In this document: one piece after another, positions 1 through 64,000 of the stretch
Layout: each line of letters begins with the position of its first letter
Position numbering within the stretch: position 1 is the first letter of the stretch
The notes under the pieces: generated by a model
What the model was told of the DNA's origin: nothing
Databases searched by the model: none
Seen by the model: only the letters and a program-made list of their open reading frames with translations
DNA from: Kofleriaceae bacterium
Lineage (GTDB): Bacteria; Myxococcota_A; Polyangia; Haliangiales; Haliangiaceae
Direction of reading: 5' to 3'
Length of the DNA: 64,000 bases
NCBI GenBank assembly: GCA_020633495.1
Contig: JACKDR010000001.1
Span: 118,105 to 182,104, forward strand
Translations under genes and position numbers: made by a program

Positions 1-1
1 C

Positions 2-1474
2 CCCGGCGACGAGCTGGCGCGCTGGCTGGCGTCGCGCAGCTTCGCCGGCGACGCCACCGCGACCCTGAGCGATCCGAAGCGACGCGCGATCCGGCGCGCG
101 CAGCAGACCGGCGCGCGCGCCGGCGCGGCCCCCGCGCCGGCGGCGCTGCCCGCGCCCACCCGCGACGAGGCCGCGCCCTACGGCCCGGAGCCCGAGGACG
201 AGCCCCAGCCGGCGCCCCGCCCGGCCCGTCGCGATCCCGACGCCGCGCCGGCCGATCCCGCCGAGGTCGACGCGATCACCGCGGCCGATCCGGCGCAGAC
301 CCCGAGCGTCGCGGCGTCGCTCGGCGGCTACACCCACGTCGTCGCCTCCGGCGACACCCTCGACAGCATCGCGCGCGACGAGCTGGGCAGCACCACCTAC
401 GTCGGCGAGCTGCTGCGCGCCAACCCGCAGCTGTCACGGCGCCGCGCGCTCCACCCCGGCGACGAGGTCGAGATCCCGGCGCTCGACGTGCCGCTCCTGG
501 CCGCGATGCGCAACTTTGCCCACGACGATGTCGGCCTGCACCACCTGGTCACGCACCTCACCGACACCGAGTGGGCGACGTTCCTGGCCGAGACCCGGCG
601 CCGTGGCCGCGACGACGAGGCGCTGATCGCGCGCGCCCAGATGGTCCGCACCACCGACAAGACGTTCGGCCAGATGGCGGCGTCGCAGCGCGCCTTCATG
701 GAGCGTCGCGCCGAGGACACCGGCGAGTCGGTGGGCACGCAGCTGGCTGCCGAGTTCGACAAGTGGCCCCGGACGCCGGGCGTGGAGGATGACTGGCGGG
801 AGGCGACCGACGAGCAGCGCGCGCTGTGGACCGCGTCGTTTCCGGCGGTGCGCGACGCGGTCCTGGCCGTGACCCCACCGGAGGTGCTCGCCATGCTCGA
901 TGCCCACCCGCTGGTCTGGGAACCGGAATCGATGGGCGCAAGCAACTACACCTTGTACTCTCGCGGGGTGATGCTGGTCGGCGTGGCGTGGCTGGTCGAC
1001 GCGCAGAAGGACCCGACGAGCGTCATCCCGACCTTCGTGCACGAGGCGCAGGGGCACCCGTCCTACGCGAAGGATCCCGACCAGGACTACCTCGCGAGCG
1101 GCGTGTTCAACGGGGTCTTCGAGTCGCTCCCCGAGGACGAGCAGGCAAAGGCCCTCAAGGGCGCCGGACCGATCGGCTACGGCTACTTCGAGACCGAGAT
1201 CTTCGCCGAGCTGATGGAGTGGGGCTACGACACGCCGCAGAGCGCCAGCGACCACGCGTTCGACGTCGCGCCCGATGGCAAGGAGTATGACGATGGTCGT
1301 GTCAAAGAAGTCGAGGCGTTCCTCAAACTCATCCGAGACGACCTCGAACCCACCGTCGCCGATGGCGTCCTCAGCGGACTGTGGCTCCGGATCCAGCGCG
1401 ACGAGCGGATCATCCCTGCGGCCCGCGGCCTGTTCTACGCCACCGCTGTCGAGGTCTTCGGCCATGAGCCGTGA
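2..1474 (+). CDS. LysM domain-containing protein (5' end outside window)
   Basis: Frame 2 is open from base 2. The translation carries a LysM-like motif (YTHVVASGDTLDSIARDELGSTTYVGELLRANPQL...HPGDEVEIP) followed by a well-behaved globular region with an HEAQGH motif. Stop TGA at 1472-1474. Confidence 0.6.
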   Translation, partial: PGDELARWLASRSFAGDATATLSDPKRRAIRRAQQTGARAGAAPAPAALPAPTRDEAAPYGPEPEDEPQPAPRPARRDPDAAPADPAEVDAITAADPAQTPSVAASLGGYTHVVASGDTLDSIARDELGSTTYVGELLRANPQLSRRRALHPGDEVEIPALDVPLLAAMRNFAHDDVGLHHLVTHLTDTEWATFLAETRRRGRDDEALIARAQMVRTTDKTFGQMAASQRAFMERRAEDTGESVGTQLAAEFDKWPRTPGVEDDWREATDEQRALWTASFPAVRDAVLAVTPPEVLAMLDAHPLVWEPESMGASNYTLYSRGVMLVGVAWLVDAQKDPTSVIPTFVHEAQGHPSYAKDPDQDYLASGVFNGVFESLPEDEQAKALKGAGPIGYGYFETEIFAELMEWGYDTPQSASDHAFDVAPDGKEYDDGRVKEVEAFLKLIRDDLEPTVADGVLSGLWLRIQRDERIIPAARGLFYATAVEVFGHEP

Positions 1475-2351
1475 CATCCCGTGCTCGGCGGTTCTGGGCC
1501 TCACGCTCGCCTGGCTCAGCGCCTGTGGCTCCTCGGCGCCATCGATCGATGAGCGACCGCAGGTCCACATGACCGCGGCCGGCGATGCGACCGCACGCGC
1601 TCCGGCGCCGGCGCCGAGCCACGAGCCCATCGTCCTGGTCGCCAAGCGATGGGACGACGCCTTCGAGCCCTTGCTGTGCTGCGAGGATGGCGAGTGCCGC
1701 CTCGACGGCTGCGACGCGATGCTCACAGATGGTGACCGGGTCGTGCACGCCGACGGCCGCACCAGCGCGATCTTCCATGACCACGAGATCGATTGCCCCG
1801 GATCGGGTGACACCGACCACCGGATGGAGTTCCGGAGCCCGGACCCGCAACCGCGGGCGCAGACCCGGCTGACGATCTGGCCCGCCGAGGCCGCGGAGAC
1901 GATGTGGTGGTTCACGTACGTGCCGCATCCGGACTCGGTCCCGCTCACGGCGGCCGAGATCGCCGGCTTGAAGCGCGCGTACGGCCTCGACGCCACCTCG
2001 GGCTACCTGATCGACGTCGGCGACGTGGATCTCGACGGCGACGGCGCGCCCGAAGCCGTCCTGACGGCCTCGGTCTGGCACGGCGGCACGTTCATCGCGA
2101 CCGACGTCGACGACGCCGGCAACCGGACGTTCACCCGCCTGCTCGACGAGCAGGACCCCCAGCTGGTCGGCGCGATCGATCTCGACGGCGACGGCACCCG
2201 CGAGCTGCTCGTCCTCAAGACCTTCCCCGAGCCCTACGACCTGTTCGTCATCGACGTCGCCCGACGCGAGGTCCGCTACCGGACCAAGTGGTTCTGCCGC
2301 GAGCACCCGGTGTCCCGGCAGCACGGCGCCGGCCACTGGCACGGTGACTGA
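1464..2351 (+). CDS. lipoprotein with FG-GAP/VCBS-like Asp-rich repeats
   Basis: ATG at 1464 overlaps the upstream stop (cATGAgccgTGA). The N-terminus MSRDIPCSAVLGLTLAWLSACGSS is a signal peptide with a lipobox. DVDLDGDGAPE and IDLDGDGTRE repeats are present. The long ORF 1275..2351 upstream of the ATG is low-complexity. Confidence 0.55.
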   Translation: MSRDIPCSAVLGLTLAWLSACGSSAPSIDERPQVHMTAAGDATARAPAPAPSHEPIVLVAKRWDDAFEPLLCCEDGECRLDGCDAMLTDGDRVVHADGRTSAIFHDHEIDCPGSGDTDHRMEFRSPDPQPRAQTRLTIWPAEAAETMWWFTYVPHPDSVPLTAAEIAGLKRAYGLDATSGYLIDVGDVDLDGDGAPEAVLTASVWHGGTFIATDVDDAGNRTFTRLLDEQDPQLVGAIDLDGDGTRELLVLKTFPEPYDLFVIDVARREVRYRTKWFCREHPVSRQHGAGHWHGD

Positions 2352-2787
2352 CGACGCCCGCCCCGAGGCCCCCATGCCCTTCCGCGATCTCACCCCTTCC
2401 TGCCCACGCTGCCGCGTCGACCTGGCGCGCGTCACCACGGTCCGCGACGGCTGGGCCTGTCGCCGCTGCGACGGCGCGCTGCTCGGCGTCGGCGACGTCA
2501 TCGACCTGCTGCTCGAGGTCGCGCCGGAGCTGATGCCCACGTCCGGCGCGGTCCGCGATCTGCGCACCGTGCCGCGCGGGCGCGCCGAGCCGCTGCCGTG
2601 CGGGCTGTGCGGCGCGGCGATGGATCCGGTGTTCCTCGGCGGCGCCGAGGTCGACCGCTGCGATCACGACGGCGTGCTGTTCTTCGAGGACGGCGAGCTG
2701 GCGCGCGTCGTCGCCCGCGCCCGCACCCAGCACGCCGCCCGACGCAGCCGGTGGCGGCGCGCCCTCGCTCGCCTGCTCGGCTACTGA
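2344..2787 (+). CDS. zinc-ribbon domain protein (two CxxC pairs)
   Basis: CPRCRVDL...CRRCDG and CGLCGAAMD...CDHDG motifs are present and the translation is protein-like. The start may instead be the internal Met at 2374. Confidence 0.5.
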   Translation: MTDDARPEAPMPFRDLTPSCPRCRVDLARVTTVRDGWACRRCDGALLGVGDVIDLLLEVAPELMPTSGAVRDLRTVPRGRAEPLPCGLCGAAMDPVFLGGAEVDRCDHDGVLFFEDGELARVVARARTQHAARRSRWRRALARLLGY

Positions 2788-2796
2788 GGCCCTCGG

Positions 2797-3561
2797 CTAC
2801 GGCTCGGGGCGCGGCGCGAAGCCGGAGAACGCGCGCAGGGTCGCCGCGTCCGGCGTGGTCCGGCCGGCGGCGTCGCGCAGCACCAGCTGGTCCGCGACCA
2901 GCGGCGCGGCGGTCCGGGTCAGGGTCCACACCGCGAACAGCGGCGGCTTGGGCGCGTGGGCGACGATCGCGGTGCGGGCGACGACGTGCAGGCCGGCGGC
3001 CGCGGCCGCGCCCGCGACCCGTTCCTCGGCGCGGGCGTCGCCGCACATCACGAACGCGCCGTCGTCGGCGAGCACGGTGGCGGCGGCGGCGACGTAGGCC
3101 TCGACGCCGCCGCGGTACTCGACCCGGGCGTAGGCGCGCTGCGCGTCCATGGCGTCGACCGCGTGACCGGGCGGGAAGTACGGCGGCGTCCCGGTGATCA
3201 GGTCGAAGCGCCCCGCGAGGTGCGCGACCTGGTCGCGCAGGTCACCGTGGTGGATCGTCACCCGGGCCCCGAGCTGGTTGCGCCGCACGTTCTCGGTCAA
3301 GAGCGCGTACGACACCTCCTGGGCCTCGATGCCGGTCAGCCGCGCCGCCGGCAGGCTCCACGCCAGGTGCAGCAGCACCGAGCCGATGCCGCAGCCGAGA
3401 TCGAGGACGTCGCGGGCGTGGGGGGCCCGCCGGTGCGCGACGTACGCGGTCACCATGTCGTCGCTGGAGAACCGGTGGCCGTGGACGCGCTGCACGATCG
3501 TCAGGTCGCGGGTCAGGCGGTCGACGGTCAGCGGGCCCCAGCGGTCCTCGAGCGACTTCAC
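2797..3561 (-). CDS. SAM-dependent N6-adenine methyltransferase, TrmN6/YfiC-like
   Basis: Motif I (VLDLGCGIGSV) and the N6-MTase motif (TGTPPYF) are present. The reading frame is clean. Confidence 0.75.
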   Translation of the reverse strand: MKSLEDRWGPLTVDRLTRDLTIVQRVHGHRFSSDDMVTAYVAHRRAPHARDVLDLGCGIGSVLLHLAWSLPAARLTGIEAQEVSYALLTENVRRNQLGARVTIHHGDLRDQVAHLAGRFDLITGTPPYFPPGHAVDAMDAQRAYARVEYRGGVEAYVAAAATVLADDGAFVMCGDARAEERVAGAAAAAGLHVVARTAIVAHAPKPPLFAVWTLTRTAAPLVADQLVLRDAAGRTTPDAATLRAFSGFAPRPEP

Positions 3562-3630
3562 GGCGCGGTCCTAGCACGTCCCGGCGGCGACGGCGCACCG
3601 GGGCGGCCGCCGACGTGGCACGATCGCGTC

Positions 3631-4368
3631 GTGCACGGCGAGCTCCGCGTCCTGACCTGGAACATCTGGTTCGGCGGCCACCAGCGCGACGAACGGTGCG
3701 CGGCGCTGGTCGCGGAGCTGGGCCGACGCCGGCCCGACGTCATCGCGCTGCAGGAGGTCACCGCGCCGGTGCGCGCGGCGATCGAGGCGGCGCCGTGGGC
3801 GACCGCCTACGAGCTGCGCGACGACGACGGCCGCGACGCGGGGTACGGGGTGCTGGTGCTGTCGCGCCGCGCGGTCCGCGGCAGCGAGGTGCTCGCCGAC
3901 CTGCCGACGACGATGGGCCGCCGGTTGATCGCGGTCGATCTCGAGGTCGGCCTCACGGTGGCCACGATCCACCTCGAGAGCATGGCGATCAGCGGCGCGA
4001 CCCGGGTGGCGCAGCTGACGCGGCTGCAGCCGTGGCTGGCGGCGCGCGGCCCCGACGTCTGCCTGGTCGGCGACCTCAACTTCTCGCCCGCCGACGCCGA
4101 CGAGACCGCCGCGCTCGACCCGGCCTTCGTCGACGTGTGGCCGGCGCTGCACCCCGACGACCCCGGCGACACCGTCGAGAGCGACCTCAACACGATGCGG
4201 CGCGACGTCCTGGGCAAGACCAGCCGCAAGCGGATCGATCGGGTGTTGCTGCGGAGCGGGGCGTGGCGACCGGCCGCGATCGAGCGCGTCGGGATGGCGC
4301 CGATCGACGACCACGGCACCTTCACGTCGGATCACTTCGGGCTCGAGGTCACGCTGCGGCAGGCCTGA
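3631..4368 (+). CDS. endonuclease/exonuclease/phosphatase (EEP) family protein
   Basis: GTG 3631 is in frame with ORF 2956..4368. The sequence LRVLTWNIWFGG...DVIALQEV...SDHFGLEV is typical of the EEP fold. The upstream part of the long ORF is Arg/Gly junk. Confidence 0.7.
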   Translation: MHGELRVLTWNIWFGGHQRDERCAALVAELGRRRPDVIALQEVTAPVRAAIEAAPWATAYELRDDDGRDAGYGVLVLSRRAVRGSEVLADLPTTMGRRLIAVDLEVGLTVATIHLESMAISGATRVAQLTRLQPWLAARGPDVCLVGDLNFSPADADETAALDPAFVDVWPALHPDDPGDTVESDLNTMRRDVLGKTSRKRIDRVLLRSGAWRPAAIERVGMAPIDDHGTFTSDHFGLEVTLRQA

Positions 4369-4512
4369 GCCGCTCGGGGCCGCGCCCCTGGCCGCGCGAC
4401 CAGGGGCGGGGCGACCTGGCGACGGGTGCGATGGCGCTCGACGGGGCTGCCCCCGGCCGATACCGTGGGTCCCGGTACCGTGGCGTCGAGCTCTCTCCCC
4501 CGCATCCAGGAC

Positions 4513-7500
4513 ATGCCGCTGCCCGGGCTGACGCTGCGCGAGCGCCTCGGCGCCGGCAGCATGGGGATCGTGTTCCGCGCCTACGACGAGCAGCGCGGCG
4601 TCGACGTCGCCCTCAAGTGGTTGCCGCGCGCCGACGGCGTCGCGCTGTCGCGCTTCAAGCAGGAGTTCCGGGCCCTCGCCGACCTGCTGCACCCCAACCT
4701 GCTGCCGCTGTACGAGCTGCACTGCGTCGCCGGGACGTGGTTCTTCACGATGCCGCTGATCGACGCGACGTCGTTCCTGGGCTGGGTCCGGCCCGGCGGC
4801 GACGACGAGGTCGACGCGCCCGGCGGCGACGCCACCGGCACCAGCGACGGCTGGGTCGCCACCACGGTGACCTCGAGCGACCCGCGGGCGCACGTCGCGC
4901 CGCCGCGCCCGGCCGGCCGGACGCTCGACGTCGCGCGCCTGCGGCAGGCGGTGCCCCAGCTGATCGAGGGCGTCGCGGCGCTGCACCGCGCCGGCAAGCT
5001 GCACCGCGACCTCAAGCCGGCCAACGTCCTGATCGATCCCCACGGTCACCTCTACGTCTCCGACTTCGGCCTGGTCTTCGATCCCGCCGACGGCGGCCTC
5101 GATCGCGAGCTGGTGGTGGGCACGCCGGCGTACATGTCCCCGGAGCAGGCCGAGGGCTTGCCGCTCGACGAGGCCAGCGACTGGTACGCGGTGGGCACGA
5201 TGCTGTTCGAGGCGCTCACCGGCGAGCGCCCGTTCCTCGGCGACGTCGCCGAGCTGCGCGAGCAGCGCCGCCTGTTCGCCGCGCCTGCCGTGCGCGAGCT
5301 CGCGCCCGAGCTGCCCGCCGAGCTCGACGACCTGATCGAGCTGGTCGACGCCCTGCTGCAGCGCGATCCGCGCGACCGCCCGACCGGCGCGACCCTGCGC
5401 GACCGCCTCGGCGCGCCGGCGGCCGCGGCGGCCCCGACGACGCCCGAGGCCGGCGACGCGCCGTTCGTCGGCCGCCGCGCCGAGCTCGCCGCGCTGCACC
5501 GGGCGCTCGCCGACCGGCGCGACGGCACCGTGGCGGTGCTGCTCGACGGCGCCTCCGGCATGGGCAAGAGCGCGCTGCTGCACGCCTTCCTCGATCAGGC
5601 CGCCGCCGCCGGCGCGCTGGTGGTCGCCGGGCGCTGCTACCAGCGCGAGTCGGTGCCGTACAAGGCGCTCGACGGCGTCGTCGACGCGCTGACCGCGCAC
5701 CTGCGCGACCTCGCGCCCGCGCAGCTGCCGGCGCTGCCGGCGCCGGCGCGCGCCGCGCTGTGCCGGCTGTTCCCGGTGCTGCGCCAGGTGCCGTGGCCGA
5801 CGGCGACCGCACGCGCCGGCACCGACGACGACGCGACGCCGCAGCGGATCCTGCGCCGCGCCACCACCGGCTTCCGCCAGCTGGTCGCCGACCTGGCGGC
5901 GCGCCGGCCGCTGATCATCGCGGTCGACGACCTCCAGTGGGGCGACGTCGACAGCGTCGGCTTCTTCCTCGAGCTGCTGCAGCTGCCGGCCCACGCCGGC
6001 GTCTTGCTGATCGCGTGCCACCGCCGCGAGGACGCCGACGCCACGCCGCTGCGCGGGCCGCTGCGCGCGGCCGCCGCCGAGCTGGCGCGCCCGGACGTCG
6101 TCCGCGCCGTCGCGCTCGAGCCGCTGGCACCCGCCGAGGTCGCCACGCTGGTCCGCCGCCTCGCCGTCGTCGAGCTCGGCGACGACCAGCTCGCCGCGCT
6201 GATCCGGGAGGCCGGCGGCAGCCCGCTGTTCGCCGGCGAGCTGGCGCGGGTCGGCGCCGCCGTGCTCGGCGGCGCCCGGCTCGACGAGCTCAGCGCCGCC
6301 CGGGTCGCGACCCTGCCGGCGCCGGCGCGGGCGCTGCTCACGGCGATCGCCGTCGCGGGGACGTCGATCGACCTCGAGACCGCGAGCCGCGCCGCCGCGG
6401 TCGCCGATCCCACCGCGGCCACCGCGCTCGACGTCGCGCGCCTGATCCGCGGGCGCGCCGCCGACGGCGGCCGCATCGTCGAGTGCTACCACGACCGGAT
6501 CCGCGAGACCGTGACCGCGCGGCTCGACGCCGGCGCGCGGGTCGGCGTCCACCGCGCCCTGGCCGACGCGCTCGAGGCCACCGGCGCCGCCGATCCGCAG
6601 GCGCTGGTCGCGCACCGCCTCGGCGCCGGCGATCGCGCCGCCGCCGCCGGCCACGCCCGGGTCGCCGCCGCGCAGGCCCGCGACGCCCTCGCGTTCCACC
6701 GCGCCGCCGACTACTACCGCCTGGCCCGCGAGCTCGGCGACGTCGACGCGGCCGAGGCACGACGCCTGCGCGCGCTCGAGGCCGACATGCTGGCGAACGC
6801 CGGCTCGCTGGCCGCCGCCGGCCGCGCCTACCTCGACGCCGCGCACGACGCCGCCGGCGACGACGCGATCGTGCGCCGCGCCCGCGCCGTCGAGGCCACG
6901 CTGCAGGCGGGCCACCTGGAGGCGGCGCTCGCGATGGCCCGCCCGCTGCGGCGCGGCCTGGGCCTGCGCCTGCCGCCGACCGGGTGGCGCGCGCTCGCCG
7001 AGGTCGTCGCGCGACGCGTGTGGCTGCGCGGCCGCGGCATGCGCTACACGCCGCGCCGCGCCGATCAGCTGCCGCCGCGCGCGCTGCTGCGCCACGATCT
7101 GAGCTGGACCCTGGCGTCGGCGATGGCGATGTACGATCCGATCGTCGGCCGCGCCATGCAGCTGCGCTGCGCCCAGGACGCGCTGCGCCTCGGCGAGCCG
7201 GTCCGGGTGGCGCGGGCGCGGATGCTGCTCGCCGCCGCGCGGTCGTCGGACGGCGCCCACACCTGGCCCGAGATCAAGGCGACCCTCGGCGAGCTCGAGC
7301 CGCTGATCGCGGTGGCCGGCACCGGCTACCTGCGGGGCCTGCTGCACACCACCCACGCCGTCGCGGCCAACACCGTCGCGCGCTGGGATCTCGGCGTCGA
7401 GCACGCGGCCCGCGCCGAGCAGCTCCTCGACGGCGTCCCCGAGGGCGCGTGGGCGGCGGCGATCTCGCGGTCGTTCCACGCCAACGCGCTGGCGATGCTG

Positions 7501-8258
7501 GGCCGGCTCCGCGACCTCGGCGCCTACCTGCAGCAGGAGCTCCACGACGCCGAGTGGCGGGGCGACCGGGTGTCGCCGTGGATGCTGCGCACCCAGCGCG
7601 GCAACGTCCACTGGCTGGCGATCGACCAGCCGGCCGAGGCGCGCCGCCAGTACGCGCTGGATCCCGAGCCCGCCGCGGGGCGCAGCGAGCTGCCGCTCGC
7701 GCACCACTACAAGGTCCTGGGCGTCACCGCGAGCCACCTCTACGAGGACGACGCGGCGGCGGCGTGGCGCAGCGTCGACGCCAGCTGGCGGCGCATGTCG
7801 CGCTCGCTGATGGTCCACATCCAGGTGTTCGTGATCGACATGCAGACGCTGCGCGCGCGCGCCCCTCGCCGCCGCGGCCGCCGGCGCTGCGGGCGTGACG
7901 CCGGCGCGGGCGCGGGCGATCGTCGCCGAGGCGATCGCCGCGCTGACCCGCGCCCGCGCGCCGCTGGCCGACGCCTGGAGCGCCGCGCTGCGCGGCAACC
8001 TGGCCCAGCTCGACGGCGAGCGCGCCGGCGCCGCGACCTGGCTGCAGACCGCCGCCGCCGGGTTCGCCCGCCGCGCTCGGGCTCGAGCTGCCGGCGCGCG
8101 CCGCGCGGCTGCACGCCGGCGTGCTGCGCACCGACCGCGCCGGCGACGCCCTGCGCGACGCCGCGCTCGCCGCGCTGCGCGCCGAGGACGTGCGCCGGCC
8201 GATCCGGCTCGCCGCGGTGTTCTCGCCGCTGATCCTGCGCGACGTCGCGCGCGGCTAG
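4513..8258 (+). CDS. Ser/Thr protein kinase fused to AAA/STAND-like ATPase and TPR-like C-terminal region; C-terminus needs two +1 frameshifts (possible pseudogene or assembly indels)
   Basis: ATG 4513 (MPLPGLTLRERLGAGSMGIVFRA) begins a kinase domain (HRDLKPANVLI, DFGL, PAYMSPE). A P-loop (GASGMGKSALL) follows, then about 700 aa of helical repeats. Frame 1 is credible to about 7860. The sequence then continues in frame 2 (...AIVAEAIAALTRARAPLADAW...) and in frame 3 from about 8060 (LGLELPARAARLHAGVL...LILRDVARG*), with stop TAG at 8256-8258. The first shift lies in a GCGCGCGCGCGC tract at 7851-7861. Confidence 0.6.
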
Positions 8259-8265
8259 CGCGCGC

Positions 8266-9360
8266 TCAGCGCGGCGGGCCGCCGTCCTTGTCGAAGTCCC
8301 ACGGGAACGCCAGCAGGTCGCACGGGCCGCCGTTCTGGACCTCGCCGTCGCTGGCGACGCCGAGCTCGGCGCCGGTGCCGGCGGCGACGTCGCCGTCCCA
8401 GGCCAGGTCGGTCTTGGCCTGCAGCGCGACCACGCACATCTCCTGATCGCCGATGCCCCAGCCGACCTCGGCGTCGCGCGGGTTCTCGAAGCCGCAGGTG
8501 AAGCGTAGGCCCTGGGCGCCGGCGGCGGCGAGGTCGACCGGCGGATCGAGCGCGACGCCGAAGTTGTCGCCGTAGCCGTCGTGGTGCATCAGCACCTCGC
8601 CGTCGCGCGGGCCGCCGGCGATCTCGAGCTGGGTGTAGACGCCGAGCGCGTGGTAGTGCGACAGCACGTAGTGCAGCTCGTACTGCAGCGGCCGGTGCAG
8701 GGTGTCCTGGTAGGCCTGGTCGAACAGGCACTCGGTGGTGAACGACGACGCGCCGCTGGGGGCGAGGTGGAGGTCGTGGTACTGGATGCGCCCGGGCGCC
8801 ATCTTGGCCTGGACCTGGTCGGGCGGGATCGTGTGCAGCGCGACGTGCATGGTCGTGTGGACCGGCTGGGTCGACACGTTGAGCAGGTGGCTGGAGCCGA
8901 TGACGCGGCTGTACGGCGGGATGCGGATCGCGCTGCCCGGCGGCAGCTCCTGGTGCTCCTCCTGCGACTGGGTGCTGAGCGCGAACAGGTAGCCGCCCAG
9001 GATCGCCGCGGTCAGCTCGCCGAACCCGGCCTCGCTGCACGACCACGTGCCGTCGGGCTGGTCGAACTGATCGTCGGGGACGAAGAACCAGTTGGCGTGG
9101 TGGTAGCCACCGCCGTTGGTCTCGGTGACCCCGGTGACCCACAGCTCGGTGGGGTTGTTCAGGGTCCAGCTCTGGCAGGTGTCCTCGTCCTCGACCCCGG
9201 CGCCGACGTCGATCGTCGAGACGTCGCGCTCGAGCGTGCACGCCGTGGCGCTGGGGTCACAGCTGGGCTCGGGGTCGGCGCCGCAGCCGGTCGTGACCGC
9301 GCCGGTGGCGGCGGTGGTGACGGCGAGCAGCAGGGTCGAGAGCGTCGTCGCGGGCCTCAT
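8266..9360 (-). CDS. secreted lipoprotein, unknown function
   Basis: The ORF is clean. The N-terminus MRPATTLSTLLLAVTTAATGAVTTGCGAD has a lipobox. His-rich motifs are present (GYHHANWFF, HYHALG, EMCVVAL). The gene is convergent with the kinase gene. Confidence 0.55.
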   Translation of the reverse strand: MRPATTLSTLLLAVTTAATGAVTTGCGADPEPSCDPSATACTLERDVSTIDVGAGVEDEDTCQSWTLNNPTELWVTGVTETNGGGYHHANWFFVPDDQFDQPDGTWSCSEAGFGELTAAILGGYLFALSTQSQEEHQELPPGSAIRIPPYSRVIGSSHLLNVSTQPVHTTMHVALHTIPPDQVQAKMAPGRIQYHDLHLAPSGASSFTTECLFDQAYQDTLHRPLQYELHYVLSHYHALGVYTQLEIAGGPRDGEVLMHHDGYGDNFGVALDPPVDLAAAGAQGLRFTCGFENPRDAEVGWGIGDQEMCVVALQAKTDLAWDGDVAAGTGAELGVASDGEVQNGGPCDLLAFPWDFDKDGGPPR

Positions 9361-9418
9361 CGTGCCGGCCAGGATACCCCAGGGCCCGCGGCGGATCGGC
9401 GCCTATGTATGATGGGGC

Positions 9419-10030
9419 ATGGTGAGGACCCGGACCGTGTGGCAGAAGGCCGGGCGCTTCTTCAGCGCCGTCGTCGTGCTGTGCTTCTTCCTGCCGTTCT
9501 TCGGCATCTCGTGCGAGGGCGTCGAGCTGGTCACGATCTCCGGCGCCGACATGGTCGGCGGCTGCAAGCCGGGCGGCGCGATCAACGATCTCGCCGAGGA
9601 GGGCAAGGGCCAGATCCAGGGCGGCTCGATCGACGCCAAGATCCCGCCGGTGGATCGCGAGCCGCTGGCGATCGCGGCGATGGCGCTGGCGGTGATCGCG
9701 TTCGCGCTGGCGTGGAGCCGGGCCCGCCACGCGCTGCTGGGGACGGCCCTGGTCGCGGTGGTGGCGCTCGGCCTGCTGATGACCCTGTTCGTGCGCGAGC
9801 GCGCCAAGATGAAGCGCGAGGCGTCGACCTACGGCGACGCCGGCGGCAAGAACGAGGTCATGGGCGAGAAGGTCGAGGTCGACGCCGGGTCGCGCTACGG
9901 CCTGTGGCTGACCTGCGCCGGCCTGCTGGGGATCGCGGTGGTGACCGGGATGGCGTGGCGCGAGCCGGCGCTGCCGGATCCGCCGCCGCCGCCGCCCGAC
10001 TGGGTGCCGCCGCCGCCGCCACCGGCGTGA
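9419..10030 (+). CDS. membrane protein (3-4 TM helices, Pro-rich C-terminus)
   Basis: Hydrophobic segments are present (FFSAVVVLCFFLPFFGI, LAIAAMALAVIAFALAW, ALVAVVALGLLMTLFV, LTCAGLLGIAVVTGMAW). The protein ends in PPPPPPDWVPPPPPPA. Confidence 0.55.
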   Translation: MVRTRTVWQKAGRFFSAVVVLCFFLPFFGISCEGVELVTISGADMVGGCKPGGAINDLAEEGKGQIQGGSIDAKIPPVDREPLAIAAMALAVIAFALAWSRARHALLGTALVAVVALGLLMTLFVRERAKMKREASTYGDAGGKNEVMGEKVEVDAGSRYGLWLTCAGLLGIAVVTGMAWREPALPDPPPPPPDWVPPPPPPA

Positions 10031-10092
10031 CCGGCGCGAGCCGCGGCGCGGCGCCCTGTGGCGACGCGCACGACCTGCTAGGGTGGCCCGCC

Positions 10093-11508
10093 GTGCCGCC
10101 GTCGCCCCGCTACCGCCCCGATCCTCGCCACCCGAGCCTGGGCGACGAGGTCTTCGACGTCGTCACCGCGGCGCGGTTCCCGACCCTGACCCTGCGCTAC
10201 CGCAACCAGCGCTGGGCGGCGCGGGTCGGCCTCGACACCCTCACCGACGACGAGTGGCAGGCCCACTTCGGCCGCTTCGAGCCGCTGCCCGACAACCTGG
10301 CCGCGCCGCTGGCGCTGCGCTACCACGGCCACCAGTTCCGCACCTACAACCCGGCGCTGGGCGACGGCCGCGGCTTCCTGTTCGCGCAGCTCCGCGATGA
10401 CGACGACCGCCTGCTCGACCTCGCGACCAAGGGCAGCGGCCAGACCCCGTGGTCGCGCGGCGGCGACGGCCGGCTCACCCTCAAGGGCGGCGTCCGCGAG
10501 GTCCTCGCCACCGAGCTGCTCGAGGCGCTCGGCGTGCCGACCTCGAAGACCTTCAGCCTGTTCGAGACCGGCGAGGCGCTGCGCCGCAACGACGAGCCGT
10601 CGCCGACCCGCGCCAGCGTGCTGGTCCGCCTCGGCCACTCCCACGTCCGCTTCGGCAGCTTCCAGCGCCTCGCCTACCTCGGCGACCGCCGGACCCTGCG
10701 CGCGCTGGTCGGCTACGCGCTGGCGCACTACGCCCCCGAGCTGTGCCACCTCGACGACGGCGACGCCGCGCCGGCGCTGCTGCGCCTGGTGATCGCGCGC
10801 TCGGCGCGGCTGTGCGCGGCGTGGATGGCGGCGGGCTTCGTCCACGGCGTCCTCAACACCGACAACCTCAACGTCACCGGCGAGTCGTTCGACTACGGCC
10901 CGTACCGGCTGCTGCCGGTGCTCGACCCCGGCTTCACCGCGGCCTACTTCGACCACGGCGGCCTGTACGCGTACGGCGCCCAGCCCGAGGCGGTGCGCTG
11001 GGCCCTCGAGCAGCTCGCCGGCGCGCTCGAGGTGCTGGCGCCCGACCGCGACCTCGGCCGGCTGGTCGCCGGCTTCGAGCCGGCCTACCAGCGCGCGCTC
11101 GACGCCGCGGTGATCGCGCGCCTCGGCCTGGCGTCGCGCGGCGCCCTGCCCGACCGGCTGCTGCGCACCGGCGTGCTGCAGCTCGTGCACGACAGCCAGC
11201 TGCCGTTCGAGCGCCTGTTCTTCGACGGCTATGGCGGCGCCGCCGCGGCGGCGCGGCTGGCCCGCAGTCCGGAGGCGAGCGCGTACCGGGGCCGCGCCGC
11301 CCGCGCCGTGCTCGACGAGCTGACGGCCTTCGCGCCGCGCCCGACCGCGCGCCTCGATCACCCGTACTTCGCCGACGCCGCGCCGTGCACGCTGCTGATC
11401 GACGAGCTCGAGGCGCTGTGGGCGCCGATCGCGACCCGCGACGACTGGGCGCCGCTCGAGGCCAAGCTGGTCGCGATCCGCCGCATGGGCGACGCGCTCG
11501 CCGGCTGA
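10093..11508 (+). CDS. selO: protein adenylyltransferase SelO (YdiU/UPF0061 family)
   Basis: Diagnostic SelO motifs are present (LGHSHVRFGSF, HGVLNTDNLNVTGESFDYGPY). GTG 10093 is in frame. The upstream part of ORF 8581..11508 is junk. Confidence 0.8.
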   Translation: MPPSPRYRPDPRHPSLGDEVFDVVTAARFPTLTLRYRNQRWAARVGLDTLTDDEWQAHFGRFEPLPDNLAAPLALRYHGHQFRTYNPALGDGRGFLFAQLRDDDDRLLDLATKGSGQTPWSRGGDGRLTLKGGVREVLATELLEALGVPTSKTFSLFETGEALRRNDEPSPTRASVLVRLGHSHVRFGSFQRLAYLGDRRTLRALVGYALAHYAPELCHLDDGDAAPALLRLVIARSARLCAAWMAAGFVHGVLNTDNLNVTGESFDYGPYRLLPVLDPGFTAAYFDHGGLYAYGAQPEAVRWALEQLAGALEVLAPDRDLGRLVAGFEPAYQRALDAAVIARLGLASRGALPDRLLRTGVLQLVHDSQLPFERLFFDGYGGAAAAARLARSPEASAYRGRAARAVLDELTAFAPRPTARLDHPYFADAAPCTLLIDELEALWAPIATRDDWAPLEAKLVAIRRMGDALAG

Positions 11509-11532
11509 TCGCCGGGCGCGCGCCCGGTCGCG

Positions 11533-13442
11533 TCACGCCCGCGCGTCGGCGCCGCCGTGGCGACGCACGAGCGCGAGGATGTCGTCGCCGAAGCGCTCGA
11601 TCTTGGCCGGGCCGAGCCCGGGGATCCGCGCCAGGGCCTCACGGGTCGCCGGCCGCAGCCGGTCGATCGCGGTGATGACGCGCTGCTGGAACACCATGTA
11701 CGACTTCCACTGCAGCTTGCGCGCCATGGTCCGGCGGTAGCGATCGAGCTCGCGCGCGACGTCGCTGGTGCGGGCCCGCGCGCCACGCGCGCGGTGCGGG
11801 GCGCGCGCGCCGCGCCGACCGCGCCGACGCCGCGGGCCTCGGCGGCGCGGGCGTCCTCGGCGCGGACCGGCTTGCCGGCCAGCCACACCGTCGGGTACTT
11901 GCGGCCGCGGCGCTCGAGGCGGCGCGCCGCGATCAGCGCCTCGATGGTCGCGACGATCGCGGCCTCGTCGTGATCGCGCAGCCGGCCGTACTCGGGCAGC
12001 TGCAGCAGGCCGCCCTGCGACAGCGACTTGGCGCGGCTGCCGCGCAGCGCCCGCGCCAGGTTGCCCTTGCCCACCGGCCGGCGCAGGCGGCCGACCGCGT
12101 CGAGGATGATCTGCCGGACGTCGTCGCCCAGCGGCGCCGCGGCGACGGCCGCCGCCGGCGCCTCGAGCGCGTCGGCGAGGACGTCGGGCTCGGCGCAGGC
12201 GTCGCACCGGCCGCACGCGGCGTGGTCGTCGCGGCCGGTGAAGTGCGCGCACAAGAGGACCTGGCGGCACCGCGTGGCCCGGGCGTAGCGCTCGACCGCG
12301 GCCAGCGCGTCCTCGGTGCGCTGCGCGACCGCGGCGCTGGTCGACTTGCCGCTCTGCAAGCGACGCTGGGTCATCAGATCGCCGGGCCCGAACAGCAGCA
12401 GGCACGCGGCCGGATCGCCGTCGCGGCCGGCGCGCCCGGCCTCCTGGTAGTAGGCCTCGAGGCTGCCCGGGGTCTGGAAGTGGACGATCAGGCGCACGTC
12501 GCCGTGGTCGATGCCCATGCCGAACGCGTTGGTCGCGACCAGCACCCGGGTCCGGCCCATCGCGAACGCGGTGTGGGCGCGCTCGCGGGCCAGCGCGGTG
12601 CGGCCGGCGTGGTAGTAGCCGACCGCGAACCCGGCCGACTTGAGCGCGTCGGCCACCAGCTCGGTCTTCTTGCGGGTGCTGCAGTAGATGATGGCGCGGC
12701 CGGCGCCGGCCCCGGCGCGGGCCCGCAGCCCGGCCTGCTCGCACGCCGCGATCACCGCCGCGATCCGGGCGCTGTCGGCGCCGAGGTGGCGGACCGCGAA
12801 GCGCAGGTTGGGCCGCGCGAAGTCGCCGCGCACGATCGTCGGCGCCCGCAGCCGCAGCGACGCGACGATCTCGTCCATGACCCGCGGCGTCGCGGTGGCG
12901 GTCAGCGCGATCGTCGGGACGTCGACGACGTCGCGCAGCTCGTGCAGCCGCAGGTACTCGGGCCGGAAGTCGTGGCCCCACTGGCTCAGGCAGTGGGCCT
13001 CGTCGATCGCCAGCAGCGCGATCGGCACCCGGGTCAGCATGCGCTGGAAGCTGGCCAGCGCGGCGCGCTCCGGCGACACGTAGAGCAGCGCCAGCTCGCC
13101 GGCGAGGAACCGCGCGATCACGGCGCGCTGCTCGTCGTCGTCCTGGTGGCTGTGGATCGCCGCGGCGGCGACGCCGCGGCCGCACAGCGCCGCGACCTGG
13201 TCGTTCATCAGCGCGATCAGTGGCGACACGACGATCGTCGTGCCGCGCCCGGCGGCGAACGCGGTCACCGCCGGGACCTGGAAGCACAGCGACTTGCCGG
13301 CGCCGGTCGGCAGCAGCACCGCGGCGTCGCCGCCGGCCAGCACGGCGTCGACCGCGGCGCCCTGGCCGGGCCGGAAGTCGGCGTGGCCGAAGGTGTCGCG
13401 CAGGGTGCGCCGCGCGTCGACCGCCGGGACGACCTCGATCAT
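11533..13442 (-). CDS. recQ: ATP-dependent DNA helicase RecQ; HRDC domain lies in a different frame (frameshift near 11785-11800)
   Basis: The helicase motifs are present (LLPTGAGKSLCFQ, DEAHCLSQWGHDFRP, TATAT, RQC Zn-finger CGRCDAC). The frame 11358..13442 decays into junk after ...KPVRAEDARAAEARG. The HRDC domain (ARELDRYRRTMARKLQWKSYMVFQQ...IPGLGPAKIERFGDDILALV) with its stop is in ORF 11533..13458. The shift maps to a GGCGCGCGCGCC tract. Confidence 0.7.
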
Positions 13443-13511
13443 CGTGTCTTGCTAGCACGAGGGGCCGACAGCTCCCGCGGCGGTCGCGGCGCGGCGTGCT
13501 AGCGTCCCGCC

Positions 13512-14267
13512 ATGGGAGCCGATCTGATCGGGTGGCGTCCGTGTCCGCTGCAGGCCGAGCTCGATCCGGCCGGGTTTCTCGGCAAGCTCAAGCTACGGGC
13601 CTACCGGGGCGCGATCGAGGCCCAGGTGCCGCCCGAGGGCCGCGCCGCGGTCAAGCTGACCGTCGAGGTCACGGGTCGGCCGCCGCGGCAGCTCTCCTAC
13701 CCGCAGATCGTCGACGAGCTCGACGCCTTCGAGCGCGGCATCCCCGAGTGCGCGACCTGCCCGCTGGCCGGCGGCCGCCCGCTCGGCTGCTACCACTACG
13801 TCACCTACCCCGTCGACGAGGCCGCCGAGGAGCTGCTGTTCGCCTTCTTCACCCAGGCGTCGCAGGTCGAGACCCGCGACTCGATCTCCGACCAGCTCTA
13901 CCGCGACCTGGTGTCGAAGGTGCCGTCGTCGGGCACCGGCTGGCACACCAGGCGCGGCCCGGGGTCGCGCACCGCGCCCAGCCTGGCGGTGCGGGCCCAC
14001 CCGCTGCGCCACCAGTGGGGCCGCATGTTCGCCCGCAAGAAGGTCGACAGCGCCCAGCTGCTCAAGGCGCTGTTCATCTCGCTGGGCTCGCTGCCCCTGG
14101 TCGCCGCGTACGCGCGGTTCTGGACCGAGTTCGTCGCGTTCGCGACCGCGCGCGGCGCGTCCGCCGAGACCTCGCGCACGCTCGGCGAGCTGTTCGCGCT
14201 GCAGCCGATGATGCTGCAGCTGGTCGCGCTCGCGCCCGACGGCGCGCAGCTAATCGCCGACGCGTAG
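13512..14267 (+). CDS. hypothetical protein with a CxxC...C cluster
   Basis: The ORF is clean and protein-like (ECATCPLAGGRPLGCYHY). No family was recognised. Confidence 0.45.
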   Translation: MGADLIGWRPCPLQAELDPAGFLGKLKLRAYRGAIEAQVPPEGRAAVKLTVEVTGRPPRQLSYPQIVDELDAFERGIPECATCPLAGGRPLGCYHYVTYPVDEAAEELLFAFFTQASQVETRDSISDQLYRDLVSKVPSSGTGWHTRRGPGSRTAPSLAVRAHPLRHQWGRMFARKKVDSAQLLKALFISLGSLPLVAAYARFWTEFVAFATARGASAETSRTLGELFALQPMMLQLVALAPDGAQLIADA

Positions 14268-14277
14268 CGGCGGTGGC

Positions 14278-16245
14278 TCAGCGGCTCATGAAGAACGACG
14301 CCAGGAGCACGAACGGGCCCTGGTAGCTGTCGCTGGGCTCGGTGATCTCCCACGACGACGCCTGGCAGGTCGCGCCGTCCCAGTCGCAGCCGACCGAGAA
14401 GTCGCGGTACGCGTACGCGGGGTAGGTCCGGCTCGGCAGCTCGTAGCCGCCGCTGTAGTAGAAGTTGGGCCCGCCGGGGACGATGCCCGGCGCCGGGCCG
14501 TCGGTCGACGTCTGATCGTCGCCGGTGAAGTACGGGTACAGCGGCTCGTCGACGCCGGCCGGCTTGCCGTCGTAGCTGGCGTTGCCGTGGTCGCCGTCGG
14601 CGCCGGTGTAGCTGAACCACGCGTGGTAGATGTGGAACGACGAGTGCTCGCCGCCGTACGCGGCCATGTTGGTCAGGTAGACCATCGACAGCGGGTTGGC
14701 GCCGAGCATGTAGTGGAGGTGGCGCTCCGCGAGGTCGACGACGTCGGCCTCGGCGTGGCCGCCGAGGATGCCGAAGTGGGCCGCCATCATCAGGTTGGCG
14801 CCGTACATGCTCTGGGCCCGGTTCGAGCCCCAGCTCCAGTCCCAGCCGTTGCCGGGGCCGCCGAACATGCCGCCGTAGGCGCCGGCCTCGGCGAAGGCGC
14901 CGTCGACGATGACGGCGGCGACGCCGGTCTCGATCGCGGTGGTGACCGCGGCGTCGCCGCCGGCGGCCATCAGGTAGTGCCAGGCGCCGGCGGCGATCAC
15001 GCCCTCACCGGGGGTCGCGCCGCCGAGCTGGCCGTCCCAGGTCGACCACGCGAAGCCCTCGGCGACGGTGCGCGCGGTCGCGATCGTCGGGTCGAGGCGC
15101 AGCATCGCGGCGGCGGCGGCGGCGCGGAGCCGGCGCTCGCCGGCGTTGCCCGGGCTCGCGGCGGCCAGCCAGGTCCAGCCGGCGCGCGCCGCGGCGCCGT
15201 AGCGCGCGGCCGCGACGTCGTCGATGCCGGCGTACACCACCGCGGCGTGGGCCAGGCACAGCACGGCGTTGCCGGTGGCCTCGGCGATCGTCGTGCCGCC
15301 GCCGGACCAGCCGTCGCCCGACGGCGCGGTGGCGTCGAAGTAGACCCGGCCCTCGTCGGAGGCGCTCGGCGGCGACACCACGGTGCCGTCGCGGCCCTTG
15401 ACCGAGGTCATGAAGTGGCCGTCGGGGCGCTGCATGCGGACGTAGAAGTCGAGCTCCCAGCCGATCTCGTCGAGCAGATCGGGGACGCCGTTGCCGCTCT
15501 CGGGCAGGTCGAGCTGATCGTCGGTCCACGCCCCGGGGTTGAGCTCGTACGCGAACAGCAGCTCGGGGACGCCTCGCCCCCACAGCGTCTTCTGGTAGTC
15601 GCCGGCGTCGTGCCAGCCGCCGTGGACGTCGAGCGCGCCGTGGTCGGCCGAGCCGGGCCCGGCCGGCGCGGCGTCGTCGCCGGCGTGGCAGCGGCCGTCG
15701 ACCCAGCTGGCGCCGCGGCCCGGCGCCGGGCCCAGCGCGTCGCCGGCGAACGGCAGCGCCTTGTCGTGGTTGCAGCGCTGGAAGTAGTAGCTCTTGGCCG
15801 CGGCCAGGCCGGCGAGGTCGAACGCGCGCTCGCCGATGGTGAACCGGTACGAGCGGACGTCGTCGTCGGGCAGGTACAGGTAGTAGTCGGCGGCCGCGGT
15901 GACCTCGGAGAAGTCGACGGTGGCGACCTGATCGCCGGAGTCCTCGTCGGTGGTCAGCCCGCTGGCGGTGAAGGTCGCGACCGTGACGCCGTCGGCGGCG
16001 CGCCGCAGCTCGACGGTGGCGCCGGCGTGGCCGAGCAGGACCGCGACCTTGCGATCACCGGGGCGCCAGCCGAAATGATCGACGCGGAGGTCGGCGCTGA
16101 TCGCGCCGGCCGGCGGCACCTCGTTGGCGTCGGGCGTCGCCGGCGCGGCGTCGACGACGTCGTCGTCCCCGGAGCCGCCGCCCCCGCCGCAGCCGACCAG
16201 CAAGACCAGAGCGAGCGCCGCACGTCGGGACATGCGCGGGAGCAT
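14278..16245 (-). CDS. glycoside hydrolase family 9 (endoglucanase-like) lipoprotein
   Basis: The GH9 signature HGGWHDAGDYQK is present, with an (alpha/alpha)6-like sequence and a C-terminal domain. The predicted start MLPRMSRRAALALVLLVGCGG (Met at 16245) has a lipobox. The upstream 73 codons of the ORF are Arg/Pro junk. Confidence 0.7.
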   Translation of the reverse strand: MLPRMSRRAALALVLLVGCGGGGGSGDDDVVDAAPATPDANEVPPAGAISADLRVDHFGWRPGDRKVAVLLGHAGATVELRRAADGVTVATFTASGLTTDEDSGDQVATVDFSEVTAAADYYLYLPDDDVRSYRFTIGERAFDLAGLAAAKSYYFQRCNHDKALPFAGDALGPAPGRGASWVDGRCHAGDDAAPAGPGSADHGALDVHGGWHDAGDYQKTLWGRGVPELLFAYELNPGAWTDDQLDLPESGNGVPDLLDEIGWELDFYVRMQRPDGHFMTSVKGRDGTVVSPPSASDEGRVYFDATAPSGDGWSGGGTTIAEATGNAVLCLAHAAVVYAGIDDVAAARYGAAARAGWTWLAAASPGNAGERRLRAAAAAAMLRLDPTIATARTVAEGFAWSTWDGQLGGATPGEGVIAAGAWHYLMAAGGDAAVTTAIETGVAAVIVDGAFAEAGAYGGMFGGPGNGWDWSWGSNRAQSMYGANLMMAAHFGILGGHAEADVVDLAERHLHYMLGANPLSMVYLTNMAAYGGEHSSFHIYHAWFSYTGADGDHGNASYDGKPAGVDEPLYPYFTGDDQTSTDGPAPGIVPGGPNFYYSGGYELPSRTYPAYAYRDFSVGCDWDGATCQASSWEITEPSDSYQGPFVLLASFFMSR

Positions 16246-16271
16246 CGCACGCGGCCGCGCCGCGGCGGCGA

Positions 16272-17940
16272 TCAGAATGGTGCCGGCACCTCGACCTCGA
16301 CGCGCCGCCCGGTGTGGGGGTGGGCGAACGCGAGCGCCTCGGCGTGCAGGCGCAGCCGGGCGCCGTCGCGGCCGTACAGACGATCGCCCTCGATCGGCGC
16401 GCCCAGGCCGCGCGGGTGGGCGGCGTGGACCCGCAGCTGGTGGGTGCGGCCGGTGTGCGGCCACAGCGCGACCCGGGTCCGGCCCGGCGCCCGTGCCAGC
16501 ACCCGCCAGGTCGTGATCGCGCGCTTGCCGTGGACGTCGTCGACGATCTGGCGGGGCCGGTCGTCGAGATCCACGCGCAGCGGCAGCGCGATCTCGCCGG
16601 CGTCACCGGCGACCTCGCCGTCGAGCCACGCGACGTAGCGCTTGGTGATCTCGCGGCGCGCGAAGCCCCGCTGCAGGGCCGCGTGGGTGTCGGCGTCGAG
16701 CGCGACCAGCATCACGCCCGAGGTGTCGAGGTCGAGGCGGTGCACGATCATCGGGCCGCCGGCGTCGGGGTAGCGAGCGCGCAGCCGGGTCTGCACCGAG
16801 TCGCGCAGCTGGGCGTGGCGCCCCGGCACCGACAGCAGGCCGCACGGCTTGTCGACGACCAGCAGCCAGCGGTCGGCGTGGATCACCCGGGGCGCGTCGG
16901 CGGGCACCGGCTCGGCGCCGAACAGCGGCGCCGGCTCGGCGTCGAGGCCGTCGAGCATGTGGGCGAGGATCGGGCCGCACTTGCCGCGGCACGCCGGGTA
17001 GAACTGGCCGGCGTGGCGACCGCCGGCCGGCGGCGGCGCGCCCCACCACAGCTCGGCGAGCGCCAGCGGCCGCAGCCCGTGCCGGTAGGCGTGCGCGAGC
17101 AGCTTGGGCGCGGCGCAGTCGCCAGCGCCGCCGGGCGGCTCGTCGGGGGCGAAGACGTCGCGCAGGGCCCGGTGCGCGCGCGCGCGCGCTCGGCACCGCG
17201 TAGGTGTCGTAGATGCCGTGCAGGAGCTGCCGCGACGCGCGCGGCGCGCCGCGCCGCCACGTCGTCGGCGGCGGCGTCGAGGTCGGCGACCCGGGCGGCC
17301 AGCGCGCGCGCGCCTCGAGGTGCGCGGCGTCGAGCCGGCGACGCTCGGCGGTGTCAGCGCGGCTGGCCTGGTCGAGGGCGTGGCGGGCGTCGGCGGCCGC
17401 GGCGCCGTCGTCGTCGCCGAGCGCGCGCCGCGACGCACGCCGGTCGGCGCGACGGGCCAGGTGGCGCGCCCGCATCGTCGCGACCGCGGCGGCGTGGTCG
17501 GCGTCGAGCGCGGCCAGCGCGGCGCGCGCCGCGACCGCGGCGGCGCCGTCGACGAGCGCGGCGTGGTCGGCGGCCAGCTCGGCCAGCTCTGGCCTCGCCG
17601 GCCGGCCAGAACGCGTCGCGCGCCGCGACGTCGAACGCGGCGGCACGAAGCCGTCGACCTGCCAGCGGCCGGCGAGCATGCCGGAGAAGCCGGCGAGGTA
17701 GCCGACCCGGCCGTCGCGCGCCGCGACCACCAGGACACCGAACATCTTGCCGCCGCCGGGCGCCGCCAGCGCCGCGCCGACCTCGGCGCCGCCGAGCCGA
17801 CCGTCGCGCAGCCGCGCGATCAGGTCGTCGGCGGCGCGCCGCGCCAGCGGGTGCGGCGCGCCGGTCGCGAACGGGCTGGGCAGCCGCGCCGGCGCCGCGG
17901 CGAGCGCGGGCGGTGGATCGAGGTACGTCACGAGGTCCAT
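16272..17940 (-). CDS. RluA-family pseudouridine synthase with N-terminal extension; interrupted by at least 3 frameshifts
   Basis: The N-terminus (MDLVTYLDPP...GKMFGVLVVAARDGRVGYLAGFSGMLAGRWQVDGFVPP) and the middle (ELAELAADHAALV...RRRLDAAHLEARARW, then LLHGIYDTYAVP) lie in ORF 16603..18495. The catalytic domain (HRLDLDTSGVMLVA...RVLARAPGRTRVALWPHTGRTHQLRVH) lies in ORF 16272..17738. Two of the junctions sit in (GC)8 at 17175-17192 and (GC)6 at 17303-17316. Confidence 0.6.
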
Positions 17941-17984
17941 GCGGCGCCGGGCAGGGTGCCACAGCGCGAGCGCCGTGGCCGCCG

Positions 17985-18479
17985 TCAGCGACCGTCGCCG
18001 CGCCGCGCCGCGAACCGGGCCCGGGTGTCGGGCGACGCCCCCGGCCCGGGGCGCAGCTCGAGCTCGCGCGCGCCCAGCGGCGCGCCGTCGTCGCCGACGA
18101 TGCGCAGCCGCGGGATCGGCCGGCCGGTCCGACGGTCGATCACCTGCACCGGCTCGTGGCCGTCGCCGTAGATCCAGCGGTCGCCCCACTGCCACAGCGC
18201 GGTCAGCACGGTGGCCAGGTCCTTGCCCATCGCGGTCAGCTCGTACTCGTGACGGCTGCCGTGCTGGCCGACCTCGACCCGCGCCAGGACGCCGTGCTCG
18301 ACGAGGTGGCCGAGGCGCTGGGTCAGGATGTTCTTCGAGATGCCGAGGTGGGCCTCGAAGTCGGCGAAGCGCCGGGTGCCGAAGAACGCCTCGCGCACCA
18401 CCAGCAGCGTCCACCAGTCGCCCAGGACCTCGAGGGCCTGGGCGACCGAGCAGTTCTCGTCGGTGAACCGTCGCCGCAT
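17985..18479 (-). CDS. HxlR-family winged-helix transcriptional regulator
   Basis: The sequence MRRRFTDENCSVAQALEVLGDWWTLLVVREAFFGTRRFADF...LTQRL..L...GVL matches the HxlR/MarR-like fold. ATG at 18479-18477 is in frame. The gene is divergent from the molybdopterin oxidoreductase. Confidence 0.75.
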   Translation of the reverse strand: MRRRFTDENCSVAQALEVLGDWWTLLVVREAFFGTRRFADFEAHLGISKNILTQRLGHLVEHGVLARVEVGQHGSRHEYELTAMGKDLATVLTALWQWGDRWIYGDGHEPVQVIDRRTGRPIPRLRIVGDDGAPLGARELELRPGPGASPDTRARFAARRGDGR

Positions 18480-18524
18480 CGCAAAGTAGTTGCATATCGA
18501 GACCAGATTGTCGAGGCTAGCCGC

Positions 18525-20807
<2,283 letters not shown>

Positions 20808-20838
20808 CGCGGCGCCGCCGCCGCGCTACCTTGCCCCG

Positions 20839-21792
20839 ATGTCCGCCGTGACGCGCGCGCACTGGGCCGAGGCCTTCGCGGCGCGAGCGCGCGCGTACTG
20901 GACCGAGGCACGCACCGCCGCCCTCGCCGACGGCAAGCGGCTGCTGCTGCCGCCCGCCGAGGCGGCGCCGCTGTTGCGCGCGCTGGGCCTGCTGCACCGC
21001 GACGCCTCGATGCCACCGACCCAGGCGCGCAAGTACTTCCAGGTCAACCACATGGTGGCGCTGATGCAGCCGGGGCTGCGCGCGCTGCGCGACCGCGGCG
21101 ACACCGTGCGCCTGCTCGACGCCGGCTGCGGGCGGTCGTACCTGTCGCTGCTGCTGGCGTGGTGCGCGCGTCACCGCTGGGGCTACCGGCTCGAGATCCT
21201 CGGCGTCGACCGCGACCCCGCGCTGATCGACACCTGCGCCCGGCGTGCCGCCGACGCCGGCCTCGACGACGTCGCGCGCTTCGAGGCCGCGGCGCTCGAC
21301 CGGCTCGAGGTCACCGAGCGCGTCGACGGCGTGATCGCGCTGCACGCCTGCGACACCGCGACCTGCGACGCGATCGCCCTCGGCGTCCGCCTCGACGCCG
21401 CGCTGATCGCGGTGGCGCCGTGCTGCCAGGCCGAGCTGGCCCGGGGCTGGGCGGCGCTGGCCGCCGCCGGCGCCGCCGGTGCCTTCGCCCCGGTGTGGCG
21501 GTCGCCGCACCTGCGCCGCGAGACCGCCGCCGACGTCACCGACGCGATGCGCGCGGCGCTCTTGCGCGGCGCCGGCTACGACGTCGCGTCGATCGAGTTC
21601 GTGCCCGCCGAGCACACCCGCAAGAACACGCTGATCCGCGCGACCCGGGCCGGTGCCCCGGCCGCCGCGCCCGCCGCCGACGGCGAGGGCGCGCGCCCCG
21701 CCGCCGCCGCCGCCGCGCGCGCCGAGTACGAGGCCCTGGTCGCCGCCACCGGCGGCGTCGGGCTCGCGCTCGCGAGCCGCCTGGCGCGCTGA
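20839..21792 (+). CDS. class I SAM-dependent methyltransferase
   Basis: Motif I LLDAGCGRSYLS is present and the ORF is clean. Confidence 0.6.
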   Translation: MSAVTRAHWAEAFAARARAYWTEARTAALADGKRLLLPPAEAAPLLRALGLLHRDASMPPTQARKYFQVNHMVALMQPGLRALRDRGDTVRLLDAGCGRSYLSLLLAWCARHRWGYRLEILGVDRDPALIDTCARRAADAGLDDVARFEAAALDRLEVTERVDGVIALHACDTATCDAIALGVRLDAALIAVAPCCQAELARGWAALAAAGAAGAFAPVWRSPHLRRETAADVTDAMRAALLRGAGYDVASIEFVPAEHTRKNTLIRATRAGAPAAAPAADGEGARPAAAAAARAEYEALVAATGGVGLALASRLAR

Positions 21793-21795
21793 TCC

Positions 21796-24215
<2,420 letters not shown>

Positions 24216-24324
24216 GCGTGTCCGGCGATCTTAGCGCGGCCGCGCCGCGGCGTCAGTCCTGACCGACGTCGCCGGGGCGGGCGCGACACGCACCTGCACC
24301 GACCCGCGCCGGCGCCGCGAGCCC

Positions 24325-25944
<1,620 letters not shown>

Positions 25945-26086
25945 GGCCGGGCACTCTAGGAGCTGGCCCCCTGCGGGGCCACCCCCTTGTTATCGCATTC
26001 GGGGCGCCTCGCTCCGCCGATCCGACGCCCGCGACGGTGGCCCCGCGACGTTGACGCCCCGTGCGGCCGGTACGTAAGATCCCGAC

Positions 26087-26800
26087 ATGCATGGGATCCG
26101 TAGCTTCGTCGGTGGTGCCCTCGGGATCGCGGCCTCGATCGCGCTGACCGCGCTCGGGCTGACCGGGTGCTTCGAGACACCACAGCCGTCGTGCGCCTTC
26201 CAGTGCGGCGCCGGCGGATCGTGCCCCGACAACTACAGCTGCCGGCCCGACAACATGTGCAAGCTCGCCGGCGTCGCCGACGACTTCGCCTGTCCCAACG
26301 TGCCGACCGGCGGCATCGACGCCGGGCCCGACGCCGAGCCGGCCGACGCCGCCGACGTCGACGCCATGTCCGTCGACGCCATGCCCATCGACGCCGCCCC
26401 GATCGACGCGATGCCGATCGACGCGATGCCCATCGACGCCATGCCCATCGACGCCATGCCCATCGACGCGGCGCCGGCGGCGCTGACGATCACGACCGCG
26501 TCGCCGCTGGCGTTCGGGCAGCAGACGGTCGCGACCACCGCGATGATGACCGTCGACGTCAGCAACAGCGGTGGCGTCGCGACCTCGGCGATCACCGTCG
26601 GCATCAGCGGCGACGCCGAGTTCAGCCTGGTCGCCGGCGGCTCCGACACCTGCAGCACCCAGACCCTGGCGCCGGCCGCGACCTGCCACTTCGACGTCAG
26701 CTTCACGCCCGCCACGACGACGACGTACACCGGGCTGGTCACGGTGTCCGCCACCACCGGCGGCGCCCCGATGATCGCGGTCACCGGCGAGGGCATCTAG
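26087..26800 (+). CDS. lipoprotein with (P-I-D-A-M/A) pentapeptide repeats and C-terminal beta-sandwich-like domain
   Basis: The N-terminus has a signal peptide with lipobox LTGC. Residues 100-130 read VDAMPIDAAPIDAMPIDAMPIDAMPIDAMPIDAAP. These are encoded by tandem 15-nt repeats at about 26380-26470. Confidence 0.6.
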   Translation: MHGIRSFVGGALGIAASIALTALGLTGCFETPQPSCAFQCGAGGSCPDNYSCRPDNMCKLAGVADDFACPNVPTGGIDAGPDAEPADAADVDAMSVDAMPIDAAPIDAMPIDAMPIDAMPIDAMPIDAAPAALTITTASPLAFGQQTVATTAMMTVDVSNSGGVATSAITVGISGDAEFSLVAGGSDTCSTQTLAPAATCHFDVSFTPATTTTYTGLVTVSATTGGAPMIAVTGEGI

Positions 26801-26803
26801 GCG

Positions 26804-29260
26804 GTGACTGCGCCGGCGCTGCCGTCGCGCGCCCGCGTCGTGGTGATCGGCGGCGGCATCATCGGCTGCTCGGTCGCCTACCACCTGGCCCACGCCGGGT
26901 GGGACGTCCTGGTGCTCGAGCGCGACCGCCTGACCTCGGGCACGACCTGGCACGCCGCCGGGCTGATGGTCACGTTCGGGTCGACGTCGGAGACCTCGAC
27001 CGAGATGCGCAAGTACACGCGCGATCTCTACGCCCGGCTCGAGGCCGAGACCGGCCAGGCCACCGGGTTCAAGCCGGTCGGGTTCATCGAGGTCGCCGCC
27101 GATCGCGACCGCCTCGAGGAGTACCGGCGGGTGTCGGCGTTCAACCGCCACTGCGGGGTCGACGTCGAGGAACTGTCCCCGGCGCAGGTCGGCGAGATGT
27201 TCCCGCTGGCCCGCACCGACGATCTGCTGGCCGGGTTCTACGTCGCCGGCGACGGCCGCGCCGACCCGGTCGACGTCACGATGGCGCTGGCCAAGGGCGC
27301 GCGTCAGCAGGGCGCGCGGATCGTCGAGGGCGTCGCGGTCACCGACGTCATCCGCAAGGGCCGCGCGGTGGCCGGCGTCCGCACCGCGCACGGCGACGTC
27401 GAGGCCGAGTACGTCGTCAACTGCGCCGGCATGTGGGCGCGCCAGCTCGGCGCCCGCCACGGCGTCAACATCCCGCTGCAGGCCGCCGAGCACTACTACC
27501 TGATCACCGAGAAGGTGCCGGGGCTGAGCGCGAGCTGGCCGGTGCTCGAGGATCCGGGGTCGCACGGCTACTTCCGCGAGGAGGTCGGCGGCCTGATGAT
27601 CGGCCTGTTCGAGCCGGTGTGCGCGCCGTGGCAGGTCGGCGGCGTGCCCGAGGACTTCTCGTTCGGCTCGCTGCCGCCCGACTGGGAGCGCATGGGGCCG
27701 TACCTCGAGCGCGCGATGCAGCGGGTCCCGGTGTCGATGGAGACCGGGGTCAAGAAGTTCTTCTGCGGGCCCGAGAGCTTCACGCCCGACCTGCAGCCGT
27801 GCGTCGGCGAGGCGCCGGAGCTGCGCAACTACTTCGTCGCCGCCGGCCTCAACTCGATCGGCATCCTCACCGGCGGCGGCCTCGGCCGGGTGCTGGCGCA
27901 CTGGATCATGACCGGCCGGCCCGACGTCGACGTCACCGGCTTCAACGTCGATCGCCTGCACACCTACCAGGCCAACCCCGAGTACCGGCGGACCCGCACC
28001 GTCGAGTCGCTGGGCATGGTCTACCAGTGCCACTACCCGACCCGGTCGATGCGGACCGCGCGCGGCGCCAAGACCTCGGCGTTCCACGACCGCCTGGCGG
28101 CGCGCGGCGCGTTCTTCCGCGACGTCAGCGGCTGGGAGGGCGCCGACTGGTACGCGCCCGCCGGGCAGGTCGCCGAGGAGGGCGCGCTCACCTGGGGCCG
28201 GCCCCACTGGTTCGACAGCTGGGCGGCGGAGCACCGCGCCGCGCGCGACGGCGTGATCCTGATGGACATGTCGTTCATGTCGAAGTTCCTGGTCCAGGGC
28301 CGCGACGCCGGCCGGGCGCTCGACTGGATCTCGGCCAACCACGTCGACGGCGACGCCGGCCAGATCACGTACACGCAGTGGCTCGACGACGCCGGCAAGC
28401 TGCAGGCCGACCTCACGGTGACCAAGCTCGACGACGAGCGGTTCTGGGTGGTCGCCTCCGACACCGCGCACGGCCACGTCCAGGCGTGGATGCGGCGCCA
28501 CCTCGCGCGCGACGCCCACGCCTTCGTCACCGACGTCACCTCGGGGCACGCCCAGCTCAACGTCCAGGGCCCGCGCTCGCGCGAGCTGTTGCAGGCGGTG
28601 ACCAGCGTCGACCTGTCGAACGCGGCGTTCCCGTTCCGCGCCGCGCGCGAGATCGACATCGGCTTCGCGCGGGTCTTGTGCGTGCGGATCACCTACCTGG
28701 GCGAGCTCGGCTACGAGCTGTACATCCCGACCGAGCAGGCGACCCACGTCTACGACCGCCTGGTCGCCGCCGGCGAGCCGTTCGGCCTGCGCCACGCCGG
28801 GCTCAAGGCGCTGGCCAGCCTGCGGCTCGAGAAGGCCTACCGCGACTGGGGCCACGACGTCGACAACACCGACACCGTCCTCGAGGCCGGGCTCGGCTTC
28901 GCCGTCGATCTGACGAAGCCGGGCGGCTTCCTCGGCAAGGACGCGGTGGTGGCACAGAAGGCGGCCGGGCCGCTGCACAAGCGCCTGGTCCAGGTGCTGG
29001 TGCAGGATCCGACGCCCCTGATGTTCCACGCCGAGATCGTCCACCGCGACGACCGCGCGGTCGGCTACGTGCGCGCGGCGTCGTACGGCCACACCCTGGG
29101 CGGCGCGGTCGGCCTGGCGATGATCGAGGCCGACGAGCCGATCGACGCCGCGTGGCTCGCGCGCGGCCGCTGGGAGATCGACATCGCCGGCGTCCGCTAC
29201 CCGGCGGTGGCGTCGCTGCGGCCGCTCTACGATCCGAAGAACGAGCGGGTCAAGGCGTAG
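26804..29260 (+). CDS. FAD-dependent oxidoreductase fused to GcvT-like aminomethyltransferase domain (dimethylglycine/sarcosine dehydrogenase family)
   Basis: An N-terminal DAO-type FAD motif (VVVIGGGIIGCSVAYHLA) is joined to a C-terminal folate-binding GcvT-like domain. The ORF is clean at 818 aa. Confidence 0.8.
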   Translation: MTAPALPSRARVVVIGGGIIGCSVAYHLAHAGWDVLVLERDRLTSGTTWHAAGLMVTFGSTSETSTEMRKYTRDLYARLEAETGQATGFKPVGFIEVAADRDRLEEYRRVSAFNRHCGVDVEELSPAQVGEMFPLARTDDLLAGFYVAGDGRADPVDVTMALAKGARQQGARIVEGVAVTDVIRKGRAVAGVRTAHGDVEAEYVVNCAGMWARQLGARHGVNIPLQAAEHYYLITEKVPGLSASWPVLEDPGSHGYFREEVGGLMIGLFEPVCAPWQVGGVPEDFSFGSLPPDWERMGPYLERAMQRVPVSMETGVKKFFCGPESFTPDLQPCVGEAPELRNYFVAAGLNSIGILTGGGLGRVLAHWIMTGRPDVDVTGFNVDRLHTYQANPEYRRTRTVESLGMVYQCHYPTRSMRTARGAKTSAFHDRLAARGAFFRDVSGWEGADWYAPAGQVAEEGALTWGRPHWFDSWAAEHRAARDGVILMDMSFMSKFLVQGRDAGRALDWISANHVDGDAGQITYTQWLDDAGKLQADLTVTKLDDERFWVVASDTAHGHVQAWMRRHLARDAHAFVTDVTSGHAQLNVQGPRSRELLQAVTSVDLSNAAFPFRAAREIDIGFARVLCVRITYLGELGYELYIPTEQATHVYDRLVAAGEPFGLRHAGLKALASLRLEKAYRDWGHDVDNTDTVLEAGLGFAVDLTKPGGFLGKDAVVAQKAAGPLHKRLVQVLVQDPTPLMFHAEIVHRDDRAVGYVRAASYGHTLGGAVGLAMIEADEPIDAAWLARGRWEIDIAGVRYPAVASLRPLYDPKNERVKA

Positions 29261-29356
29261 GCCACCGCGGCAGGAGCGTCGTCGACGGCCGCCGCGGGAG
29301 CGTCGTCGAGGGCCGCCGCAGGAGCGTCGTCGACGGCCGCCGCAGGAGCGTCGTCC
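29261..29356. repeat. tandem 24-nt repeat (x4), unit approx GGCCGCCGCAGGAGCGTCGTCGAC
   Basis: Four head-to-tail copies with 1-2 mismatches sit directly after the stop of the upstream dehydrogenase. Confidence 0.7.
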
Positions 29357-29600
29357 CTTCGCTCACCCCGAGCGAAGGGGGAGGTGCGCAGCACCGAGCG
29401 GATCAAGGCGTCGCTCGCGGGCGGCGGCCGCCGCGCTTCGCTCACCCCGAGCGAAGGGGGAGGTGCGCAGCACCGACCCCGGCGTCGAGGGGGCGGGCGC
29501 CGCGCCGCGCCCCGCGTCGACCGGCGGCGCACCGATCCACCCCCCCTCGACTTCGCCCTCGCGGCTGCGCCGCTCGGGCTCCGCTCGGGGTGAGCGTGCG
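29354..29600. repeat. REP-like palindromic elements: two direct copies of an approx 43-nt unit (CCCTTCGCTC-ACCCC-GAGCGAAGGG + GGAGGTGCGCAGCACCGA) and one inverted partial copy
   Basis: Near-identical units lie at about 29354-29398 and 29443-29478. Each contains a 10-bp stem around an ACCCC loop. The core CGCTCACCCCGAGCG recurs in reverse orientation at about 29582-29596. Confidence 0.65.
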
Positions 29601-29606
29601 GGGCAA

Positions 29607-29818
29607 CCGACGACGACACCGACGAAACCGACGACACCGATGACGCCGACGACAGCGACGACACCGACGACACCGACGACGCCGACGACACCGACGACAC
29701 CGACGACACCGACGACACCGACGACACCGACGACACCGACGACACCGACGACGCTGACGACACCGACGACACCGACGACACCGACGACACCGACGACACC
29801 GATGACACCGACGACGAC
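29607..29818. repeat. tandem 9-nt repeat array (approx 23 units, CGACGACAC/ACGACACCG with point variants)
   Basis: The array reads as (Pro-Thr-Thr)n or (Ser-Val-Ser)n in the listed ORFs. It sits between two convergent stop codons (29260 and 29824), so it is most likely non-coding. Confidence 0.7.
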
Positions 29819-29823
29819 GCGGG

Positions 29824-30456
29824 CTACCGCCGGGCGCCGGCGCGGCCGCGCAGCTGGCGGAGCCGGGTGTGCTCCTCGCGCTCGCGCTCGTCGAGGGCGC
29901 GGCCGATCGCGGCGATGCGGTCGCGCAGCGCCGGGGCGACGCGCTGCTCGAGGGTGTGCAGCTGCCGCGAGGTGCGCGCCAGGGCCTGGCCGAGCGAGCG
30001 GACGTGGAGCTCGCGCGACGCGGCGTCGAGCAGGACCGCGGCGAGCCGCTCGAACCGGTTGGCGGCCTCGAACAGCGCCGGGCCGGTCGCGCCCGGCGCG
30101 GTGCCGCGCGCGGCCAGGCCGCGGTCCCACACCGGCAGCTCGGCGAGGCGCGGCACGGTCACGCCCCAGACCCGCGTCACCTCGACGTCGACGACCAGCT
30201 CGCGCGACGGCCAGCCGGTCGCGGCCACCGCGCCGGCGCCGTCGATCGCGAGGGCGTCGAGCTCGGCGCGGTACGCGGCCGCGGCGGCGTCGCCGATGAC
30301 GCGGCGGGCGTCGGCCGCCGGCTGGGCCAGCGGGAACAGCTCGCGGACCAGCGCCTCGCGCTTGCGGCGCAGCAGCGCCGCGCCCTTGGCGACGCGCGCC
30401 AGCAGGCGCCGGCTGCGCAGCAGCTCGGCCCGGGTCGGCGCCGCCCGCGCCCTCAC
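29824..30456 (-). CDS. atpD: V/A-type ATP synthase subunit D
   Basis: GTG 30456 is preceded by GGGGAGGG. The N-terminus VRARAARPTRAELLRSRRLLARVAKGAALLRRKREAL is typical of subunit D. The start overlaps the B stop as GTGA. Confidence 0.8.
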   Translation of the reverse strand: MRARAAPTRAELLRSRRLLARVAKGAALLRRKREALVRELFPLAQPAADARRVIGDAAAAAYRAELDALAIDGAGAVAATGWPSRELVVDVEVTRVWGVTVPRLAELPVWDRGLAARGTAPGATGPALFEAANRFERLAAVLLDAASRELHVRSLGQALARTSRQLHTLEQRVAPALRDRIAAIGRALDEREREEHTRLRQLRGRAGARR

Positions 30457-31841
30457 GCGCCCTCCCCGGCCGCGGCGCCGGGCCGACGCGCCCAGGTGTC
30501 GTCGTCGAGGCGCTCGAGATCGTCGCGCGGCAGCGACTCGAGCAGGCGCCAGCCGGCCGCGATCGTGTCGGCGATCGTCCGCCGGGTCGCGCCCTGGCCG
30601 ACCAGCTCGCGCTCGAACCGGGTCGCGAAGCCGAGGGCGCGACGATCCGGATCGCTGAGCCCGGCCTCGCCGACGATCGTCGCCATCATCCGGGCCTCGC
30701 GGCCGCGCGCGTAGCTGGCGTACAGCTGGTCGGCCCAGCGCCGGTGCTCGCGCGCGGTCTTGCCGGCGCCGATGCCGGCGTTCATCAGCCGCGACAGCGA
30801 CGGCAGCACGTCGATCGGCGGGAACACGCCCTGGGCGTGCAGCTCGCGCGACAGCACGACCTGGCCCTCGGTGATGTAGCCGGTGAGATCCGGGATCGGG
30901 TGGGTGATGTCGTCGTCGGGCATCGTCAGGATCGGCAGCTGCGTCAGCGAGCCCGCGCGGCCCTGCAGCACGCCGGCGCGCTCGAACAGCGTCGCCAGGT
31001 CGGTGTACATGTAGCCGGGGTAGCCGCGCCGCCCCGGCACCTCGTCGCGCGCCGCCGCGACCTGGCGCAGCGTCTCGCAGTAGTGCGCGACGTCGGCCAT
31101 GACCACGAGGACGTGCATGCCGGCCTCGAAGGCGAGGAACTCGGCCTGGGCCAGCGCGTAGCGCGGCGTCAAGAGCTGCTCGATCGTCGGATCGCGGGTC
31201 TCGTTGAGGTACAGCACGCTGCGCGCCATCGCCGGGCTGTCGCGGAACCGCTCGACGAACAGCCGGGTCTCGCGCGCGGTGATGCCGATCGCGGCGAACA
31301 CCACCGCGAACGGCTCGCCGCCGCCGGCGCGGGCGTGCTCGACGATCTGCGCGGCCAGCTCCAGCGCCGGCAGGCCGGCGCCCGAGAACACCGGCAGCTT
31401 CTGGCCGCGGACCAGCGTATTGAGGCCGTCGATCGCGCTGACCCCGGTCTCGATGACGTCGCCGGGCGGGTGGCGCCGCGCCGGGTTCATCGGCGCGCCC
31501 CACACCGGCCGCAGCGCCTCGCCGATCGGCGCCGGCAGGCCGTCGAGCGGCGCGCCGACGCCGGTGAGCGTGCGCCCCAGCAGATCGCGCCCGACCGGCG
31601 CCTCGGCGACCGCGCCGGTCAGCGTGATCGTCACCCGCGCCGGCGACAGCCCCTGCGGATCCTCGAGGATCTGGATCACCGTGACGCCGTCGCCGGCGTC
31701 GATGACCTGGCCGCGCCGCGCCGGCTGCCCCGGCTGGGTCAGCTCGACGACCTCGCCCATCGCGGCGCCGCGGGCGTCGTCGAGGAACAAGAGCGCGCCG
31801 GCCAGGGCGCGCGCGCCGCGATGGTGGCGGACCGCGATCAC
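30453..31841 (-). CDS. atpB: V/A-type ATP synthase subunit B
   Basis: GTG 31841 is preceded by GGGAGGTG and overlaps the A stop. The sequence is strongly subunit-B-like (GQKLPVFSGAGLP, RGYPGYMYTDLATLFERAG). Confidence 0.85.
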   Translation of the reverse strand: MIAVRHHRGARALAGALLFLDDARGAAMGEVVELTQPGQPARRGQVIDAGDGVTVIQILEDPQGLSPARVTITLTGAVAEAPVGRDLLGRTLTGVGAPLDGLPAPIGEALRPVWGAPMNPARRHPPGDVIETGVSAIDGLNTLVRGQKLPVFSGAGLPALELAAQIVEHARAGGGEPFAVVFAAIGITARETRLFVERFRDSPAMARSVLYLNETRDPTIEQLLTPRYALAQAEFLAFEAGMHVLVVMADVAHYCETLRQVAAARDEVPGRRGYPGYMYTDLATLFERAGVLQGRAGSLTQLPILTMPDDDITHPIPDLTGYITEGQVVLSRELHAQGVFPPIDVLPSLSRLMNAGIGAGKTAREHRRWADQLYASYARGREARMMATIVGEAGLSDPDRRALGFATRFERELVGQGATRRTIADTIAAGWRLLESLPRDDLERLDDDTWARRPGAAAGEGA

Positions 31842-33622
31842 GGGGCACCTCCCGCGGGCCGGCGGTGCAGCGCCGCGATCGCGGCCTCGACCGCGGCGGC
31901 GCGCGCCGGCAGCTCGTCGCCGGGGCCGGTCCGCAGCGCCGCGAACGCGCGCCGCACCGCGACCAGCTCGAGCTCGTCGATCGTGGCGCCGGCGTCGAGC
32001 GCGGCCTCGGCGGCGTCGAGCGTGGCGACCGCGAGCTGCGCCATGCACCCGGTCTTCTCGACCGACGACGACGCGTCGTTGGGGTCGAACGCGCTCTGCC
32101 CCAGCAGGTGCTCGCGCACCATGCGCGCGACCTCGATCGTCGCGCGGTCGCGATCCTGCAGGGCCTCGTGGCCGAGCAGGCCGGCGATCTCGCGCAGCTC
32201 GGCGTCGCGCTGCAGCAGCCCGAGCACGCGCGCGCGCAGCTCGGCCCACGGCACGCCGGCGCGCTCGGTCAGCCACGACGCGGTGGCGTCGACGTACAGC
32301 GAGTAGCTGGTGGCCCAGTCGACCGCCGGGAACTGGCGCTTCTGGGCCAGCGCCGGATCGAGCGCCCACAGCCCGCCCGCGACCCGCAGCGACGCCTGGG
32401 TCACCGGCTCGGCGAAGTCGCCGCCCGGCGGCGACACCGCGCACACCAGCGACACCGCGCCGGTGCGCGCCGGCGTGCCGTGGACGCGGGCCCGGCCGGC
32501 CCGCTCGTAGAGCTGGCCGAGGCGGCTGGCCAGGTGGGTCGGGTAGCCCTCCTCGCCCGGCATCTCCTGCAGCCGCGCCGCGATGTCGCGCAGCGCCTCG
32601 GCCCACCGCGACAGGCTGTCGACCATGACCGCGACCCGGTAGCCCATGTCGCGGTAGTACTCGGCGATCGACACGCCGAGGTAGACCGAAGCCTCGCGCG
32701 CGACCACCGGCATGTTCGAGGTGTTGACGATCAGCACGGTGCGCTCCATGACCGGGCGGCCGGAGCGCGGATCGACCAGGCGCGGGAACTCCTGCACCAC
32801 CTCGGCCATCTCGTTGCCGCGCTCGCCGCAGCCGACGAAGACGACGACGTCGGCGGCGGCGTGGCGGGCCAGGCCGTGCTCGATCACGGTCTTGCCGGTG
32901 CCGAACCCGCCGGGCACCGCGATCGTCCCGCCCTCGGCGAGGGGGAACAGCAGATCAAAGACGCGCTGGCCGGTGACCAGCGGCCGGTCGGCGGGCAGCC
33001 GCTCGGCCACCGGGCGCGGCTGCCGCAACGGCCAGCGCTGGGCCAACCGCACCACCGTGCCGTCGCCGAGGCGGCCGACCGGCTCGTCGACGGTGACGTC
33101 GCCGCCGCGCAGCTCGACGACCTCGCCGCCGGCGCCGGGCGGGACCAGGACGCGGTGCTCGAAGCCCGGCTGCTCCTCGACGACGCCGAGCAGGTCGCCG
33201 GCGGCGACCTGATCGCCGACCGCGGCGCGCGGCTCGAAGCGCCAGCGCCGCGCCGGATCGAGGGTCGGCGCCGCGGCGCCCGGCGCGACGAAGTCGCCGC
33301 TGGCCGCAGCCAGCTCGCGCAGCGGCCGGCCGACGCCGTCGAGGATCGCGCCGAGCAGGCCGGGGCCGAGCGCGACGGTCAGCGGCGCGCCGGTGGCCAC
33401 CACCGGGGCGCCCAGCGCCAGCCCGGTGGTGTCCTCGTAGATCTGCAGCACCGCGGCGTCACCGGTGAACCGGATGATCTCGCCGAGCAGGCCGTGGGCG
33501 CCGACCCGGACCAGCTCGTAGAGCCCGGCGTCGCGCAGCGGCCGGGCCTCGGCGAGCGTGCCGGTGACCCGGGTCAGGACCGCGCCCGGCGTCGCGGTCG
33601 TCGTCGTCGTCGCGCTGGTCAT
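31838..33622 (-). CDS. atpA: V/A-type ATP synthase catalytic subunit A
   Basis: A P-loop GGFGTGKT is present, with GER...E and a conserved C-terminal region. ATG 33622 overlaps the F stop as ATGA. Confidence 0.85.
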   Translation of the reverse strand: MTSATTTTTATPGAVLTRVTGTLAEARPLRDAGLYELVRVGAHGLLGEIIRFTGDAAVLQIYEDTTGLALGAPVVATGAPLTVALGPGLLGAILDGVGRPLRELAAASGDFVAPGAAAPTLDPARRWRFEPRAAVGDQVAAGDLLGVVEEQPGFEHRVLVPPGAGGEVVELRGGDVTVDEPVGRLGDGTVVRLAQRWPLRQPRPVAERLPADRPLVTGQRVFDLLFPLAEGGTIAVPGGFGTGKTVIEHGLARHAAADVVVFVGCGERGNEMAEVVQEFPRLVDPRSGRPVMERTVLIVNTSNMPVVAREASVYLGVSIAEYYRDMGYRVAVMVDSLSRWAEALRDIAARLQEMPGEEGYPTHLASRLGQLYERAGRARVHGTPARTGAVSLVCAVSPPGGDFAEPVTQASLRVAGGLWALDPALAQKRQFPAVDWATSYSLYVDATASWLTERAGVPWAELRARVLGLLQRDAELREIAGLLGHEALQDRDRATIEVARMVREHLLGQSAFDPNDASSSVEKTGCMAQLAVATLDAAEAALDAGATIDELELVAVRRAFAALRTGPGDELPARAAAVEAAIAALHRRPAGGAP

Positions 33623-33951
33623 CGCAACCTCAGGCGGTAGCCGACCGACTGCCGCAGGATCTCCAGCAGCTCCTCCTCGGGCGCCGGCCCGGCCGCGCCG
33701 AGCGCCGGTCCCGGGAACGGCATCAGGATCGGCGTGCCGTCGCGGCGCAGCTGGCGCCGCAGCGGTGCCGGCAGCGCGTCGTAGAGCGCGCGCTCGATCA
33801 GGATCACGCCGCCGTGATCGGCGCGGCGCGCCAGCCGCGTCACCGCCGCCGCCGCCGCCGCGCCGTCGGCGACCTCGGTGCACGCCAGGCCGGCCAGGCC
33901 CAGGCCCAGCGCCGCCGGGCGCCGCGCGATCGCGTGGATCGGCGCCTTCAT
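33619..33951 (-). CDS. atpF: V/A-type ATP synthase subunit F
   Basis: ATG 33951 is preceded by GGGAGG. The protein is 110 aa (MKAPIHAIARRPAALGLGLAGLACTEVADG...GVILIERALYDALP...). The remainder of its long ORF upstream is junk. Confidence 0.7.
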   Translation of the reverse strand: MKAPIHAIARRPAALGLGLAGLACTEVADGAAAAAAVTRLARRADHGGVILIERALYDALPAPLRRQLRRDGTPILMPFPGPALGAAGPAPEEELLEILRQSVGYRLRLR

Positions 33952-34933
33952 CGGCCGCCTCCCATCGCGACCCGCCACGCGGCGCGGCGGACGCGCCGGA
34001 CCTCGGCGCGGCGCCGCAGCACCAGCCACACCACCGCCGCCGGCCCGGCCGGATCGACGACGCGCAGCCGCCGCTGGGTCTCGAGGTGCCAGCGCAGCGC
34101 CGCGCGATCGAGCGCGTCGGCGTCGCCGCCGCGCAGCGCGCCGACCAGCGGCGTGCCGACGAAGACGCCGGCCAGGACGTCGCGCGCGCCCTCGACTGGC
34201 CGGCCGCGGCGGCGCGGAACGCGGCGCGCCCGAGGTGGCCCCGCCCGGCACCATCGCGGCGGCGACGTCGACGTCGCCCCGCGCCGCCAGCATCAGCGCG
34301 GCGCCGGCGTTCTCGACGTCGACGACCTGGGCGACGTGGACCGCCAGCGGCCCGGCCGGGGCGCCGGCGCGGGCCCGCCGCGCGAACGCGCGCGCCATCG
34401 CGTGCTCGGCCGCGTACAGGTCGACCGGCGCGTGCGCCAGCGGCGTCGCCAGCGCCGCGGCCAGCGGGTGACCTCGCCGGCGCAGCCGCGCCACCAGGTC
34501 GGCGGGCGAGGCCGCGGCGGCCAGCTCGCGCAGCTCGGCGTCAGGCAAGCGCGGCGTCGGGATCGCGGCGGCCAGGCGCGCCGCGATCGGCGCGCCGGCG
34601 GCGAGACCGCGGATCAGGGCGCGCAGGGCGCGCCGGTCCTCGTCGTCGAGGATCACCGCCAGCGCGCGCTCGGCGGCGGCGCCGGCGCCGCAGGCCCAGC
34701 GCGCCAGCGCGGTCAGATCGTCGCCGGCGCGGGCCAGCGCGGCGGCCTCGATCGCCCTCGGGCGAGCCGTCGCCGAGGATCGCGCGCGGGAAGCTGGCGC
34801 GATCGAGCGCGGCGACCAGCGCGCCGCGATCGGCGGCGTCGTCGACCGCGCCGAGCGCGTCGTCGTCGACGAGGTGGGTGCCCAGGCCGTGCGCCCGCGC
34901 CGCCACCGCGACCCACGTGCCGGCGCCGGTCAC
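33948..34933 (-). CDS. atpC: V/A-type ATP synthase subunit C (d-type); span not a multiple of 3, at least 2 internal frameshifts
   Basis: GTG 34933 is preceded by GGGGAGGG and overlaps the E stop as GTGA. The N-terminal part (VTGAGTWVAVAARAHGLGTHLVDDDALGAVDDAADRGALVAALDRASFPRAILGD) is in one frame. The middle part (...HAMARAFARRARAG...VDVENAGAALMLAARGD) is in the subunit-F frame. The C-terminus is inferred to end at the TGA overlapping atpF's ATG. Confidence 0.5.
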
Positions 34934-35538
34934 GCCGCGCCCTCCCCGGCCGGCGTCGGCGCCGCGGCGGGCGCCGCCTCGACGCGCAGCCGCGGCCACC
35001 ACCGCGCCAGCAGCGTCGTCAAGCGTCGCGTCGATCGTGACCCGGCCGCCGTCGAGCTCGACGCGCACGCCGGTCGTGACCTCAGGATCGGCGACGACCC
35101 GCAGCGCTGGCGCCCCGGTCGCGGCGAGCCGCGCCTGCACCGCCGCCAGCCGCGCCGGCGCGCACCGGACCTCGCCCGCCGCGCCGCCGGCGCCGCGACC
35201 GCGCCGGCGACCAGCGCGTCGCGCAGCCGCGCCCCGGCGTCGCCGTCGAGCAGCCCCGGCAGCGCCGCCTCGAGCGCGGCGCGGACCCGCGCCAGGGCGG
35301 CGGCCCGCGCGGTCAGGACCTCGGCGTGGACCCGGCGCGCCACCGTCGCCACCGCCGCGTCGGCCTCGGCCTGGCGGCCGATGCGATAGGCCTCGATCTC
35401 GGCGGCGGTGTCGGCGTCCCGGCGCGCCGTCGCGTCGGCGATCAGGCGCGCCGCGTCGACGCGCCCGGCCTCGCGGATCGCGTCGGCGTCGGCCGCGGCC
35501 TCGGCCTCGAGCGCGCGCAGGAGCTCGGCGATCGCCAT
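34930..35538 (-). CDS. atpE: V/A-type ATP synthase subunit E; central ~60 codons in another frame (two compensating shifts)
   Basis: The N-terminus MAIAELLRALEAEAAADADAIREAGRVDAARL... and the C-terminus (...LLARWWPRLRVEAAPAAAPTPAGEGAA*) are in ORF 34930..35538. The conserved middle segment (EVRCAPARLAAVQARL...VRVELDGGRVTIDATLDDAA) is in the frame of ORF 34541..35755. Confidence 0.6.
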   Translation of the reverse strand: MAIAELLRALEAEAAADADAIREAGRVDAARLIADATARRDADTAAEIEAYRIGRQAEADAAVATVARRVHAEVLTARAAALARVRAALEAALPGLLDGDAGARLRDALVAGAVAAPAARRARSGARRRGWRRCRRGSPRPGRQRCGSSPILRSRPACASSSTAAGSRSTRRLTTLLARWWPRLRVEAAPAAAPTPAGEGAA

Positions 35539-35547
35539 GGCGCGACC

Positions 35548-35766
35548 TCAGCCCCCTCGCAGGACGATCAGCACCGCGACGACGAAGCCCAGGATCACCA
35601 TCGTCTCGGGGATGGCGACCAGCAGCACCGCGGTGGTGCGCAGCTCGGGCTTCTCGGCGAGCGCGCCCGCGACCGCCGCGCCGATGCGGGACTGGGCCCA
35701 GGCGGTGGCGAGCGCGCTGCCGGTGATGGCGAGGGCGGCTCCGACGGCGATCCACAGGGCTTCCAT
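35548..35766 (-). CDS. atpK: V/A-type ATP synthase subunit K (proteolipid, c-subunit)
   Basis: ATG 35766 is preceded by GGAGG. The protein MEALWIAVGAALAITGSALATAWAQSRIGAAVAGALAEKPELRTTAVLLVAIPETMVILGFVVAVLIVLRGG is a two-helix hairpin with the conserved Glu. Confidence 0.75.
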   Translation of the reverse strand: MEALWIAVGAALAITGSALATAWAQSRIGAAVAGALAEKPELRTTAVLLVAIPETMVILGFVVAVLIVLRGG

Positions 35767-35776
35767 GACAGGCCTC

Positions 35777-37653
35777 CTAGGGGCTGGCGACCGATCCGGG
35801 GCTCCAGTGGGCGAACGGCTGGTACCGCCCACCGCCCGGACTGAAGAACGTGCCGAAGAACTCCACGTAGTGCAGGCGCAGGACGTGGATCGTCGGGCTG
35901 AACAGCGCGATCGCGAAGTTGACGAGGTGGAACAGCAGCGCGAAGACGACGCCGATCACCGCGCCGCCGAACGCGCCGACCATCCGGTTGGCGACCACCG
36001 CGAGCATCACCGACGCGGTGCCCAGCGCCATGACGCGGGCGTACGACAGGACGTGCCCGACCGTGGTCAGGAGCTCGAGCAGCGCGGTCGCGCCCTCGAG
36101 CGCGATCAGGATCGGGAACGCGACCAGCAGCGCGACGATCGCGGGCGTGAACAGCGCGTGGGGCAGCAGCTCGAAGACGGTCGCCAGCGCCAGCGCGATC
36201 AGCAGGAGCATCAGCGCGGTCAGGCCGCGCCCGGCGGCCTCGCGCGGGTGGCCGCGCCGCGAGATCGCGGACACCACGAGCCCGAGCAGCATGTGGACCA
36301 GGCCGAGCGCGATCGCCAGGCCCAGGAACGGCAGCACCGCGTCCTCGCGGTCGAGCCACAGCGGCCGCATGCCGAACCAGCGCTCGCCGAGGTCGCCGAA
36401 CAGCTCGCCGTAGAGGACGCCGAAGATGATCATGTAGCTGGCGACCGCGGCCGCGATCTTGGCCAGGTCGCGGGCCAGGCCGCGACCCCGGCCCCGCGCG
36501 AACAGGATCGCCGCGATCGTCGCCAGCAACAGGCCGTAGCCGACGTCGCCGACGATGATGCCGAACAGCATCGGGAAGAACACCGCGACGAACGGGGTCG
36601 GGTCGACGCTGCCGTAGCGAGGCAGCGGCAGCATCGCGGTCAGCCGCTCGAACGGCTCGAAGACCCGCGGGTTGGTCAAGACCACCGGCGCCTCGGCGCC
36701 GCGCCAGTGGTCGCGCCCGACGGTCTCGACGACGACGGCGTCGCCGAGGCGGGCGTGCAGCTCGGTGGCGAGCGCGGCGCGGGCCCGCGCCGGCACCCAG
36801 CCCTCGACGACGAACGCGCGCGCGGTCTCGGCCGCGACGCCGCGGGCCTCGAGCGCGAGCAGCTCGTCGTGGAGGCCGCGCCGGGCCCGCACCAGCTCGG
36901 CGCCGACGGCGTCCCGCAGCGCCGTCGCCGCGGCCTCGACCTCGGCGAGCTCGCGCTCGAGCTCGGCCAGGCGCGGCCGCAGCCGCGGCAGCGCGTCGAT
37001 CAGCGGCGCGCCGGCGAGCCCGACCGGCACCGCGGCGCGCTCGACGGGCGCCGGCGAGCAGCCGGTCGACGACGTCGCCGCGGCCCTCCGGGACCAGCAG
37101 CAGCAGCGCCAGCTCGCCGCTGGGCAGGGCGTGCGATCGCAGCTCGCAGGCGCCGTCGAGCGTCCGCTCCAGCGCCTCGCGCAGCCGCGCCAGCGTGCCG
37201 GCGCCGCCGCGCTGCAGCCGCAGCAGGTGGGCCGCGAACCGCCGGTCGACGCGGTCGCCGCCGAGCAGCGCCTCGAGGTCGGCGACCAGCGGCGCCCAGG
37301 GCGCGCAGCGCGTCGCGCTCGTCGGTGAGCGCGCGGGCGCGGCGGTGCAGCCGGCCGGCGTCGCGCGCGTCCGGGCCGCCAGCCGCGCCGCCGCGCGCTG
37401 CGGTCGGCGCGGCGCCGCCGTCGTCGCCGCGCTGCCACGGCACGCCGAGCTCGGCCAGCGCGGTCAGCGCGACCTCGACCCGGGTCAGCACGCGATCGAC
37501 GTCGCGGTGACGACGTCGCTCGGCCGGCGACGCCTGGCGCCGCGGCAGCGCGTCGTCGGGCGGCGGCTCCAGGTGGACGGTGCCCAGATCCTGCAGCGCC
37601 GCGAGCGTGCGCGCGAGGTCGGCCTTGCGCCCCATCAGCCGCACGCGCGTCAT
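35777..37653 (-). CDS. atpI: V/A-type ATP synthase subunit I (a-subunit); N-terminal cytoplasmic domain needs 2 frameshifts (approx 37030-37110)
   Basis: The N-terminus MTRVRLMGRKADLARTLAALQDLGTVHLEPP... begins at ATG 37653. A short segment (SHALPSGELALLLLVPEGRGDVVDRLLAGA) lies in a third frame. The membrane domain, about 450 aa with multiple TM helices, is in ORF 35777..37438. Confidence 0.65.
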
Positions 37654-37661
37654 CTCGATGA

Positions 37662-38021
37662 TCACCCGGCCCCCTCGATCAGCGCGGCGAGCCGGACGGC
37701 GAGCCGGCGGGCCTCGTCGGCGAGCGCGTCGCCGACCAGCGCGTCGTGGCGGCGACGCCCGGTCGCGCCCTCGGCCTCGAGCGCGGCGATCCGCGCGGCG
37801 GTGGCGGCGGCGATGCGATCGTCGACCGCGCGACACGCCGCCAGCAGGAGCCCGGCCCGCGCCCGCTCGGCGTCCTCGACCTCGGCCTGGGCGACCTCGC
37901 GCCGGGTCGCGGCCTCGGCGCGAGCCTCGGCGAGCAGGTGCTCGAGCCGTCGCTCGGTGTCGACGAGCGCCTCGAGGTCGGCCGCCGGTGCGGCCCTCGG
38001 CAGGTGCGCCTGACGGGCCAT
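37662..38021 (-). CDS. V/A-type ATP synthase subunit G/H-like (small coiled-coil stator subunit)
   Basis: The 119-aa all-helical Ala/Glu/Arg-rich protein MARQAHLPRAAPAADLEALVDTERRLEHLLAEARAEAATRREVAQAEVEDAERARAGLL... is the first gene of the operon. The call rests mainly on position. Confidence 0.55.
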   Translation of the reverse strand: MARQAHLPRAAPAADLEALVDTERRLEHLLAEARAEAATRREVAQAEVEDAERARAGLLLAACRAVDDRIAAATAARIAALEAEGATGRRRHDALVGDALADEARRLAVRLAALIEGAG

Positions 38022-38206
38022 CGCGTCCGCAAGGCTGCATCGGGCATGCCACCGGTCGGACGCGCCCGCTGGCGCACTGGCCCGAGCTGAGGCCGCCGCG
38101 GCGGGCTCGGTAGCAAGCGTTGCGCGCGGTCCGCGGCCGCCGGGCACCGGTTGCGCGCGCCGCGACCGTGCTTGACGGCGCGCGGCCACGCTGGTCTGCT
38201 GCGCCG

Positions 38207-39610
38207 ATGTGCCCGCGTCGGCTCGCACTGACCACCGCCGCCACCGCGGCCGCCCTGGCCGCGACGGCGACGCTGGCGCTGGCGCTGACCGCGTGCGGCG
38301 ACACCCGGGCCGACGCCGACGCCGCGGCCGCCACCGGCGACGCCGGCGTCGACGCGACGCCGCCGGATCCGGGGCCGACCCGCTACCCCGCCGACACCCC
38401 ACGCTCGCCGATCACCCCGGCGGTCGCGACCCGCCTGCGCGCGATCGCCGCCGCCGGTCCGGCCCAGCGCGATCGGATCTTCCTCAAGGCCGGCGCGTCG
38501 GGCACCGTCAGCCGCAACCTGTTGTACTGCCTCGCCGGTCCCGACCACCAGCCCGGCTACCGGATCGATCTCGACGGTCGCGACGCCCTGCAGCCCACGA
38601 TCGATCGCTTCCGCGCCGAGCTCGTCGCGGGCGACACGTCGTTCGATCGTCCGACCCTCGCCGCCGAGGTCGGCCGCACCGCGCGCTGGGTCCTGACCGG
38701 CGCGCCGTCACCGCTCGACCAGGAGCTGGCGGCGACCACGCCGCGGTTTGCCTTCGTCAACTACGGCACCAACGACATGGAGGCCGCGACCAGCTACGGC
38801 GCGGCGCTGGCGCCGTTCTGGGACGCGATGAACGAGCTGCTCGATCGCCTCGAGGCCGACGGCGTCGTGCCGATCATCACCGGGCTCAACCCGCGGAGCG
38901 ACCGCGCCGAGGCGACGCGGTGGGTGCCGACCTGGGACGCCGTGACCCGCGCCCTGGCCGAGGCGCGTCAGCTGCCGTACTACAGCCTGTACCTGGCGTC
39001 GTCGCCCCTGGCCGACGCCGGCCTGCTCGGCGACGGCCTGCACGGCAACGTCCTGATCGAGGCCGGGGCCGCCCAGCCGTGCGTCTTCACCGCCGCCGGC
39101 CTGGCCTACAACTACGACGTCCGCAACCTGGCGTCGCTCGAGCTGCTCGACGCCACCAGCCGGATCGTCCTCGACGGCGCGGTCGCGCCCGACGTCGCGC
39201 CGCTGCCGCCGATCGCGGGCCAGGGCACGGCGGCGGCGCCGTTCGTCGTCGACCGCCTGCCGTTCACGCACACGTTCACGACCGTCGGCGGCGAGGCGCT
39301 CCGCGACGGCTACCCCGGCTGCGACGCCGGCCAGGACGAGAGCGGTCCCGAGATCGTGTACCAGCTCGACCTCGCCGCGCCCATCCGGTTCCGCGCGGTG
39401 GTCCTCGACGGCCCGGACGTCGACGTCGACGTCCACGTCCTGGTCGACGGCGCGTGCGTCGAGCGCGCCGACCACTACCTCGATCGCGCGCTGCCCGCCG
39501 GCTCGCACCGGATCGTCGTCGACAGCTTCGTCAGCGGCGGCGTCGCGCAGGCCGGCACCTACACGCTGGTGCTGCTGACCTGTGAGGTCGGCGACGCAGC
39601 CTGCGAGTGA
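38207..39610 (+). CDS. secreted lipoprotein, SGNH/GDSL-hydrolase-like N-domain plus beta-rich C-terminal domain
   Basis: The start MCPRRLALTTAATAAALAATATLALALTACGD carries a lipobox. An FVNYGTNDM motif is present. The gene is divergent from the ATPase operon. Confidence 0.55.
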   Translation: MCPRRLALTTAATAAALAATATLALALTACGDTRADADAAAATGDAGVDATPPDPGPTRYPADTPRSPITPAVATRLRAIAAAGPAQRDRIFLKAGASGTVSRNLLYCLAGPDHQPGYRIDLDGRDALQPTIDRFRAELVAGDTSFDRPTLAAEVGRTARWVLTGAPSPLDQELAATTPRFAFVNYGTNDMEAATSYGAALAPFWDAMNELLDRLEADGVVPIITGLNPRSDRAEATRWVPTWDAVTRALAEARQLPYYSLYLASSPLADAGLLGDGLHGNVLIEAGAAQPCVFTAAGLAYNYDVRNLASLELLDATSRIVLDGAVAPDVAPLPPIAGQGTAAAPFVVDRLPFTHTFTTVGGEALRDGYPGCDAGQDESGPEIVYQLDLAAPIRFRAVVLDGPDVDVDVHVLVDGACVERADHYLDRALPAGSHRIVVDSFVSGGVAQAGTYTLVLLTCEVGDAACE

Positions 39611-39665
39611 GGGTCGCGAAAACATTGCGGGTGGCGCCGCCCCGGCCCGTGACCACATTGACCTC

Positions 39666-40781
39666 ATGCGGTCGCCACACGTCGTGGTCATGTTGACCCT
39701 GGTCGCGGGCTGCGGAGTCTCGGCGGACGGGCGCACCGGCGGGCCCGACGCCAGCGTGGAGGTCGACGCCGCGGGCAACGCCGACGCGACGGTGTCCTGC
39801 CAGCTGCCGCCGCTGGCCGCCGGGGTCAGCACCCTCGCCGGCTGCGCCGACCCCGGCGCGATCGACGGCGCCCGTGGCGTGGCCCGGTTCGCCAACCCGG
39901 TCAACGTCGCGCGCGGTCCCGACGGCGACCTCTACGTCGCCGACTTCGACAACGACGCGATCCGCGTCGTCGCCGCCGACGGCGCGACCCGCACGCTGGT
40001 CGCCCAGGCCGACTTCGCGAAGCCGTTCGGCCTCGCCTTCACCGGGGACGGCGTCCTCTACGCCCAGACCGACGACGACGACCTCGGCCAGCACTCCGGC
40101 GACACCGGCACGATCTGGCGCGTCGATCTCGACACCGGCGACGCCACCGTCGTGGTGCGCGACGTCGGCCGCCCGCGCGGGCTCGCCGCCCTGCCCGACG
40201 GCCGCCTGGTGCTGTCGGACTACGTCCACCACACCATCCGGCTGCTGGCCCCCGCCACCGGCGTGATCAGCGCCCTCGCCGGCAGCGCCGATCGGCCCGG
40301 CGACGTCGACGCCGTCGGCGGCGCGGCCCGCTTCGACGGCCCGTACGACGTCGCGATCCTCCCCGACGGTCGGATCGCGGTCGCCGATCAGCACAACGAT
40401 CGCGTCCGCGCGATCGCGCTCGACGGCACGGTCACGCCGCTGGCCGGCACCGGCAGCCCCGGCGCGACCGACGGCGCGGCCCTGACCACGGCGCGGTTCC
40501 ACGCCCCGGCGGCCCTGGCGATCGACGGCGAGGGCACGCTGTACATCACCGACACCGACAACTTCGTGGTGCGCGCCCTGCGCGACGGCGAGGTCTCGAC
40601 GATCGCCGGCGACGGCACCGGAGGCTGGCGTGACAGCGAGGATCCCCTGGCCGCGCAGGTCTACGGCCTCGAGGGGGCCGACGTCAGCGCCGACGGCGCC
40701 ACGCTGTGGCTGGCCGACGGCAACCGCGGTGAGGCCGAGCCCTACAACCGCGTCCGGACGGTCACGATGAACGAGCCATAG
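39666..40781 (+). CDS. NHL-repeat beta-propeller lipoprotein (paralog 1)
   Basis: The start is MRSPHVVVMLTLVAGCGVSADG. Repeated RFxxPxxVAxxPDGxLYVAD/TDTxNxxVR blocks are typical of NHL repeats. Confidence 0.65.
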   Translation: MRSPHVVVMLTLVAGCGVSADGRTGGPDASVEVDAAGNADATVSCQLPPLAAGVSTLAGCADPGAIDGARGVARFANPVNVARGPDGDLYVADFDNDAIRVVAADGATRTLVAQADFAKPFGLAFTGDGVLYAQTDDDDLGQHSGDTGTIWRVDLDTGDATVVVRDVGRPRGLAALPDGRLVLSDYVHHTIRLLAPATGVISALAGSADRPGDVDAVGGAARFDGPYDVAILPDGRIAVADQHNDRVRAIALDGTVTPLAGTGSPGATDGAALTTARFHAPAALAIDGEGTLYITDTDNFVVRALRDGEVSTIAGDGTGGWRDSEDPLAAQVYGLEGADVSADGATLWLADGNRGEAEPYNRVRTVTMNEP

Positions 40782-40858
40782 TCGCCGGCCGACGTTTCGA
40801 GGTCCCAGCAACATCGAGAACGGTGCCCGCCGGCGCGAGCCGTGGTCTACTCGGGACC

Positions 40859-42166
40859 ATGCCAGTCGAGCGGATGCTCGTGTGTGTGATCTTGATCGCT
40901 GGGTGTGGCAGCGGAGGAGCCTCGCCTCCTGACGCCGGCGACATCGACGGCGCCCCCGGCGACGTCAGCACGAGCCCGGACGCCGGGCCCGACGCCGACC
41001 TCGACGCCACGCCGCCCGATGGCATGGCGATCGATGCCATGCCGATCGACGCCGCCCCGATCGACGCCGCCCCGATCGACGCCATGCCGATCGACGCCGC
41101 CCCGATCGACGCCGCCCCGATCGACGCCATGCCGATCGACGCCACGCCGATCGACGCCATGCCGATCGACGCCATGCCGACCTGCGTCGTGCCGGCCTTC
41201 ACCACCGGCGTCAGCACCCTGGCCGGCTGCGAGATCGCCGCCAACGTCGACGGCGCGCGCGCCGACGCGCGCTTCGCCAACCCGGTCAACGTCGCGCGCG
41301 GTCCCGACGGCGACCTCTACGTCGCCGACTTCGACAACAACGAGGTGCGGGTCGTGACCGCGGCCGGCGCCGTGCGCACGCTGGTGGCCCAGACCCACTT
41401 CGTCCGGCCGTTCGGGATCGCGTTCACCGCCGCCGGCGCGCTGTACGTCCAGACCGACGACGACGATCTCGGCGCCCACTCGGGCTCGACCGGAACCGTC
41501 TGGGAGGTCGACCTCGTCACCGGCGTCGCCACCGTGGTGGTCCGCGACGTCGGCCGGCCGCGCGGCCTCGCCGCCCTCGCCGACGGCCGCCTGGTCCTGT
41601 CGGACTACGTCCACCACACGATCCGTCTGCTCGATCCCGACACCGGCACGATCACCGATCTCGCCGGCGCCACCGACCTACCCGGCTACGCCGACGACGT
41701 CGGCGCCGCCGCACGCTTCGACGGTCCCTACGACGTCGCGGTCCTCCCCGACGGCCGGATCGCGGTCGCCGACCTCTTCAACCAGCGGATCCGCGCGGTC
41801 GCGCTCGACGGCACCGTGACCACGCTGGCGGGCACCGGCACGCCCGGCGCCACCGACGGCGACGCCCTCACCACCGCGACCTTCCAGTATCCGGTCGGCC
41901 TCGCCGTCGACAGCGCCGGCGACCTGTACGTCACCGACACCGGCAACTTCGTCGTCCGCAAGCTCGCCGCCGGCGCCGTGACCACGGTGGTCGGCGACGG
42001 CACCGGCGACTGGCTCGACAGCGACAACCTGCTGGCGGCGCGGCTCTACGGCCTCGAGGGCGCCGACGTCAGCGCCGACGGCGCGACGCTGTGGCTCGCC
42101 GACGGCAGCCGGGGCGAGGCCCTGCCGTACAACCGCGTCCGCGTCGTCGACCTGACCGGCCCCTAG
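40859..42166 (+). CDS. NHL-repeat beta-propeller lipoprotein (paralog 2) with (P-I-D-A-x)n linker
   Basis: The start is MPVERMLVCVILIAGCGSGG. A run of about 30 PIDAA/PIDAM/PIDAT pentapeptides lies at about 41020-41185. The NHL core that follows shares long identical stretches with paralog 1 (ARFANPVNVARGPDGDLYVADFDN...). Confidence 0.65.
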   Translation: MPVERMLVCVILIAGCGSGGASPPDAGDIDGAPGDVSTSPDAGPDADLDATPPDGMAIDAMPIDAAPIDAAPIDAMPIDAAPIDAAPIDAMPIDATPIDAMPIDAMPTCVVPAFTTGVSTLAGCEIAANVDGARADARFANPVNVARGPDGDLYVADFDNNEVRVVTAAGAVRTLVAQTHFVRPFGIAFTAAGALYVQTDDDDLGAHSGSTGTVWEVDLVTGVATVVVRDVGRPRGLAALADGRLVLSDYVHHTIRLLDPDTGTITDLAGATDLPGYADDVGAAARFDGPYDVAVLPDGRIAVADLFNQRIRAVALDGTVTTLAGTGTPGATDGDALTTATFQYPVGLAVDSAGDLYVTDTGNFVVRKLAAGAVTTVVGDGTGDWLDSDNLLAARLYGLEGADVSADGATLWLADGSRGEALPYNRVRVVDLTGP

Positions 42167-42169
42167 AAG

Positions 42170-42443
42170 CGTGTACCCGATCGCCCCCCGGCCCGGGACG
42201 CCCCACCGAGATGAGGGGCTGGGTCCCGAGATGCTCGGCGAACTGGACGTTGGCGGCGGAGACGTAACCGGTGTCGGCGGTGACGCAGACCGGAACCGCG
42301 TCGCAGTTGCGGACGACACGTCGGCGCAGCGGCTCGAAGTCCTGGGCGTCGGGGGCCTGCTTGCTGAGGGCGGTGGCCACGATGATCGGGTGCGACGCGG
42401 GCGGCCACTCGCGCGGCGACGGCGGCAACAGGAACGACTGCAT
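42170..42443 (-). mobile_element. IS5/IS4-family transposase C-terminal fragment (relic)
   Basis: The translation ...HPIIVATALSKQAPDAQDFEPLRRRVVRNCDAVPVCVTADTGYVSAANVQFAEHLGTQPLIS resembles the DDE-domain C-terminus of IS5-type transposases (ADKGYDS...N...L...G...I). No N-terminal part or inverted repeats are present, and the frame decays into junk. Confidence 0.45.
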
Positions 42444-42801
42444 CAGCGCGTACTGACGGTCGGCCTTCCCCCCGCCCTTCGATCAGCTCGCCGCGCTCGT
42501 GTCGATCCGTTCGTGTTCGACCCGCGGTGGTGGTGGTGCCAGGCCACGCCGGCACGGGTGACGGGAGCGTGTGGGGGGCGGCCGACGGCGAGTTCCGCAG
42601 CGGGCCCGCGCCACCACGAGACGGCGTCACCGCCCGCGCCCGCCTCGCCGCCCGCGTTCTCGTCACCGCGAGGACTGTCCGAGCCGGAGGACGCCCCCCC
42701 CGCGCTCGCGGCAGGACCCGGGCCGGCGGCCCGCGGTCTCCCCACCGCTCGCGCAGGCGGGGATCCGCGACACGCTCCCAGGCCGGCGCCCTGGCCGAGA
42801 C

Positions 42802-44433
42802 CTAGATCTCCTCGGCCACCATCTCGATCGCGCCGCACGGGCACTCGCGCGCGCACACGCCGCAGCCCTTGCAGAAGTCGAGGTCGAAGCGGAACCGCTT
42901 GCCCGGCCCCAGCTTGATCACGGCGTTGTCGGGGCAGACGCCGAAGCAGTTGTCGCACTCGAAGCAGTTGCCGCACGACAGGCAGCGACGCGCCTCGAAC
43001 AGCGCCGTGGTCTCGTCGAGGCCGCCGTGGACCTCGGCGAACGTGCCGACCCGACGCGCCATCTCGAGCTGCGGCTGCACCGTGCGGTCGGCGTCGACGT
43101 AGTACCAGGTGTTGAGCCGATCGAACCCGGCCGGCGCGTGCTTGGCGGCGGGCTCGTAGGCGCCGCCACGCAGGTAGGCGTCGATGTGGCGCGCCGCCTT
43201 CTTGCCGTGGCCGACCGCGACCGTGATCGTGCGATCGGCGGGCACCATGTCGCCGCCGCAGAACAGGCCCGGGTACCCGGTCATCAGATCGGGGCCGACC
43301 TCCACCGAGCCGTCGGGCGTGAACCGGACCCCGGGCACCGCGCGCAGCGGCGTCAGGTCGACCGCCTGGCCCAGCGCGAGCACCAGCGTGTCGCCGGCGA
43401 TGGTCTCGAGCTCGCCGGTCGGCACCGGCTTGCCGTCGGCGCCGAGCGTCATCTTCTCGATCGTCAGCTCGCCCTCGCCCATCTCCTTGACCGTCGACAG
43501 CCAGCGGACCAGGACGCCCTCCTCGAGCGCCTCGCGCAGCTCGTCCTCGTGCGCGGGCATCTGGGCCTGGGTCCGGCGGTAGACGATCACCGCGTCGGTG
43601 GCGCCCAGCCGCTTGGCGGTGCGCGCGACGTCGAGGGCGGTGTTGCCGCCGCCGTAGACGACGACCCGGCGGCCGAGCAGCGGCGCGTCGCCGAGCCCCT
43701 CGACCTGGCGCAGGAGCCCGATGGCGTCGAGGATCTTGCCGGCGTCGGCGGCGGGGATGTCGACCCGCTTGGCCAGGTGGGCGCCGACCGCCGCGAAGCA
43801 GGCGTCGAAGCCGCCGTCGCGCATCGCCGCCGGCAGATCGTCGACCCGGACCCCGAGCTCCAGCCGCACGCCCATCGTGACGATGCGCTCGATCTCGGCG
43901 TCGACGATCTCGCGGGGCAGCCGGTAGCGCGGGATGCCGTAGCGCATCATGCCGCCGGCGCGGGGCATGGCGTCGCGGATCGTGACGTCGTGGCCGAGCC
44001 GCGCCAGGTGGTAGGCGGCGGCCAGGCCGCTGGGCCCGGCGCCGACCACCAGGACCCGCTTGCCGGTGGCCGCGGCCGGCGCCGGCGCCGGCCAGCCCTC
44101 GCGGATCGCCAGATCGCCGAGGAACCGCTCGACCGCGTGGATGCCGACCGCCTCGTCGAGCTGGGCGCGGTTACAGGCGCCCTCGCAGGTGTGGTAGCAG
44201 GCGCGTCCCATCACCGCGGGCAGCGGGTTGTCGTCGAGGATCGCCTCCCAGGCGGCGCGGTAGTCGCCGGCCTCGGCGTGGTAGAGCCAGCGCTGCACGT
44301 CCTCGCCGGCCGGGCAGGTCGCGTTGCACGGCGGCAACCGATCGACGTAGGTCGGCCGCTGGGTGCGCCACGACCCGGTGTGGTTGTGGAGGCTCGATCC
44401 GGGATCGAGGGTGATCGCGAACGGCTTCTTCAC
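42802..44433 (-). CDS. GltD/SudA-like NAD(P)H-dependent FAD oxidoreductase with C-terminal 2x[4Fe-4S] ferredoxin domain (last gene of por operon)
   Basis: GTG 44433 is preceded by GGGAGG and overlaps the porB stop as GTGA. The N-terminal Cys cluster (CNATCPAGE...CYHTCEGAC) and dinucleotide-binding folds (VLVVGAGPSGLAAAY, VVVYGGGNTALD) are present. The C-terminus carries CLSCGNCFECDNCFGVCP and CKGCGVCARECPCGA. Confidence 0.75.
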   Translation of the reverse strand: MKKPFAITLDPGSSLHNHTGSWRTQRPTYVDRLPPCNATCPAGEDVQRWLYHAEAGDYRAAWEAILDDNPLPAVMGRACYHTCEGACNRAQLDEAVGIHAVERFLGDLAIREGWPAPAPAAATGKRVLVVGAGPSGLAAAYHLARLGHDVTIRDAMPRAGGMMRYGIPRYRLPREIVDAEIERIVTMGVRLELGVRVDDLPAAMRDGGFDACFAAVGAHLAKRVDIPAADAGKILDAIGLLRQVEGLGDAPLLGRRVVVYGGGNTALDVARTAKRLGATDAVIVYRRTQAQMPAHEDELREALEEGVLVRWLSTVKEMGEGELTIEKMTLGADGKPVPTGELETIAGDTLVLALGQAVDLTPLRAVPGVRFTPDGSVEVGPDLMTGYPGLFCGGDMVPADRTITVAVGHGKKAARHIDAYLRGGAYEPAAKHAPAGFDRLNTWYYVDADRTVQPQLEMARRVGTFAEVHGGLDETTALFEARRCLSCGNCFECDNCFGVCPDNAVIKLGPGKRFRFDLDFCKGCGVCARECPCGAIEMVAEEI

Positions 44434-45434
44434 GGCCGGCCTCCCGCGCCGTCGACCAGCTTGAAGCGACGGATGTTGTCGTCGGCGAGCGCCTGCAGGC
44501 GGACCACGACCGGATCGGCCTGGTCGCCGTCGAAGAGGTGGGCGAAGCGCTTCTGGGCCCGCAGGTAGGCGTCGACCGGGACGCGGCGCCGGATCGGCGT
44601 CGACGACGTGACCTCGCCGTCGATCGCCTCGAACAGCGGGAACAGCCCGCACTCGGCGGCCAGCCGCGCCAGCTCGATCGTGCGATCGGTGGCGAAGCCC
44701 CAGCCCAGCGGGCACGGCACGAAGACGTGGAGGTAGCGGGCGCCGCCGAAGCCCATCGCGCGGGTGACCTTGGCCTCGAGATCGTGGAGGTCGAAGACGC
44801 TCGCGGTGGCGACGTACGGCAGGCGGTGCGCCATCGCCAGCAGCGGCAGGCTCTTGCCGGTGCCGAACGGGTTGCCCGGCTCGGCGCCGACGGCGGGCGT
44901 CGTCGCGGTCCGCGCCGCCGGCGGCGTCGCGCTCGACCGCTGCACGCCGGTGTTCATGTAGCCCTCGTTGTCGTAGCAGACGTAGAGGACGTCGTCGTTG
45001 CGCTCGAACATCCCCGACAGGCAGCCGAAGCCGATGTCGGTGGTGCCGCCGTCGCCGCCCTGCGCGATCACGCGGGTGCCCTTGCCCTTGACCCGCATCG
45101 CGGCGGCGACGCCGGTCGCGACCGCGGCGGCGTTGCCGAACAGCGAGTGCAGCCACGGCAGCTGCCACGCGGTCTCGGGCGACGGCGTCGTGAAGACCTC
45201 GAGGCACCCGGTCGCGTTGACCGCGATCAGGTTGCCGCCGGTCGCGCGCATCGCGGTGTCGAGGACGTAGCGGGCGCCCAGCGCCTCGCCGCAGCCCTGG
45301 CAGGCGCGGTGGCCCGAGGTCAGCGCGTTGGCCCGGGTCATCGACGCCTGGACCGTGCGGTGCGAGTCGTCGAGCAGGCGGTTGCCGACGGTGAAGGTGC
45401 CGGTCTGGTAGAACTTGATCCGCTGGGAGCTCAT
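44430..45434 (-). CDS. porB: 2-oxoacid (pyruvate/2-ketoisovalerate):ferredoxin oxidoreductase beta subunit (TPP-binding)
   Basis: The TPP-binding signature is present ([13 protein letters not shown]...[38 protein letters not shown]). ATG 45434 overlaps the porA stop. Confidence 0.8.
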
Positions 45435-46672
45435 CGCGCCCTCCGGGCGTCGCGCAGCATGTTCTCGGCGCTCGGCCCCGAGCGGCGGCGCTCGTCCCAG
45501 CGCGCCAGCTCGCGATCGATCGCGTCGTTGTCGAGATCGACGAAGGTCAGATCGTCGACGGCGTCGGCGTGGGCCGCCTCGATCAGGCGCCGCAGCGACG
45601 CCCGCGTCACCGGACGGCCGCCGAGCCCGGCGATCGCGGTGTAGACCGGGATCGGCTGGCCGCGCAGCGCCATCCGCACGTTCGACGCCATCGCGCCGCC
45701 GAGCCCGGGCGCCAGGTTGCGCTCGACGACGACGACCCGCTGGGCGCCGCCGAGCGCGCCGGCCAGCGCGGCCAGCGGGAACGGGCGGAACGCGCACAGC
45801 GCGACCGCGCCGACCGCGAGGCCGGCGTCGCGCAGCTCGTCGATCGCGACCTCGATCGTCCCGGTCACCGAGCCCATCGCGACGACGATCGTGTCGGCGT
45901 CGCCGGTCCGGTAGCCGTGCAGCAACGCGCCCGAGTCGCGGCCGAAGCGGGCCCGGAAGTCGGCGGCGAGCTGCGGGATGCGCTCGAGCGCCTGCAGCTG
46001 CTTGTGGTGGGCGAGGTAGCGGACCTCGGTGAAGGCCTCGGGGCCGACCATCGCGCCGATCGACACCGGATCGGTGGGGTCGAGGACCTGGACCGGCCGG
46101 TACGGCGGCAGGAACGCGTCGACGTCGTCCTGGGCCGGCACGTCGAGCGGCTCGACCGAGTGGGTCAGGACGAAGCCGTCGACGCACACCATCACCGGGC
46201 ACGACAGCTCCTCGGCGAGGCGGAACGCCAGGACGTGGAGGTCGACCGCCTCCTGGGCGTCGCGGGCGAACAGCTGGATCCAGCCGGCGTCCTTGAGCGC
46301 CATCGCGTCGGAGTGATCGTTCCAGATGTTGATGGGCGCGCCGACCGCGCGGTTGCCCAGCGTCATCACCACCGGCAGGCCCAGGCCCGAGACGTTGTAG
46401 ACCACCTCCGCCATGTGCAGCAGGCCCTGGCTCGCGGTCGCGGTGTAGGCGCGGGCGCCCGCCGCCGACGCGCCGAGCGCGACCGACAGCGCCGAGGTCT
46501 CGGACTCGACGTTGATGTACTCGCACGGCGCCAGCGTGCCGTCGCGCACCAGCTCCGACAGGCCCTCGACGATGTGGGTCTGCGGCGTGATCGGGTAGGC
46601 GCAGACCACCTCGGGGCGACAGCGCGCGATCACCTCGGCGATCGCGCGCGAGCATTCGAGTTGCTTCAGCAT
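45431..46672 (-). CDS. porA: 2-oxoacid:ferredoxin oxidoreductase alpha subunit
   Basis: The PorA-like sequence begins at [32 protein letters not shown]. The start is in frame with ORF 45431..47296. Confidence 0.8.
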
Positions 46673-47238
46673 CGCGCGGGCTCCGGGCGGGTCAGCGCGA
46701 AGGTGGCGGCGGCCGCCGCGGCGTTGCGCTCGCCGACGTCGCCGGCGAAGCGCTCGCGGATCGCGGCGCGCAGCGAGTCGAGCGCGACCGCGCCGGTGAG
46801 GCCGGCGAAGCCGCCGAGCAGCGCGGCGCTGGGCAGCGGCCGACCCAGGTGGGCGCGCGCGATCTCGGTCGCCGGCACGCAGCGAGCGTGGCCGCGCGGG
46901 AACCGCTCGACCCACTCGGCGAGGCCGAGGTCGGCGAAGCCGCGGCTGGAGTTGACCAGGACCCAGCCGTCGTCGTGCAGCCCGGCGAAGACGTCGAGCG
47001 ACTGCAGCAGCGTCGGATCCTGGACGACGACGACATCGGGCGCGGTGATGGGCTCGCGCAGCCGGATCGGCTCGTGGTCGAGCCGGCAGAACGAGACCAC
47101 GGGCGCCCCCATCCGCTCCGAACCGAAGCTGGGGAAGGCCTGCGCGTACTGCCCCTCGCGGAAGGCGGCGAACGACAGCAACTCGGCGGCGGTGACGACG
47201 CCCTGGCCGCCACGACCATGGATGCGTATCTCGAGCAC
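46666..47238 (-). CDS. porG: 2-oxoacid:ferredoxin oxidoreductase gamma subunit
   Basis: GTG 47238 begins [22 protein letters not shown], a canonical PorG start. The upstream part of the ORF is junk. Confidence 0.75.
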
Positions 47239-47278
47239 GGGACCTCGGGGCGCCTGGGAGGGGCGCACGACCTCCCCG

Positions 47279-47295
47279 TGCAAGCCAGGTGCCCA
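47279..47295 (-). promoter_or_regulatory. sigma-54 (-24/-12) promoter candidate for the porGAB-gltD operon
   Basis: The minus strand reads TGGGCAC-CTGGC-TTGCA, which is GG-N10-GC and matches TGGCAC-N5-TTGCW at all key positions. The site lies about 40 nt upstream of porG GTG and is divergent from a sigma-54 activator gene. Confidence 0.55.
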
Positions 47296-47434
47296 CGCCT
47301 CCGACGCCGTGAGGCCGGGTCGAGCGTGCAGCGGTTGCGCCGGCCCCCGGGGCGGCGCAGGGATTTCGCGCGAGTTGACGCGTTTACAAGGCCGCGCCAG
47401 GGCGCAGCCGTTGCGGCCACCCGGCGGCGCGGCG

Positions 47435-49222
47435 ATGATCGCCGGGATGCGTCTGATGGTGGTCGAGGGCCCGGACCGCGGCCGCGAGCTCGAGCTGGTC
47501 GAGCCCGGCGGCGCCCTCGGCCGCGCCGACGACTGCGCGATCCGCCTCGGCGACCCGGCGGTCAGTCGCCACCACTGCCGGGTCGTGGTGCACGGCGCGA
47601 CCGCGCGCCTGGTCGACGACGCGAGCACCAACCGGACCCTGGTCAACGACGCGCCGGTGCGCGAGGTCGAGCTGCGGCCCGGCGATCGGATCGCGGTGGG
47701 CCGCACCGTCCTGGTGGTCGCCGGCGCCGCGCCCGCGGTCGCGCCGCGGCCCGCCGCGATCGAGCTGGCGACCGTCGAGCTGGTGACCCGCGCCGGCGGC
47801 GCCGACGATCTGCCGGCGGTGCTGGCCCGCCTCGGCGACGCGCTGCAGCGCGCGACCGACGTCGCCGCCGCCGCGACCGCGGCGTGCCAGGCGGTCGCGA
47901 CCGCGCTCGGCGCCGCGGCGGTGACGCTGGTGCGGCGCCGGGCCGACGGCGACCTCGACGCGATCGCCGCGACCGGCGCCGCGACCGGCGCCGCGGACGG
48001 CGGGGCGGACGGCGCCGCGGACACGACGCCGGGGATCGATCCGCGCGCCGCGATCGATCGCGGCGTCGCCGCGGCCTACGTCCTGGCCGATCGTCACGTC
48101 CTGGTGGCGCCGCTGGCGCCCGCCGACGCGACGGCGCTGGTGCGCGGCGCGCTGATCGCGACGCGCGCCGCGGCGTGGCGCCGTCGCGACCTCGAGCTGG
48201 CGTCGGCGCTGGCGCGGCTGGTCGGCGCCGGCCTCGACGCCCAGGTCGCGCGCGATCGCCTCGATCGCGCCAACCGCTCGCTCGCCGAGCGCCTCGGCGG
48301 CGCGGTGATCGCCGACAGCGACGCGTCGCGCCAGCTCGCCACGCTGATCGCGCGGGTCGGGCCCACCGACACGACCGTGCTGATCACCGGCGAGTCCGGC
48401 GTCGGCAAGGAGCTGGTCGCCGAGGCGGTCCACGCCGCCAGCCCGCGGGCGCGCGGCCCGTTCGTCGCGGTCAACTGCGCGGCGCTGTCCGAGGGCCTGC
48501 TCGAGAGCGAGCTGTTCGGCCACGAGAAGGGCGCGTTCACCGGCGCCGCGGCGCGCCGCGCCGGTCGCCTCGAGCAGGCCGACGGCGGCACGCTGTTCCT
48601 CGACGAGGTCGGCGAGCTCGGCGACGCCGCCCAGGCCAAGCTGCTGCGCGCGCTCGAGGCCCGCCGCTTCGAGCGGGTCGGCGGCGCCCACACCGTCGCC
48701 GTCGACCTGCGGCTGATCGCGGCCACCAACCGCGACCTCGAGGCGATGGTCCACGCCGGCCGGTTCCGTCGCGATCTCTACTACCGGCTGTGCGTGGTGC
48801 GCCTGGCGATCGCGCCGCTGCGCGAGCGCCGCGCCGACGTCGCGCCGCTGGCGCGCCTGTTCGTGGCCCGGTTCGGCGCCGCCACCGGCCGGCCGCGCAC
48901 GCTCGACGACGACGCGCTCGCCGCGCTCGAGGCCCACGACTGGCCCGGCAACGTCCGCGAGCTGCGCAACGTGATCGAGCGGGCGATCGCGCTGGGCGCC
49001 GGCCCGACGATCACCGCGGCCGACGTCGAGCCGCTCGGCGCCCTGGCCGCGGTGGCGCCCGCGACCGGCGACGCGCCGCCGCGATCGCTGCGCGAGCTGG
49101 AGCAGGAGGCGGTGGCGGGCGCGATGAAGGCGGCGCGCGGCAACAAGGCGCGCGCCGCGCAGCTGCTGGGGATCGACCGCACGACGCTGTACAAGAAGCT
49201 GAAGCAGCTCGGGCTCGGCTGA
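47435..49222 (+). CDS. sigma-54-dependent transcriptional activator, FHA-GAF-AAA+-Fis HTH architecture
   Basis: An N-terminal FHA domain is present ([22 protein letters not shown]...NRTLVND). The central sigma-54 interaction domain has [15 protein letters not shown] and the GAFTGA motif. The C-terminal HTH is [21 protein letters not shown] 47435 is in frame. Confidence 0.8.
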
Positions 49223-49370
49223 TCGCGCTCCTCCGCGCGCGCCGCGCGGACCGTCGAGGATCACCACAGGGTGTTGTCGGTGGTGGGGCGCGCCACCGCC
49301 GCGATCCCGAGGCATGACGGCCACTTGCGGATGGCACGCGACGTGATGAAGGGACCGGCCAGGAGGTTCC

Positions 49371-49841
49371 ATGTCCAGATCCATCGTCGCCCTGCTCGTC
49401 TCCACCCTCGTCGCCGTCGCCACCGCGTGCATCCCGCCGTCGCAGACCGGCAACGGCGACGGCGCCGCCCCGCCGTCGTCGTCATCGTCGCGCGGCGGCC
49501 AGGGCGGCGGCTACGCCAGCACCGGCGGCAGCGGCGACCTGTGCCAGCGCGCGTGCCAGCGCTTCGCCGACTGCGGCCTCGACCAGCTCGATCCGTGCGT
49601 GCAGTCGTGCAGCGGCGGCACGATCGCCGCCGACCGGCTCGAGCTGTTCGCGGCCAGCTCGTGCGAGGACCTGCAGTCGTACATGCAGTACGGCGCGCCG
49701 GCCAACCAGACCGGCCAGGGCTGCGCCAGCCACGGCGCCAACGACTGCCCGAACATGGCGGTGTGCTGCAACGGCGACGTCACCACCGGCACGCCCGGCC
49801 AGTGCATCGCCGCGGCGATCTGTTACGCGCCGACGCGGTGA
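49371..49841 (+). CDS. small Cys-rich secreted lipoprotein
   Basis: A signal peptide with lipobox VATACIPP is followed by a Gly/Ser linker and a 12-Cys domain (CQRACQRFADCGLDQLDPCVQSCSGG...CPNMAVCCNG). Confidence 0.5.
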   Translation: MSRSIVALLVSTLVAVATACIPPSQTGNGDGAAPPSSSSSRGGQGGGYASTGGSGDLCQRACQRFADCGLDQLDPCVQSCSGGTIAADRLELFAASSCEDLQSYMQYGAPANQTGQGCASHGANDCPNMAVCCNGDVTTGTPGQCIAAAICYAPTR

Positions 49842-49892
49842 CCGCGGTCGCCGAGGTGACGGCGGTGACGGCGGTGGGCCCGCCGCGCCGGC

Positions 49893-52800
49893 TCAGCGCG
49901 ACGCCAGCCGCGCCAGCCGCGCCAGGCCGTGGGCCCGCGCCCGCGCCGCGACGTCGTCGAGGGTGGCCGCGGCGGCGTCACGCCGACCGGCGGCGCGCTG
50001 CGCCAGGCCGAGCAGCAGACGGCCCTCGAGGCGGAGCTCGAGATCGGGCTCGGCGGCGAGCGCGGCGGCGACCCCGCTCGGCGGTGGCAGCGCGGCGCGG
50101 CCGTCGCGACCGGCGAGCGCGAGCCGGACCTCGTCGAGCGCGGCGACGGTGCCGGCGGCGACGTCGCCGGCGTCGGGCGCGGCCGCGGCGAGCCGACCGT
50201 ACGCGGCGGCGGCGCCGGCGCGATCACCGGACGCGAGCGCGACGCGCAGCGCGGCGTCGTCGAGCCGCACCGCGATCGCCGGGGCCTCGGCGGCGCCGAG
50301 GTCGGCGCGGGCGTCGCGCAGGCTGGCCGCGGCGGCGGCCGCGTCGCCGCCGTCGAGCTGGGCCAGCGCCAGCCAGGCGCCGGCCTCGGCGGCGGCCGGC
50401 GGGTCGGCGAGCTCGCGCCGGCGCCGGCGCGCCTCGGTGAAGCGCGCGATCGCCGTCGCCGCGTCGTCGCGAGACAGCGCCATCTGGCCGATGCTGAGGT
50501 CGACGTAGGCCATCCCGTTGCCGTCGTCGATGGCGCGGAACTCGGCGGCGGCCTCGTCGTAGCGGACCTGCGCGGTCGCGAGGTCGCCCTCGAGCTGGGC
50601 CAGCGAGCCGAGGTTGTAGGCGAGATCGGCGGCGCGGCTGCGATCCTGGGCGCGGCGCGCCACGGCCAGCGCGTCGGTCCAGCGTCGCCGCGCCTCGGCG
50701 TGGTCGCCGTCGCGATGGGCCAGGTTGCCCAGGCTCATCAGGCCCCACGCGACGTTGCCGTCGTCGGCGACCGCGCGGTACAGCGCCAGCGCCTGCTCGA
50801 GCAGCGGCCGGGCCGCGGCGTGATCGCCCTCGATCATCGCGACCATGCCCAGCGAGCCCAGCGCCGCGGCCTCGCCGCGACGATCGCCGCGGCGCCGCGA
50901 CAGCTCGCGGGCCGCCGCCGCCTGGGTGCGGGCGGCGGCGAGATCGCGGCGCCGGAACGCGACGTAGGCCAGCTTGCGCCGGGCGCGGCCGGCCGCCGCG
51001 AGATCGCCGGCGGCCTCGAGCGCGGTCGCGGCGGCCTCGAGGATCGTCGTGGCGCCGTCGAGATCGCCGGTGAGCGCGCGCGCCGCGCCGACCTCGACCT
51101 GGCCCAGCGTCGTCATCGCGGCGAGGCCGCGGGCGCGGCCCGCCGCCTCGAGGCGCTCGCCGGCGGCGAGCTGGGCCGGGAAGTCGCCGGCGAGCTCGGC
51201 GGCCCACGCGTCGTCGAGCGCGACCCGCGGATCGTCGCCGTGCGGCCCGGCGCGCAGGCGATCGAGCAGGGCGCGCGCGTCGGCGACCCGGCCGCCGGCG
51301 AGCCGGGCCCGGACCAGCGCCAGCGCGTGGTCGACGTCGTCGGGGAAGAACCCGAGCAGCGCGACGTCGGCGTCGATGGCGTCGGCCCAGGCGGCGCGGG
51401 CCTCGGCGGCGCGCCCGGCGATCAGCAGGGCCTCGGCGCGGCTGCCGCCGCCGCGCCGGGCCAGCGCGGCCTCCGCGGCGGTCGCGGCGGCGGCGGCCGC
51501 GGGATCGTCGCCGAGCGCGAGCAGCGCGTCGATCAGGCCGGCGTGACCGGCGGCGAGCCCAGGCTCGGCGGCGACGACGCGCGCGAACGCGTCGCGGGCG
51601 TCGGCGGCGCGCGCAGCTCGGCGAGGGCGCGGCGCCCGGCGGCGGCGAGCTCGCGCGCGGCCGCGGCGGTGGCCGGCGCCGCCACCGTCGACGCCCCGCC
51701 CTGGCGCGCCGGCGCCGGCGCCAGCGCGACGCCGGCGACCGCGGCGACGGCCGCGAGCAGCGCGACGCCGCCGCCGATCGCGAGCCGGCGCCGCCACCGC
51801 GACGGCGCCAGCGCGGCGACCAGCGCGCCGGCCGAGGCGAACCGGGCCTCAGGGCGCGCCGCCAGGCCGCGGTTGATCGCCCGCGCCCAGCGCTCGGGCA
51901 TGGCGCCGCCGTCGTCGACGCGCGCCGGCGACGCGCTCGCCGCGCTCGCCGCGGCGGCGGCGCCGGCGGCGCCGGCGACGGTGGTGGCGGTCGCGCCCCG
52001 CGCCGCCGACGACGGCGTCGGTCGTCCGGTCAGCGCCTCCTGCAGCACCACCGCCAGCGCGTAGACGTCGGACGCCGGCGTCGCCGCCGCTCCGGCGAGC
52101 AGCTCGGGCGCCATGTACGCCGGCGTCCCGGCGATCGCGCTCGCCGGCGACCCGGCCGTCGCCGCGGCCGCGGCCGACGACGACGACGACGACGACGACG
52201 CGACCACCGGCTCGCGCGCCGCCGCCGACGCCCGCGCCAGGCCGAAGTCGGTGACCACGGCGCGCGGCCCGGCCGCCCCGTCGGCGATCATCACGTTGCC
52301 CGGCTTGAGATCGCGGTGCACGACGCCGACCGCGTGCGCGACGTCGATCGCCGCGGCGATCTGCCGGCCCAGCGCCAGGACCTGCGCCGGCGGCAGCGGG
52401 CCACGCGCCAGGCGCTCGGCCAGGGTCTCGCCCTCGATCAGCTCCATCGTGAGGAACGCCACCGGCGGCGCCGGGTCGCGCAGGTGCCAGCCGAGATCGA
52501 AGATCCGGCACACCGCCGGGTGGGTCACCTTGCGCGCGAGCTGGACCTCCCGCTTGAAGCGGGTGACCGCGGGGTCATCCGGGCCGGCGGCGCCACGCAC
52601 GGTCTTGAGCGCCACGGTGACGTCGAGCTCGAGGTCGCGGGCGCGGTAGACCTCGCCCATGCCGCCCTGGCCGAGGAACGCCTCGATCCGGTAGCGGCCG
52701 GCGACCTCGTCGCCGATCGCGAACGTCAGCGTCGACGACGAGCCGACGCCGGCGTCCAGACGCTCGGTCGGCGCGTCGCCGGTCGCCGCCGCGGGTGACT

Positions 52801-52936
52801 CGGGCTCCACGCACGCATCGTAGCCGGCTGCGGCCGCGACGTGCGCGTCGTAGCTCCGCCCAGACTCGCGACCGGGCCCGAGGGTTGCCCGCGCCTGCGA
52901 GACACTCTGTCTCTCCGGCGCGTCAGCGTGGCGCAT
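49893..52936 (-). CDS. Ser/Thr protein kinase - single TM - TPR-repeat domain; frameshift at a (GC)4 tract between the TM and TPR parts
   Basis: The kinase domain (GQGGMGEVYRARD, HRDLKPGNVMI, DFGLAR, GTPAYMAPE, SDVYALAVVL) and a TM helix (LAIGGGVALLAAVAAVAGVALA) are in ORF 51533..53161, with the start taken at ATG 52936. More than 500 aa of TPR-like repeats (ADARDAFARVVAAEPGLAAGHAGLIDALLALGDD...) are in ORF 49893..51797. The junction ELRA|AADARD lies at CTGCGCGCGCC near 51615. Confidence 0.6.
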
Positions 52937-52976
52937 TGACGGGCGCCCGCGACCCCCGGAAAGTGGGCACACCACG

Positions 52977-53324
52977 ATGTCCAAGCTTCGTCTGGGAGTC
53001 CTTGCCGCGACGCTCGCGGCCGCCGCCTCCGCCTGTGGCACGGAGACCGACGATCGCCCCGCCACCGCGCAGTACGTGGTCACCACGATCCTGCGTCCCT
53101 CCTGCGCCACCGCGGCGTGCCACTCGAGCCAGACCGCGGTCCAGGGCCTGGTGTTCGACACCGTCGCCGGCGCCTGCGCCGCCTACGACGAGCACGACGT
53201 CCAGGCGTTCCTCGTCGGCAACGGCGCGGGCGGGCTGCGCATGCCCGCCGACTCGCCGCTGCCCACCGCCGACATCGACCTGCTGCAGCAGTGGCTCGAC
53301 GACGGCCAGCCGGGGTGCCCGTGA
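52977..53324 (+). CDS. small lipoprotein with CX4CH motif
   Basis: The protein MSKLRLGVLAATLAAAASACG has a lipobox and contains SCATAACHS. Its stop overlaps the next gene's ATG as TGATG. Confidence 0.5.
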   Translation: MSKLRLGVLAATLAAAASACGTETDDRPATAQYVVTTILRPSCATAACHSSQTAVQGLVFDTVAGACAAYDEHDVQAFLVGNGAGGLRMPADSPLPTADIDLLQQWLDDGQPGCP

Positions 53325-54433
53325 TGCGCGCCGCGCTGATCGCGGTGGTCGCGCTGGTGATCTGCGGCGCGGCCGGGGTCGCCCACGCCTATCCGCAGTT
53401 CCAGCTCGGCAAGGAGCCGACCTGCACCGCCTGCCACATCGCGCCGGCGGGCGGCGGCCTGCTCAACCCCATGGGCGAGGAGACCGCCGGCGACATCGCC
53501 ACCAGGGAAGGTGATCCGTCGTTCCTGCACGGCAAGTACACGCCGCCCGACTGGCTCGCGCTGGGCGGCGACGTCCGCGCCGCCGCCGGCTTCAGCGACA
53601 ACGGCAAGCCCAACCCCGCCGGCTTCCCGATGCAGCTCGAGGGCTACGCCGCCGCCAACCACGACGGCTTCACCGGCTACCTGACCCTCGGCGTCGGCAT
53701 GCCCAACCCCGACAACCCGGTCAGCGCGCTCCTCTTGCGCGAGCACTGGGTCATGTACCGCTCCGCCGAGGGCAGCGAGTCGGGCTTCTACGTGCGCGCC
53801 GGCCGGTTCATGCCGGTCTACGGCCTGCGCCTCGCCGAGCACCCGGTCTACACCCGCCGCTTCGGCGGCACCCCGCTGTACGGCGAGACCTACGGCGTGT
53901 CCGCGGGCTGGCTGTCGGCCGGCGCCGAGGTCCACCTCACCGGGTTCGTCCACGATCCCATCCGCGACGCGATCGAGACCGGCGACGGCGCCGCGCTGTA
54001 CGCCGAGAAGCGCGTCACCGACACGTTCTCGCTCGGCGTCGAGGGCCGCTACGCCACCTCCGACACCGAGACCCGCACCCAGGGCGGCGTCACCGGCAAG
54101 CTCTGGCTCGAGGGGCCCGAGGTCCAGCTGTCAGGCGAGGTCCAGGTCGTCCACCAGACGATCGATCCCGACGCCAGCCGCAACCAGCTGGTCGGCTATC
54201 TCATGGGCTCGTGGGCGGTGCGCCACGGCTTCCTCCTCGACGTCGGCATCGGCCACTACGACGAGAACCTCGCGATCAAGAACCTCGACCGCGACGCCCT
54301 CGACGTCAACCTGCACTGGTTCTTCCACTCGCACGTCGAGTTCCTGCTGACCAACCGGGTGGCGCTGATCGGCCTGGGCTCGGGCGGCGACACGTCTGGG
54401 TACTCGCTGCTGCAGCTGCACTACCGGATCTAG
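53324..54433 (+). CDS. secreted protein with N-terminal CXXCH motif and beta-barrel-like body (outer-membrane-protein-like)
   Basis: A signal peptide MRAALIAVVALVICGAAGVAHA is followed by EPTCTACHIAP. The remaining roughly 330 aa show alternating hydrophobic strands rich in Gly/Tyr and end in LLQLHYRI, which is aromatic-terminal. Confidence 0.55.
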   Translation: MRAALIAVVALVICGAAGVAHAYPQFQLGKEPTCTACHIAPAGGGLLNPMGEETAGDIATREGDPSFLHGKYTPPDWLALGGDVRAAAGFSDNGKPNPAGFPMQLEGYAAANHDGFTGYLTLGVGMPNPDNPVSALLLREHWVMYRSAEGSESGFYVRAGRFMPVYGLRLAEHPVYTRRFGGTPLYGETYGVSAGWLSAGAEVHLTGFVHDPIRDAIETGDGAALYAEKRVTDTFSLGVEGRYATSDTETRTQGGVTGKLWLEGPEVQLSGEVQVVHQTIDPDASRNQLVGYLMGSWAVRHGFLLDVGIGHYDENLAIKNLDRDALDVNLHWFFHSHVEFLLTNRVALIGLGSGGDTSGYSLLQLHYRI

Positions 54434-54490
54434 TCCCGTGCCCGTGCCCGATCTGGGTCGGGCACGGCCGTGACGCCGGCGCCCGGCCGC

Positions 54491-56704
54491 TCACCCCGCC
54501 GGCGGTGGGGCCGGCGGCGGGGCCAGCAGCGGCCCCTTCGACGCCGCCGGGGCGTCGTCGCCGAGGACGCTGCGGCTGGTGGCGCGGCCCGGCAGCCAGC
54601 GATCGAGCGCGCCGACGTACCACGACGCGCCGAGGCCGAGCAGGACGAGCAGCACCAGGTACAGGCGCCACGGCCGCTGCTTGTCGGCGTAGGGATCGTC
54701 GAGGTTGCGCCTGGAGCCCGGCGGCAGGGCCGCGAGCTCGGTCAGCGCGGCGCCGAACGCGACGTTGACGCGGGCCCGGCCGTTGATCGCCCAGCCGTTG
54801 GCGTCGAGGATCGGGCCCAGGCTGCGGTGGCGCAGCTTCATCCACGCCAGCATCATCGACGGGCCGGAGATCAGGAGCAGCAGCGCCAGCAGGCCCAGCG
54901 GCATCCACGCCCCCAGCCCGGTGAACGCGGCGACGATCCCGACGACCATCGCGCCGATGCCGCCGACCGCGACGCCGATCGCGGCGACGGTGCCGATGTC
55001 GATCTTCTTGGGCGCGGGCTTGGCGGCGTCCTTGGCCGGGGCCGCGGCGGCGGCGGCCTTGTCGGCGGTCGCGATCTGCGTCGCGGCGGCGCCGACCTTG
55101 GCGTCGGCGGCGGCCTCGGCGGCCTGGGCCCGCTTGGCCGCCAGGTCCTCGACCATGCGGACCAGCTTCTTGTACGGCGCCCAGAACGCCTCGCGCACGC
55201 TGATCGGGTTCGACACCACCTTGGTGATCGTCGCGTCCCAGCTGTCGCCCTTGCGATCGTAGTAGACGCCGTTGCGGCCGACGAAGACGTACTCGGCGTC
55301 GCCGTTGGTGAACGCCGCGACGATCGACTTCTTGGTCGCGCCGCGGACGACGTCGCAGTAGGCCAGGCACGCCGACGTCAGCGGCGCCAGGGTGGCGTGC
55401 TTGCCGGCGTCGGCGACCGGCAGGCAAAGGCGGCTGGCGCGGGCGTCGAGGTACAGCGTGCCGCACTGGAAGGCGCCGTCCTTGCGGCTGTAGAAGTCGG
55501 AGAAGTTGACGAAGTTGCGCAGCACCCGGCCGAGGTCGCGCTGCAGGCGCAGCGTCTTCTCGACGTCGGTCAGCGCGTCGTACTCGGGCGCGACCTCGAG
55601 ATCCTCGGCGATCAGCGCCGCGATCCGCGCGCGCTCGTCGCCGCCCGCGATCGCGGCGACCCGGTCGAGGCCGAGCTTGTCGACCGCGACGTCGGGGCGA
55701 TCCTTGCGCCACGCCGCGTGGGCGTCGAAGCGAGCGGCCACGGTCGCGAGGTCGGCGGCGGTGAGCTCGCCGCGCTCGCCGAGCAGCGGGGTCACGACCT
55801 TGGTCATGAACGCGTCGAGCCGGGCGGTCCACGCCGGGTTGAGGGGACCGGCCAGGCGGAGCACGCCGCCGGCGTCGATCGGTGCCAGGGGCAGCCGCGC
55901 GACCTCCTCGGCGTCGCCGGTCAGGGTCAGCGTCCGCAGCGCCGCGAGATCCTCGTCGGTGCCGCCCAGCGCGGCGGCGGCGCGCGGATCGAACGCGACC
56001 ACGCGGGCGCGCGCGAAGTAGTCCTCGAGCTTGGCCCGGATCGCGACCAGGGCGTCGTGGGCGGCGCCGGTGGCGGCGCCGAGCCCCTCGACCCAGGTCG
56101 CCTCGCCCGCCGCCGCCCACGCGGCGAGGCGGTCGATCTGCTCGCCGAAGGTCTCGAGCAGCTTGGCGTCGACGCCCGGCTTGCCGCTGCGATCGGGCAC
56201 CGATCCGACGGTGGCGATCACGTCCTCGATGACCTGCGCGACCGCCGCCTCGTCGCCGGCGCTGGCCGGCGTGACCACGCCGTCGCCGTTGAACCGGGTC
56301 TTCTCGAAGGTCTTGACCACCTCGAGCGCGTCGCCGAGCGTGACCTCCTTGGCGTCGGGCTTGTCGAGCAGGGTCAGGACCCGGCGCGCCGCGGTCTTGA
56401 CCTTGCCGTCCTTGAGCGCGGCCAGCGCGACGACGTCCTTGCTCGCCAGCACGTCGCCGGGCTCGACCCAGACGCCGGCGACGAACTCGATCGCGGTGAG
56501 GACGTCGGCGATCCGGATCCGGCCGTCGTTGTCGATGTCGATCATCGCCAGCGTGGCGGGATCGATGTCGACCCCGGCCGTGGGCATCGCCAGGGCGACC
56601 CACAGCTTCTGATCGAGCTCGGGCAGGGCGAGCAGATCGGCGCCGTTGCGCAGGCTGACCTGATCGACCCCGCCGGCGCGGAAGAACTCCCATCGGTGAC
56701 TCAT
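54491..56704 (-). CDS. large hypothetical protein with EF-hand-like Ca-binding loop and C-terminal TM hairpin
   Basis: The ORF is clean at 737 aa. It contains DIDNDGRIRIADVL (DxDxDG), a C-terminal Ala/Lys-rich linker, two or three TM helices and a Pro-rich tail. Confidence 0.55.
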   Translation of the reverse strand: MSHRWEFFRAGGVDQVSLRNGADLLALPELDQKLWVALAMPTAGVDIDPATLAMIDIDNDGRIRIADVLTAIEFVAGVWVEPGDVLASKDVVALAALKDGKVKTAARRVLTLLDKPDAKEVTLGDALEVVKTFEKTRFNGDGVVTPASAGDEAAVAQVIEDVIATVGSVPDRSGKPGVDAKLLETFGEQIDRLAAWAAAGEATWVEGLGAATGAAHDALVAIRAKLEDYFARARVVAFDPRAAAALGGTDEDLAALRTLTLTGDAEEVARLPLAPIDAGGVLRLAGPLNPAWTARLDAFMTKVVTPLLGERGELTAADLATVAARFDAHAAWRKDRPDVAVDKLGLDRVAAIAGGDERARIAALIAEDLEVAPEYDALTDVEKTLRLQRDLGRVLRNFVNFSDFYSRKDGAFQCGTLYLDARASRLCLPVADAGKHATLAPLTSACLAYCDVVRGATKKSIVAAFTNGDAEYVFVGRNGVYYDRKGDSWDATITKVVSNPISVREAFWAPYKKLVRMVEDLAAKRAQAAEAAADAKVGAAATQIATADKAAAAAAPAKDAAKPAPKKIDIGTVAAIGVAVGGIGAMVVGIVAAFTGLGAWMPLGLLALLLLISGPSMMLAWMKLRHRSLGPILDANGWAINGRARVNVAFGAALTELAALPPGSRRNLDDPYADKQRPWRLYLVLLVLLGLGASWYVGALDRWLPGRATSRSVLGDDAPAASKGPLLAPPPAPPPAG

Positions 56705-56831
56705 CGTGGCGCTCCCGGTTGTCGTCGTTCGCTCGGTGGCAGCGGCGACGCGGCCGCGCCCGCATCCTAGCCGGGTTCCCGACCCGCCGCCGGGCGCCGG
56801 CCGCCGGTTCGCGCGGCCCCGCGTCGACCGA

Positions 56832-57335
56832 TCACGCCACCGGCGACGCCGCGATCAGATCCTCTCGGAGGCGGGTCAGGATCTGTCCGAGCAGGTTCTG
56901 CCCTCGCCAGCGGCTGCGGTCGGTGGCGTGCGGGCTCGACGACGTCATGCCGATGCCCCAGATCCGATCGGTCGGGCTGGCCTCGACCAGCTCGGTCCCG
57001 GCGGTCGCGAGCAGGACCTCACGCAGCGCGGGGTTCTGCGTGAACTTGGCGTGGTTGCCGCGGTAGACGATCGCCTCCCGCGCCTGCCGCCACGCGCGGT
57101 CGTCGAAGTTGCGGACCTTGCGGCCGAGCGCCTTGTGCTGCCGCGGATCGACGGCGGCGAGGATCTGCGCGGCGACGTCGGCGTCGTCGAACAGCACCGC
57201 CTTGCCGTGCATCATGAACTGCTCCGCGCACCCGAACGTGGCGCCGTCGACGACGAACGTCGCCGGGTGCCACTGCGAGAACGGGGAGTCGGGGCGCCAG
57301 AAGAAGGTGAAGCCGTCGCGGGTCTCGGTGGTCAC
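56832..57335 (-). CDS. NADAR-family protein (YbiA/DUF1768-like)
   Basis: The sequence FTFFWRPDSPFSQWHPATFVVDGATFGCAEQFMMHGKA...IWGIG matches NADAR-family signatures. Confidence 0.7.
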   Translation of the reverse strand: MTTETRDGFTFFWRPDSPFSQWHPATFVVDGATFGCAEQFMMHGKAVLFDDADVAAQILAAVDPRQHKALGRKVRNFDDRAWRQAREAIVYRGNHAKFTQNPALREVLLATAGTELVEASPTDRIWGIGMTSSSPHATDRSRWRGQNLLGQILTRLREDLIAASPVA

Positions 57336-57410
57336 GGGGTGCTCCTCGTTCGTGTATGCACGACACTAACACGACGACGACGAGGCGCCCAGCGCGATCG
57401 CGAACCCCCA

Positions 57411-57490
57411 GCAGCATTCTTCAAATCATCGTTTCCATTCATCCATTTTAGAATGTAGAAAGTTGCGCTTCTCACTTATTGATCGTGAGA
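57411..57490. promoter_or_regulatory. AT-rich island (about 35% GC against a 74% background) in a divergent intergenic region; contains the inverted repeat TCTCAC-N10-GTGAGA
   Basis: The island reads ...agcattcttcaaatcatcgtttccattcatccattttagaatgtagaaagttgcgcttctcacttattgatcgtgaga... It lies between the NADAR gene start (57335, minus) and the FG-GAP lipoprotein start (57516, plus). Confidence 0.5.
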
Positions 57491-57515
57491 CCGCGGCCTG
57501 TGTAGGTTGCGCGCC

Positions 57516-58883
57516 ATGAAGCTCCTGGCTGGATCGGCCGCGCTGCTGCTCGTCGCGGCCTGCGGCGACGCCGGCGACGCCACCGGCGGCGACGTCACGC
57601 CCGCCGACGCCGCCGCGGCCCCCGACGTCGCGGCGCCCGCGATCGACGCGGCGCCCGCGATCGACGCGCCGCCGGCGCCGTCCGTCACCTTCACCCGCCA
57701 CACCGTCGACGACGACGCCGACGGCCCGGCCTACGTCGCGGTCGCCGACCTCGACGACGACCCGGCGCCCGAGCTGGTGGTGTCGTCGCTCGGCAAGTCC
57801 GGCTTCCCGCCGGTCGGCACGGTCGCGATCTACGATCGCGGCGCCGACCTCGACGGCTGGACCCGGACCGTGCTCGACCCCAGCGTCGGGTTCCCCGGCC
57901 AGCCGACGATCGTGGACGTCGACGGCGACGACGACCTCGACGTCATCCTGCCGTCCGGCTTCCTGGTGTGCGCGATCGCCGGCAGCCCGTGCGGCGGTCT
58001 GGCCTGGTACGAGCACGACGGCGCGACCTGGACCAAGCACGCGCTGGTGTCGGGAAGCGCGCTGTTCTACCACCACGTCGAGCTCGTCGACGTCGACGGC
58101 GACGGCCGCGTCGACCTCGTCACCACCGGCGAGGAGCAGACGTTCGGCGGCGGCGCCAGCCGCGCCGTCGTCCAGTGGTTCGCCGGCACCGACGACGCCG
58201 ACCGGTTCGCGGCCACGCCGCACGTCATCGGCGACGGCGGCGGCAGCTTCCCGCGGGTGCTCGACGTCGACGGCGACGGCGACCTCGACGTCGCGTCCGC
58301 CGAGTTCTTCGTCGCCGGCGGATCGTTCGCGTGGTTCGAGCGCACCGCCGCGCCCGGTCCCGACCCCCCCGACGGCACCTGGGTGCGCCACGCGATCGAC
58401 GCCGACAGCGGCCCCGCGATCATGCTGACGCCGGTGCCGGACCTGTTCGGCGACGGCACGCTGCGCTACGTCGGCAGCAACCACACCAACACCGCCAAGA
58501 CGCCGCCCGACGCGTGGCCGTCGGCGGTGTTCGCGCTGACCCCGGGCGCCGACGCCACCGCGCCCTGGACCAAGACCGCGATCTCGACCGGCATCGAGTC
58601 GCGCCCGGGCAGCATGTTCTCGCCGATGGCGGCGCCGGGCATCGTCGGGGTCGGCGACGTCGACGACGACGGCGACGTCGACGTCCTGGTCTCGGGCGAC
58701 GGCGACGTCCACGCCTACTGGCTCGAGCAGACCGTCCCCGGCACGTTCGCGACCCACGTCCTCGAGGCGTCGCTGGGCCAGGCCGGCGGCGTCACCGTCG
58801 TCGACCTCGACGGCGACGGCGACCACGAGTCGATCATGACCGGCTACGAGGACGACGCGATCTACGTCTACGACCACGACTAG
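57516..58883 (+). CDS. FG-GAP/VCBS-repeat lipoprotein
   Basis: The start MKLLAGSAALLLVAACGD has a lipobox. Multiple DVDGDGxxDL repeats are present. Confidence 0.65.
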   Translation: MKLLAGSAALLLVAACGDAGDATGGDVTPADAAAAPDVAAPAIDAAPAIDAPPAPSVTFTRHTVDDDADGPAYVAVADLDDDPAPELVVSSLGKSGFPPVGTVAIYDRGADLDGWTRTVLDPSVGFPGQPTIVDVDGDDDLDVILPSGFLVCAIAGSPCGGLAWYEHDGATWTKHALVSGSALFYHHVELVDVDGDGRVDLVTTGEEQTFGGGASRAVVQWFAGTDDADRFAATPHVIGDGGGSFPRVLDVDGDGDLDVASAEFFVAGGSFAWFERTAAPGPDPPDGTWVRHAIDADSGPAIMLTPVPDLFGDGTLRYVGSNHTNTAKTPPDAWPSAVFALTPGADATAPWTKTAISTGIESRPGSMFSPMAAPGIVGVGDVDDDGDVDVLVSGDGDVHAYWLEQTVPGTFATHVLEASLGQAGGVTVVDLDGDGDHESIMTGYEDDAIYVYDHD

Positions 58884-58892
58884 GAGCCCGCG

Positions 58893-59396
58893 ATGCGCAC
58901 CCTGTCCCTGATCGCCGCGACCACGGTCGCCGCGCTGAGCTTCGCCTGCGGTGGCGGCGATGGCGACGGCGACGGCGACGACACGACCGCGGCCGACGCC
59001 GCCGCGGCCCCCGACGCCGCCACCCCCGACGCCGCCACCCCCGACGCCGCCCCGGCGGCCTCGCACCTCACGGTCCACGTCCCCGACGACTTCGCCGGCA
59101 CGACGCGGCAGCTGGTGGTCGTCTACCACCCGCAGCCGACGCTCAGCGGCGCCCCCACCGGCTCGCTGTACCAGGCCAACGCCCCGGCGCTGACCGCCGG
59201 CGCCGACGTCGACCTCGCGGTCGATCCGATCGGGGTCACCGGCACCTACTACGTCACGACCGTCCTCTACATGGTCGGCGGCGGCCAGTTCGTCCCGGCG
59301 TCCGGCATCGACTACCTGGCCACGTCGACGACGTCGTTCGAGTTCGACGGCGGCCCGATGGACCTCGGCGCGATCGATCTCGCCCTCGCCCCCTGA
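58893..59396 (+). CDS. lipoprotein, unknown function
   Basis: The start is MRTLSLIAATTVAALSFACGGGDGDGDG. A beta-rich domain follows. Confidence 0.5.
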   Translation: MRTLSLIAATTVAALSFACGGGDGDGDGDDTTAADAAAAPDAATPDAATPDAAPAASHLTVHVPDDFAGTTRQLVVVYHPQPTLSGAPTGSLYQANAPALTAGADVDLAVDPIGVTGTYYVTTVLYMVGGGQFVPASGIDYLATSTTSFEFDGGPMDLGAIDLALAP

Positions 59397-59433
59397 CCCG
59401 GCGGCGCCGCCGCCCGCGACCTCGGAGCTGACC

Positions 59434-62271
59434 ATGCGTTCGCGTGTCACCGCGCTCGGTGTCCTGGTGATCGGCGTGGCCGTCGTGGCCTGCGCCGGCG
59501 ACGACGTCCCCGCCGCGGACGGCCCCTGTCCGGCCGCCCTGGATCCGGCGCCGGCCGGCGCGGCGACGCCGCCGATCGCGGAGGCGGTCACGCCGCGCAC
59601 CGCACGGATCCGGATCACGATCGACCCCAGCGACCCGTCGCTGGCGTCGCCGCAGCGCGAGCCGCAGGCGGCGCCGCTGACCGCCACCGTCGAGGACGGC
59701 ACGCTGACCGTGCGCGGCGGCGTCAAGCGGTTCGCGCTCCACCCCGAGCGGCTGTTCGTCGAGCTGTACCTGGTCGAGGGCAGCGCCACCGGCTGGGCCG
59801 ACGCCATCGCCGCGGTCGACGACGTCACCGGCGCGGCCGCGGTCTACGACCTGGCGATCGATCCGCTGTCGGCGCCGGTCGCGACCGCGTCGCTGCCGAT
59901 CGGCGGCATCGCGCCCGAGGGCGTGGCCCGGCTCCGCGTCGGCTTCGACCTCGCCGCCGCCGACGCGCCGCTGGCGTTCACCCTCGACGTCACCGGCCGC
60001 GCCACCACCCGCACCGCGCGGTCGAGCGCGCCGATCGCGATCACCGGCGACGGCGCCGAGGCCTGGGCCACGTTCGGCGACGGCGACGTCCTCGCCGTGA
60101 TCGACACCGTCACCGACGCCCGCGTCGCCCAGGTCGCCGCCGCCGGCCGCCCGACCAGCGTCGCGATCACGCCCGACGACGCGCTGGTGCTGACCACCTG
60201 CGCCGACTGCAACCAGCTCGTGGTCGTCGACCGCGCCCGCCGCGAGGTCGTGCAGCGCCTCGGCGAGGCCGAGGGCCTGGGCCGCGACCCGCGCCACGTC
60301 GTGATCGCCCCCGACGGCACCCGCGCGTGGGTCAGCGCCGCGGTCGGCGACACCGTCACCGTGCTCGAGCGGGTCGGCGATCGTTTCCGGGTCCGGACCA
60401 CGATCCCGGTCGGCCGCCGGCCCAGCGGCCTGTCGGTCAGCCCCGACGGCGCCACCGTCTACGTCGCCCACTTCCTGCCGCGCGGCCCGATCCGCGACAA
60501 CGAGGGCTGGGTGTCGGTGATCGACGGCGAGCGCGACGTCGTCGTCGGCGACGCCGTGCTGCGCGACGACGGCGACGAGGCCGAGGCCGGGTGCCTGGCC
60601 CTGGTCGACGCGTTCGGCGACCACACCGCCGCCGAGCTCAGCTTCGAGGCCACGCCGACCCAGCTCGCCGGCGTCTTCCTCGATCCCGGCGGCCACACCG
60701 GCTGGGTGCCCGGGCTGCGGGTCGCCGGCTTCCCGATCTTCGAGGGCGATCCGTCGGCGCTCGGCTTCCAGTTCCTCGCCCTCGGCGCCAACTCGCCCGC
60801 GATGCTGTTCCCGCTCGACCTGCGGACGCCGCGCGCGCCCGCGTTCCCCAAGGTCGGCGCGATCGTCGACATCACCGACCGGTCCGAGGACTTCCTGGCG
60901 TGCGTGCCCGCCACCGAGGACGCCGAGGCGGTGCGGGCCCGCGCCGGCGCCACCGCCGACGAGACGATCTACGCCGGGGTCACGATCCCGTCGCAGGGGA
61001 CGTTCCTCGACGAGACCGGCGTGGCGCGGTTCGTCGGCTTCAGCCGGGGCGGCCGCCGCGTCCTGGTCCTGTCGTACGTCGCCGACGAGCTCGCCGTCCT
61101 CGACGGCGCCACCGGCAGCCCGCTGGCGCGCCACCACCTGCCGCTGTCGGGCTCGAACCCGATCGGCCTGGCGGTCACGCCCGACGGCGCCAAGGCCTAC
61201 GTCGCCTACGAGAACAGCACGTTCGTGTCGGTGCTCGACCTCGGCGACTACGCCGGCGACGGCGCCGCGCTGCCGCGACCGACGGTCGTGCCGTACCGGC
61301 TCGATCCCGGCGCCGGCGCCGGCCAGGGCGCCGCGATCATCACGTTCCTGATGCTGACCCGCTCCGTCGCCGGCGTGCCGGCGCGGCCGCCGCTCGCCGA
61401 GGTCGCGCAGGTGCCGGTGGTCGACGCCGACCCGCTCGATCCCGAGCTGCGCCGCGGCAAGGTCCTGTTCACGTCGTCGAACCCCGACAAGTACCCGACG
61501 CTGTCGGGCGGTCGCCAGGCGGCGTGCGCGGCGTGCCACCCCGACGGCGGCAACGACGGCACCGCGTGGTCGACGATGGAGGGCGAGCGCCGCACGATCG
61601 GGCTGTGGGGCGGCGTCGCCGGCCGCGGCTGGCTGCACGCGTCGGCGACCCACCGCGGCGTCGCCGACTTCGCGACCACGATCGTGCGCGAGCGGCTCGG
61701 CGGCACCGGCCTGTCGGCGGCCGACGAGGCCGCGCTGTCGCGCTGGGTCGCGCACGGCATCCCGGCGCGGCAGCGCCCGGTGGTCGATGACGCCGAGGCG
61801 GCCCGGGGCGCGACCCTGTTCGCCGCGCACTGCGCCGGCTGCCACGCCGCCGCCGACGGCTCGGGGGGCCCGGTCGCGCCCGACGATCCCTACGGCGGCG
61901 GCGATCCGGCCGGCCCGCGCCTGGTCGACGTCGGCACCGCGACCGACTGGGCGTCGGTGACGCTGGGCGCGGCCTACACCCGCCTGTTCCCGCCGGTGGC
62001 GCGGCGCGTGCTCGACGCGCTCCGCGGCGACCGCGACCTCGGCACCGGCGACCTGGTGCAGGACACGCTGCACTTCACGCCGCGCCCCGACCGCGGCCGC
62101 GGCCGGCTCAAGGTCCCGACGCTGACCAACACCTGGGAGAACGTCGTGTGGTTCCACGACGGCCGCTTCACCTCGCTCGACGACGTGGTCGCCTACTTCG
62201 ACGACCGTGACGGCCTCGGCCTGTCGGCGGCGGATCGCGCGGCGCTGGTCGCGTACCTGAAGACCCGGTAG
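59434..62271 (+). CDS. lipoprotein: YVTN/beta-propeller repeat region fused to C-terminal di-haem cytochrome c peroxidase-like domain
   Basis: The N-terminus has a signal peptide with lipobox VACAG. Repeated VxxDGxxAYV/YVAxxxxxxVxVID blocks are present. The C-terminus carries two CXXCH motifs (CAACHPDGGNDGTAWST and CAGCHAAADG) in a CCP/MauG-like spacing. Confidence 0.65.
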   Translation: MRSRVTALGVLVIGVAVVACAGDDVPAADGPCPAALDPAPAGAATPPIAEAVTPRTARIRITIDPSDPSLASPQREPQAAPLTATVEDGTLTVRGGVKRFALHPERLFVELYLVEGSATGWADAIAAVDDVTGAAAVYDLAIDPLSAPVATASLPIGGIAPEGVARLRVGFDLAAADAPLAFTLDVTGRATTRTARSSAPIAITGDGAEAWATFGDGDVLAVIDTVTDARVAQVAAAGRPTSVAITPDDALVLTTCADCNQLVVVDRARREVVQRLGEAEGLGRDPRHVVIAPDGTRAWVSAAVGDTVTVLERVGDRFRVRTTIPVGRRPSGLSVSPDGATVYVAHFLPRGPIRDNEGWVSVIDGERDVVVGDAVLRDDGDEAEAGCLALVDAFGDHTAAELSFEATPTQLAGVFLDPGGHTGWVPGLRVAGFPIFEGDPSALGFQFLALGANSPAMLFPLDLRTPRAPAFPKVGAIVDITDRSEDFLACVPATEDAEAVRARAGATADETIYAGVTIPSQGTFLDETGVARFVGFSRGGRRVLVLSYVADELAVLDGATGSPLARHHLPLSGSNPIGLAVTPDGAKAYVAYENSTFVSVLDLGDYAGDGAALPRPTVVPYRLDPGAGAGQGAAIITFLMLTRSVAGVPARPPLAEVAQVPVVDADPLDPELRRGKVLFTSSNPDKYPTLSGGRQAACAACHPDGGNDGTAWSTMEGERRTIGLWGGVAGRGWLHASATHRGVADFATTIVRERLGGTGLSAADEAALSRWVAHGIPARQRPVVDDAEAARGATLFAAHCAGCHAAADGSGGPVAPDDPYGGGDPAGPRLVDVGTATDWASVTLGAAYTRLFPPVARRVLDALRGDRDLGTGDLVQDTLHFTPRPDRGRGRLKVPTLTNTWENVVWFHDGRFTSLDDVVAYFDDRDGLGLSAADRAALVAYLKTR

Positions 62272-62299
62272 CCGGGCCAGGCGAGCGCGCCGCGCCGGG

Positions 62300-62788
62300 T
62301 CAGGCCTGGGCCATGCTCGCCTTGCGGGCGGCCGCGATCTGCTTGTAGATGGCCTCGATGTCGGCGCCGGGCTTGCCGTCGACGACCGCCTGGAACGCGT
62401 CGAGCAGCTCGATCGCGTTGCGGACGACGCCGGTGCCGAGCTGGTGCAGCGTCTGGGCGTCGATGCCGTCGGCGGGGAACACCGGCACGGTCAGCCGGCA
62501 GTACAGGCGATGGCTGCCGTGGTCGAAGCCGAAGCCGCCGACCTCGAGCAGGTTGTTGAGCCGCACCAGCGCCTCGCTGACGTCGGCGACGCGATCCGCC
62601 GGCACCTCCAGCATGAAGTGGATGAGCTGGAGGAACGGCACGGTGCGCTCCCACTTGACGAACAGGTTGCCGGGCAGCGGCCCGGTGCTCGGCAGCTCGA
62701 CCAGCTGCTGCGCGGGCGCCGCCTTGTGCGGCAGCTGGTTGCCGTCGAGGAAGGCGAGGAAGTCGTCGAAGGAGTGCAGCCGGGTCAT
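62300..62788 (-). CDS. YbjN-like domain protein
   Basis: The ORF is clean at 162 aa and resembles the YbjN/T3SS-chaperone-like fold (LFVKWERTVPFLQLIHFMLEVP...HRLYCRLTVPVF). Confidence 0.5.
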   Translation of the reverse strand: MTRLHSFDDFLAFLDGNQLPHKAAPAQQLVELPSTGPLPGNLFVKWERTVPFLQLIHFMLEVPADRVADVSEALVRLNNLLEVGGFGFDHGSHRLYCRLTVPVFPADGIDAQTLHQLGTGVVRNAIELLDAFQAVVDGKPGADIEAIYKQIAAARKASMAQA

Positions 62789-62834
62789 CTCGGCCCGACC
62801 CTAGCACGCGGCGCGACGGCGGCCGCGGCGCCGA

Positions 62835-63989
62835 TCAGCCGGGCGCCAGCGTCAGCTCGACCACGAACGTGGCGTCGGTCGCGTCGCCGTCGTCGTCGGT
62901 GGGCCGCGGGAAGACCCAGCTCGACAGCAGGCCGTCGACGCAGGCCGCGACCTCGGGGGCGACGCCGCTGGCCTTGGCCGCGGTGGTGCGGCCGGAGTCG
63001 GCGACGGTGAAGCCCAGCGTCATCGCGCCGCCCAGGGTCGGATCGGCCTTCAGGGCGTGCCGGTAGCAGCGCAGCAGCCCCGCCATGTACACGGACAGGA
63101 TCTTGCGCTGGACGTCGGCGCCGGCCAGCGAGCTGTCGTCGAGGGCGCGGACCGACGCGATCTGGATCCGGCCGGCGGGCGCGGGGTGGCGGGACGGCCC
63201 GGGGGGATCGACGACGATGCCGCCCGAGGTGCCGCCCGCGGGGCCGCCGCCGCCGCCGCCGCCGCCGCCGACCGCGACACGAGCGTCCGCGTCCTCGACG
63301 GCCGCGAGCTGCTGCGCGAGATCGGCGCCGGGGTCACGGTGACCGGCGATGCTGTCGATGCTGTCGAGGCCGTCGTCACCCTCGGCGATCAGCAGCTCGG
63401 CGAAGCGCGCGGCCTCGTCGGCGAGCGCGGCGCGGTCGTCCTGTCGCGCGGCCGCCGCCGAGGCCGCGGCCGCCTCCGACGCCGCGACCGCCGCCGCCAC
63501 CGCGGGCGGCACACCGAGCAGCAGGTCGGGGAACAGCTCGGCGCCGTCGTCGCCGCGGCGCACCGCCGCCAGCGTCGCGACCTGATCGCCCGCCGGGACG
63601 TCGGCGTCGGCGACCACCAGCAGCTGGCGATCGGCGGCGTCCCGGGTCGCGCCGCCGGAGAAGCGGCGCCGGACCACGTCGGCCAGCGCGGTGCGGACCC
63701 GCGCCAGCCAGGCGCCGTCGGGATCGCGCTCGAGGTCGACCAGGGGCGCCTGCAGCGTGCCCTCGCGCCCGGACAGCGACCACAGCTCGGCGCGGTGCGC
63801 GTGCAGCGACAGCACCAGGCGCAGCGGGGCGCGATCGGGCTCCGCCGGATCGAGCGCGTCCGCCGCCGCCAGCTCGGGCAGCGCGAGCGGCACCGCGCCC
63901 ACCGCGTCGCCGCGGCGCAGGACCAGCGCGAAGCGGGGCCCCAGCGGCTTCAGCGCGCCGATCACGGCGACCAGCGTCGCCGACGGCAC
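62835..63989 (-). CDS. hypothetical protein (may extend past the window end)
   Basis: The ORF is protein-like and Ala/Asp-rich, with a poly-Gly tract. The first Met is at 63989, 11 nt from the window edge. Confidence 0.4.
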   Translation of the reverse strand: MPSATLVAVIGALKPLGPRFALVLRRGDAVGAVPLALPELAAADALDPAEPDRAPLRLVLSLHAHRAELWSLSGREGTLQAPLVDLERDPDGAWLARVRTALADVVRRRFSGGATRDAADRQLLVVADADVPAGDQVATLAAVRRGDDGAELFPDLLLGVPPAVAAAVAASEAAAASAAAARQDDRAALADEAARFAELLIAEGDDGLDSIDSIAGHRDPGADLAQQLAAVEDADARVAVGGGGGGGGGPAGGTSGGIVVDPPGPSRHPAPAGRIQIASVRALDDSSLAGADVQRKILSVYMAGLLRCYRHALKADPTLGGAMTLGFTVADSGRTTAAKASGVAPEVAACVDGLLSSWVFPRPTDDDGDATDATFVVELTLAPG

Positions 63990-64000
63990 CGACGGCTCGA

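Follow-up and report, generated by a model that had tools for sequence, protein, structure and literature searches.

The 64-kb stretch of DNA that we analysed (the window) carries seven conserved genes with broken coding frames: those of a STAND kinase, recQ, a long RluA-type pseudouridine synthase, subunits C, E and I of a V-ATPase, and a kinase-TPR protein. The GC content of the window is 75.7%, and because all six frames are open at such a composition, genes were located by codon-position composition. A GC3-phase HMM detected places where the coding phase changes on one strand without a stop codon. With all frames open at ~76% GC, the output of plain tblastn under relaxed settings could not be read, and for break placement we substituted our own frameshift-aware protein-to-DNA aligner. 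By combining the HMM, Pfam, homologue alignments and contigs, we counted 18 indel sites in the seven genes. The shifts occur in either direction and by differing amounts, and the coding GC3 (~0.96) is undiminished in all of the shifted segments. Local GC at the breaks is 0.78-0.92, as compared with the window mean of 0.757, and the sites appear to form patches of 200-600 nt at 7.86-8.07, 17.17-17.65, 34.2-34.8, 35.0-35.2 and 37.0-37.4 kb. Compensating indel pairs spaced by 24-170 nt are found at 37392/37368, 35195/35023 and 17638/17589.

The window also contains 76 alternating G/C runs of at least 8 nt, three of which reach at least 12 nt (7851-62, 17174-89 and 17302-13). A preliminary description of this DNA had drawn attention to such (GC)n tracts and to conserved genes broken at them. 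Its tract positions were confirmed to within a few bases, and the frame breaks were recovered by the GC3-phase HMMs, by Pfam and by the frameshift-aware alignments. The (GC)5 runs near 105 and 31806 that it regarded as read through are likewise present, as alternating runs read in frame at 94-120 and 31807-16.

The first of the broken genes encodes a Ser/Thr kinase of the STAND type, with Pfam Pkinase and AAA_16 domains and a helical-repeat C-terminus (4480-8258, forward strand). Its start lies somewhere in 4426-4513 and its stop codon, TAG, at 8256-58, and three frames are used in the window. The HMM detected changes of GC3 phase at 7863/64 and 8068/69, corresponding to two +1 shifts at 7862/63 and 8065-68. 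The interval 7845-8075 had originally been flagged for its (GC)6 tract (7851-7862); the first break does lie at the edge of this tract, but the second has no (GC)n run. Comparison with an independent contig (L087), in which the (GC)6 tract has the same length, shows that 2 nt (CG, 7862-7863 on the forward strand) are missing from the 3' edge of this tract: the window has CTGCGCGCGCGCGC--CCCTC in place of the true CTGCGCGCGCGCGCCGCCCTC (L R A R A A L). The second is a 4-nt tandem duplication of CGCC in the window (8065-8068, forward strand), where the true sequence is GGGTTCGCCGCGCTC. In L087, the last 867 aa of the kinase constitute one ORF. The two restored peptides agree with the orthologue P0001, RARAALAA being identical and AAGFAALGL aligning gap-free. 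P0001, which is 60% identical and comes from MAG GCA_942492525.1, spans both breaks continuously and is the sole database relative of the kinase C-terminus. On the corresponding contig (L085 7659-11461; CALOFI010000004.1 of GCA_942492525.1), the STAND kinase orthologue is called in two pieces, ORFs of 639 aa and 486 aa, and the ~420 nt between them match coding sequence in the window (6243-6868), which suggests a frameshift or an error in GCA_942492525.1 too. The neighbours of the kinase on L085 show no synteny with the window.

The recQ gene (11533-13442, reverse strand) has its DEAD, Helicase_C, Zn-binding and RQC domains in one frame and its HRDC domain in another, according to both Pfam and the HMM. 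The break can be placed only to the linker at 11763-11879, a region that contains a (CG)4 run at 11786-93 and a (GC)5 run at 11801-10. A RecQ scan of genome contigs was flooded by conserved RecQ motifs, and the best relatives that it returned were 42-51% identical. A Ser/Thr kinase-TPR gene (49893-52840, reverse strand) is similarly divided: its TPR part is read in a different frame from the kinase and the transmembrane part (Pfam, HMM). Its break at ~51604-51618 overlaps a (GC)4 run (51607-14). The homologue P0016 holds the kinase and TPR halves in one protein, and is too distant for precise break placement.

The long RluA-family pseudouridine synthase (16272-17940, reverse strand) contains five shifts, at ~17638, ~17589, ~17305-08, ~17235 and ~17171-92, which we placed by alignment to the intact proteins P0002, P0003 and P0005 together with three-frame reading and the HMM. 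The longest tract of the window, (GC)8 at 17174-17189, is at a +1 shift, and (GC)6 at 17302-17313 is at a -1 shift; a (CG)4 run (17236-17243) adjoins the shift at ~17235 as placed by homologue alignment. At the (GC)8 tract, four homologues conserve Arg-Gly where the window has Ala-Arg repeats in two frames. Because of this conservation, one C has likely been inserted in the window, the true sequence being ...GCGCGCGCGGCGCGC...; without this C, frame and Gly would both be recovered, and an error of this GG to GCG type was verified at 37392. If a single base is taken to be missing beside the (GC)6 tract, the homologues align there gap-free. Three of the homologues (P0002, P0003, P0006) carry large lineage-specific tandem peptide-repeat inserts between the N-terminal and catalytic domains, at the position of 17300-17560 in the window. 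The repeat unit is AVPDTLASSRGS(S/W)E, present ~9 times, in P0002 and NHVAGAPD(T/M)RANA in P0003, and the gene of the window is without inserts. Another homologue, the 865-aa ENA protein P0015, alternates genuine peptide segments with out-of-frame junk rich in Arg, Pro and Ser. We read it as a visible read-through ORF, and hence as the same multi-frameshift problem in another high-GC assembly.

The remaining three broken genes belong to a complete V/A-type ATPase operon (29824-38021, reverse strand), which comprises a small G/H-like gene followed by I, K, E, C, F, A, B and D; upstream, on the opposite strand, lies a GDSL-lipase gene. The host is a member of the Haliangiales (Myxococcota). Subunit C (33948-34933, reverse strand) has shifts at ~34745-65, at 34236 (CCC to CC) and at 34199/200 (GGG to GG). 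In contig L086, both extra bases are present and a continuous ORF of 215 aa results; a (CG)4C run near these shifts (34181-89) is identical in L086 and in the window. In the window, subunit C is split and the reading frame of its N-terminal part continues into subunit F. The deposited protein MCB9558894.1 (345 aa, 'hypothetical'; 33619-34656, reverse strand) is a chimera in which a portion of subunit C, a stretch read out of frame, and subunit F are joined. In the sister MAG H6709_, subunit F is correctly annotated with 110 aa, and the numbering of proteins and locus tags suggests that C and F are separate calls in that assembly. Subunit E (34930-35538, reverse strand) is an open ORF that the HMM finds out of frame from ~35024 to 35195, implying a compensating indel pair. 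It is deposited as MCB9558895.1 (202 aa, 'hypothetical protein'), in which ~57 internal residues are out of frame and which forms a one-member cluster. Subunit I (35777-37665, reverse strand) has shifts at ~37285-312 and ~37044-68, as well as a verified pair, one C gained at 37392 and one lost at 37368/69, that garbles 8 residues. In comparison with contig L107, the loss is at the edge of a (CG)4 run (37362-69), and the gain is a GG to GCG change with an adjacent substitution. The homologues of subunit I are 25-30% identical and too distant for precise placement of its breaks.

The contigs against which these indels were read were found via exact-protein look-ups of small intact neighbour genes in Logan assemblies of SRA runs, ENA metagenome assemblies and the fragmentary NCBI MAG GCA_020431345.1. 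A total of 28 contigs from more than 10 samples align to 16,622 nt of the window (26%) at 98.5-100% identity; those that span breaks are 99.6-100% identical to the window, and a few short ones elsewhere are at 98.5-99%. Over this sequence they differ from the window by six indels in total (7862/63, 8065-68, 34199/200, 34236, 37368/69 and 37392). All six lie in broken or garbled genes, and at each of these sites (6/6 covered) the contigs are single ORFs. The contig comparison thus bears on 6 of the 18 indel sites. Four of the six verified indels had been predicted beforehand from GC3 phase alone, the other two being the subunit I pair. In intact genes, only scattered substitutions separate the strains.

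Several short contigs stop just outside the patches, at 8103, 8157, 35205, 37340, 37430 and 37446. We also observed that ends from different samples coincide or nearly so (twice at 10849, twice at 13283, and at 37430/37446), a sign that the samples may share coverage gaps or graph branch points where GC is extreme. Contig L091 (SRR12358676) matches 48947-49947 at 100% identity except for its first 342 nt, which do not align to the window and could mark either a junction that varies between strains or a chimera of the contig, upstream of the 49371 gene.

Further searches returned little. Exact look-ups of the 20839-21792 gene, of HxlR and of subunits D and E found nothing on record, and two scans of JGI metagenomes, one with the kinase C-terminus and one with a DNA pattern bridging the (GC)8 tract, gave no matches. 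Among the hits of protein searches, which were demonstrably incomplete, there was no intact kinase, RecQ or RluA of near-identical sequence from the sister MAG. With Ala/Arg-rich queries, the word-seeded search scored 8000 candidates and returned almost no true relatives; queries of concatenated 'repaired' proteins gave family homologues useful for locating breaks and no near-identical proteins. Partial ORFs at contig ends are apparently unindexed there, the 867-aa ORF of L087 not being returned. As the search also missed an exact 72-aa match (subunit K, P0042, a cluster representative), we do not count its negatives as evidence.

Is the association of the breaks with alternating runs real? 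Seven of the 18 indel sites (~39%) touch a run of at least 8 nt, as compared with 0.5 contacts expected under random placement (calculated for a 16-site version of the census) and 1.9 when matched for local GC (P~1e-4). The association also depends on length: each of the three runs that reach 12 nt or more lies at a break, as compared with 4 of the 66 runs of 8-9 nt. The association is therefore real, although the share is below the 'about half' proposed initially. The other 11 errors are at short C/G homopolymers or in other GC-rich low-complexity sequence. Neither did the breaks prove to fall 'exactly' on the runs: at 7862/63 and 37368/69, for which the true sequence is available, the indel is at the edge of the tract and the repeat number is unchanged, contrary to the slip of one repeat unit that had been envisaged.

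These data bear directly on the idea that the tracts are unstable in vivo, with a (GC)n run slipping by one unit to create variable or phase-variable genes. (CG)n tracts form Z-DNA and suffer small deletions in bacteria, and the link between breaks and alternating runs, complete for those of at least 12 nt, speaks for such instability. Comparison of tracts in related sequences, which the preliminary description had recommended, tells against it: the (GC)6 at 7851-62 and the (CG)4 at 37362-69 have equal lengths across samples, and the indels next to them lie outside the repeat register. Of the 24 alternating runs covered by contigs, 22 are identical including their flanks, and the other two have the same repeat number with an indel at the border. 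As repeat number is equal in all covered tracts, there is no verified one-unit slip. Moreover, the majority of breaks are away from runs, and the tracts are not commoner than composition predicts, (GC)6 12-mers occurring 5 times where dinucleotide-preserving shuffles give 5.9. recQ, the pseudouridine synthase and the ATPase subunits are not contingency-type genes, and the tracts are located mid-gene or near the 3' end. What would mark phase variation, namely whole-unit repeat variation, over-representation of repeats and contingency-type genes or promoters, was not found here, with the (GC)8 and the second (GC)6 tracts lying outside contig coverage. We consider slippage in vivo exceedingly improbable as a general explanation; equal tract lengths across samples, the housekeeping nature of the genes and the compensating pairs 24-170 nt apart all speak against this part of the preliminary description. 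Contigs cover two of the seven (GC)n-associated breaks, the others being the one in recQ, three of the RluA-like gene and that of the kinase-TPR gene. There is a slender chance that a minority of the uncovered breaks (17174-89, 17302-13, recQ and kinase-TPR) reflect real instability in the length or flanks of Z-DNA-prone tracts, in which case they would represent population heterogeneity that the assembler has frozen into one allele.

A further possibility is that both parts of each gene are expressed through programmed ribosomal frameshifting or other recoding at the breaks. Nothing beyond the functional look of both gene halves speaks for it, and its probability is practically negligible: no slippery heptamer is found at the breaks, and the shifts go in both directions by differing amounts. 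Programmed frameshifting was rejected on the single-frame state of the orthologues, in which no slippery site is conserved, and of the same-species contigs.

More serious is the reading in which the frameshifts are real and strain-specific, that is, the strain represented by the MAG carries true pseudogenes and other strains are intact. The spanning contigs come from other samples (runs SRR15882951, SRR17907852 and SRR23493598), show a few substitutions relative to the window and, strictly, demonstrate an intact allele in the population, in which strain diversity is present. Against this, 18 indels in 64 kb would amount to thousands per genome, GC3 is kept at ~0.96 in every shifted segment, and compensating pairs lie only 24-170 nt apart. 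Over 2.6 kb, the only differences between L107 and the window are +1 and -1 indels 24 nt apart and one adjacent substitution. Such identity makes a biological origin of the pair implausible; it is an error cluster and not divergence. Genome decay would entail relaxed constraint with independent support, and the alleles are intact in all of the other datasets that span a break. The long-read provenance of the assembly is also known, and its completeness is low despite high contiguity. We therefore hold strain-specific pseudogenes to be very unlikely.

This leaves the origin of the assembly itself. The window is part of a 662,764-bp contig of MAG HK-STAS-MYXO-12 (locus tags H6708_), and more than 15 of its proteins are exact matches to MCB9558877-916 ('MAG: Kofleriaceae bacterium', H6708_). 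Low completeness in combination with high contiguity is the usual symptom of frameshifted marker genes in a MAG. HK-STAS-MYXO-12, assigned to the Haliangiaceae, consists of 78 contigs totalling 8.16 Mb, the longest of 662,764 bp, with a GC of 0.741 and a CheckM completeness of 80.03%; for the sister MAG HK-STAS-MYXO-13 (H6709_), the longest contig is 304,894 bp and completeness 66.86% (Liu et al., 2021, Microbiome 9:205; PMC8518188). For both, metaFlye 2.4.2 was run on ONT reads with a mean accuracy of 86.7%, after which reads were recruited per bin and combined with Illumina reads in a Unicycler hybrid assembly (PMC8518188). The reads behind HK-STAS-MYXO-12 are those of PRJNA648801. ONT errors, which are mainly deletions, are enriched in high-GC reads, homopolymers and dinucleotide repeats (PMC8486125), and long-read errors are known to pseudogenize genes (PMC12007338).

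We conclude that the frame breaks are, very probably, residual consensus indel errors of a nanopore-first hybrid metagenome assembly. The long-read origin is error-prone, independent assemblies lack the indels at all six sites that they cover, and the indels lie in homopolymer, repeat or high-GC context and are in excess over substitutions. The occurrence of 18 indels in seven housekeeping or signalling genes within 64 kb, compensating pairs included, also counts for an artefact. The 4-nt duplication at 8065-68 counts against it, as it is not the most typical ONT error. A systematic artefact had been one of the two origins offered in the preliminary description. This much is supported by the nanopore-first MAG and by the intact frames in the contigs; its proposed restriction to (GC)n or Z-DNA-prone sequence is not, as 11 of the 18 sites lie elsewhere.

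The assembly history suggests how such errors could have arisen. In the GC-extreme patches (0.78-0.92), Illumina coverage may have been too thin to build or polish the sequence, so that the ONT consensus would have been kept uncorrected; the contig ends just short of the patches fit thin Illumina coverage there. This consensus would miscount short C/G homopolymers, and may also miscount at the borders of alternating GC runs (GCGCGCCGCCC to GCGCGCCCC, or GG to GCG), an error beside the run presumably becoming likelier the longer the run. Since junctions between a run and an extra C or G would be error-prone in a ~76% GC genome, this model would also account for the length-dependent (GC)n association.

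The pattern resembles the errors of R9-era Oxford Nanopore and hybrid assemblies, with indels of 1-4 nt in C/G homopolymers and GC-rich low-complexity sequence (PMC8486125; PMC12007338). It shares with them genes that are split or garbled by compensating pairs, and low CheckM completeness despite long contigs where short-read assemblies of the same organism are intact. Gene-fragmenting indel errors of this sort, in which homopolymers and short repeats are miscounted and polishing does not remove the fault, were reportedly described by Watson and Warr in 2019. Unlike the textbook nanopore errors, which concern homopolymers, those in the window have the borders of (GC)n runs as an equally conspicuous hotspot, with every run of at least 12 nt affected. 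The simple-sequence contingency loci of Haemophilus, Neisseria and Campylobacter, which vary by slipped-strand mispairing, likewise present a short tandem repeat in an ORF at a frame change. In contrast to them, we found no repeat-number polymorphism among samples, the indels are not unit multiples within the tract, the genes are housekeeping ones and many breaks are without any repeat. Small deletions within Z-DNA-forming CG repeats in bacteria are said to have been described by Wang, Christensen and Vasquez in 2006, and the association of alternating CG with small indels is common to both cases. However, the tracts of the window have 4-8 units, are of equal length between independent assemblies, and are accompanied by insertions and flanking-base errors too. 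What we describe is an already-known kind of assembly error and not a biological feature.

The consequences extend to the databases. HK-STAS-MYXO-12 is a public and highly contiguous MAG, and in the region of the window it carries ~1 indel per 3-4 kb, located in GC-extreme patches. In NCBI nr, these indels have already given rise to pseudogenes, to internally garbled proteins and to a chimeric ORF of 345 aa. More generally, when the GC of a genome is very high, errors concentrate at the borders of alternating GC runs to a degree comparable with homopolymers. The import for the biology of the organism is small, as no new mechanism is involved, and the value of the finding is practical: before such MAGs are said to be of low completeness, or to show pseudogenes or variation driven by repeats, the claim needs a check against short reads.

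Follow-up and report, generated by a model that had tools for sequence, protein, structure and literature searches.

The 563-bp gap at 29261-29823, which separates the stop codons of two convergent genes in an uncultured Kofleriaceae myxobacterium, is an ordinary kind of bacterial repeat DNA. It is probably, though by no means certainly, a palindromic element of the REPIN/MITE-like type together with locally generated duplications and VNTRs, lying at a rearrangement junction and specific to its lineage. The window, by which is meant the whole 64 kb stretch of DNA that was analysed, has a GC content of about 76%. The original prediction of a convergent, repeat-built gap between two stop codons was borne out, with every feature found in its place. 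Its statement that three repeat classes make up the gap entirely went too far: counted from the coordinates they cover about 80%, and the remainder consists of the spacer of a central hairpin (29494-29541) and a fragment of a gene 3' end (29395-29411).

The left gene (26804-29260, plus strand, stop codon TAG at 29258-29260) encodes a dimethylglycine/sarcosine-dehydrogenase-like protein of the DAO/GcvT-fusion kind, with Pfam matches in the order DAO-FAO_M-GCV_T-GCV_T_C, and its product is 100% identical to MCB9558890.1 from a Kofleriaceae metagenome-assembled genome (MAG) at NCBI. A C-terminus of the ..NERVKA-type is the common end in 44 full-length homologues among the matches listed, so the true end of the dehydrogenase gene is at 29260. 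The right gene (29824-30456, minus strand, stop codon TAG at 29824-29826) had been called atpD, a name that does not hold: it matches PF01813 and encodes subunit D of a V/A-type ATPase rather than the F-type beta subunit. An I-K-E-C-F-A-B-D operon (29824-37030 of the window) ends with this gene, whose product is identical to MCB9558891.1 of the Kofleriaceae MAG. A second Kofleriaceae MAG also has the dehydrogenase and subunit D genes side by side (MCB9570553.1/MCB9570554.1).

The center of the gap is occupied by copies of a palindrome whose core, CGCTCACCCCGAGCG, is found as an exact match at 29360 and 29439 on the plus strand and at 29582 on the minus strand, and at no other site in the 64 kb. 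The two direct copies and one inverted copy that had been predicted are therefore all present as exact matches, and a 28-nt stretch taken from the 41-nt direct repeat gives two matches where none is expected. The extended stem of 10 bp ascribed to the palindrome is found in copy 1 only; the stem is 8 bp long in copy 2 and 5 bp in the inverted copy. The three copies are more aptly taken as one inverted doublet, which forms a hairpin of about 160 nt, plus one locally duplicated arm.

The doublet is a REPIN-like palindromic element at 29436-29600, with arms of 55 nt that are 76% complementary and lie 48 nt apart; this pair of arms is the longest inverted repeat in the window. Folded as DNA it reaches -76.7 kcal/mol (z = -4.84), and 0 of 200 shuffled sequences fold as well. 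The predicted structure is a four-way junction, whether the element is folded as DNA or as RNA and whichever strand is taken. Its basal helix of 15-17 bp is made from both cores, the left one (CGCTCACCCCGAGCG, 29439-29453, plus strand) giving the 5' half and the right one (29582-29596, minus strand), an exact match in inverted orientation, giving the 3' half. Above it, the predicted arm hairpin h2 (29456-29480, plus strand; GGGG-GA-GGTGC-GCA-GCACC-GA-CCCC) is composed of 4 bp, a tandem G.A internal loop, 5 bp and a GCA triloop, and it is mirrored on the other side by h2' (29555-29579, plus strand; GCCC-TC-GCGGC-TGC-GCCGC-TC-GGGC), which has a different stem sequence. GNA-type triloops and tandem G.A mismatches thus characterize the arm hairpins. 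Between them stands a central hairpin (29484-29551, plus strand) closed by the helix GTCGAGGGGG/CCCCCTCGAC. A G-N-A-G tetranucleotide precedes the arm hairpin and reads GTAG in one of the four arms compared below; we presume a resemblance here to the GTAG head of E. coli REPs.

Further copies were sought with a strict 22-base pattern common to all three window copies, CGCTCACCCCGAGCG-N11-GCGCAGC. It has five matches in 185,579 species genomes, four of them coding and one non-coding, and two in the JGI metagenomes, both coding; the window's own locus is missing from the matches, so the source genome belongs to neither collection. Six of these seven matches are coding look-alikes and were set aside, mostly LuxR-type helices, with a glycosyltransferase-like gene and one other gene among the rest. 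DNA for the LuxR-type helix-turn-helix sequence ..LTPSERRVAQL.., found in high-GC actinobacteria (loci L005-L007 and L009), is a recurrent false match to the palindrome pattern. The non-coding match (locus L003, 1641-1755), from a Deltaproteobacteria MAG of 66% GC (Myxococcota), is a homologous inverted-doublet element. It lies 122 nt after the stop codon of a gene, in the intergenic space between an esterase-like and an exonuclease-like gene that are unrelated to those of the window. The two elements have in common the core, the GCGCAGC loop region and a GTCGAGGRGG helix at the same offset; L003 also has a second, inverted arm, and both this arm and the helix fall outside the search pattern. 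The L003 element folds independently, on either strand, into a four-way junction (z = -7.5).

A full alignment of the two elements misplaces their right halves, the central hairpins being of different length, and the comparison was made instead between the independently predicted folds. The central hairpins differ in both length and sequence, and their closing helix is conserved. Among the four arms (two from the window and two from L003), 5 of the 11 pairs of h2 have changed on both sides and are still paired, and over both arm helices pairing holds in 90% of cells, where slid controls reach 32-45%. The tandem G.A internal loop is kept in three of the four arms, the fourth having two C-G pairs in its place. 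On these comparisons, the predicted arm hairpin has been kept between the two elements by compensatory changes. The L003 element itself lies inside another inverted repeat, of about 25 bp (GGGAGTGGATGCCATCCTGAGCAT / ATGTTCAGGATGGCATCCACTCAC, within 1602-1800), a layout that looks as if an older hairpin had received the element in its loop. The outer flanks of the window element, which are the tandem arrays, are likewise partly complementary.

Membership of the palindrome in a REP or MITE family, as originally proposed, receives support from the homologous hairpin in L003; a high-copy REP family is not borne out, the strict scan having returned one relative. The other genomic copies that were expected are absent from the remaining 63 kb of the window, and there are no further copies of the element in about 76 kb of related Kofleriaceae/Myxococcales loci. 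Two looser patterns run against viral contigs gave 0 matches and 2 chance matches, and a blastn search of plasmids gave a single irrelevant 43-nt match in Streptomyces. No RAYT, Y1 or other transposase is found among 23 window sequences (22 predicted proteins and one ORF fragment). The evidence points to a low copy number for the element, the source genome lying outside the scanned collections.

The third copy of the palindrome has its own history. The singlet left arm (29357-29397, plus strand) is a 41-nt stretch 100% identical to 29436-29476, at a spacing of 79 nt, and its core can form a local 10-bp hairpin, CCCTTCGCTC-ACCCC-GAGCGAAGGG. At 29395-29411 (plus strand) there is also a sequence, CGAGCGGATCAAGGCGT, that matches the last 17 nt of the dehydrogenase CDS (CGAGCGGGTCAAGGCGT, 29242-29258, plus strand) at 16 of 17 positions (94%). 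The intergenic fragment is the copy and not the source, since homologues fix the real gene end at the first of the two. The sequence preceding the second arm copy aligns, by local alignment, to the last unit of the 24-nt array. Because the arm is identical at 41 of 41 positions, a gene-end copy of 17 nt accompanies it, the two arm copies are 79 nt apart and the alignment runs on into the array, the third palindrome copy is, as read from the sequence, a local segmental duplication of about 79 nt and not an independent insertion.

On either side of the palindromic copies lie the two tandem arrays, both much as predicted. Tandem Repeats Finder (TRF) gives 3.8 copies of the 24-nt unit, CCGCCGCAGGAGCGTCGTCGACGG, at 29265-29355 (score 161, 92% matches), for a prediction of four, and 22.8 copies of the 9-nt unit at 29611-29815 (score 354, 91% matches), for a prediction of about 23. 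With 91-92% matches, both have the near-identical head-to-tail units of a VNTR or minisatellite. One identical unit, CACCGACGA, accounts for 15 of the 23 copies of the 9-nt array; variant units are mostly proximal to the hairpin and interspersed, and the longest runs of identical units are interior. Such a pattern would be the usual picture of recent expansion by slippage. The two arrays are also related to each other. The 24-nt array contains GCGTCGTCG, the complement of a motif at the far end of the 9-nt array, and this sequence is found 3-18 nt past the TAG of each gene when each is read on its own gene's strand. The outer flank motifs GCGTCGTCG and CGACGACGC are partly complementary, and the complementarity of the 24-nt array to 29791-29820 and 29808-29820 provides the outermost helix in the predicted folds.

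The gap may have been put together as follows. Non-coding repeat DNA would have accumulated at a lineage-specific junction of two convergent transcription units, around a core formed by one palindromic extragenic element of REPIN/MITE type. Replication slippage or unequal recombination around its very stable hairpin most likely made the rest locally: a segmental duplication of about 79 nt would have copied the last 17 nt of the gene and the left arm, a 24-nt motif would have expanded on the left outer flank and a 9-nt motif on the right. A mobile or selfish origin may be supposed for the element itself, and slippage may be supposed as the source of the arrays, a suggestion drawn only from the purity of their units.

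Relatives place both the junction and the repeats in a narrow lineage. At 82-85% protein identity, relatives have other neighbors beside either flanking gene (a pseudouridine synthase side, ftsQAZ, an arsA-like gene) and no such repeats, which makes both the junction and the repeats a peculiarity of this species-level lineage. All the Kofleriaceae/Myxococcales genomes compared keep the V/A-type ATPase operon, and the gene past subunit D differs in every lineage examined, being the dehydrogenase in the window, ftsQ-ftsA-ftsZ in L011 and an arsA-like gene in L016. To judge from these gene orders, the 3' end of the operon is a recurrent rearrangement point.

Since the source is a MAG, the repeats could in principle have been made or inflated by mis-assembly of a metagenome bin. 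Short-read assemblies do break at this locus: the contig of the closest relative, at 98%, ends 65 nt before the dehydrogenase stop, and the Logan assemblies SRR15097283 and SRR12358675, whose subunit D is 1-2 residues off that of the window, both end inside the 9-nt array. These three fragmentary assemblies, all ending at the gap locus, illustrate how repeat-rich spacers break short-read assemblies. Before their ends, however, both Logan contigs have an identical 51 nt after the subunit D stop, including the first 9-nt units. The 9-nt array is real, because two independent sequencing runs agree base for base over these first 51 nt and reproduce the junction between subunit D and the array exactly. 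The same gene adjacency in two NCBI MAGs, the interspersed variant units, as expected of real sequence, and the homologue of the palindromic element elsewhere (L003) also speak against an artefact, which we regard as very unlikely. Still harder to credit is that the arrays are coding, as a Ser/Val-, Asp/Thr- or Pro/Thr-rich tail or as a small protein, reached by read-through of a TAG or from a start of its own. The period of each array is divisible by three, each array is in frame with the stop codon next to it, and the minus-strand frame past the subunit D stop, beginning with a GTG at 29808, is open over 193 codons (29227-29808); on the plus strand, 29261-29593 is open in frame for 110 codons. 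However, a GC content of 76% makes long open frames commonplace, and the periods are explained by both units being degenerate trinucleotide repeats; we judge the open in-frame arrays to be chance combined with this trinucleotide substructure. By a composition-based map, the real genes of the window have GC1 of about 0.75, GC2 of about 0.5 and GC3 of about 0.98 (about 0.96-0.99 in most), a GC3 that no frame in 29357-29610 reaches, and the central 250 nt have coding composition in no frame. The only gene-like frame of the 9-nt array (DDT, plus strand) comes after a stop codon and lacks a start. The other frames (PTT, SSV, VVG) either show a GC content that is wrong by codon position or lead into antisense junk, and in the 24-nt array the frame that continues the upstream gene does not have the composition of coding sequence. 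Homologues of both flanking proteins stop at the same positions. MCB9558890.1/MCB9558891.1 and MCB9570553.1/MCB9570554.1 are consecutive accessions, and therefore NCBI called no CDS between the flanking genes in either MAG. A six-frame peptide query of the element against 5.8 billion proteins returned nothing at E <= 1, a result in which flooding by low-complexity matches may hide true ones.

A role in ending transcription was also part of the original prediction, and it deserves more weight. Nested hairpins would stop or trim both convergent transcripts and so spare the opposite gene antisense RNA, by themselves or with Rho, making the gap a bidirectional terminator or insulator. The gap sits exactly between two convergent stop codons, its hairpin is very stable on both strands, and the L003 element likewise lies 3' of a gene. 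In position and in GC-rich dyad symmetry foldable on both strands it resembles bidirectional intrinsic terminators, from which it differs in lacking flanking A/U tracts and in being about ten times larger. Stable GC hairpins are present, and U-tracts are missing from both strands: 29261-29823 contains no T run of 3 or more and one AAA, and a terminator scan of the gap found 0 canonical sites. Without U-tracts, this is not a canonical terminator. For a Rho-dependent variant one could point to the 9-nt array, whose plus strand (C 42%, G 24%, T 1%), read from the dehydrogenase side, would give about 200 nt of C-rich, G-poor and weakly structured RNA, predicted to be mostly unpaired and resembling a Rho loading site. 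This idea is speculative and draws on composition, which any arbitrary tandem unit skews. Relatives with the same operon have spacers of 31-260 nt that contain no such structure, and a repeat-rich spacer of 560 bp far exceeds what termination needs. A selected terminator or insulator, in either form, is on balance rather unlikely. The stable hairpins could still serve both convergent mRNAs as a barrier at the 3' end, by analogy with E. coli REPs, and such an effect on transcripts, if real, would probably be incidental or secondary.

Could the four-way junction instead be kept for a function of its own? It would then be a conserved structured element of low copy number and not a selfish one, either an RNA motif of 3' UTRs or a recognition site in single-stranded DNA. 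The same junction architecture is found in two distant genomes at unrelated loci, its arm stems are swapped by compensatory changes, the core, triloop region and central closing helix are conserved in sequence, and the apparent copy number is low. Conservation of this kind, across genomes of 66% and 76% GC, could point to a selected structured element in place of a REPIN. Against the REPIN/MITE-like reading it also counts that the family has two known loci, with one locus in 64 kb of the source genome, that the window sequences include no transposase and that the hairpin has no target-site duplication. The two examples, however, each give two arms of possibly shared ancestry, and the element is almost strand-symmetric, as is typical of DNA palindromes rather than RNAs. 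It has no Rfam match and no conserved gene association. The covariation does not separate the two readings, because the spacers of REPINs also keep their hairpins by compensatory change (PMC3337134). A selected structured element of this sort seems improbable to us. The same doubtful standing attaches to a more specific version, in which a low-copy Myxococcota junction of extreme stability would be the single-stranded-DNA structure that some undescribed enzyme of HUH/Y1 type recognizes, or else a new RNA motif of 3' UTRs, and this stability would drive the formation of the neighboring duplications and arrays.

The preferred reading, that of a REPIN/MITE-like element, can be set against known systems. 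A REPIN is defined by two inverted REPs around a spacer that varies in sequence and still forms a hairpin (PMC3337134). The window element has two inverted cores (29439-29453 on the plus strand and 29582-29596 on the minus strand) with 76% complementary arms, and its spacer varies and retains its hairpins, 5 of 11 pairs of h2 having changed in a compensatory manner and the closing helix of the central hairpin being kept. It is extragenic, as REPs and REPINs are, both in the window, between two stop codons, and in L003, between genes. Like the REP/BIME clusters of Pseudomonas and Enterobacteria, it lies at gene 3' ends and has a decaying or duplicated singlet beside the doublet. In a typical REP or REPIN family, a genome contains tens to hundreds of copies, which stand out as over-represented 16-mers, and a single-copy RAYT gene that they flank (PMC5581495). 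The window and L003 elements differ in showing no sign of many copies and, in the window sequences, no RAYT; they also differ in their host phylum, Myxococcota, in their larger size (about 115-165 nt, against about 90-110 nt) and in folding into a four-way junction where REPINs form one long hairpin. MITEs such as Correia/NEMIS in Neisseria and ERIC/IRU in enterobacteria are similar in being non-coding, intergenic and 100-160 bp long, with long imperfect terminal inverted repeats, here the 55-nt arms of 76% complementarity, that fold into hairpins in transcripts, as is predicted for this element. It differs from them in that no target-site duplication, parent insertion sequence or dispersed copies were detected. 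No direct repeat abuts 29436 and 29600, and the 17-nt direct repeat (29242 and 29395) brackets the local duplication and not the hairpin. The arrays resemble mycobacterial MIRUs and intergenic VNTRs in being head-to-tail, intergenic, located in a high-GC genome, of periods that are multiples of three and abutting stop codons. Unlike MIRUs, they are single-locus sequences and not a dispersed family, and their units of 9 and 24 nt are much shorter; MIRU units measure about 46-100 nt.

Several other classes were considered for the gap. A CRISPR array would have repeats of about 24-48 nt with unique spacers of much the same length between them. Both arrays are head-to-tail with a period equal to the unit length and no spacers, which upholds the earlier view that they are not CRISPR, and an Rfam CRISPR-DR match lies outside the gap and below threshold. 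Rfam 15 otherwise gave only sub-threshold miRNA/snoRNA noise, and ARAGORN found no tRNA or tmRNA. An integron attC site, whose boxes have the consensus RYYYAAC / GTTRRRY, was set aside, no R''/R' boxes being seen; so was a retron msr/msd, the element having no flanking reverse transcriptase gene, and so were DnaA boxes or iterons, which the 9-nt unit does not resemble.

Literature searches turned up no REP, REPIN or MITE family described for Myxococcota, and the element family appears to be undescribed. If whole-genome data bear it out, Myxococcota would have a REPIN/MITE-like family with an unusual four-way-junction shape, a modest extension of the known range of bacterial extragenic repeats with no bearing on any major open question. 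The arrays, put forward in the original prediction as a possible hypervariable locus, may possibly offer a VNTR locus for strain typing in an uncultured Kofleriaceae species.

Elsewhere in the window, 42167-42801 is a second long convergent spacer of 635 nt, part of it at a lower GC of 71%. A minus-strand ORF fragment within it (..VTADTGYVSAANVQFAEHLG..) has no Pfam match and the look of a DDE transposase C-terminus. At 49380-49841 lies a gene for a Cys-rich protein of 153 aa, without Pfam match, of gene-like composition and probably secreted. A 15-nt tandem unit, TCGACGCCATGCC[C/G]A, with a higher-order period of 45 nt, occurs twice at a distance of 15 kb: 7.5 copies at 26358-26469, in the gene for a Cep192_D4-like protein (26117-26800), and 12 copies at 41001-41180, in the gene for an NHL-repeat protein (40892-42166). 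These tandems probably encode Ile-Asp-Ala-Met/Ala-Pro linker repeats near the N-termini of the two proteins.

Follow-up and report, generated by a model that had tools for sequence, protein, structure and literature searches.

A nine-gene V/A-type ATPase operon in a Kofleriaceae genome assembly, with very probable assembly errors behind the frame breaks in subunits I, E and C

Positions 29824–38021 of the 64,000-nucleotide stretch of Kofleriaceae bacterium DNA analyzed here (the window) are occupied by a V/A-type ATPase operon of nine genes in the order G-I-K-E-C-F-A-B-D. Six of the genes (G, K, F, A, B and D) have an intact reading frame; in the other three, I, E and C, the frame is broken. 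We think it highly probable that the operon encodes a complete V/A-ATPase, that single-base assembly indels left uncorrected account for the breaks in I, E and C, and that the organism's own operon is intact; a sequencing cause of the frame breaks is inferred and very probable. All nine genes lie on the minus strand, a point left unstated in the preliminary description of this DNA.

With stop codons counted in, G (119 aa) runs from its ATG at 38021 to 37662, I from 37665 to 35777, K (72 aa) from 35766 to 35548, E from 35538 to 34930 (frame-broken, yet open throughout), C from 34933 to 33948, F (110 aa) from 33951 to 33619, A (594 aa) from 33622 to 31838, B (462 aa) from 31841 to 30453, and D (210 aa), the final gene, from 30456 to 29824. 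On inspection of the sequence, the G/I, E/C, A/B and B/D junctions are 4-nt stop/start overlaps of the form GTGA (at G/I, the TGA stop of G overlaps the GTG start of I), C/F and F/A overlap as ATGA, and I/K and K/E are separated by spacers of about 10 nt. GGAGG-type ribosome-binding sites precede most of the start codons, and the overlapping stop and start codons would couple translation of the nine genes. The preliminary description had recognized a complete nine-gene operon in the Thermus/Enterococcus order, and profiles (Pfam, NCBIfam) and gene positions bear this out; the overlaps it gave for A/B, B/D, E/C, F/A and C/F can all be read in the sequence, the Shine-Dalgarno-like sites that it placed at the junctions were found, and to its list of intact genes (A, B, D, F and K) G can be added.

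Pfam and NCBIfam profiles recognize A, B, D, F, K, I and C. A contains the domains ATP-synt_ab_N, ATP-synt_ab_Xtn (the V/A-specific insert), ATP-synt_ab and ATP-synt_VA_C and scores 715 bits on NCBIfam NF003220 (cut-off 470), and B (deposited as MCB9558892.1) contains ATP-synt_ab and ATP-synt_VA_C and scores 624 bits on NF003235 (cut-off 349). The alpha/beta fold that such proteins share is all that speaks for an F-type or flagellar/T3SS-type ATPase cluster at this locus; A, however, scores only 133 bits on the F1 beta profile and about 180 bits on those of FliI/SctN (SctN 185), and among solved structures it scores 629 bits with Pyrococcus horikoshii A, 586 with Thermus A, 549 with Enterococcus hirae A and 145 with F1 beta. 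The Xtn and VA_C domains, together with the V/A-specific families of I, C (AC39), D, F and K, also stand against an F-type or flagellar identity, which the profile and structure scores already refute and to which we give virtually no credence. F-type and flagellar/T3SS identities for A and B are thus ruled out by the far higher V/A-type profile scores; the grouping with such ATPases that the preliminary description had named as the contrary outcome was looked for in these scores and not seen, and the K and I homologies that it claimed were both confirmed by database search. No other alpha/beta paralogue occurs within the 64-kb window.

Among the smaller subunits, D is a central stalk subunit (Pfam ATP-synt_D, 97.9 bits; TIGR00309, 87.6 bits, cut-off 72.25), and F matches Pfam ATP-synt_F at 25 bits (cut-off 23.5). 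The exact F protein is present in a sister MAG (H6709_00515, a separate 110-aa gene) and in short-read contig L081; the source GenBank annotation fuses F into a 345-aa chimeric C/F ORF (H6708_00640). G, to which the database entries MCB9558898.1 and MCB9570544.1 are identical, has no Pfam, NCBIfam or PDB match. Immediately upstream of I, the related operons L002 (E = 4.6e-14, 39% identity) and L003 (E = 1e-5) have a coiled-coil ORF of about 100–120 aa that is homologous to G; in L004 and L008 a G-like ORF is seen in translations only, the tblastn match not being significant. These homologous ORFs upstream of I identify G as the putative peripheral-stalk coiled coil.

K is the proteolipid (c) subunit, a 72-residue single hairpin (Pfam ATP-synt_C, 59.5 bits) that can be aligned to Thermus K (chain 6qum_O) and to each half of E. 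hirae NtpK (2bl2), and an identical protein is present in 11 short-read contigs and three NCBI MAGs. The ion-binding residues, whose inspection the preliminary description had proposed, include Q25 and a P53-E54-T55 motif; E54 supplies the ion-binding carboxylate, and I keeps the stator arginine. Met56 replaces the E. hirae Na+ ligand Q65 in the alignment; Thermus has Leu there, and both residues are hydrophobic. Since the K ion site equals that of Thermus at this discriminating position, the comparison suggests that H+ coupling is likelier than Na+ coupling for the K ring, and the specialized Na+ pumping raised earlier is not borne out, the c subunit being Thermus-like and unlike the Enterococcus Na+ type.

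The Thermus thermophilus V/A-ATPase (structures 5gar, 6qum and 5y5x) has the same nine subunits in the same order, atpG-I-L/K-E-C-F-A-B-D in its operon. Its proteolipid is likewise a single hairpin (72–74 residues) with a Q...P-E-T site, and its subunit I aligns end to end with I here, stator Arg included. It differs in phylum (here Myxococcota, Kofleriaceae, about 76% GC) and in that A here scores slightly higher with the archaeal Pyrococcus protein than with the Thermus one; in addition, G here is too diverged for any profile or solved chain. The E. hirae ntp operon has the core order I-K-E-C-(F)-A-B-D in common with this one, and NtpK Q110 and E139 align with Q25 and E54 of K; NtpK, however, is a duplicated four-helix protein of 156 residues. 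The ntp operon also contains ntpH and ntpJ, and a flank survey found no ntpH/ntpJ-like genes in the operon described here. P. horikoshii A (archaeal A1Ao, 1vdz) is the top-scoring solved A, but the host here is bacterial and its A falls in a separate bacterial clade (rough NJ tree, no support values).

Orthologous operons with the same gene order (L001–L008; P0001–P0120) are widespread among MAGs assigned to Kofleriaceae, Myxococcales, Gemmatimonadota or 'delta proteobacterium', and in them I, E and C are each read in one frame, intact where the window is broken. Identity to these orthologues is 61–79% for A and at most 67% over full length for I. The A phylogeny that had been proposed as a check, run as the same rough NJ tree, places the window's A within the bacterial V/A orthologues, nested in a Kofleriaceae/Myxococcales/Gemmatimonadota clade; beyond the Kofleriaceae/Gemmatimonadota clade, the nearest genomic A proteins include those of Methanomicrobia (about 50% identity) and of bacteria such as Nitrospirae. 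Because orthologues are common and the GC content of the operon (0.78) matches its surroundings (window 0.76), nothing in the sequence indicates recent acquisition, and the earlier suggestion of horizontal acquisition is not supported.

A GC3 frame HMM places net frame changes, with no stop codons, at about 37290, 37046, 35174, 34751 and 34196, and intact homologues match I across three window frames and C across three window frames (as does the intact C of L003). I is read from 37665 to about 37290, from there to about 37046, and from there to 35777, each in a different frame of the minus strand; in addition, an insertion at 37393 and a deletion at 37369 compensate each other. One minus-strand cluster of indels (37046–37393) thus lies in the N-terminal domain of I, at about 37393 (+C), 37369 (−C), 37290 (+C, CC to CCC) and 37046 (+1, in a CCC run). 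The other (34199–35180, also minus strand) spans the C-terminal half of E and C, at about 35180 (−1, GGG run), 35010 (+1), 34751 (+1, GGG run), 34236 (−C) and 34199 (−G); the sites at 35180, 35010 and 34751 were placed from frame and homology, and 37046 likewise lies beyond the reach of independent DNA copies. In E, one deletion and one insertion put about 57 codons, from about 35180 to about 35010, into another frame, which agrees with the earlier estimate of about 60 codons between two compensating shifts; C has three indels (about 34751, 34236 and 34199) where at least two had been claimed, and the two claimed for I are right as net shifts but missed the pair at 37393/37369.

Once the frames are joined, the products reach full length and run collinear with those of intact homologues up to every junction, with no in-frame stops or deletions. 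I, which matches Pfam V_ATPase_I, becomes a 629-aa protein that covers 100% of intact I subunits of 617–646 aa (at most 67% identity), and its residues 1–619 align with Thermus subunit I 1–646 (E = 5e-39) with the LRL..VEFF arginine kept. Corrected E aligns over residues 1–197 with the E of L003 (E = 3e-15) and over 3–192 with that of L002 (E = 3e-19), whereas alignment of the uncorrected ORF, deposited as hypothetical protein H6708_00645, is confined to residues 1–116/128; corrected E covers positions 3–190 of 199 of Pfam vATP-synt_E at 18.9 bits, below the cut-off, so its family match appears weak though full length. For C, correction raises the Pfam AC39 score from 27.7 to 57.3 bits, with a match over positions 3–327 of 339. 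An exact database look-up of reconstructed E and C gave no match, a point against assembly error.

In short-read contigs of the same species, 99.6–100% identical to the window, C and the start of I each keep one reading frame. Contig L081 (99.6% identical) has the C-terminal 215 codons of C in one frame, and by comparison the window is one C (CCC to CC) and one G (GGG to GG) short in the C gene; L092 lacks the pair at 37393/37369 and reads AARLAAR..., a better fit to homologues. Over about 4 kb of L081 and L092 the window differs by four indels and four substitutions, and over 2.5 kb of L093 and L094 it matches at 100%. The spectrum of differences is indel-heavy, and three of the four single-base differences occur where a base is repeated two or three times. 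The short-read contigs stop at 37446, 37430 and 37340 and restart at 36957, so that indel sites coincide with contig ends. In the sister MAG (H6709_), A is identical and B differs by 2 aa; the MAG's protein P0122 reads ...DALRAWAPLVADLE... in one frame at the first cluster, passing 37393, 37369 and 37290, and loses frame at a different site, after ELRSHA. Since same-species assemblies are intact at comparable sites and H6709 breaks elsewhere, the frame breaks are very probably not a property of the organism; the preliminary description's three frame-broken subunits are correct for this sequence but not supported as an organismal trait.

Real frameshifts might instead have inactivated I, E and C in a strain whose operon is decaying, the catalytic genes being spared so far. 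The breaks are indeed clustered in three genes with six others spared, and H6709 is a strain distinct from H6708 (the window's MAG), as the two residues in B show, so that differences between them could in principle be real and each could have its own mutations. The two MAGs, however, share no frameshift at comparable sites, and frames are intact in L093/L094 (100% identical on the flanks) and L081/L092 (99.6–99.9%). Nonsense mutations and larger deletions are absent, conservation extends to each junction, the GC3 signal of the shifted segments is undiminished, there are two compensating pairs (24 and about 170 nt apart), and the housekeeping gene RecQ elsewhere in the window is broken likewise, its HRDC domain being out of frame with the helicase and RQC domains. 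We therefore regard decay as unlikely. Several points nonetheless count against assembly error: 35180, 35010, 34751 and 37046 have no independent DNA copy, the indels are concentrated in the operon and leave A, B, D, F, K and G untouched, and selective decay of accessory subunits would give an identical pattern.

Short runs of G or C are found at several of the shift sites, as they might be if programmed ribosomal frameshifting or slippage-based phase variation controlled I, E and C. These runs are just 2–3 nt, though, there are at least nine sites with shifts in both directions, and no slippery heptamers were seen on reading them; the L001–L008 orthologues and more than 100 I homologues are coded in a single frame, conservation of the shift sites was not seen in the orthologous operons, and the same-species contigs lack the shifts. 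A functional role for them is very improbable.

Assembly error, the explanation we prefer, fits the composition of the sites. All nine indels fall within stretches of 80–89% GC (local GC 0.83–0.89 at the I cluster and 0.80–0.89 at the E/C cluster), with a mean local GC of 0.85, higher than in the operon (0.78) or the window (0.76); the proposed indel errors sit in the most GC-extreme stretches of a very GC-rich MAG. The GC3 HMM flagged three further frame-break candidates in the window, and indels in the operon are about 6–10 times denser than detectable net frame changes in the remainder. The 663-kb contig (662,764 bp) of this GC-rich MAG suggests long reads, and nanopore homopolymer indels that need short-read polishing are well documented (PMC9262707).

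The operon is ordinary for V/A-ATPases. The locus would encode a Thermus-like rotary ATPase/ATP synthase of V/A type (A1Ao-like), in which, by homology to the solved Thermus complex, A and B would form an A3B3 catalytic head, the D-F central stalk would plug via C (d, the AC39 rotor socket) into a ring of single-hairpin K, and the I (a) stator would be held by E-G peripheral stalks; it may run as an ATPase or as a synthase. In the organism itself, this operon is in all likelihood undamaged and working.

The window is extremely GC-rich (72–82% in 2-kb steps), so that long ORFs stay open in every frame and ORF lists alone are untrustworthy. Coding frames have a third-codon-position GC of 0.95–1.0, and a GC3 frame plot combined with a stop-codon map places the ATPase genes on the minus strand, read from 38021 down to 29824. 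Gene boundaries were taken directly from the sequence, and the coordinates include stop codons. In reading order, the operon consists of G (38021 to 37662), I (37665 to 35777), K (35766 to 35548), E (35538 to 34930), C (34933 to 33948), F (33951 to 33619), A (33622 to 31838), B (31841 to 30453) and D (30456 to 29824). GTGA overlaps join E/C, A/B and B/D, and ATGA overlaps join C/F and F/A, as stated in the preliminary description; G/I is an additional GTGA overlap, and spacers of about 10 nt separate I from K and K from E. Most start codons are preceded by GGAGG-type sites, also as described. A promoter scan gave no promoter-like site, a terminator scan gave two terminator-like sites that both lie within genes, and no second alpha/beta-type ATPase is present within the window.

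The identification of this locus as a V/A-ATPase operon is supported by Pfam, NCBIfam and solved-structure scores. Subunit A matches all four V/A domains in Pfam, among them the V/A-specific insert (ATP-synt_ab_Xtn, 70 bits), ATP-synt_ab (234 bits) and ATP-synt_VA_C (53 bits), and its translation contains the GFGTGKT (P-loop) and GERGNEM motifs. It scores 715 bits against the NCBIfam model NF003220 (cut-off 470), compared with 133 bits against the F1 beta model and 100–190 bits against the F1 and FliI/SctN models generally; among solved structures its best match is Pyrococcus horikoshii A (629 bits), ahead of Thermus (586), Enterococcus hirae (549) and F1 beta (145). Subunit B (Pfam ATP-synt_ab and ATP-synt_VA_C) is likewise of the V/A type, with 624 bits against NF003235 (cut-off 349), and D matches Pfam ATP-synt_D at 97.9 bits and TIGR00309 at 87.6 bits (cut-off 72.25). 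Thus A, B and D all exceed the curated NCBIfam cut-offs for V-type ATP synthase subunits, and A and B belong with V/A-type enzymes rather than with F-type, flagellar or type III secretion ATPases. F passes the Pfam ATP-synt_F cut-off narrowly (25.0 bits, cut-off 23.5) and falls below its NCBIfam cut-off at 16.8 bits.

The membrane subunits K and I also find their families, their homology being the other point on which the identification had been staked. K matches Pfam ATP-synt_C (59.5 bits) and I matches V_ATPase_I (66.9 bits). When its frames are joined, I is a 629-aa protein that covers 100% of intact I subunits (617–646 aa) with up to 67% identity; its residues 1–619 align with the Thermus subunit from end to end and retain the stator arginine, LRLHYVEFF aligning with Thermus IRLIWVEFF. 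After frame correction C, expected to measure about 328 aa, matches positions 3–327 of 339 of Pfam AC39 (subunit C/d) at 57.3 bits (cut-off 29), while the uncorrected gene gives a partial match of 27.7 bits. E is an open 202-codon ORF that reaches 18.9 bits against Pfam vATP-synt_E, below the cut-off of 24.2 though positions 3–190 of 199 are covered. Residues 1–197 of the frame-corrected E align with E of L003, and residues 3–192 with E of L002 (both are orthologous operons from related MAGs), whereas alignment of the uncorrected ORF is limited to its first 116–128 residues. In the window frame, residues ~120–177 of this ORF are Arg/Cys/Trp-rich nonsense; the other frame over the same DNA encodes a canonical E C-terminal domain, ...LRVVADPEVTTGVRVELDGGRVTIDATLDD. 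Low-complexity Ala/Arg words overwhelmed a homology search with concatenated E and C, which yielded one distant match. G has no family profile match in Pfam or NCBIfam and no solved-structure match in the PDB; its sole support is syntenic, from a homologue that immediately precedes I in related operons (E-value 4.6e-14 in L002 and 1e-5 in L003), where the G-like ORF encodes a coiled-coil protein of 100–120 aa.

The proteolipid K is a single hairpin of 72 residues whose membrane carboxylate, E54, lines up with E139 of E. hirae NtpK and, in Thermus, with the glutamate of the PET motif (Thermus LIAVGMGLAVGLAALGTGVAQARIGAA...LLLPETLVIFG versus window WIAVGAALAITGSALATAWAQSRIGAA...VAIPETMVILG). The Na+ ligands of NtpK, which we take to be L61, T64, Q65, Q110 and E139 (Murata et al. 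2005), correspond to I52, T55, M56, Q25 and E54 of K. The E. hirae enzyme has a duplicated, four-helix 16-kDa Na+-type proteolipid, of which the window has none. K has neither the full ligand set nor the duplication of an E. hirae-type Na+-translocating enzyme, and the Na+ pumping offered earlier as one possible specialization of this operon is not supported. The H+-coupled Thermus enzyme has Leu at the Q65-equivalent position and K has Met; since both are hydrophobic, H+ coupling appears the better guess for the window enzyme. If the complex is built like its solved homologue from Thermus, A and B would form the A3B3 head, with a central stalk of D and F docking via C (d) onto the K ring and E-G stalks holding the I stator. 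The assembled complex is predicted either to pump ions at the expense of ATP or to use an ion flow to make ATP.

Three of the genes, I, E and C, are broken in frame in the sequence as deposited. A six-frame GC3 HMM segmentation finds net frame changes without a stop codon at ~37290, ~37046, ~35174, ~34751 and ~34196, and intact homologues from the related operons L002–L008 match I in three window frames and C likewise in three. I contains two net shifts and, in addition, an insertion and a deletion that compensate each other; E has two shifts and C three, so the shift counts given in the preliminary description were right or slightly low. The nine indel sites (~37393, 37369, 37290, 37046, 35180, 35010, 34751, 34236 and 34199) lie in 100-nt contexts of 0.80–0.89 GC (mean 0.85), against means of 0.78 for the operon and 0.76 for the window. 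Positions 35180, 35010 and 34751 were placed from frame and homology; in an attempt to reach E and C of the sister MAG H6709, a distinct strain, four versions of reconstructed E and two of C were looked up by exact sequence, and all are absent from the collection. A further HMM candidate, at 56690, was rejected, since one gene ends there normally, with its stop at 56832, and the next begins.

We then asked whether these breaks belong to the organism or to the assembly. The short-read contig L081 (Logan assembly, SRR17907852), which is 99.6% identical to 34593 to 33258 of the window, carries the last 215 codons of C in a single frame, with F and A after them; relative to it the window has two 1-base deletions, CCC to CC at ~34236 and GGG to GG at ~34199. 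Contig L092 (SRR23493598) matches 39953 to 37340 at 99.9% and is without the window's +C/-C pair at 37393/37369; its AARLAART... fits the homologues and the window's RGGAAGGP... does not. The subunit I fragment of the sister MAG, P0122, stays in one frame through 37393, 37369 and 37290 (...DERDALRAWAPLVADLEALL...), which implies CC at 37290 where the window has CCC, and it loses the frame past ELRSHA, at a site where the window keeps it. The frameshifts of these two assemblies, which are of one species, thus do not overlap, as expected of random consensus error and not of inherited mutation. In the sister MAG, F is a proper 110-aa gene, E and C are each a single accession, A is identical to the window's A and B differs by two residues. 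Between the window and the short-read contigs there are four indels and four substitutions in about 4 kb, and two further contigs (L093 and L094) are 100% identical to the window over 2.5 kb. Short-read runs that contain the species are SRR12358675, SRR12358676, SRR15882951, SRR17907852 and SRR23493598. No contig is on record for the exact proteins A, D and P0122, the index apparently being without the source MAGs; a 31-mer spanning the E/C junction had no match in a scan of JGI metagenomes, and exact K matches included none from JGI.

Genuine strain-specific decay of the operon would be the chief alternative, and we consider it unlikely. Indel density in the operon is about 6–10 times that of detectable frame changes in the rest of the window, six of the operon genes are spared, and four sites (37046, 35180, 35010 and 34751) have no independent DNA copy and so fall outside the comparison; however, at all five sites with such a copy (37393, 37369, 37290, 34236 and 34199) other assemblies of the species are unshifted, and the joined-frame proteins align collinearly with their intact relatives as far as each junction, with no nonsense codons or larger lesions. 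A regulatory role for the frame shifts is very improbable. Also very improbable is real heterogeneity of homopolymer length within the population, by which Kofleriaceae strains would switch the V/A-ATPase on and off, or lose it, through slippage in the GC-extreme I, E and C genes while the catalytic head stays intact. The frame breaks in I, E and C are most likely assembly errors, and "frame-broken", as applied to these subunits in the preliminary description, holds for the deposited sequence but most likely not for the organism. Contig sizes (662,764 bp, and 304,894 bp in the sister MAG) suggest a long-read platform for the consensus of H6708, the Kofleriaceae MAG to which the window belongs, and it is documented that nanopore assemblies need polishing with short reads to remove homopolymer indels (PMC9262707). 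The retrieved short-read contigs stop just outside both indel clusters, which, with the GC extremes there, fits short-read drop-outs and an unpolished long-read consensus: short-read coverage would fall in GC-extreme stretches, and the long-read consensus there would keep its single-base indels.

Frame breaks are also not confined to the operon, which we counted in favor of assembly error. In a RecQ gene (11566–13451, minus strand) the DEAD, Helicase_C, RecQ_Zn_bind and RQC domains lie in one frame (13451 to 11772) and the HRDC domain (59.9 bits) in another (11769 to 11566), the switch occurring without a stop codon; this is probably another assembly indel. The GC3 HMM alone gives additional candidates for net frame changes without stop codons at 7851 and 8065 (plus strand), in the C-terminus of a large Ser/Thr-kinase/STAND-like gene (~4500–8258), and at 17175 (minus strand), between an N-terminal extension and an RluA-type pseudouridine synthase domain (17991 to 16284).

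The operon itself belongs to a known system, is ordinary for it and has been annotated before. Its neighbors are unrelated to the ATPase: a divergent GDSL-lipase-like gene upstream (38120–39607, plus strand) and a convergent DAO + FAO_M + GCV_T gene downstream (26804–29257, plus strand; dimethylglycine/sarcosine-dehydrogenase-like) have no obvious functional link to it. Farther upstream lie two adjoining paralogous NHL-repeat proteins (39582–40778 and 40823–42163, plus strand); the start of L092 matches 39817–39953 (~100%), 41202–41338 (85%) and 40258–40369 (74%), so this region contains repeated DNA. Beyond them a 2-oxoacid:ferredoxin oxidoreductase cluster (42805–47208, minus strand) encodes POR gamma, POR_N/PFOR_II alpha and TPP-binding beta subunits, followed by a Fer4_20 + Pyr_redox_2 protein that is glutamate-synthase small subunit-like, every junction having overlapping or adjacent stops and starts.

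In genome scans the A subunits most similar to the window's are those of Kofleriaceae (79%), Gemmatimonadota (63–67%) and "delta proteobacterium" MAGs (61–63%), followed at ~50% by those of Methanomicrobia archaea and bacteria such as Nitrospirae; a rough neighbor-joining tree without support values puts the window A inside the Kofleriaceae/Gemmatimonadota/"delta proteobacterium" clade. More than 100 full-length I homologues with 50–67% identity occur in Kofleriaceae, Myxococcales, Gemmatimonadales and some Acidobacteriota MAGs. The operon GC is not anomalous for the window. Given this lack of compositional contrast and the wide occurrence of orthologues in the same family, we rejected a recent horizontal acquisition; the preliminary description had thought horizontal acquisition or specialization likely. 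Judged by sequence comparison, the operon is a lineage-typical trait, and any transfer between phyla would be ancient.

The meaning of these findings is mainly cautionary, as an artefact from a very GC-rich MAG already sits in GenBank as chimeric and garbled proteins. MCB9558894.1 (H6708_00640, "hypothetical protein") is the window ORF 34656 to 33622 (minus strand, 345 aa), a chimeric protein that joins the middle part of C, a segment read out of frame, and F, and MCB9558895.1 (H6708_00645, "hypothetical protein") is the uncorrected E (34933–35538, minus strand) with about 57 garbled codons. In MAGs of this kind, pseudogene tallies and claims of a lost bioenergetic function would be misleading. 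A literature search gave no paper that treats the V/A-ATPases of Myxococcota or Gemmatimonadota. For the family, the operon adds one more Thermus-like V/A-ATPase in Myxococcota, in a clade shared with Gemmatimonadota, which is not surprising but has some modest interest for tracing how A/V-ATPases passed between phyla.

Follow-up and report, generated by a model that had tools for sequence, protein, structure and literature searches.

Four overlapping genes on the minus strand (47238..42802) of the 64-kb Kofleriaceae window, the whole stretch of DNA analysed, encode PorG, PorA, PorB and an Fe-S flavoprotein. By its sequence matches, this fourth protein is the delta subunit, into which a flavoprotein, circularly permuted relative to GltD/NfnB, has been inserted. 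Since the delta subunit carries an NADPH-flavoprotein, electrons probably pass from pyruvate to NADP+ directly. We consider it reasonably probable that the operon encodes a pyruvate:NADP+ oxidoreductase complete in itself, in which a five-cluster wire would lead internally from TPP to FAD and which would not be electron bifurcating.

The porGAB genes and their products

The porG-like gamma subunit (46666..47238, minus strand; 190 aa, GTG start) matched Pfam POR with 131 bits and NCBIfam TIGR02175 PorC_KorC with 185 bits (cutoff, 81). The start of the porA-like alpha subunit gene (45431..46672, minus strand; 413 aa; POR_N and PFOR_II from Pfam/NCBIfam) overlaps the porG stop by 7 nt, and this overlap leaves no room for a separate porD gene between the two. 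An ATGA overlap with porA provides the start of the porB-like beta subunit gene (44430..45434, minus strand; 334 aa), whose product carries TPP_enzyme_C and the TPP site. The fourth gene (42802..44433, minus strand; 543 aa), predicted to encode PorD delta with an inserted GltD/NfnL-type NADPH flavoprotein, begins with a GTG inside a GTGA overlap with the porB stop and is preceded by GGGAGG. A sequence-only reading of this DNA had proposed a four-gene POR-type operon with the last gene translationally coupled to porB; its coordinates proved exact, and both the identity of the first three genes and the coupling were confirmed.

Compared with solved structures, PorA was most similar to the alpha chain of a four-subunit PFOR (9bt4_B, 347 bits), ahead of oxalate oxidoreductase (202 bits). 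PorB aligned with the PFOR beta chain 9bt4_C (298 bits) from residue 37 onwards with the Cys motifs kept, and C45, C48, C77 and C241 are its predicted [4Fe-4S] ligands. It also has a family-specific N-terminal extension of ~30 aa, which is conserved in 64 loci.

The fourth protein

The fourth protein matched NCBIfam NF009410 (PRK12771) over its full length with 735 bits (cutoff, 516). Pfam/NCBIfam models identified Fer4_20, Pyr_redox_2 and a C-terminal dicluster, the latter with two CX2CX2CX3CP motifs (C490/493/496/500-P and C521/524/527/531-P). These domains, those of a GltD/NfnB-like protein for FAD and NAD(P)H, agree with the earlier description of a GltD-like flavoprotein ending in a 2x[4Fe-4S] domain. 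The same description had this protein standing in place of a delta ferredoxin, which must be revised, as the first 33 and the last 55 residues rebuild a complete PorD. Residues 1 to 33 (44335..44433, minus strand), a PorD-type N-terminal arm (PFAITLDPGSS..NHTGSWRTQRP), matched PorD_Arch positions 5-31 on their own with an E value of 9e-6 and have a mean column conservation of 0.84. Residues 489 to 543 (42805..42969, minus strand), a PorD-type 2x[4Fe-4S] ferredoxin domain, matched TIGR02179 PorD_KorD with 66 bits (cutoff, 60) and also the PFOR delta chain 9bt4_G, with all eight Cys unchanged across 65 sequences. When arm and dicluster were joined in silico, the match extended over positions 5-85 of the 85 of PorD_Arch and reached 82 bits with TIGR02179.

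Between these parts, residues 34 to 113 (44095..44334, minus strand) match the Fer4_20 Fe-S domain from position 30 to 112, its second part, with predicted ligands C36, C40, C79, C83, C87 and E102 invariant in the 65 sequences. In alignments, E102 falls where the FAD-proximal cluster has its non-Cys ligand, a position held by Lys170 in StnC and by Glu in NfnB. Residues 120 to 425 (43159..44076, minus strand) hold the FAD and NAD(P)H Rossmann domains (GAGPSG; GGGNTALD...VYRRT; Pyr_redox_2, 91 bits). The YRR motif, also present in NADPH-binding StnC and NfnI-L, is the one feature suggesting that NADPH rather than NADH would be the cofactor. Residues 462 to 488 (42970..43050, minus strand), a helix followed by EARRC484LSC487, match Fer4_20 positions 2-36 and represent the canonical N-terminal start of the GltD/NfnB Fe-S domain, here located after the flavoprotein body. 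After the sequence was re-permuted in silico, Fer4_20 matched once over its full length with 88 bits, compared with 72 bits in the native order, and HMMER aligned query residues 448-503 with positions 6-59 of NfnI-L and residues 59-421 with positions 81-470. All 16 predicted cluster Cys, E102, R171 and R286/R287 of the YRR motif are invariant in the 65 sequences. The inserted module is predicted to carry two [4Fe-4S] clusters, FAD and an NADPH-type Rossmann fold.

Classical PorGDAB (PDB 9bt4) shares with this system the homologous gamma, alpha and beta subunits, the delta arm and dicluster, and the TPP and beta [4Fe-4S] motifs. However, its delta is a free protein of ~85 aa whose gene lies between porG and porA, whereas here the delta gene comes last and an insertion of ~455 aa, bringing two additional clusters, FAD and an NAD(P)H site, splits the protein. 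In addition, PorB here has the extra conserved N-terminal segment, and NADP+ instead of ferredoxin is the predicted acceptor. The top solved matches of the fusion were StnC/Nfn-BfuA (PDB 8oh5_C, 9n5u_A and 9bov_A; 272-305 bits), the best being to their inserted NADPH-binding GltD domain (residues 99-574). The fusion and these proteins share the permuted order (PPCxxxCP ... EAxRCLxCG), the YRR motif and a module with two [4Fe-4S] and a non-bifurcating FAD (predicted for the fusion) inserted in another Fe-S protein. The host in StnC/Nfn-BfuA is a NuoG/HydA-like Fe-S protein, while here it is PorD; the proximal-cluster ligand is Lys there and Glu here, as in NfnL; and the bifurcating partners StnAB/BfuBC are absent here.

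Conservation, genomic context and regulation

The order porG-porA-porB-fusion was found in 80/80 genome loci examined, of which 64 showed all four genes and 16, on contigs ending upstream, only the genes nearest to the fusion; the arrangement is not due to chance. The porB stop and the fusion start overlap or lie <=20 nt apart in 74 of the 80. The loci belong to Proteobacteria, Actinomycetota, Acidobacteriota and Planctomycetota, and further homologs occur in Chloroflexota, Gemmatimonadota and Myxococcota, a spread over about six phyla. Distances of the fusion and PorA were correlated (Mantel r = 0.62; 0/999 permutations as high), and on these sequence comparisons the four proteins co-evolve. 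The sequence-only reading had proposed a synteny check in other genomes, and had named as evidence against itself a lack of co-conservation with porGAB or a fourth gene that was an unrelated oxidoreductase with its own promoter. Given the translational coupling and the strict co-conservation, neither applies.

A sister clade of the fusion adjoins nifJ-type PFOR genes, and the association with PFOR is therefore general. Neighbours in other genomes include PFK, pyruvate kinase, PPDK, PEP synthase, malic enzyme and glycogen phosphorylase, all at the pyruvate/glycolysis node; there was no conserved flanking gene family, any one family occurring in at most 4/80 loci.

In this genome, a sigma-54-type -24/-12 promoter-like element (GGGCAC-N5-TTGC; 47280..47294, minus strand) ends 42 nt upstream of the porG start. 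It is the single match to TGGCAC-N5-TTGC with <=1 mismatch in the 64-kb window, where ~2.2 are expected on both strands, so that a correct-strand match within the 196-bp intergenic region would be unlikely by chance. The divergent gene (47435..49222, plus strand) encodes an enhancer-binding protein with FHA, sigma-54-interaction AAA+ (Sigma54_activat, 230 bits) and HTH_8 domains (Pfam), which is a candidate regulator of the operon. The related locus L082 has a similar gene ~4 kb upstream of its operon. The operon is probably under sigma-54 control in this myxobacterial genome.

Predicted electron path, alternatives and known parallels

We infer that the four gene products form one complex, a PorGAB-type pyruvate (2-oxoacid) oxidoreductase working in the oxidative direction, in which the insertion would have made delta an NADP+ reductase. 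Pyruvate and CoA would react at the TPP of PorA/PorB, and single electrons would leave through the PorB [4Fe-4S] cluster to the PorD-domain clusters, C500/C521/C524/C527 and then C490/C493/C496/C531. The next carrier would be the first flavoprotein cluster, with C484, C487 and likely also C36 and C87 as ligands; C484 and C487 precede the PorD motif by just 2-5 residues in the same chain. From there, electrons would reach the FAD-proximal cluster (C40, C79, C83 and E102), and two would be gathered on an ordinary, non-bifurcating FAD to reduce NADP+. The net reaction would be pyruvate + CoA + NADP+ -> acetyl-CoA + CO2 + NADPH, with soluble ferredoxin not required. The putative cluster-to-ligand assignment follows homology and the structures of PFOR and ferredoxin; the AlphaFold2 model, with a pLDDT of 54, was too poor to use. 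The surface-exposed PorD clusters might still serve an external ferredoxin.

Pyruvate is the substrate suggested by the matches of the catalytic subunits, and an NAD(P)+-linked oxidoreductase for another 2-oxoacid (2-oxoisovalerate, other branched-chain or aromatic acids, 2-oxoglutarate or glyoxylate) seems to us quite unlikely. PorA, PorB and PorG did fall under the NCBIfam pyruvate synthase equivalog cutoffs for PorA, PorB and PorC (418 < 550, 325 < 405 and 205 < 225, respectively), passing just the subfamily model "pyruvate/2-ketoisovalerate family", and models of VOR, oxalate oxidoreductase and phenylglyoxylate dehydrogenase also matched. However, pyruvate-specific models (PorA_Arch, 418 bits, versus VOR alpha, 271 bits, for PorA) and solved PFOR were clearly on top, and pyruvate-making or -using enzymes recur as neighbours. 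The same complex run in reverse would be an NADPH-dependent pyruvate synthase (acetyl-CoA + CO2 + NADPH -> pyruvate). With potentials of about -500 mV for acetyl-CoA + CO2/pyruvate and -320 mV for NADP+/NADPH, this direction is uphill by roughly 35 kJ/mol (calculated from textbook potentials), the operon contains no coupling device, and PFK, pyruvate kinase and glycogen phosphorylase are among the neighbours. On the other side, PPDK, PEP synthase or malic enzyme adjoin the operon in some genomes (L037, L001 and L049), the Glu ligand of the proximal cluster is tied to low potential in NfnL, many hosts, such as Accumulibacter and Gallionella, assimilate acetate or CO2, and PMC7084853 describes the Helicobacter pylori POR-FldA-FqrB chain as reversible. 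On balance, the reverse activity is unlikely, as is its supplying gluconeogenesis or acetate assimilation in aerobes without low-potential ferredoxin.

NADPH-driven reductive carboxylation, raised earlier as an alternative, is thermodynamically unfavourable without bifurcation, and the bifurcation markers tested were mostly absent. A hypothetical NfnL-like bifurcating or confurcating flavin would couple NADPH, the low-potential POR chain and a third, high-potential partner. Such a flavin is favoured by the NfnL-like module, by Glu as a ligand of the proximal cluster and by the conserved R171 (equivalent to R201 of NfnB), and the last two, common to the fusion and bifurcating NfnL, count against the non-bifurcating reading. 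Nevertheless, an nfnA-like gene was absent in or near the operon (0/80 loci), with no flanking family conserved; the position of NfnB Arg333 is His in 59/65 sequences; and the FAD of StnC and Nfn-BfuA, the nearest relatives of known structure, is non-bifurcating (PMC10482914). A missing nfnA and a residue other than Arg at NfnB position 333 are markers of non-bifurcating Fnor enzymes (PMC12221290), and we regard bifurcation as very improbable. An analogue of pyruvate:NADP+ oxidoreductase, as first proposed, is kept as the best reading of the predicted function.

Pyruvate:NADP+ oxidoreductase (PNO) of Euglena and Cryptosporidium is a single-chain PFOR with a cytochrome-P450-reductase-type FMN/FAD domain. 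It has in common with the PorGAB-fusion the predicted net reaction within one enzyme; no flavodoxin or FNR-type domains were detected in the four proteins by Pfam, and the two solutions are independent in origin. Monofunctional NfnB-like Fd:NADP+ oxidoreductases that partner PFOR are experimentally established, and those of the Cac_0764 type (Huang et al. 2025, PMC12221290) resemble the fusion in having Fer4_20 and Pyr_redox_2, two [4Fe-4S] and FAD, in lacking nfnA and Arg at NfnB position 333, and in acting downstream of PFOR. They are free-standing, have the canonical domain order and require soluble ferredoxin, whereas the module of the fusion is permuted and forms a covalent part of the PFOR delta. 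The NADH-dependent phenylglyoxylate dehydrogenase Pad (PadEFGHI; Hirsch et al. 1998, as relayed in PMC5109826) also combines a POR-type core with a flavoprotein feeding pyridine nucleotide, but in Pad delta and flavoprotein are separate genes, the acceptor is NAD+ and the substrate is aromatic. PadE, PadF, PadG and PadI models match the corresponding parts of the operon, all far under the Pad cutoffs; Pad-epsilon models gave no match to the flavoprotein core at E <= 1e-8, and the flavoprotein is therefore probably of another class. In the POR-FldA-FqrB chain of H. pylori and Campylobacter jejuni (St Maurice et al. 2007, as cited in PMC7084853), the three proteins are separate and a diffusible flavodoxin is among them; FqrB is unrelated to the fusion in architecture.

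Our literature search found no description of the fusion family and no biochemistry for any member, and NCBIfam names it just "NAD(P)-binding protein"; the arrangement is common in bacteria, yet apparently uncharacterised. Overall, the PorGAB-fusion belongs with Euglena-type PNO, the Pad enzyme and H. pylori POR-FldA-FqrB, which are its already known parallels.

Architecture of the operon and its fourth gene

The window has a G+C content of about 75%, and the four genes of the operon all lie on its minus strand, each overlapping the next. They comprise a porG-like gene (47238..46666; 190 aa; POR domain), a porA-like gene (46672..45431; 413 aa; POR_N and PFOR_II), a porB-like gene with an ATGA overlap (45434..44430; 334 aa; TPP_enzyme_C), and a fourth gene (44433..42802; 543 aa), whose GTG start codon, preceded by GGGAGG, shares the sequence GTGA with the porB stop. 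The profile searches that the sequence-only reading had proposed were run with Pfam and NCBIfam and returned these domains, together with Fer4_20, Pyr_redox_2, and a C-terminal dicluster in the fourth protein; the coordinates, the length of the fourth protein, the porB overlap, and the cysteine motifs of that reading were all correct. There is no separate porD gene in the operon, since porG and porA overlap.

The product of the fourth gene matches NCBIfam NF009410 (PRK12771) over its full length (735 bits, cutoff 516; residues 6 to 542 against model positions 20 to 566). A protein on record from a metagenome-assembled genome of a Kofleriaceae bacterium (Myxococcota) has the identical sequence. 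The NF009410 model is named only "NAD(P)-binding protein," and the family is known to databases only generically. The GltD-like FAD/NAD(P)H module that the sequence-only reading had recognized was borne out by the Fer4_20 and Pyr_redox_2 matches and by the alignment with NfnI-L. Its proposal that this protein stands in place of a delta ferredoxin was not, as the PorD sequence is present as both ends of the fusion protein. In the native protein, residues 489 to 543 pass the PorD_KorD model TIGR02179 (66 bits, cutoff 60) and match the delta chain (9bt4_G) of a four-subunit PFOR of known structure. Residues 1 to 33 (PFAITLDPGSS..NHTGSWRTQRP) alone match the PorD N-terminal arm (PorD_Arch positions 5 to 31, E = 9e-6). 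When residues 1 to 35 were spliced in silico to residues 486 to 543, PorD_Arch was matched in one stretch (positions 5 to 85 of 85, 88 bits), and TIGR02179 rose to 82 bits against the same cutoff.

The part between these ends is rearranged. The N-side Fer4_20 match spans only model positions 30 to 112, from PPC36xxxC40P, and model positions 2 to 36, with the canonical EAxRCxxC start, were found at residues 462 to 496. Moving this segment to the front in silico gave a single complete Fer4_20 match of 88 bits, compared with 72 in the native order. Likewise, HMMER aligned the protein to the canonical NfnI-L (5jca_L) in two pieces of swapped order, residues 448 to 503 to NfnL 6 to 59 and residues 59 to 421 to NfnL 81 to 470. 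Because of these four profile and alignment results (the C-terminal PorD domain, the N-terminal arm with its splice, the repermuted Fer4_20, and the NfnI-L swap), the fourth gene is, on sequence evidence, a porD that carries a circularly permuted GltD/NfnL module inserted between its arm and its ferredoxin domain. The fusion protein is a clean case of a permuted flavoprotein cassette, with both ends at one Fe-S cluster, inserted in a ferredoxin domain.

Downstream, the roughly 630 bp between the operon stop and a convergent NHL-repeat gene (42167-42801) hold no convincing gene, and an ORF at 42069..42443 (-) was rejected as a transposase remnant, as it had no Pfam match. Predicted folding of the region downstream of the operon stop is similar to that of shuffled sequence (z = -1.1), and no terminator-like hairpin there rises above the shuffled controls. 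The convergent gene (40823-42166) contains a 15-bp tandem repeat at 41001-41180 (+), in 12 copies with 85% matches, so that its secreted-looking NHL-repeat product has a low-complexity linker of the form (PIDAA/PIDAM)n, and an NHL-repeat paralogue lies just upstream at 39582-40781.

Cofactor sites and catalytic subunits

The fusion protein contains 18 cysteine residues. In 65 aligned sequences, C36, C40, C79, C83, C87, C484, C487, C490, C493, C496, C500, C521, C524, C527, and C531 are invariant, and C533 is kept in 59. Four further residues are invariant in the same alignment: E102, which occupies the aligned position of the non-Cys ligand (Lys170 in StnC, Glu in NfnL) of the FAD-proximal cluster; R171, the equivalent of NfnB R201; and R286 and R287 of the motif GGGNTALD...VYRRT, common to the NADPH-binding StnC and NfnL. 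C484 and C487, of the first flavoprotein cluster, lie 2 to 5 residues ahead of the PorD-motif cysteines C490, C493, and C496, which we take, from ferredoxin and PFOR structures, to bind the outer, ferredoxin-facing cluster. Because the two sets are so near on the chain, the first flavoprotein cluster and the outer PorD cluster must be neighbours. The PorB cluster ligands C45, C48, C77, and C241 are conserved against 9bt4_C, the beta chain of the solved PFOR. Taken with the PorB cluster, those of the fusion protein predict a five-cluster wire from TPP to FAD, with a putative ligand assignment based on homology. An AlphaFold2 model of the fusion protein from a 12-sequence alignment was discarded (mean pLDDT 54, both termini below 50).

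The POR/VOR-type core is complete and encoded together, with a POR gamma, a POR_N plus PFOR_II alpha, and a TPP_enzyme_C beta that has its four [4Fe-4S] cysteines. PorB also carries an N-terminal extension of about 30 aa (residues 1 to 33; 45335-45434, minus strand). Conservation of this segment is high across 64 loci, the archaeal PorB in the solved four-subunit PFOR lacks it, and it is a candidate site for contact with, or docking of, the inserted flavoprotein. The gamma subunit scores 185 bits with the subfamily model TIGR02175, above its cutoff of 81. Among solved structures, PorA and PorB are closest to 9bt4_B (347 bits) and 9bt4_C (298 bits), followed by oxalate oxidoreductase. The top NCBIfam matches are the PorA, PorB, and PorC models, yet the scores stay below their equivalog cutoffs (418 < 550, 325 < 405, and 205 < 225). 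Given the closeness to the solved PFOR and the top-scoring models, pyruvate is the likeliest, if not proven, substrate.

Conservation, relatives, and regulation

Next, one genome per species was scanned with two peptide patterns of the fusion protein, NCFECDN and GGMMR[FY]GI, and at least 597 stretches were confirmed as relatives. The co-conservation with porGAB that the sequence-only reading had asked about was found: all 80 loci kept among the matches listed have the order porG-porA-porB-fusion, with the four genes present in 64 and the contig ending upstream in the other 16. Also among the matches listed, porB and the fusion gene overlap or are separated by at most 20 nt in 74 of the 80, and the kept loci belong to Alpha-, Beta-, and Gammaproteobacteria, Actinomycetota, Acidobacteriota, and Planctomycetota; protein matches extend the range to Chloroflexota, Gemmatimonadota, and Myxococcota. 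The identity across phyla, 63 to 72%, implies horizontal spread of the four-gene unit. Pairwise distances of the fusion protein and PorA are correlated (Mantel r = 0.62, with 0 of 999 permutations as high). No flanking gene was conserved across the 80 loci among the matches listed, any one family occurring in at most 4, which makes the operon a self-contained, mobile unit.

Recurring neighbours at the pyruvate node include phosphofructokinase with hyp/HoxH genes (locus L081), pyruvate kinase (L088), and glycogen phosphorylase with Usp (L087), as well as PPDK, PEP synthase, and malic enzyme in other genomes. L081 (2934-15632) is the closest long-contig relative among the matches listed, with a fusion protein 86% identical; its operon is flanked by phosphofructokinase on one side and by hypA-F maturation genes and a HoxH-type [NiFe] hydrogenase large subunit on the other, a context suggestive of a hypoxic sugar-to-H2/NAD(P)H module. 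In a Phycisphaerales MAG (L043, 4146-5882), the fused gene is followed after 31 nt by one for a second GltD-like protein (578 aa), which has the canonical, nonpermuted order (EAxxCLQCGGPC...CP) and a C-terminal dicluster.

A sister clade, 55 to 58% identical to the fusion protein, keeps all cluster ligands and has a degenerate PorD-like N-arm motif. In Phenylobacterium, Methylovirgula, and Aeromonas (L083 6938-12197, L084 6905-12220, and L085 7001-12234), the gene immediately downstream of the sister-clade member encodes a single-chain nifJ-type PFOR. In two plasmid records, a Phenylobacterium zucineum plasmid and Methylovirgula pHY1, a dihydroorotate-dehydrogenase-like gene follows; the third case is Aeromonas caviae. 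Since the sister clade adjoins nifJ-type PFOR genes, the link of the family to PFOR is general, and only the clade that must dock on PorAB has an intact PorD arm. In the Phenylobacterium protein (L083 6938-8578), the NAD(P)H-binding strand ends with FVS instead of YRR, so its preference among pyridine nucleotides may differ.

In the Kofleriaceae genome, a search of the 64-kb window for the sigma-54 consensus TGGCAC-N5-TTGC with at most one mismatch gave a single match, GGGCACCTGGCTTGC at 47294..47280 (-), whose end lies 42 nt before the start of porG. Divergent from the operon, 47435..49222 (+) encodes an activator with FHA, sigma-54-AAA+, and HTH_8 domains (Pfam). At a related myxobacterial locus (L082), porG is preceded at 24 nt by CGGCAT-N5-TTGC, and the genes for an FHA-type activator (about 4 kb away) and a Ser/Thr kinase are also present. 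From this arrangement, we infer that sigma-54 probably controls the operon in the Kofleriaceae genome. Such control would be lineage specific, because a motif with at most one mismatch precedes porG in only 2 of 64 nonmyxobacterial loci from other phyla. Scans of 42000-48000 found neither a sigma-70 promoter nor an intrinsic terminator.

Proposed function and known systems

The best reading of the operon enzyme is a ferredoxin-independent pyruvate:NADP+ oxidoreductase. It would effectively be a PFOR with a covalently wired Fd:NADP+ oxidoreductase, in which electrons would run from TPP through the five-cluster wire to FAD. Overall, its structure combines PorGDAB with a StnC-type insertable GltD cassette. 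Delta subunits of four-subunit POR/VOR enzymes are small (about 80 to 105 aa), free-standing 2x[4Fe-4S] proteins, whereas here PorD forms the ends of a 543-aa protein. The best solved matches of the fusion protein, 9bov_A, 9n5u_A (Nfn-BfuA), and 8oh5_C (StnC), have the same permuted cassette at residues 99 to 574; in these proteins, the cassette is described as a GltD-like domain that binds NADPH, contains two [4Fe-4S] clusters and a FAD that does not bifurcate, and is inserted into a NuoG-like protein (PMC10482914, PMC12018979). For ANME-1 HdrA, a comparable insertion of an NfnB-like module in a ferredoxin domain has been reported (PMC9012536). A full-text literature search of incomplete coverage found no description of a PorD-GltD fusion, and an earlier one is possible.

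Functional likenesses exist as well. Eukaryote-type PNO is a single-chain PFOR fused to a CPR-type flavodoxin/FNR module, whereas the catalytic part is here split in three subunits, and Pfam found no flavodoxin, FAD_binding_1, or NAD_binding_1 match in the operon proteins. In the phenylglyoxylate:NAD+ enzyme PadEFGHI, the delta and flavoprotein subunits are separate, and the Pad equivalog cutoffs are missed here (PadE 145 < 300, PadG 256 < 700, PadI 194 < 700, PadF 46 < 150). No Pad-epsilon model matched the fusion protein (NCBIfam, E <= 1e-8), which leaves the idea of a GltD-like Pad-epsilon unsupported. The POR-FldA-FqrB chain of Helicobacter pylori is another functional counterpart. The five-subunit POR/OGOR of Aquificae was rejected as a precedent, its extra subunit being CODH-epsilon-like and not a flavoprotein (PMC10052474).

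Other readings were weighed against direct NADP+ reduction. Reverse operation as an NADPH-driven pyruvate synthase is unlikely, as this direction is uphill by about 35 kJ/mol by our own calculation from textbook potentials. Slightly less probable again is an NAD(P)+-linked oxidoreductase acting on a 2-oxoacid other than pyruvate. The flavoprotein module could also be electron bifurcating, its NfnL-like flavin splitting NADPH electrons between the POR cluster chain (acetyl-CoA plus CO2 to pyruvate) and a putative high-potential acceptor encoded elsewhere; aerobic or facultative bacteria could then run pyruvate synthase without ferredoxin. The fusion protein does share with NfnB/NfnL the Fer4_20 and FAD/NADPH domains, the Glu-ligated low-potential proximal cluster (E102), and the R201-equivalent Arg (R171). 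Its domain order is circularly permuted, which places at residues 448 to 488 the equivalent of the extended N terminus that packs on the cluster helices in NfnB; this segment may or may not play a like role here. In the NfnAB systems, nfnA lies directly upstream of nfnB (PMC12221290), whereas it occurs in none of the 80 loci among the matches listed, where the gene upstream of the fusion is porB throughout. The conserved Arg at PfNfnI-B position 333, which aligns to H295, is His in 59 and Arg in 2 of 65 sequences, and the closest solved relatives carry a non-bifurcating FAD (PMC10482914). Bifurcation is thus very improbable. Free-standing NfnB-like Fd:NADP+ oxidoreductases are experimentally established and are set apart from bifurcating NfnB by a short N terminus, the lack of Arg at position 333, and the lack of an nfnA gene (PMC12221290). 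The Cac_0764 type resembles the present module in being NfnB-like, with two [4Fe-4S] clusters and FAD and with neither nfnA nor Arg333; it is free-standing and fed by soluble ferredoxin, whereas here the module is embedded in PorD within the por operon.

Genome annotation and metabolic models take porGAB-type genes as ferredoxin dependent and usually anaerobic. The fused operon is widespread and bears on how PFOR genes in aerobes are read, although it is not surprising in principle. Its hosts include Azospirillum, Bradyrhizobium, Accumulibacter, Gallionella, Rubrivivax, some Streptomyces, a Pelagibacteraceae MAG from an oxygen-minimum zone, and the present Kofleriaceae genome. If NADP+ is reduced directly, pyruvate oxidation would yield NADPH with no need for a ferredoxin pool, and models of hypoxic survival, of polyphosphate-accumulating organisms, and of soil bacteria would have different redox balances. 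Such a compact, oxygen-era module from pyruvate to NADPH could also serve engineering.
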